A DNA stretch of 53,432 bases, counting the filler, from Bipalium vagum (Eukaryota), in the NCBI GenBank assembly GCA_037834085.1. It is 3 parts of 3 records of this genome, joined end to end, with 100 filler letters (N's around TTAATTAATTAA, not from the genome) between each part and the next. Parts side by side here need not be neighbours in the genome. Positions count along the whole stretch, not along the records: positions 1 to 18,704 come from JBBMKC010022057.1; 2 more parts are not named here. The stretch is one strand, 5' to 3'. Position numbers and translations under genes: made by a program. Below the pieces are notes generated by a model. It was not told where the DNA came from. It did not search any database and worked only from the letters and a program-made list of their open reading frames with translations. Positions 1 to 53,432 of this stretch are shown here, in pieces; position 1 is the first letter of the stretch, and the number at the start of each line of letters is the position of its first letter.

Positions 1-2820
1 TTTCGTAAACATCTTTTTAAAATGAATCAGTGGTTACGATTCTAAATGTAATCGAGTTTTGAACGACTTGGAAAATTAAAAAACATCTGAAAATGATTCA
101 AAAACGAAAATTTCTTGTATTCTGAACAAATTTATCCATGCAGACTGTCATTTAGCAGATCTAGTGTTTCACTGTTAAAAACTTCACGTGGTATTTTTTA
201 TTATGTGTATTGATATACCATCAATTTTTTCAACAGATATTCTGTGTGGATTCTTTTTCAGAGACGCCAACAAACCGAAATGTTCATTCGATTTATCAGA
301 TTTTTTATGAAGTTTTAAAATAATCAATAAAATTGTGTTGATATCGACTATTTATAAACTTTCATCGGTTAAATATATCTAAATCTGTTTTCATTTTTTA
401 ATCATGATATTTTTTATATACTTTGTACACTTAGAATCAGTGTATTTTATATTTATCATAATGGTGGTGCGATAATAAACTTAAACTTTCATTAGTAATC
501 TCATTTTAATTTTTTCCTTTATTATATTTTAAAACTTAAATTGGTGATTTCAAAATTGAAAATTAATTTTTTATTACTAGTTAAATGGATTCTTTGATAC
601 CTTAACAAATTTTTTTGAAGATAATAAGAAAGAGGTTTAAACCTTTATCAGATTTAAATGACCTGAACAATTATACTAATATTAGTCCAGCTGAGAACAA
701 TTTTATATTATCAAAGAATACTAATATTTTTTGGATGTGTCAGATAATTCTGCTAACTGTGATAATGTTCTAGAATTTACAAAAGCAGTACTAGATTCTA
801 TAAATAATACTGACACCAAGGATGAAAATTTAGTTAAAGATTCCGGTGTTATAAGTGAACAGGAAATTAAAATTAATTCACTAATTTATGGGAAAAAATT
901 TCTAAAATATTTAAATAGCTACATAACAATCTATTTAGAATAGATAAACAAAAATGACCCTGAGGGTATGAGAACGGAATTTTAACCCGCACAATTTAAT
1001 TCCCGTTTCTCTTTTTATTTTTAATCTTCCAGCTTCTTCTTTATATGTTTATTTCTTAAAATATACAGTCTGGTGAACTAGTCACCAGATTCGATATTTT
1101 ATCTCAGGGTGTCTACACTCTTCCTAGTGTAGATTGATATCTTCTTTAAATAATTAAATTTGACATTTTGATTTTTAGATTTGGAGTCGTTTTAAACCTT
1201 TGTAAATTTTATTATAATCAACAAAATTTTTTTTAAAAGAGTTTCCTTTATTATTTTGTGATTGTTACATTACATCCTCATTCAAATAGTAGCCAGGTAA
1301 AAGATACAAATAAGAAATTTAATCAACTCCACATTCAAAAACCTTAACAACACCATATTTACAAAAACATTCAAGAAAAATTTTTAAAAATAAAAATTAG
1401 GATTATTTTTTTGAAGGTGGAATGTAAAGTTTTCTTTTATAAGGGTTAAAATATATAATATTTTCTTGTTGTATAATCTTAACTTTGTTTCTATTTTTTG
1501 TTAAAAAGATTTTAAATTTTTCCGGTAGCTTATTTAATTAAAAATGTGTTACTTGTAATGCACTTTTAAAAGAATTGAATATTCGATTTCTTAAGTAAAA
1601 TACCGCCACTGTAATTTGCACAAAATGATGGATATAAGTACCTTGATTCAGTCTTTATTTAACTATATGAGAAAATATGTTTAAAAACATGTTTCCAATC
1701 AAAATTCTAAAAGCATAATTTTTGAAAAACTAGAAAAACCGATTTTTTCAGAAACATCACTTTTAAAATTATTTAAAATACAAGAATACAAGACAAAAAC
1801 ATCAGTAAAACATCTTTTATTTACATTTCAAATGACCAAAAACATTTAAAGAACAGTCAACCTCATGATTTTACTTTCTTTGCTCCAATTCGTAGGATTT
1901 TAGGAAAGTTTTAATTTATTAAACTAAATTTCACAACTTTCTCTAAATATTTTTAAAAGGATTAAATTGAAAAAATTAAAAACTTGAGATTATATTTTGT
2001 ATTATTTGTTTCTATGTTTATTATATATAATATCACGATTTCGTGGTTTAACCTGGTAGAATTATCGCTCAATGTGTGTTTATCGTTACGATATGGTTAA
2101 GAGATTTCAAAGTAAAGTTAATGGTGTTTTGAAAAAAAAATTTTACCGGTTCACAATACATAGCAATTGGCCAATTTTTACTCTCGCTTCTTGCATTTTT
2201 AAATACTTTTTCACCCAATTTTGTTTGTCTCGCGTTATAATCGCGTATCTACGGTATGGGTTTCATCCTGTCAAAATTGTTGTAATCAATAAAAAATGAA
2301 AGGAAAAAATTTAGAATATAGATTGATTTGAAGCAAATGAAGGAAGTAATAACCGATAGACTTTACAAATTTTGAAAATCATTAACAAAAACCAATTCTG
2401 GATATTGTTATCAATCCTTAAGGAAATCAAGTACTTTATTATCAATTATTAAAGTTACAATTGAAATCTACCAACTATCAAAATCACACATTTCAAGCAA
2501 CAATACTTGTCTTATTAAAAGTAATTTTTTTCGAAGACATAAAATAGAATTTTTAATTTTCATCTTGAAATTAAAATCAATTATTAATATTAATTAATCT
2601 GATTATTTTAAAAATCATATTTTGAATATTCAAACACGGTTACATTTATCTAATAAAAAATTAACTAAACAGAAAACTTAATCACAAAAATTTATTATCA
2701 GTCAAAAATTTGAAATTAAATTGGACAATTATTTTACGTTTATTGCCACAAGAGTCTTATTTTTCTTAAAATATTAAGTCAAACACAATGTTTACTAAAA
2801 ATAATAATATCAACAATTTG

Positions 2821-3564
2821 TTACAATGCAGTTCCTCTTTCTAGATTCTCTTGCAACTCTGCTGTAAATTCCCCATAATACTTGGCTAGCTGATCATTAA
2901 ATTTCTTATTTTTCTCATTTACATAAGTAACAGCAGCATCGGGATCAAATCGTTTTCTACGATGTTTAGCAGTCTGCTTCTTATCTATTTGTTGCTTAAT
3001 ATCTTCAGCAAGAGCATCAATGTCGGCTTTGTTATCCTTTTTTTGATTACACAGCAATTCAAAGCCTTCTATTTGAGATAATTTCATTCTAAGACAGACA
3101 TAAATTGGCTTCATGATAGAAATTATATTTACCTGTCTTCTTTTTCTTTTGAATATGAAATCATATCAGGAACCAGATTTCGTGATAATTTAACGTATTT
3201 TTTGTACGTTGCATCTGCAAAATCAACTGGATTTTCACTATCAATTTTCTTTTTCCGTGATTTTTTAACAATATAATCAGCAATATTGGCTTGAACATCA
3301 AGATTTTTTATGCGATTTGGATCAATCCCTTCTTTTTTACATTTTTCCTTAAAATTTTCTTCGTCTTCTTGCCATTGTAATCTTCTACGTTTGTTTTCCC
3401 AATTAGGAGGCAGACTTTTACGCTTTTGCTCTTCAGCAGATGCTAAGTGATTTAATTTACGAGCTTCATTCTATAAAAGATAAAATAATTAAGCAAACAT
3501 ATACTTTCATTACAGCTCGTAATTCTAATTGTCGAAGTTTCTCAAGTTTCTCAGGTATATTCAT
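2821..3564 (-). CDS. SYF2: Pre-mRNA splicing factor SYF2 (NTC/Prp19 complex), 3 exons, ~218 aa, complete
   Basis: Exons 3564-3514, 3470-3133 and 3088-2821 are joined by GT-AG introns of 43 and 44 nt and stay in frame. The product reads MNIPEKLEKLRQLELRA/NEARKLNHL...LPPNWENKRRRLQW...RRKRFDPDAAVTYVNEKNKKFNDQLAKYYGEFTAELQENLERGTAL, with the characteristic SYF2 C-terminus. Confidence 0.96.
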
Positions 3565-4135
3565 AAACAATAAAGATACTTAGTATTTTGGATATTCAAA
3601 CAAAAATAGTATTTAATTTTAGAAATAAGGAATGTAGGCAAAATATGATTATAATTAAATGTCCTCAAATTAATTTTGAATTAATTTTGTTATTAAAAAT
3701 AAATTTTAATAAACAATATCAATAATGGTTTTACTATCTTTTAACTTGGTTTTGAGTAATCTTAATGAATAATTGTTACAAAAATAAAATGTTATATATG
3801 ATACATCATGAATTGTTTATTAGCATGTAGTTTACCGAAGTGATTGGGAATTTTAGAAGGGTGGCTGTTGATTACTTGTTATTGTGGAACTGATTTTTGA
3901 ATTTCTGATAATAATGAATTTTATCTTGAACTACTTAATTTGATATGATTTGAATAAACTGTTTCTTTTCTTATCTTTTTGAGTCTGATATTTGTATTCA
4001 TATTTCCATTTCCATTTCATCTCTTTTTTGAAGGATGTCGGGTCTCACTTCTCTCAGAAGCAAGATCCGACATCACACGTTTCGTGTCAAATAATCATCT
4101 CACCTTTTTATATTAGAAATTTAATATGATAAATA

Positions 4136-5200
4136 TTAGGTTGAAGCATAAGTTCGTCGTTTTTTAATCATTTATTAATAATATTTAAGTAAAAATAAAG
4201 AAATTTATTTCATGATAAACAAAAAAATCAATCAGTTACATATTCCCCACTATTATTTACAAAGTTTTCCCATCGTTGTACCAATTTGTTGATCCCGTTT
4301 TGCAAAATTGTGCTGGTCTGAATCAAAATAATTCTCAAGCCAATTCTTCAGATCCTCATCATTGTTGAATGTTTTGTCGCGAATTTGGTTAGAAAGCGAA
4401 AGAAAAAAAGAAATCGGACGGAGCCAGGTCCGGACTGTATGGAGATTGAGCCAAGACTACCCAACGTAGTTCCTGGATAGTCGTTTTTGTAAGCTGTGCT
4501 GTGTGTAGTCGGGTGCTGTCGTGCTAGAAAATTACTGACCCTTGGTGAATCAGGTGGGTTCTCTTGAAGAACTTGGTTCAAGTGAGGCAATTGGTCTACG
4601 TATAATTACTGATTGATTGTGTGATTATGTGTTAGCATTTCAAAAAAAGGGAGCCTTTCAGTCCCATCACAGACTGATAATTTCCTGGCAAACATGACGC
4701 GTTGCAGGTTCGCTCCTGCTTAACCATTGTTTCCTTTTCGGTGATTTACACATAGACACCACTTCTCACCTCCAGTGACAATGCGATGGAGAAGTATTGA
4801 ATTATAACTATGAGTTGCTCTATGACGCTCAAGCAAATCTGTCGCGATTGTAAAGCGTTAATGTTTTCTGCTTTCTTTCAACTCATGAAGTGTCCACACT
4901 CTCATTTTTGACCTTTGCCCATTGATTTTAAGTGACGATAGACTGTTATTTAGTCGCATTTCCTTGAACGACCAGCTCACACGTGCTTTGTCATCCATTG
5001 CTTTTTAAAAGTGCGTTTAAATGCTCCTCATTGAAGTCAGTAGGTCGCCCAAAACTTATTTCGTCTTGTAGTGAGAATTTATCACTCTTAAATTTTTTAA
5101 AACCATTTCTGAGCTGTCCGCACGCTTATGACACCTTTTCCATATACATCACTTGTGCAGCTTTAGAACCACAATTGTAGACAAAAATATGTTCTACCTG
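4136..5200 (-). mobile_element. Degenerate mariner (DD34D) transposon
   Basis: TA + TTAGGTTGAAGCATAAG mariner-type TIR at 4134. Minus-strand remnants include HRIVTGGEKWCLYVNHRK and a YSPDLAPSDF-like motif, with many frameshifts. The second TIR was not identified. Confidence 0.85.
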
Positions 5201-6619
5201 AAATAATTTAAACCCCATTAAGCTCTTAAGAACATAAAATTATAAAGCCCATTAAGACAAAAGAAATGAGACAATATATTTTACTCAAAAGAAATTTATT
5301 ATTTCTATTATTTGTTATACTTACATAAACATTATTATATTTATATTAATAATAATATAATATCTATATTACAAGAGTAAAAACCAAGTGAAAACCAAAG
5401 TAGTAAAGGAAATCAGATTTTGAATATAGGACCCTAAAAATCAAATTTACACATATTTTTGTTCGGAAACTATTTTTAAAAATTTTTTATTCACTCATCT
5501 AAAAAACTGTTTCCTTTCCTGAAAATCTAATTTTCTATACTGCATTAAAATATTTTAAAATATTTTTATTTTTACATACAGTAGTAATATTGTAGAGACT
5601 GCCAACATTCTGAGTCAAACTTGAGTTCAATTCAAATAAATGAAAATCCTTGAAATTTGTTTTGATATTAGTGATTTTTGTGTTATGTTATCAAATTGAC
5701 TTTTATAATAATTCTTTTGGTTATAATGTTAAATCGTCCTTGATAAAATAAATAAATATAAATATATAAATTAATTATAAAGCAATGTAAGTAATATAGT
5801 ATGAAAAGTAATTATATCATAATTTTTCTGAAAACACAAAGAGTACCATATTTAAAAGCATTAGACCTTAAACAGTTCAGCCTAAAAAAATAGAAAAAAA
5901 ACAAAAAATTAAAAATATAAAATATATAAAATTTAATAAATATAAAAATTTATGAAATATCCAATATAAAAAATATACAAAATGTATAAAATTTGCTAAA
6001 TATTTAAATTACAGTAAAACCCCATAAAAGAAATCGTACAAAAAAAAATATTCGAAAATTTTATGAATTCTTATATATACTAAACAACTTTGTACGATAT
6101 ACTGCCTAAAAATTTTTTATGCGGTGGATAGGGAGGGTGGAAAGCTTTCAATTAAATAAAATAATTAAATTAGACCTAAAGAAATTTTAAAAATATTTAA
6201 TTTTTCATTGTACATATATATGGAGAAGTTTTCAAATTATACGTTAAATAGTTTGCTGCTACTCGTAGTAATCCAAAACGCGCATATTATTTTGAATAAA
6301 ATTCTGAAATAGGTTTTGTTTGAAAACATTGTGAACATGTTTTAAAATTTACAGCTTGAAAACTTTCAGTAATGAAATTTGGATTAGCGATTTCTTAAAA
6401 ATAAAATTTGATTTTTTAATCACTTTTAAAAATATTGTTATATAAATTCTGAAATCATTCTAAAAGACTATCAAAACTTAAATTTTTGTTTAATATAAAT
6501 ATTTTTATTTTTTATATCATTTTTAATGCCTAAAAATCAGATTAATTTTAATTAACACTCATATTGATAAGTTATTACATTTCCATTTTCTAAATATTTA
6601 ATCTGTCTTTTATTAAAAT

Positions 6620-7810
6620 CAAAATCATACATTTTTATTTCATCTATTGTTTATCCTATTAAAATGTTTATAATTATCTCCTGTTAATTTAAATTTCATA
6701 CTTTCAATGATTTCAAATTTTTGTAATATTAGTTTCTTATATTCACACTCCCATATTTATATAAATTCTAATCTTAAATTTGTATCACTAAAATATTTAT
6801 AATATTATTTTTTTTCTAAAATTAGGTTATTTAAAAATTTCATTGTTTTATTTTCTTTTTTACAAACTTTATCTTTATTATAACATTTTAAACAACCATG
6901 AAAATAACAACCATTAAATTCATAAATATAATAAGTCTTAGTTTGTTGATCATAGAAAAATTCATCAGTTTGATATCTTTTGTTATTTGCATTAATAGAT
7001 TTTTCTCTTCCTCTTTTTGCTTGTTAAATATTTATATTATCAATCTTACTTAAAAATTCTAACCAATGAATACATTTATAAGAATAAATATCTTCAAAAT
7101 TATTTAATCTCGATATTCCAATTTCTTCACCATTTATCATAAACAAATATTTTTGTACAAATTTGTGCGATTGTCATATATTGAAAAGTATCCATATTTA
7201 GAGGCTTTGCCTCACAAGACCTTCGTTCTAATTTTTGGGTTTCTGATATATTTATATTTTAAAAATAAGTCTCTATAAATTAAACAACCTTTTGTTAAGA
7301 TCATAACATTTGTTAAACAATAATAAAACATTTGAATTTGAAAATTAAAAACTTCATTATTTATTATTTTTTCATCATGCCATTGTTTTAATAATTTTCT
7401 TCTTTTTCATTCATAATTATAACCATAATATTCAAAATCTGGATATTTTCCTATATACTTTTGATTTCTTGTTGTATTGAAATAATGTTGAAAATATCAT
7501 TTATAATCATTTAATATCATTTTAAACCAAGTGTTGCAAAAAAAGCTTTTAATGGACATAAAGTAAAATTTATTGAATCTACAAATCTTATATTAAAATT
7601 TTTTATTTGCATGTATGTGATTTTACTTCCTGAGCAAATTTTTTCAGCTGTTAATTTATGTTGAATTAACCAACATAATACTGGATGGTTGTCATATCCT
7701 TTTGCATAATGTGCTATGAAAGTATATTGTTTGAAATCTTTACAAATAAAGAATTTTAAAAATGTATCAACTAAAGAAGTTGAGTTTTCAATTATTATTT
7801 CTTTTAACAT
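6620..7810 (-). pseudogene. Polinton/Maverick (adintovirus-like) protein-primed family B DNA polymerase relic
   Basis: Exonuclease-region motifs FIAHYAKGYD, IRFVDSINF..CPLKAF and HYFNT..NQKYIGKYP. An inserted nuclease-like block IYEFNGCYFHGCLKCY...IWECEY follows, then the start of polymerase motif A (EIKMYDF). Stops and frameshifts throughout. Confidence 0.85.
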
Positions 7811-8020
7811 CCGTGCTTATTTGCCTGCCGTGTCTTCCTTGATCTTAAAGGTGTTCCTAGCCTTGATTAAATTTTTTGAACCATTTTTGGGGTCATACGA
7901 ATTGAAACACATTTCTCACCCTCCAACTCACATATCTTTTCGGTCGCTTGTGTTTCCTTGACATTTAGCTTCCAATAATGTCTTAACAGTACTATAATTT
8001 CCAATTTATCCGTATTTCTT
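7811..8020 (-). mobile_element. Mariner transposase N-terminal (HTH) fragment abutting the PolB relic
   Basis: Minus strand reads DKLEIIVLLRHYWKLNVKETQATEKICELEGEKCVSIR../KWFKKFNQG*..DQGRHGR. Confidence 0.7.
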
Positions 8021-9332
8021 CTCAAAAAATAAAAGCAGTATATTTACAATAATTTAATAAATTTTAATTTACCGTCTGATAAAGGAAGTTTTTATCTTCA
8101 AAATGATATATAATTGTATAGATTTAAATATTTACATCAATTAAAAAATTAATTTGAAATAGTAAAACAAAAATTACAAGACTTATCGAATAGAATTTCA
8201 GAAGTTATATTCTATATTTTTTTTTGAATTAAAACACTTACACTTACTATGGAAGAATTATTAGTTTAATTATTGAAAAAGACAAAACATTACAGGAATG
8301 TTAAATTAAGTTTTATTAATGGAAAAATAAGTAGACATCACTCTTAAAGGAGCAGAAATGTTTACTGTTCAATAAAGGCAAAAAATGATAAATATAATTA
8401 CATTTAAGAAAGTTGAGTTAATGAATTAATTTTCTTTTTAAAATTTATAATTATCTTCTATTTTAATTGTATTTCATTTTTAGTTTTTTTAATATAAAAT
8501 TGATAAATTTCATAATAATTCAATTTACAATATTCTAATTATCAAGATTTAATGAAAAATATCTTACAATTATAGGAGATTTCTGAAAATAGAAAAAACA
8601 ATAATTTAATAAATTAGAATCTCGAAATAAATGTTTAAATTCTTTTTGTTCCCTTAAAGCTATGCTTAAGCCAAAATATAAAGTTTAACATTTGATTTTC
8701 TTGTTTTCAAATTCTATGAAAATCATTATATTTTATTATATTTTCAAGAATATTTCTATAAATTATATTGTAGGGTTGACAACATTTACATTATTTATTT
8801 TTGATTAAAAATCTTCATCTTGTTTTATTTCAAAACATTTATAACATTCTTTATTATATATATATTAATTTTTATTACCCTTATATTTTTTAAAATTATT
8901 TTTAACCGTTTTTTATTGTTGTTTTCGTTAATTAACAAATATATTTTCTATCATTTATTGAAAAGTTAAATTTCTATGCTTATCTTGCTATGAAAAATTT
9001 ATCTAAGTTTTATTCGAACATTTCATTTTTACAAAAGATATATTTCTAGTTTAGAACTAATATACATAAGAACTAATATAACTTAGACATACTGTTTTAA
9101 TATCTATTTGATCTCATTTAAAAATTCCATTATCAATTAACTTGTTTAAATTATTAATTTACTTAGTTTCTGTAACCTTGTTACTTTAATCGGTATGTTC
9201 TAAATTCAAATTGGTTGAAATTTATTATTTATTGTAATATATTATTTCATATATTTGGCCTCTTAATGACGTATGTCTTAATCTAGGATTTAATTTGATC
9301 GAAATTTATTTAATTTTATAAAATTTTTAACA

Positions 9333-12300
9333 ATGGAATTTAAATGTGGTAATATAATATTCTCATCAAATTTTGATTCCGGAAATTTATTAAACGTTGA
9401 GCGAGTTAATAGTGCGGATGAAAATATTCAAAATCAGTCCTCAGATTCAAATAAGTCTGATTATGAATTCAATATTTGGACAAAATCTGATTGTTATGGA
9501 ACTGAATTTGAAAATGGAAATCGAACTTGGTTCCATTTTTCCGTTAAAGGTTATTTACCAGGTAGAATTATAAAAATAACAATTAAAAACCTAAACCGAC
9601 AACAAAGATTATATTCACAAGGATATTGTCCATTATACAAAACTGAAACTCCTAATTGTGATACTAGCAAGTTAATTAATTTTTTTATTCTAATGTTAAA
9701 TATTATACTTACATATTTATAAATAATTTTATTTTTAATATATACATGAAATGTCCTAATGTCATCAGTCGTAAGAGCGACCAATCAAGTTTTCATGAAC
9801 AATAATTTATCATATATTTGAAATTAAATAATTTTGAGCATTAAACTAATATTACAATTTTTTGTTGAACACATTTGAAAAATTATCTTACCAATGATTA
9901 TTAAATTAAAATAATTATTTTGAAGATTACTCTTCTCTAGTTGTTAATTCAAATTTCTTAGTAAAATTTATGGATTGTAAATAAATTTTTTCGGATTTAT
10001 TCTACTTTATTAAAATTGTTAGCGTCAGTTTCTATGTAAATTATAAAAAAATTGTTATTAAATTTATAAAATAATTCTGAATTACTTTGAAAATAACAAT
10101 TTTAGCATTATTTATTTGGCTATTATCTTGGCTATTCGACCTTGTAACCCAATCTCTCTCAGTAGGCTTTTGATAGGTGATGACGAGAAAATTATATTAT
10201 TTGCCTTTTCAATTGTATAGAGAGTGCATCCGCCGATGCATACTGATTCTTTTTGACGCATCTCTGAATAATGCGATCTTCCCTGACAGTTATTATTTTT
10301 CGCCGACCACTCGGAGGTAGAGTGGAAATGCTTATTCACGATGGATTGAACAGTTGACTTGGAACATTATAACATGGTGGAGATCTGACCAAAACGTTCC
10401 ATCATTTCTTAAGTTTAGAATTACATTTCTGAAATCAACTGAATGTTCTTCTACGCCACATTATAATGTTTTTATTGCTGAAAGAAATCGGAGTTCATTC
10501 AGATTACATGTTTTTATGTAAAATTAATAATTAATTAATAATAACTATTTTAAATACATGTACAGGGTGTCCCATAAGTCCCTGTGGAAAGTTAACTTAA
10601 ATATCTTTCATTAAATTCAATCGATTGAAATTTGTATTTATATAATATTAAAGTATGTAAGTCTAAGTTTTGTTTTAATATTCTAAAATTACATTTAGCA
10701 AAAAATACTTGATTTGAAGTTAAGAATCAAAATTGTACTTTTAATGGCTAAATTCAACTCAATTTGTGTTGTTAAACGGAAATTAAATGCCAAATTTTGG
10801 AAAACCTCGCCAACTGAAAAGGCTATAAGAGAAACCTTTCATCGTTTTTGTGAGATTGGCTCGGTGGAAGAAGAACGTTCTGGAAGACCAAGGCTGATCA
10901 CTGAAAATGAAGTTCAGAACATGAGTGAAGTTATTGAAAGTGATCCACAATGCAGTGTTCGATCTGTTGCAACCACCTTTCCATTTCGCGAACAACAACC
11001 CATCGAATTATGAGAGAATAGCTATCATTGAAACCCTTTAAGGTCCATTTCACGCAGGAATTACATGAAGAGGATTTGCAAGCCAAAGTTGAGATGTGCA
11101 AAACCCTGGTCCCAATGTTAGAAAATGTGGATATTCAGGAAAATATTTTCTTTTCAGGTGAAGAAACGTTTTACCTAAAAGGGTTAGTAAATAAACATAA
11201 CGTCAGATATAGTCAGAAATTAATCCACATGTTACTTTTAAAACTGCTAGAAAATCCCAGAAGGTAAATGTTTGGTGTGCTTTGTCAAAAAATAAAATTA
11301 TCGGTCCGTATTTCTTTGAAATGAGACTGTTAATGGCCAAAATTATCTATCAATGTTTCAATACTATTTTATGAAGTGAGGAAAATCTACAAAGTACGAT
11401 CTTCGGTATTTCAGCAAGATGGAGCTCCTGCGCATTTCCAGAAAATGTACGACGGTATCTTGACTCTCATTTTTCAAACAGGTGGGTTGGAAGAGATGGT
11501 TCAGTTCGACGGGCTCCACGTTCACCAGATTTAACTCCTTTTGACTTCTATTTATGGAACCATTTAAAGAATAAGATATACAAACCTGAAATCAAAAATA
11601 TTGACTATTTGAAAACAAAAATCAGCGAAGAAATAAAAAGTGTTACCACAGAAACTTTAAATAGCGTATTTTTAAATATTGTAAAAAGGATGACTATGTA
11701 TATCAGTTAATGGTAGTCATTTCTAACAATTGTTGTAAATATTTTTATATGAAATAAAAATTAAAAGATTTTTCTTTAATTTTATAAAGCAAGCGATTAA
11801 ATATCTCAATCTGCTTAAGAAATATTTAAGTTGTTTTCCGCAGGGACTTCTGGGACACCCTGTAAATGGATCAATAAATATTATTAAAACAAAATTATAT
11901 GAGCAATACTGTTAGAATTCAAATATTTCCATAAATTTTATTTTGTTTTATAATTAAATTTTATGAACAGTTTTGTTAAATGCAAGGAGTTACATTAGTA
12001 CTGCGTGTAAATACTTTGTTTCATTTCATAAGTTTCTTTCTTTATTATACATCTAACTCTTATTATGAAAAAGTGATGATACAACTACTTTTTGCAGATA
12101 CTATAAAATTTCGCTTCCGTTATATACTGGTGGAAAAATCTTTTCTGGCACTTGTATTGGGATTAAATATTAAAAAATGTTGAAAGTTTTTAATATTTAT
12201 TATTTTTACATGCTTGACTGCCGTTTATTATACAGGGTGGACAAAAAGTAGCAAACCAAAACACAAATTTAGTTTGATAAATTAATAACAAAAAATATAT

Positions 12301-15300
12301 TATATTTGTTACTATTATAACTCGATACAGTAACGTGTATCGTAACTCCTCACGTTTACAATGTTGTGTTCGTTTCTCTCTATAAAACCTTATCTGCTGA
12401 ATCAAAACACCCACAATAATACTTTATCCGCCCCTGTGAATTGAATCAAAACTTCCACAATAAAATTTTATTGACAAAACACAATCACAATTAAATATAA
12501 TGATAACCACGAAAAGTCACTCGTTTAATCACGCTAATAAGTCCAATAACCGAAAATATCACCAAAATAAAATAAAAATGAACACAACTACTGTTATAAT
12601 GAAAGAAATGATCAAAGAAAAGAGATTTGGGGAAGTAACACAAAAACCAAAGAAAAATAAACGGTCTCAACAAGAGCGAAAAGAGGTGCCCGGGTCGCTC
12701 TCTAGGCTCTTCTCAGATCGCCTAGGGATACCCAAGCTCGCTGTGTTCCCTTGTTAAATCCCTCTGCATCGTCATATTCACTAGGAGGAAAACCTGATAT
12801 AATTGAGTTGTCTCGTAGTTCGTCCTGAATTATCGCTAACAATCTTTGGGTAAATTGGTGAGACAGGATGGATTATTAACTCCCACGATGGAGTATAATT
12901 AGCCATTTTCGATATTATCTTAATACTGCTATTATTATTCTAATTACTTTTATTATCTGCCCAATTAAAGTTACTTTATTTCCGTTATTGTTATTCCTCT
13001 ATTATTATTATTATAAACTTATTATTATTATCATTAATTATTATTAATTATCATTAATATTATTAATTATCATTAATATTATTAATTATCATTAATATTA
13101 TTAATTATCATTAATATTATAACCCAACATATTTATAAAATTGAATAAACATATGTTTATAAATTTTATAAAGCTTTTATAGAACCAGTCGTCACTTTTT
13201 CCTTCAATATTGTTACAAGATTCAAGAGTATCATCTGTTATTTTTGTGGAATACACCATTTTTTTCATGTGGGGCCAAAATTATAATTCCATTGTAGTCA
13301 AATCTGGTGATCAGAAGGCCCATTCTACTGTGCCTCGTCGTCCAATCCAATTTTCACAATTTTCATATAGCCAATTACGCACGATTGTCGCATAATGCGG
13401 TGGAGGACCATCCTACATGAACCTTGATGGCTTACCATCACAAATAAGATTCAATTGCGGCATCAAATCGTTTTGAAGCATGTTTAGGTATACACGTGAT
13501 TTCTCCATTGTCTGCATCATACCATCAATTTTGAACTTGAGTGTTCCTTACTACCAACTGACCAATGCGGATTTTCGATTGAATAATAGCGACAGTTTTT
13601 CTTGTTGACTTCATCGTTCACAAAGAAATTAGCTCCCTAAACACGTGGTTTTCTAAAAATTTGGAGTTCCTATTTTGAGGCAATCTAATCATCTCCAGCC
13701 GTCGACCAGGGTCATCTTAGTACAGGTTGAACAAATACTCAAGTCTATATGCATGGAAACTTTCAGATTTGATAATCTACCAAATTGGCTTCTTGGAACA
13801 ACAAGCTCCAATGAAGATCGCCGTACGGATTTCATTGGACTTTACTGAATTTTTTGAATGACATGCATCCGCATTTCTTTAAGAATTCGAAGCCGTCCTC
13901 TCTTCGGCTTGTCTAGGACATTGCCAGTTTCCCGAAATTTAGTCATCAGTCGTTAAATGTAATTAACAATAAATTTAATCATACATCGTCAAATTCTAAT
14001 AATTTGATGCACTTAAACATAAATTTTCTTATTATGTTTTGGTGCGCTATTTTTTATCCACCCTGTATATATCTACATTTTGAATATTGGTTTTAATAAT
14101 ATATAAAGTTGTAATCTTTTAAATTTAATTATTTCCAATTGAAAAAATCTTTTTGAAACTTGTTAGTTTAAAATTAATCTGAGATACCGGGATTCGAACC
14201 CGGGACCTTCACATGCGCGTGAACTGCTCTGACCGCTGAGCTACATCCCCGAATAATTTTCAATGTATCTCACAACAATAATGAAACATTTATTGGTTAA
14301 CATAAATTTTCATTTATTAATATTATTTACATTGTGTAATAGTAATTTATGTACTCTATATTTTAAATCCATATGGAAATCAATAATAATTACTTGCTTG
14401 TTATTTACCTCAAGAGCAAAATTGTGTAATATTTTTTTCATAATTTTTAGATCTGAAGATTTTGGTAGCCATATCAGGACCTAGACTTTATGATAATTGA
14501 GATTCATAATAAGCACAGCAAAGTCTTCAAAAATGTTAATATATTTTACTATCTTGATTTTCTTCCAATAATTTCAAAACAATAAGATCGTTAGGTTTAG
14601 GATCTCCCACACCACACTATAATTCCTACATCTTCACAATGACTTTAGACTTGGAAATGCTTGATCTTTCTTAACATACAATATACAATGTTTCATAAGA
14701 ATCTTTAACACTATAATAATTAAATAATACCCGTTATCTAAACCGTCAAAACGGAATCATTTGTCATCCATAAATATTGTAGTACTCCAATTAATATTCT
14801 AAACAATCTATTTGGAAGATAATAGAATTTTTTCTGATTTATCAGAAAGCATAATTTTCTGTGACATTTCGATATAGCATATTATTCTTCAGAACCAATT
14901 CACAAACACACACACATATGTATTATACAAATAATTATTTAATGTTTGTAAATTGAGAAATTATATGTTAAAGAATTAATTTCTCTTAAAATTTTCTTTA
15001 TTTAATTTTGTAAATGATTATCATGTGGATGTAAAAACTTATTGATAGTTATCATTTAGATGGCTTCGCATTCGATCTCGACCAACTTGGGAAACTAATG
15101 ATAATAATTTTCAGTTAACTTTTGTTCATCGATTCTGTGAATATAAAAATTCAGTTACTTATTTTGCATTTTGCTATCCATGGTCTTATAAAGATTGTCA
15201 AAGACAATTAGAAGAATTAGATCATAAATTTAAGAACATTCAATCATACACCTGGGATAAACTTTCAAAGATGAACTCAAACACTATTTATTATCACAGA

Positions 15301-17016
15301 GAATTATTGACATATTCCCTTGAAAATCGCCGTATTGATTTATTAACAATTTCTGATTTAGAAGGATTACAAAAAGATCGGGAAGAAATTTTTGATGCAA
15401 AACTATTCCCTTTGTGTAAGTCTAGACCGTGGATATTTAAAAATAAAAAGGTTTGTCAAAATTTTGATATATTATTAAGTTAGAAATTTCGTAAATTTAT
15501 GAAATTGTGTTAAATTCTTCAATTTTAAAAATTTTATTAAAGCTTTTTTATTCAAAATATTTTAAAACATGATAAACTTTGAATAAGAAATAAAGTTTTA
15601 TTTAAATACAGTGGTTGGCCAAATAATTAGGGACACTTTAGAATTTAGTTAATTTATGTTTAAGTTTTTAAAAGATAAATCGAGTTTGGTATGACTCTTA
15701 TTTAAAATCGTGCATTAGTAGAACGCCAAATCACACTGATGCTCTTATAACATCAAAGGGAGGTGTTACAAATTTCTAGTTAAATCAATGAATTTATTGT
15801 TTATTGTATTTTTATTAATAAATATTTCTGTTTGAACTTTTTTTATTGTTTTCCTTATCATAACATTAGCTGAACATCTTTATAAAAAATAAGTACTAAC
15901 ATATAACCTAAGATAACTTAAATTTCATTTTATCAAAAAGTACAGTGTCACTAATATAACCAGCCACTGTATAATAGGTTATAAAAAATTTTCGTTATTT
16001 GACTATGTCATGGTTTATGATATTAAATTTATTTAATAACAAATAAATTTTGAAAGATCTTTTTCTGCTTTAGTACAAGAAAGTTTTTGTCATTTCATTT
16101 TATTTAAATTTGACATCTTTAAAATTTAGTGTCAAGTTGATAACATACATCATCTTCTCCACTTCTTGTTATTTTATTTTATTCGAGGTAAGAAATATGT
16201 TTTTATCAAGAAAATTGGTACAAAAAAATCTGAAATTTTACTTTTAACCTTTATGGTACTCCAATTATCGGTCCAACATCCAATTTCGACTATAAAAATT
16301 GATCGCAAGAAAGATAGCGGTCGTCACAAATGAATAGATGAAAAGCAATCCATTAGTATTCTTCTCATTCTAAATTTAAATGCGTTTAATCAAAAACTAA
16401 GTGTCTTTGTGCTATATAGACTGAAAGAAAAAAAATCAAAGGAAGTCGTTTAAATCTTGCCAGAAACCGAGAATACGCAGCCATGAGGAACGATTTCTTC
16501 AATGAATCATCACGAGAGATGAAGAATGGCGTTTGTCTACAAACTTGAAGCACAGGTAAGAGTGGTTGTCTGTCGATTACAAAAAATTTCCATCCCATGA
16601 AAATCGTGATTTCTGTTTGGTCTCATACATTGAGAAATTATTTATTATTTATTGATCTTAATAATACTTCTTGCAGATGTATATTTTTCAAAATGAGTGT
16701 ATATATTAAATCATATAATATAATTATAATACAATCTAATATTACTTAAGTATAATTTATAAATGTTTTCAGGAAAAATAATTAAAATATCTAAAAAAAT
16801 ATTTATTACTAATCTATAAAAAATGTAATTTATATAGGTCTTTGTTGTTACATCTCGTGTTCACCCAGGTGAGACTCCTGCAAGTTACGTCTTTAACGGA
16901 TTACTTGAATTTATATTGCGTGAAGATGATCCTAGATCCATTCAATTAAGAAGGACATTTGTTTTTAAGTTAATTCCATTACTCAATCCTGATGGAGTTT
17001 GTCTTGGACATTACAG
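9333..17016 (+). CDS. AGBL5: Cytosolic carboxypeptidase 5 (tubulin deglutamylase, M14 family), 5' partial: 3 exons seen
   Basis: Exons 9333-9670, 15060-15450 and 16838-17016 have GT-AG boundaries in matching phase. Motifs: [65 protein letters not shown] (HxxE zinc ligands) and [15 protein letters not shown]. Later exons were not found before the linker at 18704. Confidence 0.92.
10120..10510 (-). mobile_element. Tc1-like transposase N-terminal fragment (AGBL5 intron 1)
   Basis: Minus strand reads [32 protein letters not shown].../[16 protein letters not shown]. Confidence 0.65.
10563..11862 (+). mobile_element. Full-length degenerate rosa/DD41D-type Tc1/mariner element
   Basis: Imperfect TIRs CAGGGTGTCCCATAAGTCCCTGTGGAAA ... 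TTTCCGCAGGGACTTCTGGGACACCCTG flanked by TA. Transposase remnants [28 protein letters not shown] and [10 protein letters not shown]...[20 protein letters not shown], with several frameshifts. Confidence 0.92.
12307..13129 (-). mobile_element. Putative solo LTR (823 bp) nested in a DNA transposon
   Basis: Termini TGTT...AACA with a 4-bp direct repeat TATT on both sides (12303-12306, 13130-13133). Non-coding, with AATAAA inside the palindrome CAATAAAATTTTATTG. Homologous to 50478-50945 and to the reverse complement of ~51400-51574. Strand inferred from base skew and hairpin. Confidence 0.72.
13030..13120. repeat. 19-bp AT-rich minisatellite (TATTATTAATTATCATTAA) x ~4.5
   Basis: Directly visible tandem copies near the right end of the solo LTR. 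Confidence 0.85.
14180..14250 (-). tRNA. tRNA-Ala-like element (pseudo-tRNA or tRNA-derived SINE head)
   Basis: GGGGATGTAGCTCAGCGGTCAGAGCAGTTCACGCGCATGTGAAGGTCCCGGGTTCGAATCCCGGTATCTCA. A and B boxes, D and T stems and G3:U70 are intact. There is a 1-72 mismatch and a 6-nt anticodon loop containing CGC. Confidence 0.7.
15609..15969 (+). mobile_element. Tc1-like internal-deletion derivative (361 bp)
   Basis: Imperfect TIRs CAGTGGTTGGCCAAATAATTAGGGACAC ... GTGTCACTAATATAACCAGCCACTG flanked by TA. It retains a transposase C-terminus-like [12 protein letters not shown]. Confidence 0.75.
16200..16700 (+). mobile_element. Highly decayed mariner fragment
   Basis: Remnants [11 protein letters not shown] and [13 protein letters not shown]. 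Confidence 0.55.
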
Positions 17017-17899
17017 GTACAAAATAAATAAAATATATTTCAATTTATGCTGAAAATTTCTAAATTATATTCTAAAATATTATTGAACTAAAACTACATT
17101 AAAACGGACTTACTTTAACACAATTATTGAATTCGTTGTGATATGCGAGAGGTAATATGAAGGGGTTTCATCTTAAATATAAATTATAATGTAAATAAAT
17201 AATTATAATTTCATTTCCATATGCATAAATTTTCATTTTTAAAAATTACGGATTTTAATTTGACTTGAAGTCATCAATTGTATTGTAAATGTAATAAGAT
17301 CATTTCAAAAATTTATTTATTTATTTCAAGATGTGATTAAATTTCTCAAAATTATCTTAAATTTAAAATTTTAATTTTATCCTCTTTTTCTCGTACAGTG
17401 TGTATAAAAGAGGAATATCCACATTTGTCAAAACTACCCGTTCATATTTTACTTCCATTTACAAATACTTATTTATGTGAGGAAAGATTTTCACATTACG
17501 CTGCAACAAAATCAAAATACAGAAATCGAAAAATACTATTCCAGTTATAAAAATTCGAAACCTGATATTATAATAATTTTTAATTCAAAATATCAAATAT
17601 ACCTGAGTTATAAAAGTTTTAAGAACTCTGTGAACTATTTGTGTTATCTATACTATTTCTAATTAACTAATCTTAATTGAATTTTATAATAGAAATATAA
17701 TAATATAGGTCCTATATTATAAGTGTTCCACAGTTCTTGATTAACGTAATTGAAGTTTTGGAATCACTGATATAAGTTTCCCGTTTAATAATTTTATTTT
17801 CACCTCGTTATTTTTACTTGACCTGAATTAAATTTATTCAATAGAATGCTTGTTGGTCGGAAAATAATGTGAAATTTTAACATTTGACGTTAACTTAAA

Positions 17900-18540
17900 T
17901 AACTCAATCCAATTATTTATCAAAATACCTACCACTAGAATCTACACATGTTTGACAAAATGAAATAAGCCTATTTATGCAAATCACATATAATTCAGGT
18001 GTTCTGAATTGGAGAAATTAAAGGAAATCATTTTCGGCAGCAAATTGTTTATTGAAAATTTGACATCATGAAGATGTCGAAATGTTGAAAAACTGATAGT
18101 CTGTAGGCGAAAATTCAGAAGAGTACGGAGAATGAGACAACAGTTCGCAGTCGATTGTATATAACTTTCGTTACGAAATTTGCGAAACATGTGAATGACA
18201 CATTCATAAACTTGTAGTGATTTATAACTTCAGCATAATACCATGACCTTCTTTTGGTGAACGTGGTTTATGCAAGTGTTTCGGAGCTTGATTGTGGTCC
18301 AACCACTGTGATGAAAAGTTCCGACTGCCATATACATTTTTCTTCGCATCCAGAAAAGTATAGTTGATATTTTTCATAAGTAACGAGCACATGTCAAATC
18401 GATGATTTTTTACTCTTCGTTTAAATTATGGAGCATCTATTTGACAAGCTTTTTCACTTGCTCAGGTGATTTAGGTTTTTAATCTATCCTGTGCTCTCAT
18501 GACATGTTACACTTGAATGAACACATTCAGTTTTTACTGA
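17900..18540 (-). mobile_element. Decayed mariner (cecropia/Hsmar1-like) fragment
   Basis: Minus strand reads SSQWLDHNQAPKHLHKP../QKKVMV and ELLSHSPYSSEFSPTDYQFF. Confidence 0.7.
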
Positions 18541-18703
18541 GTTATAAAAATTATTTAAATACAGGGTCTTCCAAAAGAAGCTTTATTACTTTAAGTCGCT
18601 ATTTCTCAGTACATAAAAATTAAAAAACCAAGTAATTTTATTTATACTTTTATTTAAACACAGATATTACAAAAATTTATATTTTAAATATGATGTCATT
18701 AAA

Positions 18704-18804
18704 ANNNNNNNNNNNNNNNNNNNNNNNNNNNNNNNNNNNNNNNNNNNNTTAATTAATTAANNNNNNNNNNNNNNNNNNNNNNNNNNNNNNNNNNNNNNNN
18801 NNNN
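18704..18804. other. Artificial scaffold linker N45-TTAATTAATTAA-N44
   Basis: A six-frame-stop 12-mer centred in an N run. The same construct occurs at 36201-36300. Confidence 0.95.
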
Positions 18805-18899
18805 AAGCAATGAACTGCAAATTGACAAACGTGCTTGGATGTTTTGAACGCTCAACACATGTGGTATCCATTTATCCAATTATCATTCTAATCATTTAT

Positions 18900-19830
18900 T
18901 AATTTATTCTCATTTAAGTGTAATTTAACTCATACAAAGAATATGTAAGCAAGAAATAAATACTGATCTACCAAAAAGACCAACGATCATAGCATTTTAA
19001 AACATTTTTCTTAAAACTGGTAGCATCTTAAATACAACAAAAAGTGGACATCAAGAAAGCAAGAGTAAGAAATTTTGGATGAAAATATTAACCAACTGTT
19101 ACAAGAAAAAACCAAAAAGATAATGAATGTAATGCTTCACATGAAACAGTCCAATAAACGATAAAAACATTGAATTTAAAACAGTACATCCAAACATTGG
19201 TTCAATCTTTGAATGCAGATGATTTTGACAGACGAAAAGTTTTTTTGAAAATTTCTTCACCCAATTTTACAGAGTTGAAAATCTTTGTAGCCTTTTTCTG
19301 GGGGCGTTGAGGCTAAATTTCATATCTTGTTAACAAATAAAAAAGCGTTTATTGGTGCATAGAAAAAAAATTATCTGACAGTGGCCGGTTCGGTCAATTC
19401 GCCTGGTGTGATGGTCTGGTGTCTTAATTGGATTCTATTTTTTTTCATAAAAAGACAGAACAAAAAGCTTTGATTTGTTGAAAGCTACTTTTTTATCTCC
19501 TTTAATCATTTATTCTATGATTATACAACACTCTATATTCAAGATTTGCCACGAATCCCGCCATGGTCTTTTGCAGTTCGAAAATTATCATGACAAGGAT
19601 TTTCCTGGAAAGTAAGTTGGCAGAAGAGAAGCTATTGATTAGGCACCAAGGTCACCGAATCTTAATCTCATAAACATTTTGTGTGAAAGCATATTTTACT
19701 GAGAGATTTGAAGCAAAGAATCATTGATGCATTTATCAATATACAAATCTATTTTTGTGAAAAAGCTTGCTTGACTGTTCCTTGTAGATTATATCGTTGC
19801 AAGGAAGCTAAAGAACATTTTGAAAATAAA
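18900..19830 (+). mobile_element. Highly decayed rosa/DD41D-type transposase
   Basis: Remnants LVQSLNADDFDRRKVF, SPGVMVWC and FPGK*VGRREAID*APRSPNL. Confidence 0.7.
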
Positions 19831-20380
19831 TAAATTTTGTGTATTTCTTTGTTTGTACATAAAAAATTATAAATTTACATAAGTTACTTGATTGACACTT
19901 TTTAAAGGATATTATTATTATTAATATCATTATCATTTATATTTTTATTATGATTATGTATTGTTTAATTTTTAAACAAGAGCAAATAAAAGGGAAATTT
20001 TTTAGGTATTATTTTTACTTTTTATTTATTTTTATTAGTACAAATATTTATATTTACAATCACAGGTTATAGTAAAACCTATTAGCAACATAAAGACTAT
20101 CGAAAAGTATAAGAACAACTTTTGCAATACATTTCTGTTAGCCTCAGCATTGTAAAATTGAAATATAGGTTAATACATATTACTTAAAGTAAATCAAGCT
20201 TCTTCTGAAAATTACTATTAAAAACCTTTATTACTGAATAAATTTCGAGAACTTAATCCTAATCAGAGAAAATGAATTGTCAACATTTGGAATATTTAAA
20301 ACGGAATTTCTATGAGGAAAATTGCGAAACGCAAGATGTTAATCTGAAATCAATCTCCTATATAATAAGGAAATAAATTA

Positions 20381-20557
20381 CAGTGAAACCTGCATAAATG
20401 AACACCTTTGTTAGCTGAACACCTCTTTTATTTATACATTTAATTCCGTACACTATAAATATAAGTTAAACTTGAACACCTTGATTATCTGAACTCCTGT
20501 CTGATTTGAACTTTTCAGCAAGGCCACTATGGTGTTCAATTTAAGCAGGTTTCACTG
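20381..20557. mobile_element. pogo/Tigger-type MITE (177 bp)
   Basis: TIRs CAGTGAAACCTGCATAAATGAACACC ... GGTGTTCAATTTAAGCAGGTTTCACTG flanked by TA, with internal repeats of TGAACACCT. Confidence 0.9.
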
Positions 20558-20599
20558 TATCATGATTTTTCATTTAAAGACAAGTCAAAAATTAAACGA

Positions 20600-21200
20600 C
20601 CTCAAGATTAAAGAAACGTCAAGTTAGATTTTTCCACATTTATTAAAAGATGTCATGTTCATTGATTCGAGATATTTTGAGAACGTGTTAGACAAGTATT
20701 GATACGGTTTAGCGTGTTAAGAAACGAAATGGACTCAAGACCTACAAGAAACAGTAAGCGAAAACCAAGTCTAAAACATACATGTATCGTATCTATAAAA
20801 CCTTGGATTCGAAAGTTATATGACCGCATTTTATCCAAAAAGCAACAATTCACTATCATGATTGATGAAACTAATGTGAAATCCGACTACTCTTCATTAT
20901 CAGGGCTTAAATTTTATATAGTTTGGAAGGTACTGATCACCCGAAATCCCAAAAAGTAATTTCAGTTGAGAAATTCGGTCCTAAATATGTGATGTGGTAA
21001 GCTATTAGCGAATTTTGCTTAAAACCTGCACCATTTGAAGAGTGATGTCTACATTGAGCCATCAGGAACCATAGATAAATTCAGAAAAGACTAGCATAGA
21101 TCATCCAAGAAAATCGATTAGAGGTTTTCCAGAATTTTGGTATGGGTACTCTGCAAGAAAAGGTCAGAAAAATAACAAAGGCAAAAAAATACTAACCTAT
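20600..21200 (+). mobile_element. ITmD37E-type transposase fragment
   Basis: IRKLYDRILSK..IMIDETNVKSDYSSLSGLKFY and EKFGPKYVMW*AIS resemble DD37E-family motifs. Related to 45709-46710. Confidence 0.65.
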
Positions 21201-23728
21201 TATTTTTTTACAAATGTATATTTTCAGTGTTAACCTAACGCTGTAAAAATATTTAAAGAATATATTTTGGGGTGGTTCGTCATAATTCTAATTTTGTTGT
21301 ATTTCCATAATTTTCGATACAGTCTTTAGAATTGCTGATTGATAAAATAAATATCACTAAATATCATCTGTGAAATCTTTAGAGCGTACAGTATTTAATG
21401 TTTATCTTATATAACGAGGTGTATCACATGCGAGGTTATTTGATATGGTTCAAAGGTAGAGACATGAGAATTGAGAAAATTTTCAATATTTGTTGAATTT
21501 ATACTTTTAATTGGTTACAATCTTTTTTTAAAATTATTTTTATCTCAAATGAGAACTATTCTTGTTCATTGAACTGATATTATGTATATTAAGATTGTTA
21601 TTTCCAAAATACCTAGGTTGCTCAAATATTGTTAGGTAATTTGTGAGAAAAAGGTACTTTAAGCAACTCCATCAATCACAATTCTCATATCTGTCAAATT
21701 CTTGTTAAAGTAATAATATGAACAATATGTGTTAATGTCAAAATAAACAAAAGAATAATTAGATTTAAAATAATTTGTTGATTGTAGAAAATTTATAATT
21801 CTATTATACAAATGTCTCTAATTGATGGTATCATTAATATTTCATGATATATGTATAGGTATAATTTTTTTTATTATAGTTTTTGTTAATTACATTATAA
21901 AAATTCTTCCCATCCCAATATTTATTATTTAATAAAACAATAATAACCTGTAAAAATTAAATTAATAAAAAATAAAATTAAATATATTAATTGGTCATTT
22001 TTATTTATATATTTTTTATTATTTATGCGAATATTATAAAATTTTATTTTAGTGGTATGCAAAATGTAATAAATCAAAAACAGTCGAAAATGAAAAGGAT
22101 ATGAAGTGAGAAACTAAAACAAGTTAAAATATTAACTAACAATAGCAACGGTTATATCCGGGTATTCAGTTATAGAGAAGTCATCCGACGATCTTAACAT
22201 TGACAAAAATTAGAATTACAGTACTTAACTTCAGCTGAACAATAAGTATATCTTCTATTTTAAAATCATATGAAAATAAAAGTTATAGCACAGAGCTTCC
22301 AAAACTCGAGACGATTTAAATTTCATTTTAATAAAATAAATTATTTTTAAAAAACTTTTAGTATTTTTAATATTTTTCCAACAATAGTAATCAGTCATAA
22401 CGATATTTTCCAGTTTTATGTTCTTAATAAAAAAGTCCACCTCTAGTATTATTATGAAAATTTTTAAAATAAGTCGTTCATGCTCTTTGAGAATGTGTAT
22501 AATTTCAATATGATATCCACGATATTATCGATAAATATTTTCCCGTAAATCAGTGTAGATTTATATAAAACCTAACATCATTTTGGATTACCCTAAGAAC
22601 TGACTGAGGAGGTTGATTTGAAAGAAAATCGGAATCTATTAAACTTGTCAATCATATGAGTGTCAGATTTAATATGTAACATAACGTGATTGTGATATTT
22701 AATAGTATCACTAGGTATTTTAATAGATCTATTAAATTTCTTATTAATTACAATGGATCTCAAATTTTTAGATATGTTATTTTTATTGAAAGATATTGAA
22801 TTCTTCAGCTGGCTTACCGAAAAACAATTAATAAGATTTGAGCAAATTTGTTTTGCTTGTACGGAAACAATGTCCTTTAATAGAATCACTTTTTGATTTT
22901 CAGATTTAATAGATCTGAAAACCGCAATGGTCTGCGAATAAAATAATAATAACATTAATAACAAAATTCTAAGTTTCAGAATTTTTGAGAAATGTAATTA
23001 AATTATAAGTTCCCAATTATGGATAGATAAGCACAAAATGATGATTTTTCTTTTCTTCCAGGATGCGAGAATGATAAGTATAATAATAATCGTATCTTGG
23101 AAAAATATAAATATAAGAGAAGAATTATTTAATAAAATATTTTGATAGTCGGCTGACTGTAAAAATAATTATAAAAGAGCTCAGCCAAAACACAGTCTTA
23201 GCAGAACATTCTTTATTTTGTTCTTTTGTTAGTTTTTTAGAGAACATATTGAAGATATTTTTTTGTTGAAGCCGGCTCTGGGTCTAAAGGTTTCCGCAGA
23301 TTGATAAGCGATATTTTTCCTTTATTCATTTTCTTTCTTTCACAATTTTATTTTCTTACATTAATTGTATTGTAACTTTCTTTTGAAATTCATTACTTTA
23401 CTCCATTGGTTAATATTGTGTAACTTTTAATATTTACTGATAGTGTCGTGAATTTTGCAGAAAATTCTAATTGACTGTATTTTGAACTTGATATTTCTTC
23501 ATGGTCCCAGATTTGGTTTAGTATGAATCTTTTGTATTGTAACTGTAATAAAAAAAATTTTTTTTCAGTGTTGATTTATTACACTACCTATAAGTGAGGA
23601 GTAGATTTAAGTTAAGAAATTATTATAATTTTAACAATCCCATGATCATCTTTTTTAGGATAAATAACGTCAGTAATAAAAATTGTTCCAATATCTATTA
23701 TCTCGAATTTAACCTAGCTCAGATTCTA

Positions 23729-24993
23729 TCAGGTAACAAACTAAGTTTTTTCTTTTTTTCAGTTGTTTAAATTTGTTAGCCCCTGGGATTCTCATTTATC
23801 TACCGATTGAAATTTTATTTGCTTTAATTTGCTGCTTAAGCCTGTGACTTTGAAATTTACTGTATAATTAATGTTATTAACCATTATCCTCTGGAATATG
23901 TTCTCCAAAAGTTCGCTGGACAAATAACAAATTCGAGCAATTATTTATTATGAATGGAAAAATAACACAAGAACAAATGAAACTGCCTCAAAACTTAACG
24001 AGGTGCTTGGAGAAGGAACAATGCAACTGTGAACAGTGAAAAATTGGTTCAAAAAATTCAATAGTGGCGACCGAGTTGGAGGATTATCAAATTATGGACT
24101 TTCTTGAACCAAACAGAACAATTAGTGCTAAACAAATCGCTTGAGTTAAAAATAAGCGATACAGCCATAAGAAATCGACTGGAAGCGTTAGCATTCACTT
24201 GTACACTCCACAAATAGGTTCTTCACCAACTAGCTAAAAACCACAAGTTGGATCGCATTGAAATTTGTTTAAGACTTCCCGAAAGAAACCGAAATGATCC
24301 TTTTCTCGACCGGATAATCACTTGCGATGAAAAGTGGATCTATCATGACAACATAACCAGACGAAGAACGTGGTCGTTAAAAGGAGAGCCTCCGCAAAAA
24401 ATTGAAAAACGCAACCTTTCATGAAACAAGGTTCTTTTATGAATTTGGTGGGATTCTCATGGAATTATTTATCAGGAGTTTCTCGAATCCGGGGAAACCA
24501 TTAATTCTGATGTCTATGTGACATGCTAAGACGAGTTCATGCCATTATGAAGAAAAGTCGGAGCAGTTTGATAAACTGAAAACAAGAGATTTTCCACCAA
24601 GATAATGCCAAGCCTCACAAATCAATGAAGACATTGAAGGTTATTAAGGAATTGAACTGGACTCTAATGGAACATCCGCCATATAGTCCCGATATCGCCC
24701 CATCCGATTTTTATTAGTTCCGGGTATTACAAAATTACTCGATGGGTAAAAATTTTAAGAGTTCCGAAAGTTTAAAGAATGAAGTACTTTCTTTCTTTTA
24801 TTCAAAAGATCGAAATTTCTTTAATACTGGGATCAATAAACTTCTAAATAAATTGGAGACAGTAATAGAAAAAGATGGGGAATATCTGGATGATTAATTG
24901 TTTAATAATGTTTTATGATTAATCAATTAAATTTAACTTCAGTTTTAGTTTAATTTTTAATTAAAAATTGAAAAAACTTAGTTCGTTATCTGA
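23729..24993 (+). mobile_element. Full-length mariner (DD34D) with inactivating stops and frameshifts
   Basis: TIRs TCAGGTAACAAACTAAGTTTTTT ... AAAAAACTTAGTTCGTTATCTGA flanked by TA. Motifs IITCDEKWIYHDN, FHQDNAKPH and HPPYSPDIAPSDF. Confidence 0.93.
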
Positions 24994-26636
24994 TATTAGG
25001 GGATACAATTTACAACAATCAATAAAGCAATAATGTGTATTCATATCACAATGTACAATAGTACATGCAAGATAACAACGTTAACACTCTATTAAATCGC
25101 AAAAGTCAAAATAGCAATGATAGAAACCAACAAATTATCAAATAGATACGATGATAAAATGATACTGATCACCAATCAAACATTCGTACAATCAGTCAAA
25201 CAATTAAATATTAACAAAACACAACAATCAAATGTAATAATAATAATCAAAAATCAATTAATCAATAATTAAATGTTAAATAAATAAAAGAAAAACATGT
25301 TATCAATAAAAAACATAATGAAAGAAAAATACCTTACGAGATCCAAGAACTATCAGCTTGCGGTTGCTCAGAGATAGCCTTCTGGTGGGGAACCCAAACA
25401 CAATCACCAGGAAAATTTCCTAATATACCTGTAACAATAACGTTATCTTCTTTTCGGTAACAATTATAACTGTCTTCTATTCTTCTACCCCTAACTTTGA
25501 AAATCTTTCTCTTTAAATATTATTTTCCTGTGGTTCTTGTATGTGAGGATTGAGCTTGAATTATCTTGATAATTCTTTTAATTATTTTTAAGACCCTTTG
25601 AATTTCTTTAGCCTATTATTAACAACCATTATTGTCTTTGAAAAACTCTTCCAAAAATTATATTATTATTATGATTTTTTATTATGATTTTAAATACGGT
25701 ATTTAATATAAATATAATGTTATTTCTATTAAAATTAAAGGTCGTACGGATATTTATTGTGCATTAATACCCATAAAATATTTTTAATTAAGATAATTTA
25801 AATATTTTCTTGATAAGAATTCTACAAAAACACTTATAAATAAACGCATTGAAAATTAAAGTATTATTAACACCAAAAATTTATTTCATAACTGTTAATT
25901 TTCCATAAAAAAATTATCTTGAAAATATTTACATATCCTCATACGGATAATTATTGGATTATATGTACATATATGTATATATATAATATCCCGTTTATAT
26001 ATATTGTGTATTAATAATATAGAAAGTCAATATTTTCATACATTTCCAAATCATGGATTCAAAGACCAAGAGAAATTGTAATATTTTTGTAAATTACTAA
26101 TTATTATGAAATGTTATCAACCTCTTAGAAAAAAATCTCTATTGTTTAATAAATTAATTCTAAAATTTTTATTATTACATGATATAATAAGCGGTAAAAT
26201 ATCTAATAAAAATGAAAGTGAAAAGAAAACATCGATTATTATTGATGCACTAAATATCAGGAGAAAAAAATCACTGTATCTGTGAGCTAGGTTTAATTAG
26301 GTTTATAGGGAAAAGTATACCTTTCACACTAATCCACTTAAGTAAATTTAGGGAACACAAATATTTCTCCACGAAATATAACTCATTTGATTGGTTGATT
26401 GATATTCTAAGAAAACTTCTGTCGTGTACCGAAAAATTATCCCTAAATTCAATTATATTATTGTTGAGTTATAATCTTCTCTTTCTTTTTGTCGTTTATC
26501 TCAAAACGGGATTTGTGAATTTTTTTCTGTTGGTTTTTGGTTTTAAGGCTTTGGTTTATTTATTTGTGTTCGGTAGCAATTTTCTCAAAACAAAAATTCA
26601 AATAAAAATCCAGTGGATTGCGAAAAATTTGGGAGG

Positions 26637-29600
26637 ATGATGAATGAAAATGGGAAAAATATAACCGGTGTGTTTCCGTCCCAAATTTTCCAATTGCAGC
26701 GAGAATTTTCCACAAACACCAATTCCCATAAATCAATAAAAGCGTGTAATAGAGACATGGCTAAAAAAGATGAAAAGCCAACTGATGAAGAATGGAATAG
26801 CTGCACCAAAAATGTCGGTCTTGAAACACACTTATCAAGTGACACGGGAAAATTTAATGTTAATCGTTGTTCAAATGATAAAAGAGATGCCATGTCTGAC
26901 TCCACTAAATTAGGTAACTTAACAAGAAAAAATCAAGTAATCAATTTGCCTGAAGAATACAAAGAGATTGACAGTTGCACCAATTGTTGTGATGAAGATG
27001 TGCACAATGTGTTGGAAAATAAAAATATTGTAACAACGAAAACGATTCGTCGAACAAAACGGATAATAAGGACAAGATTTATTGCCAAAAGTAAAAGTAT
27101 GGATTCTGAAACTCTGAAAAACAGCTTAGAAATAGGCAATTTTGACAATATTGAAACTGCCAATCCCGAAATCACCATGGAAACGGTTACCAGTGAAATT
27201 ACTACTTTGACCAAACCCGACCCTTTGGACAGCACCAAAACCGTCACGGAGATCATTTACGATTCCAGTGAAAATACTAAATCATTGTTAACCGATTGTG
27301 ATATACCGTTGAAATTCAATATTGAATCAGATGAACAAAGTACTATCAAAACTGAACCCGTTAATACTGAAGAACCACAGATAGATCAGAGTGAACACTG
27401 TGAAATGGATCAGTCCAACCATACTTCGGAAGAAACAGTTCCCAGTGTAAATAAAATCTATTTAAATGATAACAGTCTTGATTTAGAATCTCCAATTCCT
27501 TCATCTGCTGGATTTCAAACCATGTACGACACTAATCCCATTGAAGCATTGCAAGCAAATGATGAAGATAACAATGAAAAACGGGCTTCAAGTTTGAACA
27601 GTGAAAATAGCAATGATACGAAAAGTTTATCAAAGTCAACCTCTGGAACTATTTTGAAATCAATGTCCAGTTCTCCTTCCATTGCAGCTCAATTCAATAT
27701 AATAGCAAAATCTCGCAAAACCACTGTACCCAGATGTCGAAGAACCGATCCTCCCAATAAGCCAACTGTTCGATACATGACACAGCCTGTGGTTTCTGAT
27801 AAACCTGGCAGTGCTGAGTGCCTTAGAGACAGACCTTATGACAATCTAGGGGATTCTGATTGCACGAACAGTGTACAAGATATCACCATGATTCCCCCTG
27901 ATGAAAAATCAACCATTTCTGATGATACGACGTCAATAGGATCACATAATTTGAGTAAATACTCTAGGTCTTTGTCAGGAACAACACGTATCGGTAAAGA
28001 ACCTATTGATGGAATTGAAAGTACTTCATCAGCTCGTAATTATTCAACAAATATTAAAGAAAATATTTCTGAAATAGACAATAAGTCTGAAAAAAGTTAT
28101 GGAAGTGAAGAATTGTCGTGTAGTCCAGACTATAATATGGAACCGGTATTTTATGAAGAAGCAAAAAGTCCGCTAATAAAGCCTTTACGTCGTAGTGAAC
28201 GACATTTATCAGGTGGGTCAGGAAATTATACCAATAGTAGGGCATATCAAACCAGTTTACCAAATACTCTTCGAAGACCCAACCCACAGCATATTCGAAT
28301 TCACAGTGATGAAATAAAAGCTCCATCAGCTGCCATATCTGATTTAACCACCGATTACTTAAACAGAAAATGTTTTCAAATAGATCGAAAGGATACAGAT
28401 AATACATTTCCTACTGGTCCTATTAGTTCAAGATACTCGCCGTTCAGACATGGAATCGACTCCACAGCTGGTTTGGATAATGTAGTTCTTAAATCTCCAA
28501 GTGCCCAAGCTTTAATGAGGAACAGTTTGAACAGAAATCGATCAACAGCGTCAGTAGTGATAAATAATTCAAATAACCTGAAACAAAACCAACGTTCCAT
28601 TCATAGTAGTGAACGGACATTTGCAGGTTTTTTATACTTAATAAATCATTCTAAATACTTATTTAAATTTTTTATGTCCTTAATTACTGTTATAAAACTT
28701 TAAGAGTTTAATGTATGTTATTTATTATTTATTATTTTAATTTTAATATTACTTTTTTTTATTTTAATATTAATATTAATATTTTTATAATTATTATTAT
28801 TTTTTAATTATTATTATTATAACTACTGATAAAAGATAAGAGACCTCAAAAAAATTTCATCTAAATTCTTTAAATTCCTTTGTAAAAAGAATTAAACCAG
28901 TTTTTTGTTAAATTATTTACCATTTCTTTTCTAAATCTTAGGATCTTTAACAGATACATATTTTATTTTGTAAGATGGACAAACCAAAAAAGTTTTCAAA
29001 CCATCTTGGTGGGATGGGAGTGAATTTCTAACAATGATTGCTAAAGTCATGGAAAAAAAATATAATCAGTTGGGGCAATGTCTGCTGAATAAGACTGATT
29101 TTATGTTTTCCCCAATAAGTAATATGTGGGCTAATAATGTGATATGATTTTCATTTTACTTTATTCCACTCTGCATACGGACTTTCTTTTAATAATTGTC
29201 CATAGAAATAAGTATTAATGTTTTTCTTGGTGGTAAGACCTAACATTAAACAAATTCCTTTTACTCAATTAAATAAAATATGATTTTCATGGAGAAATCA
29301 TTTTTATGTTTAATCTTAATCGTTTGTACGATTTACAGGACTCTTTCATTTTCCAAGAGATCATACGAAAGTCATTATTTATTTATTGTATTAAAATAAT
29401 TCATTCATGAAAGAATAAATAAACAAATGAAATTATCTTTTAATTATTAAGAAGCATTTCTTTTTTTATTTTCTTATCTCATATGGTCAGATAAAATCAG
29501 TCTACCTTGTCATTTCATGTCCCTTTGAAAATTCTTTTTATGTGATGAACGATGTTACAAACCTTCTTTGTCAAATTTTTTTCGTTACGCACTAAGAACG

Positions 29601-32600
29601 TTGTTCGTCTACCATGCTGAAATGATCCGTTCTGAACATACAAATTTCAATCTATTGTGATTGTCAACATTAAAGAATGGATTATTGTTTAAGGTTTCAT
29701 TAAAATAATTCCCACTGAATACCATATCAGAAAACAGTTTTAAATTTGATACTAAATTGGACTATTAAAATAATTTTTTATTTATGATATAATTCTAAAT
29801 CCAATCAGACCATTACTGATTATCTCCGAGATCAATTGATCGGAGACCCTGATTTAATTGACCATATAGTTATAGAACTTTTAGTATAAAATGTTAGTGA
29901 AGAATATCTCATATGTGATACAATAGGGATCTTCATATAATAAAACTTTATAAGTTTTATGAATTTTTTATACCTACAATTAAGATATTTTAAAATTCTG
30001 TTTCAAGAATATTAGAAAGGAATTTTAAATTATTAATTAAATAAAAATTTTATTTGAAACATTAATTTAATTTCTAATATTTTTTATTTATCTTCTCTAA
30101 TTTTCTAATTTATTTATTTATATTTATTCAGGAAATATATAAATTAAGTGATTTTTACAGATATTTATTGTTTGTTTAAAACGTTTATTTAGGCAATGAA
30201 AATCATGAAACTAATCGTAAGAACAATAATTATATAATTCTAATAAATAATTAAAATTATATTATAATATCTCATAATAATTTGCGTGAAGTTTTATTTA
30301 TTTAATTTCTTTTTAACTTAATTTTTCAATTTTTTAAAAATTGACATTTAGGAAAATAATATTGATTTTTCGAATATTGATTTTTGTGATCTCTGTATTT
30401 TTGAATTCTAAATTCTGAAAATGAATCTTGTATGAAATATATTTTCGAATGAATAATTTTTATGCTTGAAAATATTGTCGAAAAACTATTTTTCTTTGAG
30501 TTAATTAACAATTTTTCTAGAGAAGGATTCCAATACAAATACAGAGGTTTGTGAAGGAAATAACTTAGAGGGGGGAGATACTGCACAAAATATTCCAGAC
30601 GAAATTATAATAGAAGAGGTAGACGATAGTGAAGCATTAGAGAAACAAAAAATGGTAATATTATTATGTTATGTAATTATATGATTATTTAACAATGTTA
30701 TTTCTAAAAATAAATCCTCAAAATCTGTTATTGTAAACGGAAACAAATTAAATGATTGTTACATAGAAAATCACCATTTTTATATTGATTTTCAAAAACC
30801 CTATATTTTTTCAAAAAAATAAGTTTGAATTCAAAATATACACGATTACAATTGACAATGTTTGACAAGGTTATTTATCTCATCACATCACTGTAATCAT
30901 TGTCTTTTTATGAAAATTTGATTTTGGCATTGTTTTCAGTGATTCATTTTTGTTTAACCATTACACAGATCTTTACGATTATCATTTAACATTCATTTTT
31001 CATCGCATGTAATGATTCACTATAAAATTTATTTCTTTGAATCAATGAAAAGCCTCTGAATTGTTTGAATTTCACGTAGTTCCTTTTCTTTCACCTACTT
31101 GAAAAAGTTACTGTGATTGCGTATAACTCTTCTGCCTTTTTTCTGAAAGTTATTTGCATATTTGATTTCACTAACTGCTTCAATTGATCACCATTCTTCT
31201 TAGATTCATTTCAATTATTATTTTGATTTCCATCACTCATCTCCTTTGGAAATTTGTTTGAATCAGGAACGAGTTTCAAATTCCGAAAATGAATGTTTTC
31301 CCCATGCTTTCTGATAATTCTTTGTCGATTCTGTTACATTATGGTTATGTTTAAATTCGTGAATTATAATGACCCCAATTTGCATGCTTAACCATTCTTT
31401 AACCTTAGCTCCTGATATTCATAAAATCTAAAAAGTATAAGTAGTTATAATTTTATTATAGATAATTTTAAAATCTTCCGTTTAATATACTAAAAAAACA
31501 ATTTAAACATTATTTTTCAAAAAAAAGTATTCAAAAATAGACATAAAAAATCGACCGTTTCATATGCAACAACCTAATATTTACTTTATACAATCAAAGA
31601 GAACTTGCACCGGTAAATTTATATCAAAATAAATTTTTGACAAATAATTTAAGTTTTTATTGGAAAGAAAAAATAATAAAAATATGTTTAATATTAAAGT
31701 TAGAAAAATAATATTTTAATTATTATTTAAAACAGAGTGTCATAGGCAGTTAATTAACATAATTTAATTTTGAGATTTCTATGAATTTATTATTTTAAAT
31801 TTTCTGGTTCTCTGATCTCACTCATAATTTCACATTAATTTTGCAATGAATCTGATATTAATACTGAAGAATTGATAATAATAAATGTGTGGTAATCGTT
31901 CAATAATGAAATGGTGTTTATTATTCCTTAAATTCCATAAAATAAATAATTAAAAATCCACATCAAATGCAATAAAATCAATCAACCGGTGTATTAACTC
32001 TTAATTTTGCCAATCAATGAATCTCATACAAATGGAATATAAACATGATTAGAAAAAAAAGAAAAAAGTGTATTATATTATATTATTGTATTATTAATAA
32101 AATGAAAATGCTGTCTAACCTCCTTATAGCGAACTGGTGGTTTACCTTAAATTTCTTATAATAAATTAAAATATTGACAAAAATTTCTTTAAATAATTTT
32201 AAGTATAAAAATATTCAATAAGTAAAGGAATTTTGGGTTTTTATATTTTTAAAATAAAGAAATTTTTTAAACATTGAATTATACTGATTTTTACTGAACT
32301 GGTGACGCTAATAATTCTTTAATATCAGTGGTCCCTATAAGAGGTTTCGTAGTAATTCAATTAAGGTCTCCTGAGAGTAAAAAAATATTTTTTATTTTAG
32401 TCATTAGTTAAGTAAAATGAATTGTTTATTTAAAAATTAAATTTNNNNNNNNNNNNNNNNNNNNNNNNNNNNNNNNNNNNNNNNNNNNNNNNNNNNNNNN
32501 NNNNNNNNNNNNNNNNNNNNNNNNNNNNNNNNNNNNNNNNNNNNNNNNNNNNNNNNNNNNNNNNNNNNNNNNNNNNNNNNNNNNNNNNNNNNNNNNNNNN

Positions 32601-35600
32601 GTAAAACATATAACAGTTATTCAAATGAATACGTAATGATTTCTTATCTCAGTAATAAAACCAGTTTATATTTCGTTTCAATGGAATTTATTAATGAAAA
32701 ACTTATTTAGTGTCAGGAAAAGAGATTTTTAATTATTCAAGAACTACTTAGTGTGGAATCGGAATATGTCAAAGTCTTAGAAATTTTAGTAAATGTATGT
32801 TGTATTTTCCGTAATAATATATATTTTATTGATTTTATTTTCCAAGCATTATATGATTCCTCTGAAATTGGAAAAGCTCTTAGATGAAAGTCAGGTGGAC
32901 ACAATCTTCAATAAGATACAACAATTACTGACTTATCATGCTGGATTTTTATCTACCCTTCAAATATGGGAGCCCAAAGACACCATTGGTGACAAAATGG
33001 CTCAGATGGTTTTATTATGAATTTGATATGTATTGCTTAATGGTATTCAATATTCAGTTTTCTTTAATTAATGTTCAAGACTGTTACACTTCGTTTATCG
33101 AAAATTTCTCAATGTCAGAAAAGCTTTTGGAGAACGCGTTGAACTCAAAATCGTCATTACAGAAATTTGTTGAAGTAATTTTAGAGAATAAATAACTCAT
33201 GAATAAATTGTTTTTTCCTTAAGCAAAAACAAAAGGAAACGAAAAATAAACTGCCTTTAAAGGCTCTTCTTGTGCAGCCCGTTCAAAGAATCCCGAGATA
33301 CGAATTACTTTTGAAGGTTTCGTCGTTTTACAAATGAGACTTAAAAAGACTTTAACTTTTCCAGAGATTGATTGAATATACCAATACTGATTCAATAGAT
33401 TACACGTACTTGTTAGAAGCGCAAACGGCGGTTCACCAGTTGGCCATTAAAATAAATGCTGTGAAAGAAGCTACCCAAGATGAGACTTTTATCGAAGGTT
33501 TAAAAGTCTTGGATAGATTACTATCTCCAATGGTTAGATAAAATTATTCCTTAATAAAATATAAATTTAGCGGCTTAAGGAATATTTGTCTTAAATTAAC
33601 CAATTCTTCAGCTTTTTCCCATCACCATCTTTACTTTCCAATCACGTAGAACTGGAGTTCAGAAGAATCGTAAAATATTATCAGCTTGATACAATTATGA
33701 ACCATAAAATTTACAAAAATTATTTTCCATTAAATTTAATTTAATACCGGAGTCAAAGCTCATAAAATGGCATTTGGTCAAAAAAAATCATAAGTGATCC
33801 AAATTTTGAGCAAATTAAAACAAATTTTGTCCATTTTATCTCTTTCATCAAAATCTCATTATTTTAAAAACTCTCTCAGCAGAATGCTGGAAAATTATGT
33901 AGGAATATTTAATAAAGTCTGATGATGAGTTTATAATCACAAGAAACTTTTATATTTTATAATAATAATATTTTCAACATACAAATTTCTATTAAGAAAA
34001 ATGAGGGAAATCCATTTAATCTCTAATTTGATTTTTCTTAAATATTATTAAAATATATGATTATTTTATTATTATTTGCAGACTATGAATCAAAATAGAC
34101 AGTTTATTCGACACGATACCGTTACTATGGAAGTGAGCCAAATTTAATCTTGAATCTTTATTTTTTGCTTTATATTATTTATATTCTCCATATTAGGATA
34201 GAAAAGAATCATATTGTCTATTTCTATTTTCCGATCAAGTCATTGTTACAACTATGAAGCGCAGGGGAACACAAACTGCTAAAAAATCTCCAGTTCTCAG
34301 AATGTTAGTTCTTAAAAATAACTATATTAATTATTTAATGTTATTAATATTAGGTTATAACATTATATTTTGTGATTTTATTATTTTATGGTTTTGTTTT
34401 AAGGTAAACAATAACGTTTTTTAAATATATAAATTCATTTAATTGAAAGACTTTTTCTTCTTCTACAATATTCCACTAAAATGTTACATTTATTTAAATC
34501 TTACAGCTTTAAAGTGCAGTGCTGTCGAAAACACCATTTCTTTCCACCACCTATTGCTAATTTTTTAATCGAGGTCAGAAAGTTGTCAGAAAAGCGGTCC
34601 AGGAAATTTGTAATATATATGGAAAACATGTTTGGGGCTGGATGAGAAATTCGAAATTGGCACATTCAATTTTCAAGACACCGATTGGCCATAAAAATTT
34701 CGATGATGACCATTTGAGAGCAAGTGTGAAAGAGGATGGTTGTCAAACAAGTAGAGATTTGTTTCAGAGGATAAATAGTAATCCAGTGAGAGTCTTCCAT
34801 CACGTAAATTCAATTGAAATTTGTATTCCATATTGAATTAATTGGAAATATCAAAAAAAGTCGTTTAAAGATTGCAGCTTGAAATATTGTTAAACACCGA
34901 GCAACAAACTGTCACAATTAAATGTTTGACAATCATATAAGATTTGATAATTATTTTATCACGGATTAGATTTACTTTTGTTACTGAAGACAAAAAATGG
35001 ATTACTTATGATACTTCTAAGAATATAACAGAGGGTGGACCTTGATATGCCAGCTACCTCGGTCGCAAAAGAACATATTCACTACAAAAAGATGCTACTT
35101 TGGATATGGTTGGATTTGAAAGACCCTATTCATTATGAGGTCCTTCAAATAGGTGCGACTATTAATGCCGAACCTTATGGAAAACAGTAAACACAATTTT
35201 CTGAAAAAATAAAGAAAGAAATCTTTACCTGACAACTGTAGCGTAAAATTATTTTGATGCATGACAATGCCAGGTCGCATGTGGTTGAACATACGAAGAG
35301 AAAAATTCCTATAATTATGGTGGAAAGTTCTTCCTCACGCGGCTCTCTCTCCGAACCTATTTCCGACAAATTATGACCTTTTTTGTTCAATCCAATACTT
35401 TAACCGAATGTCACTTCAAAAAGGTTACAGAGATAAATTGATTTTCTAGATAATTTCTTTGCTTCAAAAAAACTTTCTATTTGCAATTACCTGAAAGGTG
35501 GAAAACAGTGATGAACAATATTGGGTCTTATATTGTTGATTGATCTTTTCTACCTTTATGGTATGACAAAACGATTATTTTTTTTATTACTTTAAATTTT

Positions 35601-36106
35601 ATTTAAAAAAAACTAAAACCTGAGCATACTTTATAATACTATATCAAAAATAATTTAAGTGATTTGATAAAAATATCATTTAATCTGAATCAATTTATTT
35701 TCCTTCTGTACTTTCTGTAAAGGTTATGTGAGATTCATCAGACTGATTGACTTAGTTAATTCTCTGGTCTGGTAAAATCATAAGACTTGAAAGGGTATGG
35801 AAAAATTAATTTTTTAACGAAGTTTGATTTCCTTTGAAGGATAATAACCGCCAATTATGATATTAATCTCACTACAAGATGTTTTGATTTTTAAAAGGAA
35901 AATATTTTTAATACATTTTTGACATTTAACAAAACACAGGTAAAAATGAAATCAACAAAAAATTTTAACGCATTAAAATTTGTATTAATTCTAATTTAAC
36001 ATTTTTCAATAATTTAGAATGACCCCTACTGGTATCGACTTCGTTGATAATATCAAATATAAATTTTTTTCAAGAATAAATATTGAAAATATTGAATTTG
36101 AGCAAA
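26637..36106 (+). CDS. Rho guanine nucleotide exchange factor (DH-PH), ARHGEF17/ARHGEF10-like, 3' incomplete
   Basis: In-phase GT-AG exons: 26637-28626, 30193-30216, 30521-30654, 32711-32794, 32847-33008, 33058-33174, 33224-33316, 33365-33532, 34082-34132, 34197-34303, 36018-36106. DH motifs RFLIIQELLSVESEYVKVL and LLVQPVQRIPRYELLLKRL, PH-like CLFLFSDQVIVT. The true start is uncertain because CAG at 26611-26613 could be a splice acceptor. Confidence 0.88.
28860..29800 (-). mobile_element. Very decayed mariner remnant (RhoGEF intron)
   Basis: Minus-strand YSADIAPTDYIFF at ~29055-29093. Boundaries are approximate. Confidence 0.5.
30830..31577 (-). mobile_element. 5' half of a decayed mariner
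   Basis: TA-TTAGGTTGTTGCATATG TIR on the minus strand at ~31579. Reads MQIGVIIIHEFKHNHNVTES...AWGKH..TRS*FKQISKGDE. Confidence 0.7.
32445..32600. other. Assembly gap (156 N) within a RhoGEF intron
   Basis: N run without a linker. Exon phase is continuous across it. Confidence 0.95.
34350..35620 (+). mobile_element. Decayed mariner (RhoGEF intron)
   Basis: TA-TTAGGTT start. Remnants VTEDKKWITYD, KMLLWIWLD and ILMHDNARSHV. Confidence 0.78.
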
Positions 36107-36123
36107 GTAAGTATGTAAAATAT

Positions 36124-36144
36124 TTATTATTATTATTATTATTA

Positions 36145-36199
<55 letters not shown>

Positions 36200-36200
36200 T
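36124..36200. repeat. (TTA)n microsatellite at contig end
   Basis: About 25 near-perfect TTA units running into the N linker. Confidence 0.95.
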
Positions 36201-36300
36201 NNNNNNNNNNNNNNNNNNNNNNNNNNNNNNNNNNNNNNNNNNNNTTAATTAATTAANNNNNNNNNNNNNNNNNNNNNNNNNNNNNNNNNNNNNNNNNNNN
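36201..36300. other. Artificial scaffold linker N44-TTAATTAATTAA-N44
   Basis: Exactly 100 nt, with a six-frame-stop core at 36245-36256. Confidence 0.95.
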
Positions 36301-36479
36301 TAATCGACTCACTTAAAAATAAATTGATCGCATAAAAATGATTATTTTTAGTATTTTATTGTTTTCTATAGGTGTTCTAAACTTTCCGCGGGTATTGTAT
36401 GTAAAAGGTAGATTTTTTATACAAAAAAAGAATTATACATAAAAGTATGAGATTAAAAGTAAAGACATATATAAAAGAG

Positions 36480-37030
36480 TAATGGTTATCATCAATGATA
36501 ACAGCATAATGTTCAACGCTTCTAAAGTGGATTGAAGTTTGATTTTCATTTCCAAAGCAGAAGAGATTAAAAGGTAAGAAAAGTGATGACATTTTTTGGG
36601 ACGCCAAAGGTGTTCTGGCAATCTTAGTAACTCCGAATATTATACCTTCAGGTTGCAATAATTCGCGAAAAAGCCTGGTTTACAGCAAAAAATAATTTTC
36701 AATCAAGATAATATATGTGTTAACAAAAATAATTTTTCAACGGAAAGAATCGAAGAATTATATTATTTGCTTGAACAACCAGCTTATTCTCCAGATTTAG
36801 CTCTAAGTAACAACCTTTTCAGAAACTTAGAAACATTCTCCGGGGATAGTCTCTCAAAAGAAGAACCTGTGGCAGTCTTAGACCAGTACTTTGCAGACCT
36901 TCTGGAATCGCACTTCAAAAATGCCTAGACTAAGTGTGTTAAATTGTTCAGAGACTATATTCAATAATAAAAACAATTTGAATAAAAAAATTCATGCTGT
37001 TTCATGTTCGTTTACATAAATTTTTGCAAT
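36480..37030 (+). mobile_element. 3' fragment of a decayed mariner
   Basis: Remnants KVMT, FNQDN and LLEQPAYSPDLALSN. Confidence 0.7.
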
Positions 37031-38627
37031 CCTTTGGTTTTCCCTGGAGACACAATTTAAAATCTAATTGGTTCAAATGAGCTCATACGTATATCTGAAA
37101 TAGCTGAGGTTCAAGTCAGTCTTCTAATTTTTTTAAAAAACAATTCATTTTTGAAAAATTTCCAAAAATCAAAAATATTTTTTTACAAGTAATTAAGATA
37201 CATTTGAAGGTCAATGTTTTAGAGAAATGCTAAAATCTTCAATTAATTTGGGTCTATTGAAAATATTTAGATAAGTCTATTTTCTTTTCTGACCCTTTTT
37301 TACGATAAATATGATAAATTAAACTGCTTCAAATGTAATTATTAATTAATCTGAGTGATTTGAAAATATTTCGAACTAGCCTTTATTAGAAAAATTTTTA
37401 AAATGTTATATGTCTAAAGTAGACAGGTTTTATTTAACGGAAGTAATTTTATATTAAGAAAAAAAGTTTTATAGGTAATAAATTTTTTTTATTTTTTTGT
37501 TTTATTTATTTATCTTTATGCATAGGTTTTTTAATCTTGTGAGCATAATCGATTTATTTGAAAATTATTTTTTATTCTTATGTTTATTTATTTATTTATA
37601 TTTATCAGATTATTCTGGAAATCTTTAAAAAAAAATTGCATGATTATTAGACTAAGTATTACTTTTTTTATTTTGTTTTTTTAATCAAAATTATTATTCA
37701 TTATCTTGTTTCAAATTATTTCTTAGAGTCATTATATAAAATATTATAAACTGTAAAGATAATATATTAGTAGAAATCGATAAAAGCTACCGTTTTTTTA
37801 ATTAAAATCACAACAATCACAGTCAGAATTGATTTATTAAAATATTCATCGATTCAATAATGATTTATTGTATTATTTTTACTGTTGCATAAATATCAAT
37901 AATTAGTATAACTTTACTTGTGTATGGTGGGGGTCAGATCATATAATGACTTATGGAATGCTTTTCTGTTAGCTTGTAAAAAAAATTAATAATAAATTGT
38001 ATCGGGTTTTCATTTCAATTTCACAATTTATTATTTAGTTAATAATTAATGTTAATTTGTTAATTAATTAATTTTAAAAATGACATTGACACAAAGTGTC
38101 CATTTATTTGAACTTTAACAATACTTTCACTGCTAAGTCATTTCGAAATGGAGATAGCAACCATAAAGTATTTTAAAGTAGAGAACTTCATGACTGAGAA
38201 CTCATGAAAAGACACTAATAACGTTTTTATAAGTTAATTTATTAATGAAAATTGTTAAGTAACTTGATGCACAGGATAAAAATATTAGTAGATTTGGGAT
38301 AATTTCCATCGATCGGATCAAAAAATGAAATTCAAATTAGATAATTGTCAGAGTTCCAAGCAAACCTGCTTATAGTCAATACATTATCAGTACTTTAATT
38401 ATAAGTCTTATTATAAAAAATAATTTTACTTAAATCACTTAGAATTATAAAGCTTGAAAAATAAATTTTTATTGAAGTATCTTCATATTTTCGAAATTTT
38501 ATGAGTATCAGGATTCGAGTTTTATTTCAACCTCTTTGAAAGAATTATTGTATTATTATCAACAATTTCGAAAAAATTATAGGATCTGAAGAATGCGTAA
38601 TTTAAAAGGTGAATTACAGGATTTGTA

Positions 38628-39913
38628 TTGGGTTGTAAAGTTCAAAATCCAAATAATACAATTTATTTTTAAAAAAATGAAATTTTACATAGATAAAATA
38701 AGAAACTTAACAAAAGTAATTTTCATTGTTATCTATGATCTTTAGCCACCTTATAGGTAAATTTATGAATTCCTTCTTCATAAAAACTGGTGGACTTAGA
38801 CATAAAGAAATTGTCCAAGGCGTTTTTGATATCGACCTCTTTAGAAAATTCTTTTCCATTCAGATAATTTTGAAGAGACTTGAACAAATGATAATCTGAA
38901 GGCGCGATATCAGGTGAGTACGCAGGATGAGGAAGAACTTACCACTCTAATATCTTTAATTTTTCCTGTGCAATTTTTGAAATATGGGGTCTGGCATTGT
39001 CATGTTGAATGATGAAATTCTTTCTGTTTATCAATCCTGGTCTGAATTTTTTTTAATTCCACCTCAAGTCTTCCTAATTGGTCATAATAAACCTGTCCTG
39101 TGATAGTTATGTTACGTGGTAAAAGATCGTAATATATTATTCCACGATAATCCCACCAAACAGACATCATAATTCGGTGAGGATGAAGGTCTAGTTTGGC
39201 AGTGGGTATCGGGTTCTGGCCAGGCGAAAGCCATTGCTTTTTTCTTGTCATGTTGACGTAGAACACCCACTTCTCATTTCCTGTTACAATTCTTTTTAAA
39301 AAATTATCGTTATTGAATCTTTGGAGAAGAGAAGAACAAGTCAACAATCTGCTCTTTTTGTTGTTTTCACTTAAGCAATGAGGAATTCATAATCCTTGAC
39401 TATGGACTTTGCCTAATTCATTAAGATGAGTGGCAATGATAGTGTGGGAGAACTGAAGGTGATCTCCCAAATGACGTGTTGTACACATAGGATCTCCCTC
39501 GATAAGAGATAGAAGAACATTGTCATCCAAATTTGATGAACTTCCTCCTCTTCTTTTGGAAAAAATAAAAAAATTTCCGCCTTTAAATCTTCTTAACCAT
39601 TTTTGAAATTTATCTAGTGACAGATTACATTCAGGATAGGTTTTTGATATGTTTTTAAATGCATTTAAGCTAGTTGATCCCTTTCTAAATTCATATATCA
39701 AACAATGCCTGATATGAATTTCTTCAGTATTCATCTAAAATTAATTTTATCTAATTATTTAAAATGTTGCAAAATTATTAAATCTGACTAATCAGTAAAA
39801 TAATATGTTACTAACATTAAATAAATAGTAATTATAATTTTTTATTTATTGTTGAGAAATATGGTCTTAAAAATTAGTTTATAATAAGTTGGATTTTGAA
39901 CTTTACAACCTAA
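38628..39913 (-). mobile_element. Full-length, near-intact mariner (DD34D)
   Basis: Near-perfect TIRs TT(G/A)GGTTGTAAAGTTCAAAATCCAA flanked by TA. The transposase starts at 39734 (MNTEEIHIRHCLIYEF) and has a stop at 39387 in the WxPH motif, IVTGNEKW (first catalytic D to N), a frameshift near 39050, DNARPH and HPAYSPDIAPSDYHLF. Confidence 0.95.
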
Positions 39914-39927
39914 TAATAAGTATCAGA

Positions 39928-41178
39928 CACCCTCCATTCCAAAAATAACCGAACTTTTTAAAAAAAAGCGTACTACAAGCGCCATTTATTTTAACATTAT
40001 ACCCCTAGATAACGTGGTCATTCATTGACAACCGATAAAAATTTCATGAAATTAGGAGTAATTGCTACGTTTTTGTTAGTCTGTTTAATACTTCGGTTAG
40101 AAAATGAATTTCAAACAAAGAGCTGCAATTGACTTCTGTGTTAAACTTGGTAAATCTTTTACCGAAACACATCAAATGCTACAATCTGCGTATGGTGATG
40201 AATGTCTATCTCGTATGCAAGTATACGAGTGGTTCAAGCGATTCGAATCGGGTAGGAAGACCATGAATGACGACGAAAGACCAGGCCGTCCAAAACTGGA
40301 TTATCGGAAGAGAGAATTGAAAAATGCGTAAATTTATCAAAAATAATAAAAAACCATCGGTGAAATTGATTGAAATGGAATTAGGCATACATCAAACAAC
40401 TGCGTACAGCATTTTTACCGTGGTATTTTGTTTTCGTAAGGTTAATTCGCGGTTTGTTCCACACAAGCTCACCGGAGACCAAAAAATGGCTCAAATTGAT
40501 CATAACAAAGACATCATTAAAATTGCTCTGAAGGACCCAAACTTCTTGAAAACGATTGTTACCGGTGACGAGACGTGGTGTTTTAGGTATGAACCAGAAG
40601 CAAAGCGGCAGAGTGCTGAATAGAGATCGCCGGATGAGGGAAAACCGAAAAAAAAAAGTGAAGGTTATGCTGATTTGCTATTACGATTCCAAAGGAATTA
40701 TCCACAGAGTTTGTTCCACCCGGCCAAACAATCACAGGAGACTTTTAGTTAGATGTCATGAAGCGATTGCCGGCAAGAATTCGTCGAGTTCGGCCAGAAT
40801 ATCGAGAAAACGGCAGTTGGACTCTTTTGCACGATAATGCACCATCACATCGTTCAAGAGTTGTGACTGAATTTTTTGTCAAAAATTAGATTATTGCTTT
40901 GCAACATTCAACCTATTCACCTGATCTCGCTCCGTGCGACTACTATCTGTTCCCCAAGCTTCTTTTGACGATCAAAGATTGAGCCCAACCGATCTTCACG
41001 AGTCGGTTCAGACCATCAAAAGTACGGTGACCGATGTCCTAAAGACCATTACCAAAAAGGACATAGAGAAGTTTGAAAACTTGTTAGTGCGTGCAAATTT
41101 GTGTATTGATGCAGAAGGCGATTACATTGATTAATACAAATTTTTTTTTAAGTTCGATTATTTTTGGAATGGAGGGTG
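39928..41178 (+). mobile_element. Full-length mariner (irritans-like), frameshifted
   Basis: TIRs CACCCTCCATTCCAAAAATAACCGAACTT ... AAGTTCGATTATTTTTGGAATGGAGGGTG. Motifs QRAAIDFCVKLGKS, FVPHKLT, IVTGDETWCFRYEPE, LLHDNAPSH and YSPDLAPCDYYLFPKL. Confidence 0.95.
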
Positions 41179-44042
41179 TATATTTTTTAAATTTTTATTT
41201 GAAATCCCAAAAAAAACTCAAAAACGAAATTGATAAAAATTAATCAACTTGAAATAATTTTCAAAAAATCAATATTTTTTTGTAAGAGTTTTAATTTCAA
41301 TGCTTCAAAATGTGAAAGTGTTAAAGACATTAAATGACGAGTACCCAGATAACAATACTTATCTCCTTACTTGGCTTTAAATGTGAATGATATGACATCT
41401 TCATTAAGAAAATTAATATTTTGGGTGGAAAATTTGTGTTAAGATTAGAATGTAAAAAATCTGATATCTGCATTTACAATGTTCTCCAAAAGTTTCATTT
41501 TAATTACTTAAATTATTGAATTTACTTTTATCTAATTTTTGTTATCTGATAAATTGATTAAATCAATTAAATATAATATATATTGTGATGTTCTTTATTT
41601 TAAAATTTTACTGTCGATAAATTAATTAATTGTCACTAAACAAATAAAATCAATTATTTGACCTGAAAATGAAATAAAAATCAATTTAAGACGTACTATG
41701 GATTAAAGATTATAAACAAAATATGTAAATTTATTTCAATTTGATCCAGGTTCATTATTTAATAGCTTAAACAGTAACATGTATAATTGATAGAAATAAT
41801 GAAAGCTTTCAGATCACTTTATTCACATTTACAAAATTCAATAGTTACTAAATGTGGATAGAAAAGAACAATGGAGATTATAAGCAATTCAACATAAGGT
41901 GGTGTAGTCTGAATAAAATGATAATAACTGCAAATGCCATAAAATTTAGTGATTCTGGTTATTCATCGAAACACCTTTGTAGAAATATCACTGCAGAAAA
42001 CCAAGGTTATATTAGACGAATAGTTGTCAATCAAGATGGAATTTTACATTAGTCATTTTATAATATTTTTAATGTTGACCCAAAAATAAAATAATCCATA
42101 GAATAAATGTTTATTATTTAATGATTAATTTAAGGAAATTGAGTGCAAACTATTATAAAAAAAATTAATTAAAACATTAAAGTTTATAAAATAAAACTAT
42201 TCTTTGAAAAAAAACATGATAAAAATATAACAATAATAGAAAGAAATTTTACATACAATAAGTGTATTGACATAAAATATGATTATTACTTTTACAAGCC
42301 TTTTTGTCTGTGGTTAAATCCCCATCAAGTTAAAGATATATTTGTTTTGAATCTATATTTAATATTAAATATTTTATTTACAAAAGTAGAAATTCCAAAG
42401 GTACATTTTCAGTGTCTCATTCAAATTCATGTTGATCCACATTTATCCGATAACTGATCGACTGTCACTAACTACTACTAACGGTTTTTGAACCGGTCAA
42501 AATAAAACTTCTCTAATTTTATTCGTCATTCAATAAGCTATTTTCATCGTTTCAATTTGTATAATTTTTTTAGTGTCAATTTTGCGAATAATCATCTATT
42601 ACCAATGATTTCATTATATCAGAAATAAGTATTATATAAGAATTCGTTAATAGGATATTTAGATGAAGATTTTATTTGAAATAAAAAAATTATTTATGAA
42701 GGAATAAAAAAGAAGGAATGAATACATAAGGCAACAACAAGATGTACAAGATATGAAAATTTCGAACAACATATAATAACATAATTAAATCCATTTTAAT
42801 AAATTATCTCTGCTAAAAATCGATGTTTTTGCTAAATATAAACAAATATTAACTGAAAAATTCCTAAAATTACTCTGGTGGTTCACAAGTCATACATGGA
42901 CAAGGTACCTTATGTTTGTTCGTATCTTTAGCAATTTTGAAATAATGATTTTGATTAGATTAGATATATATGATCAAAATAGTATTGAGAACAAATTAAT
43001 AGTTTTTCGATTATGGGAAAGAATAAGATTATTCGAAAAGATTTATAAATTTCTTAATTGTTATAATAGAACTGCATTATGATTATTTTTCGACATCGAA
43101 ATGAACTTGTGTGCGATCATCACAGATCATTCAATTATAATATTTACATAATAGTTTATGTAATAATAATCGCAAAAATTCAATCTCACATTTTATCAGG
43201 TTATGTCAATTTGCTTTTCCAGTTCGTAAATCAACATTAAATTAGATAATTGATTTTTATTTATTATTATTACTATTATTCTCCAATTAGTCAGTCTCTA
43301 AATAAAAAATATCTAATTATACCTAATTATTAAAATAAAATAATTTAAAATAAATTATTTAGTTTCACATTTTTAAGGAAAAATGAAATCAAGTTTAAAA
43401 ACCATAAAAATCAAATGAGAAATTCTCTATATATTAAATCATATATAATAATAATTAAAGCTAAAATGGGTTATTATTAAAATGACACAAAATAAATCTA
43501 TGGTGGAGATAAACCTATCTTTAAATAATGTTTTTTCCAGACTGGTTTCATATTATCATTTCAGTTTGTATTATATATCAATTTTATTTTGACGTACCGT
43601 AATTTATATTATATATTATTATACCTCCCCGACAATGGTATTCAAGACCTCGTGTCCTGGTAACCAATCACTGTCTATTAATAACAGTGGATTACATATA
43701 GACGATGACCTAAAGATCAATCAACATAAACGTCTTAGATCTTTCTTATATTAATAAAGCTATAGTGGATATTTAATGCCCGGAGACCATTATACCACGA
43801 AATTTATTCAAGTTTCACCTCATATATCAAGGCCAGAGATTACGACATTATCATGCTACAGTCAACCAACTTCTTATTGTGTCAATATCAGTTCCTTGTG
43901 CACGTTCTGAATATCGACTTACTTATTTTTAATGGAATGTATTTAAGATTTTATGATTTTAAAAAAAGAATGAACCGAAAGGTATTGTCTTTTTAACAAT
44001 GCTTATAATTTCATCAAAGCTCAATCAACTTTTTATAATTTA

Positions 44043-45663
44043 CAGTGATGGTAAAAAATCTTGCATCACCACAAGAAAAATACAATTTTCAACATTAGAA
44101 CAATTTTTGGGACAATATTGTATGAAATTTGTAGCAAACTTTAACTGGTCGCCCTTCACATACTATATTAAAAGAAATAAATAATTTGTGCCGATAAAAG
44201 TTTGCTAAAATAATAAAAATATCTACAATATATGCTTTATTTATAACATGTAATACAAATTCAAATGTTGTTATTACAAATGCTTTTTATAATATATATA
44301 ACATCTTTAATATTTAGTATGCCACCCCTTGTTTTTTATTACTAATTTACATAGTTTCGGCATTGAATCTACTAACTTCTTCAATTCCGGTTCTGTGCTG
44401 CAATGATACCAAGCATTTCATAATGCTTCACTTAAAATTTTTTTATTCTTTGGTTTCCGTTTAGAAATAATATAGCCAACACTTTGCCAAAGATTTTCGA
44501 TTGGATTAAGATCGGGTGACTGCGCGGACCAGTCCAATCTTTGAATACCACTGTCTTCTAATCAATTTTGAAATATTTTTTCCCTGTAGTATGAAGTATT
44601 TTCGTTTTGAAAAATAAAATCTTTGTTTTTAAAAAGGTCTTCCATACTTGGTAGCATATTTGAGGTCAAAACCCTAATATTATGATCCAATCATTGTCCT
44701 TGACAAGATATGCAATCTTCCAAGTCAAATAGATGACACGCAACCCCATATCATTATTGAAGCTGGTTGCTTAATCGTTGGTAAAAAAACACTTCAGTGA
44801 AAATTCTTCGTTAGGAAAACGACGAACGCATTTCCGCTGTGATTACTTATGGTAAGTAATGATTCGTCACTAAGCAAAACATTATTCCATTCTTCTGAAG
44901 TCCACTGAAAGTGTTCTTTGGCACACCTTAATCGATGTAGTCGTTGCTTTTCTGTTAATAGTGTCTTTTTTTAGGACGACAGCCATGAAGTCCAAAACTT
45001 TGGAGCCTTTTTCTTACAGTTGAAGTGCACACTGTCACTCTTGTTGATTCAGACCACAACTTGGTTAAGTCTGTAGAATTCAAACTTCTAACTGCCAAAC
45101 AGTACCTCCTTAAGATGACGTCTTCTCTTGAGAACGTTTTTTTTGGACGTCCGGTTCGAGGTTTATCGACTATTTTTTACGGTTTTATTGTATTTTTAAT
45201 TATCCTGGTAACTGATGATTGGTTACATTTTACTACATAAGCAATTTCGCGAGTATATTTAACTTCTCCATAGTGAAAAACAACGAAATAATGTTTTTCG
45301 GCATTTAATTTCATAACAGTTATAAAAACCTTAGCCATTTAAGAAAAATGTTACGTTTATACTTTATATTATGTTATAGTTCTCTACGACCAAGTGGTTT
45401 CCAGTAAATAATAAATTTATAATATTTGTAATAAAAACGGTAGAGGATAAATATAATTTTAAATTAGTCAACTTTAATAATCGTTTATATCAATATTATT
45501 TTTAAACAGAAAAACAAATTGATACATTGTATACACACATATTACGATCATTTCAATATATTTTATTACATTATTAAGTTCTAACATGAAATAATCTCCA
45601 TATCAGGATAAAATCTTAAAAATTTTAGATTTTTGAATAATGCAAGACTTTTTACCAACCCTG
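44043..45663 (-). mobile_element. Full-length degenerate Tc1 (DD34E) element
   Basis: TIRs CAGTGATGGTAAAAAATCTTGCAT ... ATGCAAGACTTTTTACCAACCCTG flanked by TA. Minus strand has KPRTGRPK, WTSEEWNNVLLSDES and LDWSAQSPDLNPIENLW. Confidence 0.92.
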
Positions 45664-45708
45664 TATATACAAATTAAAACCATGAATCATGTTTTTTATT
45701 TTTTTTAA

Positions 45709-46710
45709 TAGGGTTGAATTCATTTTCAGCTGTTCGTAAAATATGATGTGAAGAAAAAATGTGAAAAGTAGCGCGTTTTTATAAAGAACATCTAACAAAA
45801 TCTCGAAAATGTATAGCATAAATACTTGGTTTTTCTGTTTGAAGGGTTCAAAAAGTAATGCAAAATATACAAAATCTTAAAAAATATTTGTCGACCTGGT
45901 CGTCCAAAAGGTGCATCGTGCAAGAAAACTGAAGATAATGACGGGTTTAGACAAGGATAAATCGATATCAACACGAAATCTTACAAAGAGTTGGTTAATC
46001 TCAATCAATAGTCCAAAGAGTTAAAAAGAGAAACAATTTAAGGGGCATATAAAAAGCAAAATTCCAAAGCGAAGTCTCGGAATCTTTTTGGCACAAAAAT
46101 TGGATAGAGAATTTAATTAATAGGGATGCTATTTTCTCGAATTATATTGTTATAGATGATGAGACCTGTGTGAATATGGATTTTTCCAATCTTCCTGGGC
46201 CCAAATTCTAGACTAACAGGCCTGATGCTATAATCAGTGACAAAGATAAATATATTCCATTTGAGAAATTCGCCCCCAAAATATTACCATGGCTAGCAAT
46301 TTGTCAATGTGGTCAACGGAGTCATCTATTTTTCGCAAAAGACACCATGGACTCAGTAACTTACGTTAATGTATGCATAAAAAAGAGGTTGATACCATTT
46401 TTGAAGAAACACGAATGCTCTTCATTATTTTTGCCAGATCTAGCCACTACTCATTATTCGAAATTAATTGTTGATTCACATTGCAAATAATTCGAATTTT
46501 GTGCCCAAAGATGAATCCAGAAATGTTTTGGAACTCCACCCTATTGAAAGTTATTGGGCTCTGGTGAAACAGAAATAAAAAAAACAAATTGAAAAGTTTT
46601 TGTCGAATTGTTTTTTATCCAGTTAATATGTACTTAAAAATATAATAAATATACTTGTGAATGTTTTCTTGCGTCAAGATAAAATCGACATTACCTTTCG
46701 ATTCAACTCT
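45709..46710 (+). mobile_element. Degenerate ITmD37E-type element
   Basis: IVIDDETCVNMDFSNLPGPKF, EKFAPKILPWLAICQCG, CIKKRLIPFL, FLPDLATTHYS and ELHPIESYWALVK. Short inverted ends G(G/A)GTTGAAT. Confidence 0.82.
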
Positions 46711-47621
46711 CATAAATCACCTTTAGAATTAAATAAGTTTATGATAGTATTTTTTAAAAATATATCAGCACCAAGACAGATTTTTTAAAACTATCAAAAA
46801 ATCAAGGAACTAAAATCTGATTTTGTCAATATTGTATCAGTCGAAAAGAAACATTTTAGCAAACAATAGTCCCGATAAAAAAATTTGTTCATAATAATCA
46901 ACTTACACGTGGAAAATTTCTTGATCCAACAATATAACGAAAGAATTAAGTAAGCCATGTTTTCGAGAGAAAATAAAAATAAAATGTTAATATATATATT
47001 TTTTTAAAATGAAGTTTACTAAATTTACTGGTTGTCAAAAATCAGAACAAAAAAAGAATAAAAATCATTAAAAATAAAAACGTAAAATAATATTATCATA
47101 AAATATTGTTGATAAAATTCGTTCTGTTGATAACAGAGCCTATTTATAGAAATTTTAATTTGTTTTCAAAACGCCTGCACCAATGTGTGAGACATTCGTA
47201 ATTCGTTAATTTTTATCACTTTTTTTATTTTAGAATTAATTTTTGGTGACTTTGATAATTTCAATTATTAATTAAATTTAAATGACAGAAAAATAAATAA
47301 AACAGAAATTATGTGGTTTGGAAAAGAAATTAAGAGAATGGTACATTTGTCTTCAGAAGCATTCCAGTCTTTGAAAATGGTATATCAAATATTTTATAAA
47401 TTTGTATTCACAGATAAGCCGTCAATATATCTATCCAATGATTTAGTTATAATTTAAACTATAACAGGCACAATCTTTAAGAAATCAATAAACTTCAATG
47501 GTTTCAAAAATTAAAATTATTTTTGTTTCATTAAATTTTAATTATTTTAAAATAATCGGTCATTTTTATATAATTAATATTAATTCTGATTTCAAAGGTT
47601 CTGAATAGGCTATGGATGGAA

Positions 47622-47840
47622 ATTCTTTGTCGAATATGTTAATGATGTTGAATTTACGAACAAAGAACTTTATCGAATATGAATTAAATATTAAATATTA
47701 ATGTGATAAAATCGGATCTGGAGGTGAAGGTAATGTGTCAAAGCATTGAGAATATGTATTCCGTTATAATAGAAAAATCAATAAATTTATAAAATTACTT
47801 TTCTCTTTAAAAATTAAGAGTGCAATAAAATTATAAAATA
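47622..47840 (+). pseudogene. Possible protein kinase N-lobe relic
   Basis: KIGSGGEGNV (GxGxxGxV) at ~47708-47737 is flanked by in-frame stops. An AIK-like triplet lies ~90 nt downstream. Confidence 0.3.
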
Positions 47841-48232
47841 TGAAGACATGGCTCCTCACATCTTTCAGAAATTTTAAATCACAATGGAACAGACAATAAA
47901 AATTAAAATTAAGCGATAAAATAGAACAAGAATTTTAATACTAAATCAGCAACTTTTTCAGTTTTTAAATATTTATGTTATCAGTCTTAGATAAAAAAGC
48001 ATATTTGGAAAGTGAGAAATTGAAATAAACTCTTTCACCAAAAATCTTCAAATTCCCATTACGTAAATCTTGAAATATTATTTTCTTATTATTCAATTCA
48101 TAAATATTTAACATTTAAATGCAAATTTAGTAAAAAATAAAAAAAGATTCAATATTAGATTTACTTTAGAATATTTCCAAGTATATTGTCAATTAATAAA
48201 AATAAGTTTCGATAAATATTTATCTTTCTTAC

Positions 48233-48639
48233 TCAACAAATTTCTCTTTTTTAGACTCATCAAAAATAAACATTGATAATGAATTTAATAATCCTAATCT
48301 TGTTGCAATAATAATTTGCTCTTCTTCAGTTAGTTGAGACATTGGACGAGATACTCCAGGAGTGGGATGAAAAATTGGATCATTTTCCTGAGTATATAAG
48401 AATCAATTGTGGTAATATGATTATTTGAAATTATTAAGAATATTAACTGACTTAATAAATTCAGAATTATTTACATAATATTGATGAAGGTAATATTCGT
48501 GAAAAATATTTCTATGTCGTAATGAAGGATTTCGTAATCTGGTGTTTCCCGTATCAATATTTGCTGTTACTGCGGACTCTCGTTGCTCATCTCTTGCAGA
48601 ATTTAAATCATCAGCTCGTCCGAAGCAATTATTACCCAT
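48233..48639 (-). CDS. RNF11: RING finger protein 11 homolog, first two coding exons
   Basis: Exons 48639-48475 and 48387-48233 with an 87-nt GT-AG intron. MGNNC acylation-type N-terminus, then PIFHPTPGVSRPMSQLTEEEQIIIATRLGLL...KKEKFVE, ending at a phase-2 GTAAG donor just before the expected RING-H2. Confidence 0.88.
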
Positions 48640-50220
48640 TTTAAAAAATTATGAAATATTGTTCTACATACTTATCAAACAGCTGACAAAATAATTTTAA
48701 AAATAAACAAACACTTTAATTATATAAACAATTAACTATAAAATATATAATATCTTTTAGAATAACTACGATGATTAAGTTTAAAATATTAATTTTGACA
48801 TTTATTTATAAAAAATATATAATTTAATGCAAACTAAGCATAGTGTTATTGTAATATTTTTTTCTAATTTACTAAATCACTTAATATATCAATACAGTAA
48901 AAGTCACAAAGAATAATAATTTATCAATTAATTTAAAAATAATTATAAAATAAAACCGTTTTATTGGGTTTCCCAAAGACACCGTTAGGAAACATAATAA
49001 AATACCTTTTAAAATATAAATTAATTGTTAATTAATTAATTAGTTAATATTTAAATTAACGTCGAGAAAAATACTTTTCCTAAAAATTATTTTTAGAATT
49101 CTCAAAAACCCTTAAAATTATTTAGAATCTTACCCATTATTTCAAAAGAGTGATTAGGGAATTATTTTGTGGAAAATGGATAAATGAGTAAAAAGTCAAT
49201 GAAAATGGTAATTGAGGGACACATAAGGAAAATTTGAAATTGTTTATCTCCCTTTTTTCTCAGAATCAGTATATAAGGAGAAGCATTTCCCATCATTTTA
49301 CCCAGAACAAAATTATGCTAGGTTTGCTAAAGACACAAAAATAATTGACTACAAAAATAATTTTGCAGAGTAATTAATAAAGGTTATTTATTATTAAATT
49401 ATTTATAGATCGATTTGAGACTTCTTTTGGATTCAAAACAAGTATATTTTTATTTAGTATATATATAATATATTATAAAAATAATATGAAATCGAGACGA
49501 AACTTTGTTTTATATTTAAAACAAAGTTTGAGATTATTTAGGTATTAATACAAATGATATAAATTACTTTTGGTCATAAAAAAAAGAAAGTGTTTTTCCT
49601 CAGCGCGTATGATTTGAATTTCGAGATTTTTTTATATCAGATTTGTTTCTGCTTCTCCGTTTAAACAAGGAACTTTTATAATTTTTTTCAGTGGCTAAAA
49701 TGTTGGTTGCTGGTAGATACAATCTGTAGAAATTGTAAAATATGATGATTTTTCGTAAATTGGAATACGAGTGTTCTTCCTTGTAATTTATTTTTAAATT
49801 GCGTATTTATATTTTTCTTGTGCCCTAATTAACTTCTTATGAGCTTTAATAACTATTGCTATTATTAGAGTAATTATTAATAATTATTATTATTTACTAT
49901 TTATATATTATTTAATATTTTTTTGTTTTTTAAAATTTTTTACACAACCCTTTTTTATTTTTAGTAGTTTAGTTTGCGCTGAACTAATATTATTTTATTT
50001 TTAGTAAGCTTGACTTTTCTATCATTTTTATATTAAAATTATAAATTTATTTTATTTACAAATAGTTTCTTTTATTAATTTATTTATTTACACATATTAA
50101 TTAATTAAAAAATATTTTTTAAAATTTTAATAGTAATCCATCGATGAGGATTTTACATATAAAATAAGAAATATAAAATTCACCAACGCAAATAAAAGAA
50201 TACATATATATATATATATA

Positions 50221-50477
50221 CACTACCGACAAAAAGTTTGAAGCAGGTACTATTTTTTTAATTGCTGAATAAATAAACTTTTTAAAATATAATTTTTGCT
50301 AAAGATATGTTTATACAGAAACTAATAAATATTAAACATTTTTTATTAAAACTTTTTAATTACAAGCGGCTTATATATAAATTTTTTATTGTCAAAATAT
50401 CCTACTTTTTTCTTTATTACAGCGGTACAGATCTTTGGCATTCGAGTAATTAATTTAAGCAATTTTTCGGAATATAT
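50221..50477 (-). mobile_element. 3' end of a Tc1-like element
   Basis: A (TA)n run is followed by a CACTACCGACAAAAAGTTTG TIR. Minus strand reads EKLLKLITRMPKICTAVIKKKVGYFD. Confidence 0.7.
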
Positions 50478-51574
50478 TGTAACTATTTTACCTAGATTTA
50501 GTAACGTGGGCTCGTGTGTTCGTGAATCCTCACTTTTTATAAATCGTTGTATCCGTAATTATTCTAAACCTTTCCGAATTTAAAACACTCTCCACAATAC
50601 TGTATCCGCACCCTTAAGAAATAATTCAAAATACTTAAAATAAAACTTTATTGGCAACAATTACAACTTCTAACTCAATTCAAATCAAAATCGAAACTTT
50701 ATCAACGAATAAAATAAAATCGTTCAATGTCAACTTTAATACTAAAGAAAAATCAAATCAATAATTAATAATAATAATTTAATAACAAAAACGAGAATAA
50801 AATAAATAAATAGATCGGTCTCACCAAGAGCGACAAGGGGGCCCCGAGTCACCCTCTAGGCCCTTCTCAGGTCACCTATGGGGTTCCCAAGCTCGTTGGG
50901 TCCCCTTGTAAAAATCCGGCTGCATAACCGAAGAAAAAATTACCGGGATCGTCTTCGGTCTCGTCTTCTGCGGGAACATTTTGGTCCAAAAAAAAATTTC
51001 TGTGAATTTTCTTCGGTTTAATTAGTCCTGCATTGAATTTTCTCTGTGTTTCTCTTTCGAGGTTTGGCTGGTGTCTTTCGGATTATTATCATGCATAAGA
51101 ACATATGGATTCGAAAATAATCTTTCGTCAGACGCAGTCCAATTGACGTTCCGGGTAATGGTATTCACGATTTTTTTTAATTTTTAATTTTTGATTTCTA
51201 ATCCTCTTTTAAATTTCAATATATTTTGCTTACATTGAATTTTGTTTTTAATCATAAATTATTTCATCGTTCATTTCTGTTTAAATTGAATTGTATTAAT
51301 TTGTGATTAATGAGAAACATTCAGATATTTGAATAGTTTTGACTCTGATTTATTTAGACAATTGATTGTGATTTTGTGATTTGTGTAAAGGATTTTGTTT
51401 TGAAGTGTAATAAATTTTTATTATGATTGTTTTAATTCAATTTGGGGTGCTAAAAGAAATAAGGTCTTATTGTGGCATTTTTGATTCACCCGAGTTTAAA
51501 TTTGTGTATCTGTAATAGTAAAACGAACACAACATTAAATAGCGAAGAGTTAATGATTTCGAGCTAAAGTTACA
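50478..51574. mobile_element. Two LTR-like repeat copies in opposite orientation (related to 12307-13129)
   Basis: The left arm starts TGTAACTATTTTACC and shares the CCACAATA..TATCCGC and CGGTCTCA.CAAGAGCGA blocks with the solo LTR. The right arm ends GTTACA, and its reverse complement shares AATGTTGTGTTCGTTT, TGAATCAAAA..CCACAATAA and AATTGAAT.AAAAC. Confidence 0.7.
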
Positions 51575-52569
51575 TATTTCAGTTAAGGAAAATAGTAAAA
51601 ATTAGAAAGAATTAGTGAACTTTATTTGAAGAACTATTCGTTAATTTACAGAATTTAAATTCCTTCGGTGAAGAATTATTCGTTGATACTGACATCATTC
51701 GCTGAAAGAATTAAAGATTCATTGAAACTTAAATTTTTTCAGCTATTTAAGATAATGTATGCGACTTTACAAAGGACATAATATTCGGATTTCTCATCAG
51801 AAGGCTATTTCCATTTAAGCACGTCTGATAATCTTGGAACTTGAATAAGTATACTGATGGTACTGGTGAGACCACTAAATTGTTTTTTTGATTTTTATTG
51901 TTTAATGCAGTAATCGGTTATCATTTAATATTTAACAATTCGATCTTATTTTAATCATTAACTATTTATTATCAATTCATTTATTGTTTTTGATTCTCAT
52001 TGACTATTCCATATTTAACATTTAATTTGATGATTTTTTTGTCACTTTGATTGCGTTAAACCATATCAGTTATTTCGATAATCGAGTATTGATTTATCAT
52101 GAATTTTTTAAGTTTTTGTTTTATTGTAATATCAATTTTGTGCGTTACAAGCTTGTTGAGTGTTTCAAATTATAAAAAAATATATAAATGAATTAAATTT
52201 AACAAATATTAATTTTCTAATAAAAATAAGTAATATTAAAAAAAATTAATAAAGAATATAATATTTTAGAAAATGTTCTTGAAATTGATGAAGACATGGT
52301 GGAAATATGTTTTTATACGCCAAATTATTTTTCAATATTTCTCAAACAACTTATATTACTTAACGTTTCATATTATTTTATACTTAACTTACAATTGTAA
52401 AGTACTATAGTGTTGAAAATATTTTTTCTGACACTTGCAATTTTGTGATAAAAGATAAGATACTATATATTTTTAAAAGTTGTTGATATTTATAGTTTTT
52501 GCATGCTAATGATATACTTAATAAATTTCAAAGATTTCTTTAAATTTTAAATTTTTAAATGGAAAACAA

Positions 52570-53432
52570 TTTTCTGACACTAACTGAAACATAAATTTAT
52601 TTCATAACATCAATTTTAATTAATAACATTTCCTAGACATAGTCGCACTTTAGGTAATCTGTACCTAAAATTGCAATATAAATCAATAATAATTGATTTT
52701 TTGTGATTATTTATCTCCAAAACAGCATTATGTATTCTGTTGATCAATTCATGCTTAACTTTAGGTCGATAGGCATCATACACAATGTCTAAAATCATTT
52801 TCCATAATATCCAAATCTGGGGATCTTGCTGGCCAATTCAGAACTTGAAAAGATTGTGCTTCCAAATATAAATGAAATTTTTTGGATACATGGATTGAAC
52901 GATTATCCTGAATCACATGATAGCCTTCATGATAATTGAGATTGGTAATGGGTACATCAAAGGCTTTAAGAAGGCAAATGTATTTTTCACTGTCTTGTTT
53001 TCCATCTAATATTTTGACAGCAATTAGACCGTTTACATAGTCATGTCCCACACCATAATTCCTCAACCTTGACATTGACGTTTCTGACGGGGAAATATTT
53101 CTCCCTTCTTAACATAAAAAAGCCTATGTATCATAAAAGTCTTTAAAATATCAATAAATATTTAATACCAGTTGTCAGGACTGTCAAGACTGAATTTTTT
53201 TCATCTATAAATATAGCTGTATTCCAATCAATATTCTGTCCAACCCACTATGAAACCAAACGAATTCTTTCCAATTTATGTTTATTAGAAAGCATAATTT
53301 TCTCTGCCACCTTTCGATATTGCATTTCATTCTTCAGCATCCAATTATTTAGTGCTCTCCTGGACACATCTATATTGGTTAACTGCAATAATTTGTTGCA
53401 TGTAACCTTGTGATGATTATCAGCCTCTTTTG
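52570..53432 (-). mobile_element. Degenerate Tc1 (DD34E) transposase, runs off the window end
   Basis: Minus strand reads VIQDNRSIHVSK..VLNWPARSPDLDIMEN. Upstream remnants include FID(E)KKFSLDSPD. Confidence 0.85.

Follow-up and report, generated by a model that had tools for sequence, protein, structure and literature searches.

The GC-rich island at positions 12662-12754 is, in the reading preferred here, the best-kept part of a high-copy repeat, likely a Gypsy-like solo LTR, and the GAGA-capped, GA-bulged hairpin predicted on its minus strand probably acts in cis as a signal where the R region begins. A probability of roughly 0.55 is given to this reading. Positions refer to the window, i.e. 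the whole stretch of 53,432 nt of Bipalium vagum DNA that was analyzed. The island (copy A) is the putative 5' part of R. As had been claimed in the initial annotation, the island recurs on the same strand at 50816-50909 (copy B, also seen in contigs, with its inner hairpin at 50857-50878). Of 94 aligned columns 77 were identical (blastn E 5.7e-21), and the differences amounted to 16 substitutions and one gap. The identity between A and B was 82% in the island, 65% in the terminal arm, 52% in the spacer and 49% in the 100 nt that flank the island opposite the spacer. A covariance model built from the two copies found no third island in the window, the best other match having 13 bits and an E value of 0.25. 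Scans of viral contigs for exact island motifs gave 0 matches, as did a scan for a 5S motif intended to supply a sequence for comparison. Scans of prokaryote genomes (0 and 2 matches) and metagenomes (8 matches) gave 10 loci, which were rejected as chance: the matches were 20-25 nt long, lay in DNA of 52-70% GC and showed no further likeness.

Copy A of the island is located in element A, an 823-nt insertion on the minus strand (12307-13129) that is likely a solo LTR. The element starts with TGTTGGG and ends with AACA, and TATT stands on either side of it; the probability that two 4-mers drawn at random from the local sequence agree is 0.009. Family variants and abundance were taken from the contigs of one public run (X1; 1,835,864 contigs), which is possibly the source of the window itself and hence does not count as independent support. 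In one X1 contig 12294 and 13145 are linked by 22 letters, where an empty site would have 23, and this empty-site-like joint marks A as a discrete insertion. Read along the minus strand, the order is TGTTGGG, an AT-rich variable part, the GC island, a T-rich spacer, AATAAA, an arm of 165 nt and AACA. The AT-rich, poorly shared part with a short tandem repeat (12826-13129) would correspond to U3, the A-poor, T-rich spacer (12480-12655; 52% T and 19% A on the minus strand) to the rest of R and the terminal arm (12307-12465) to U5. The near-palindrome at 12459-12472 is the likely poly(A) signal, its minus-strand AATAAA (12472) being placed 165 nt before the element end. The arm contains 20-24% G and 33% T, and AATAAA is found upstream of the arm in A and B, but on both strands. 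Near-palindromes of this type (12459-12472, 50639-50652 and 51409-51422) read AATAAA on both strands in all three arms found, 165-174 nt from the element end. A short direct duplication was observed in the arm of A (12397-12460), with joints and loose ends of X1 contigs at its borders. Neither a primer-binding site nor a coding region could be linked to the repeat. When compared as inverted repeats, the ends of A matched at 11 of 40 letters, compared to 33 of 40 for the DNA transposon around A, which served as control. An LTR-like setting and a 5' position in a minus-strand transcript had been proposed from the outset. The anatomy of A and the LTR layout given in the available text of PMC3601003 support both, with the start site itself being a putative one.

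Element A lies antisense between exons of a host gene for cytosolic carboxypeptidase-like protein 5 (9294-15483, plus strand), which was recognized by a protein match of an exon-like open reading frame and by its N-terminal domain at 9294-9719. A second open reading frame matched SYF2 (2821-3470, minus strand, protein match). The identity of both to named proteins, from scattered animals, was only 42-48%. The immediate host of A is a DNA transposon remnant at 12229-14069 with inverted ends at 12229-12266 and 14032-14069, the 33 identical letters of 40 mentioned above. We take it to be Tc1/mariner-like from the shape of its ends; two open reading frame pieces in it had no Pfam match. Further DNA transposon remnants, with inverted ends or transposase pieces, were seen at 10535-11887, 14482-14900, 38626-39915, 39867-41212 and 52921-53346, and Pfam matches were obtained for DDE_3 (52779-53108) and Transposase_1 (39003-39386). 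An open reading frame piece at 7517-7816 (minus strand) presumably recalls the protein-primed DNA polymerase B of Polinton-like elements, and a Pfam search of this piece gave no match. Exon-like pieces at 32793-34424 recall, by eye, what we assume to be a Rho exchange factor. A serine-rich reading frame of 708 residues was observed at 26577-28703. The window is AT-rich, with 18-40% GC per kb. It has gaps at 18705-18804, 32445-32600 and 36201-36300, two of which carry an artificial stop-codon linker, and the long-range order within the window is therefore uncertain. Among flatworms, solo LTRs with 4-nt duplications in a tapeworm and giant Gypsy elements in planarians are described in the accessible parts of PMC4558846 and PMC6431247.

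Copy B of the island is followed on the minus strand by a spacer, AATAAA (50652) and a terminal arm (50478-50810). The arm ends with GTTACA at 50478, and the AATAAA is located 174 nt before this end. At 51175-51574, on the plus strand, a further arm (arm C) of the same wider family was found, in which the T-rich spacer, AATAAA (51409) and terminal arm are inverted and the island is missing. Arm C is closer to the arm of A (61%) than to that of B (53%). The presence of arm C makes the second end of B ambiguous. Head to head, B and the inverted arm C form a unit of 1,097 nt (50478-51574) with the ends TGTAACT and AGTTACA (7/7), in which 3 of 4 flank letters are duplicated; its ends, compared as inverted repeats, matched at 15 of 40 letters. 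This unit may consist of two LTR halves joined by a rearrangement, or it may be a real two-armed element. A second hairpin, not shared with A, lies just upstream of the island of B (50928-51027) and had a folding z-score of -3.9 on the plus strand. Stretch D (25050-25450) looks like a third element: after an A-rich tract with relatives in all three arms (A, B and C) comes a GC island of another kind (25331-25412). A search of stretch D for TGT and ACA ends with a duplication found none. The GC patches of arms C and D gave no convincing alignment to the island, with 8 to 168 of 300 shuffles aligning equally well.

The repeat was found to be very abundant in the contigs of run X1. With the island of B as bait, 810 contigs of at least 80% likeness were collected, and the summed depth within the island was 24,000-56,000, compared to 17-24 for long single pieces. 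A summed depth is no copy number, but the values suggest that the family has at least a thousand copies. When A was the bait, 873 contigs were collected; they covered the island at a depth of 950-2,300, part of the arm at 7,700-15,000 and the variable part at 0-378. Over 12346-12825 the depth was 664-14,985, against 0-378 over 12826-13113, so that R-U5 is better kept than U3. The initial annotation described the surroundings of the island as much more diverged. This holds between A and B, where they are 49-65% identical against 82% for the island, but with A as bait the arm at 12378-12473 draws far more contig depth than the island. The higher depth of the arm indicates that it is common to a wider group of elements, and arms C and D carry the arm without the island of A and B.

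The inner hairpin of the minus strand (12703-12724) is predicted to consist of five pairs, the GA bulge, three pairs and the GAGA loop (12711-12714). It was the sole helix common to all minus-strand folds, with pair probabilities of 0.80-1.0 in both copies. The pairs proposed in the initial annotation were largely recovered: all 8 pairs of the inner hairpin form in both copies, with one double and one one-sided change between them, and the outer helix shows a G-C to G-U change; one outer pair, however, is broken in B. The outer helix is one of several possible folds: the mean pair probability of the whole model was 0.96 in A but 0.48 in B, and RNAalifold prefers three short hairpins. When the two minus strands were folded together by RNAalifold, the inner hairpin was kept and two flanking hairpins replaced the outer helix (-27.1 kcal/mol). 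The plus strands gave a long rod of slightly lower stability (-23.3 kcal/mol). Folding z-scores were -2.96 (minus) and -2.13 (plus) for A and -1.62 (minus) and -3.36 (plus) for B. The z-scores thus do not single out the minus strand, and those of B favour the plus strand. In all four structural models the minus strand of both copies retains more pairs than the mirror strand does; for the model of the initial annotation these were 16/16 (A) and 15/16 (B) pairs, as compared to 14 and 11 on the mirror strand. The inner hairpin is the only firm prediction from these folds, and the predicted outer helix is ambiguous.

Covariation between the copies had been the main argument for a selected RNA structure. 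It refers to a double change in the stem below the loop, U-A at 12717/12708 in A and C-G at 50871/50862 in B. In the family data this was not borne out. With B as bait, 17 variants reached at least 2% of depth, and neither 50862 nor 50871 was among them, which means that the U-A form of A is rare (<2%). In A-like contigs, counted over 40 of the 266 rows, the two partners change out of step: one differs from A in 372 out of 973 depth units and the other in 903 out of 1164 (38% vs 78%). Provided that the two shares can be compared, roughly four of every ten A-like copies would be mismatched at this pair on the minus strand. When the 16 substitutions are placed at random, one such double change turns up in 9-14% of the placements. 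The U-A pair of A is one real but isolated compensation, reached through a mismatch. The pair on the other side of the GA bulge (50861/50874) may be loose too: a 6.7% variant at 50861 pairs only with a minority letter at 50874, and loose contig ends before 50880 show the other letter beside the variant. The GA bulge, reported earlier as invariant, and the GAGA loop have the same letters in A and B, and the 17 variants include none of their positions. More generally, the unpaired parts of the island (bulge, loop and 3' end) show few variants in the X1 contigs.

Of the 7 variants at paired sites of the initially proposed model, 5 leave the pair intact on the minus strand, versus 1 on the mirror strand, and both minus-strand breaks are at 2%. 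For the minus strand, none of the four models has a variant above 3% of depth that breaks a pair against the partner letter of B. The 11 variants that are independent of the differences between A and B nevertheless break as many pairs as random placement does (P 0.44-0.97, four models, minus strand). A P value of 0.03, obtained with the long-rod model for all 17 variants when weighted by share, was not accepted, as the data had already been seen when this model was drawn and 6 of the 17 rows are differences between A and B. One-sided changes in the stems leave G-U pairs on the minus strand but mismatches on the plus strand, though this does not exceed chance. No significant excess of pair-preserving change was obtained across the copies. 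With two full copies and 17 unlinked, depth-weighted variants the power of this test is low, and selection on the structure is therefore neither proven nor excluded. A selected RNA hairpin stays the likeliest reading of the island, but the covariation offered for it fails in the family data, and a single compensatory pair between two repeat copies should be regarded with caution as weak evidence.

The islands match no RNA family of Rfam, in agreement with the initial annotation. Rfam gave nothing at cut-off for either island and nothing below E 0.1 around them, and the rows up to E 10 were at chance level. The likeness to TAR suggested earlier came down to an analogy: mir-TAR (RF00250), seen only in copy A and on the plus, i.e. 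opposite, strand, scored 15.9 bits where the cut-off is 40. The tick-borne flavivirus xrRNA (RF03536) scored 11.5 bits against a cut-off of 46.5 (E 7.8), in copy B only. A seeming resemblance to 5S rRNA and to the 7SL RNA S domain found no backing in Rfam and was dropped. The only match at cut-off in the whole window was away from the islands, a tRNA-like sequence at 14178-14251 (minus strand; 37.6 bits) with an irregular anticodon loop. A 117-nt unit around it (14161-14277) has TGT and ACA ends and no clear duplication.

It could be that the repeat is a solo LTR but that the island was kept as DNA, for example as a core promoter or factor sites at the U3-R border, with the hairpin as a by-product of a GC-rich, partly self-complementary stretch. 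The letters are conserved more than the pairs, as judged from the identical columns (77/94), the few variants in unpaired parts and the lack of an excess of pair-keeping variants, and both strands fold about equally well. However, a motif search found neither a TATA box nor a TCAKTY initiator in or just upstream of either island, and the G-U pairs left by one-sided stem changes occur on the minus strand and not on the plus strand, though within chance. Conservation as DNA is regarded as rather unlikely. A larger departure would be that the repeat is no LTR at all, but a non-autonomous DNA transposon with Gypsy-like ends of the Ginger2 type, or another element with inverted arms. The matching ends and inverted, related arms of the B plus C unit fit such an element, and Ginger2, which has TGTNR ends, shares with A the TGT ends and 4-nt AT-rich duplications. 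Ginger2 elements have terminal inverted repeats of 50-180 nt (Ginger about 40-270), according to the accessible text of PMC2836005. True inverted repeats are lacking in A (11/40) and in the B plus C unit (15/40) when held against the control (33/40), the duplication around B plus C is incomplete (3/4), and arm C is nearer to the arm of A than to that of B. A and Ginger2/Tdd thus agree in their ends and duplications and differ in the terminal inverted repeats, and a non-LTR origin is considered improbable.

The remaining explanations concern the RNA or the promoter that the island could encode. On the minus strand the island is followed by T-runs, and at its 3' end there is a loose resemblance, by eye, to the end of a 5S box C when held against the Ajax sequences in the available part of PMC10886601, as would suit a polymerase III promoter taken over from the gene for a small RNA (5S, tRNA or 7SL) such as those in Cassandra, Ajax and Helenus. 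The motif search, however, found no tRNA box A or box B in the islands, and there was no tRNA call. Neither island had a 5S box C within 3 mismatches or a box A within 1 mismatch. No 5S, tRNA or SRP match was obtained up to E 10, and the 823-nt LTR is far above the 323 nt of the longest Helenus LTR given in PMC10886601, as far as its available text goes. A polymerase III promoter is thus judged very improbable. A hammerhead core consists of the strands CUGANGA and GAAA in a three-way junction. The size and GC content of the island would suit an unrecognized self-cleaving ribozyme in a retrozyme-like element, a three-way junction with a 4-pair pseudoknot could be drawn by hand, and CUGAGAA loosely resembles one strand of the hammerhead core. 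No intact core was present, as CUGANGA is absent and no GAAA lies downstream on that strand; moreover, no Rfam ribozyme was found up to E 10, and the outer helices differ between copies A and B. The ribozyme idea of the initial annotation is hence left without support and appears extremely unlikely. Quite unlikely, too, is that the island forms a small folded RNA device in the LTR of an invertebrate Gypsy-like element, which would be either a TAR-like switch read by a protein of the element or host, or a new self-cleaving or nuclease-blocking fold with a three-way junction and a pseudoknot to the invariant GCUC just downstream. If true, this group would gain its first named element of the kind.

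The best reading of the hairpin, by analogy, would be an R-region stem-loop like those of retroviral LTRs, selection on its structure being unproven. Given a Gypsy-like origin of the repeat and a transcript in the direction of the minus strand, both of which we infer from the layout of A, transcription would start just upstream of the island, and the 5' end of the RNA would fold into the hairpin. Since it belongs to R, the hairpin would be copied a second time at the 3' end. It could aid transcription, RNA stability or Gag binding, as in retroviruses or Ty1. Copies A and B are likely passive remnants, and any constraint would have acted while master copies replicated. An R-region hairpin is the expected kind of feature in such a repeat, and the family is probably one more LTR family with a hairpin. 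A high-copy family with diverged subfamilies would be a good testing ground for a TAR-like signal in invertebrate Gypsy elements.

Animal Metaviridae LTRs have TGTTRNR and YNYAACA ends, AATAAA, a conserved R-U5 and a variable U3, and the residual conservation of long R regions in these LTRs is tied to stem-loops, according to the accessible text of PMC3601003. Element A resembles the solo LTRs of Metaviridae (Ty3/Gypsy) in its TGTTRNR start, TG and CA ends, AATAAA followed by the arm, conserved R-U5, variable U3 and 4-nt duplication. It differs in that the 3' end GTAACA fits YNYAACA in the last six letters only and is one letter off, and in that AATAAA is read on both strands. With no TATA box found and no coding region or primer-binding site linked to the repeat, no clade can be named. 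The literature search for stem-loop signals in animal Gypsy LTRs returned only an HIV match and no described case; it covered sources other than most subscription journals and Repbase, and the LTR family may already be catalogued. The conserved GC-rich core in a variable LTR is also seen in the TRIMp3 elements Helenus, Ajax and Cassandra, and animal Helenus elements have 4-nt duplications (PMC10886601, available part). Unlike in these elements, the island is without tRNA or 5S boxes, and the LTR is much longer.

Stem-loops at the start of R are known from retroviruses and yeast Ty elements, as described in the available parts of PMC2664473 and PMC6844567. Ty1 SL1 (PAL1-PAL2) and Ty3 PAL6 (PMC6844567 and PMC11381356, accessible text) are similar to the island in that a structured RNA 5' end would serve as a cis signal. 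Unlike these dimerization sites, the GAGA loop of the island is not self-complementary. The lone 6-nt palindrome of copy A, CCCGGG, lies downstream of the hairpin and is interrupted in B and by a variant at 39% of depth. For these reasons a role in dimerization is less likely. Compared to TAR, which has a UG-rich crown, the island hairpin has a GNRA loop, and no partner protein is known for it. A stem-loop just after the start site is a common trait of retroviral LTRs. Like HIV-1 TAR and the stem-loops of MLV R and HML given in the accessible part of PMC2664473, the island has a predicted bulged stem-loop in what is putatively the 5' part of R, with an A-poor spacer and AATAAA downstream of it, and it would act in a similar way.
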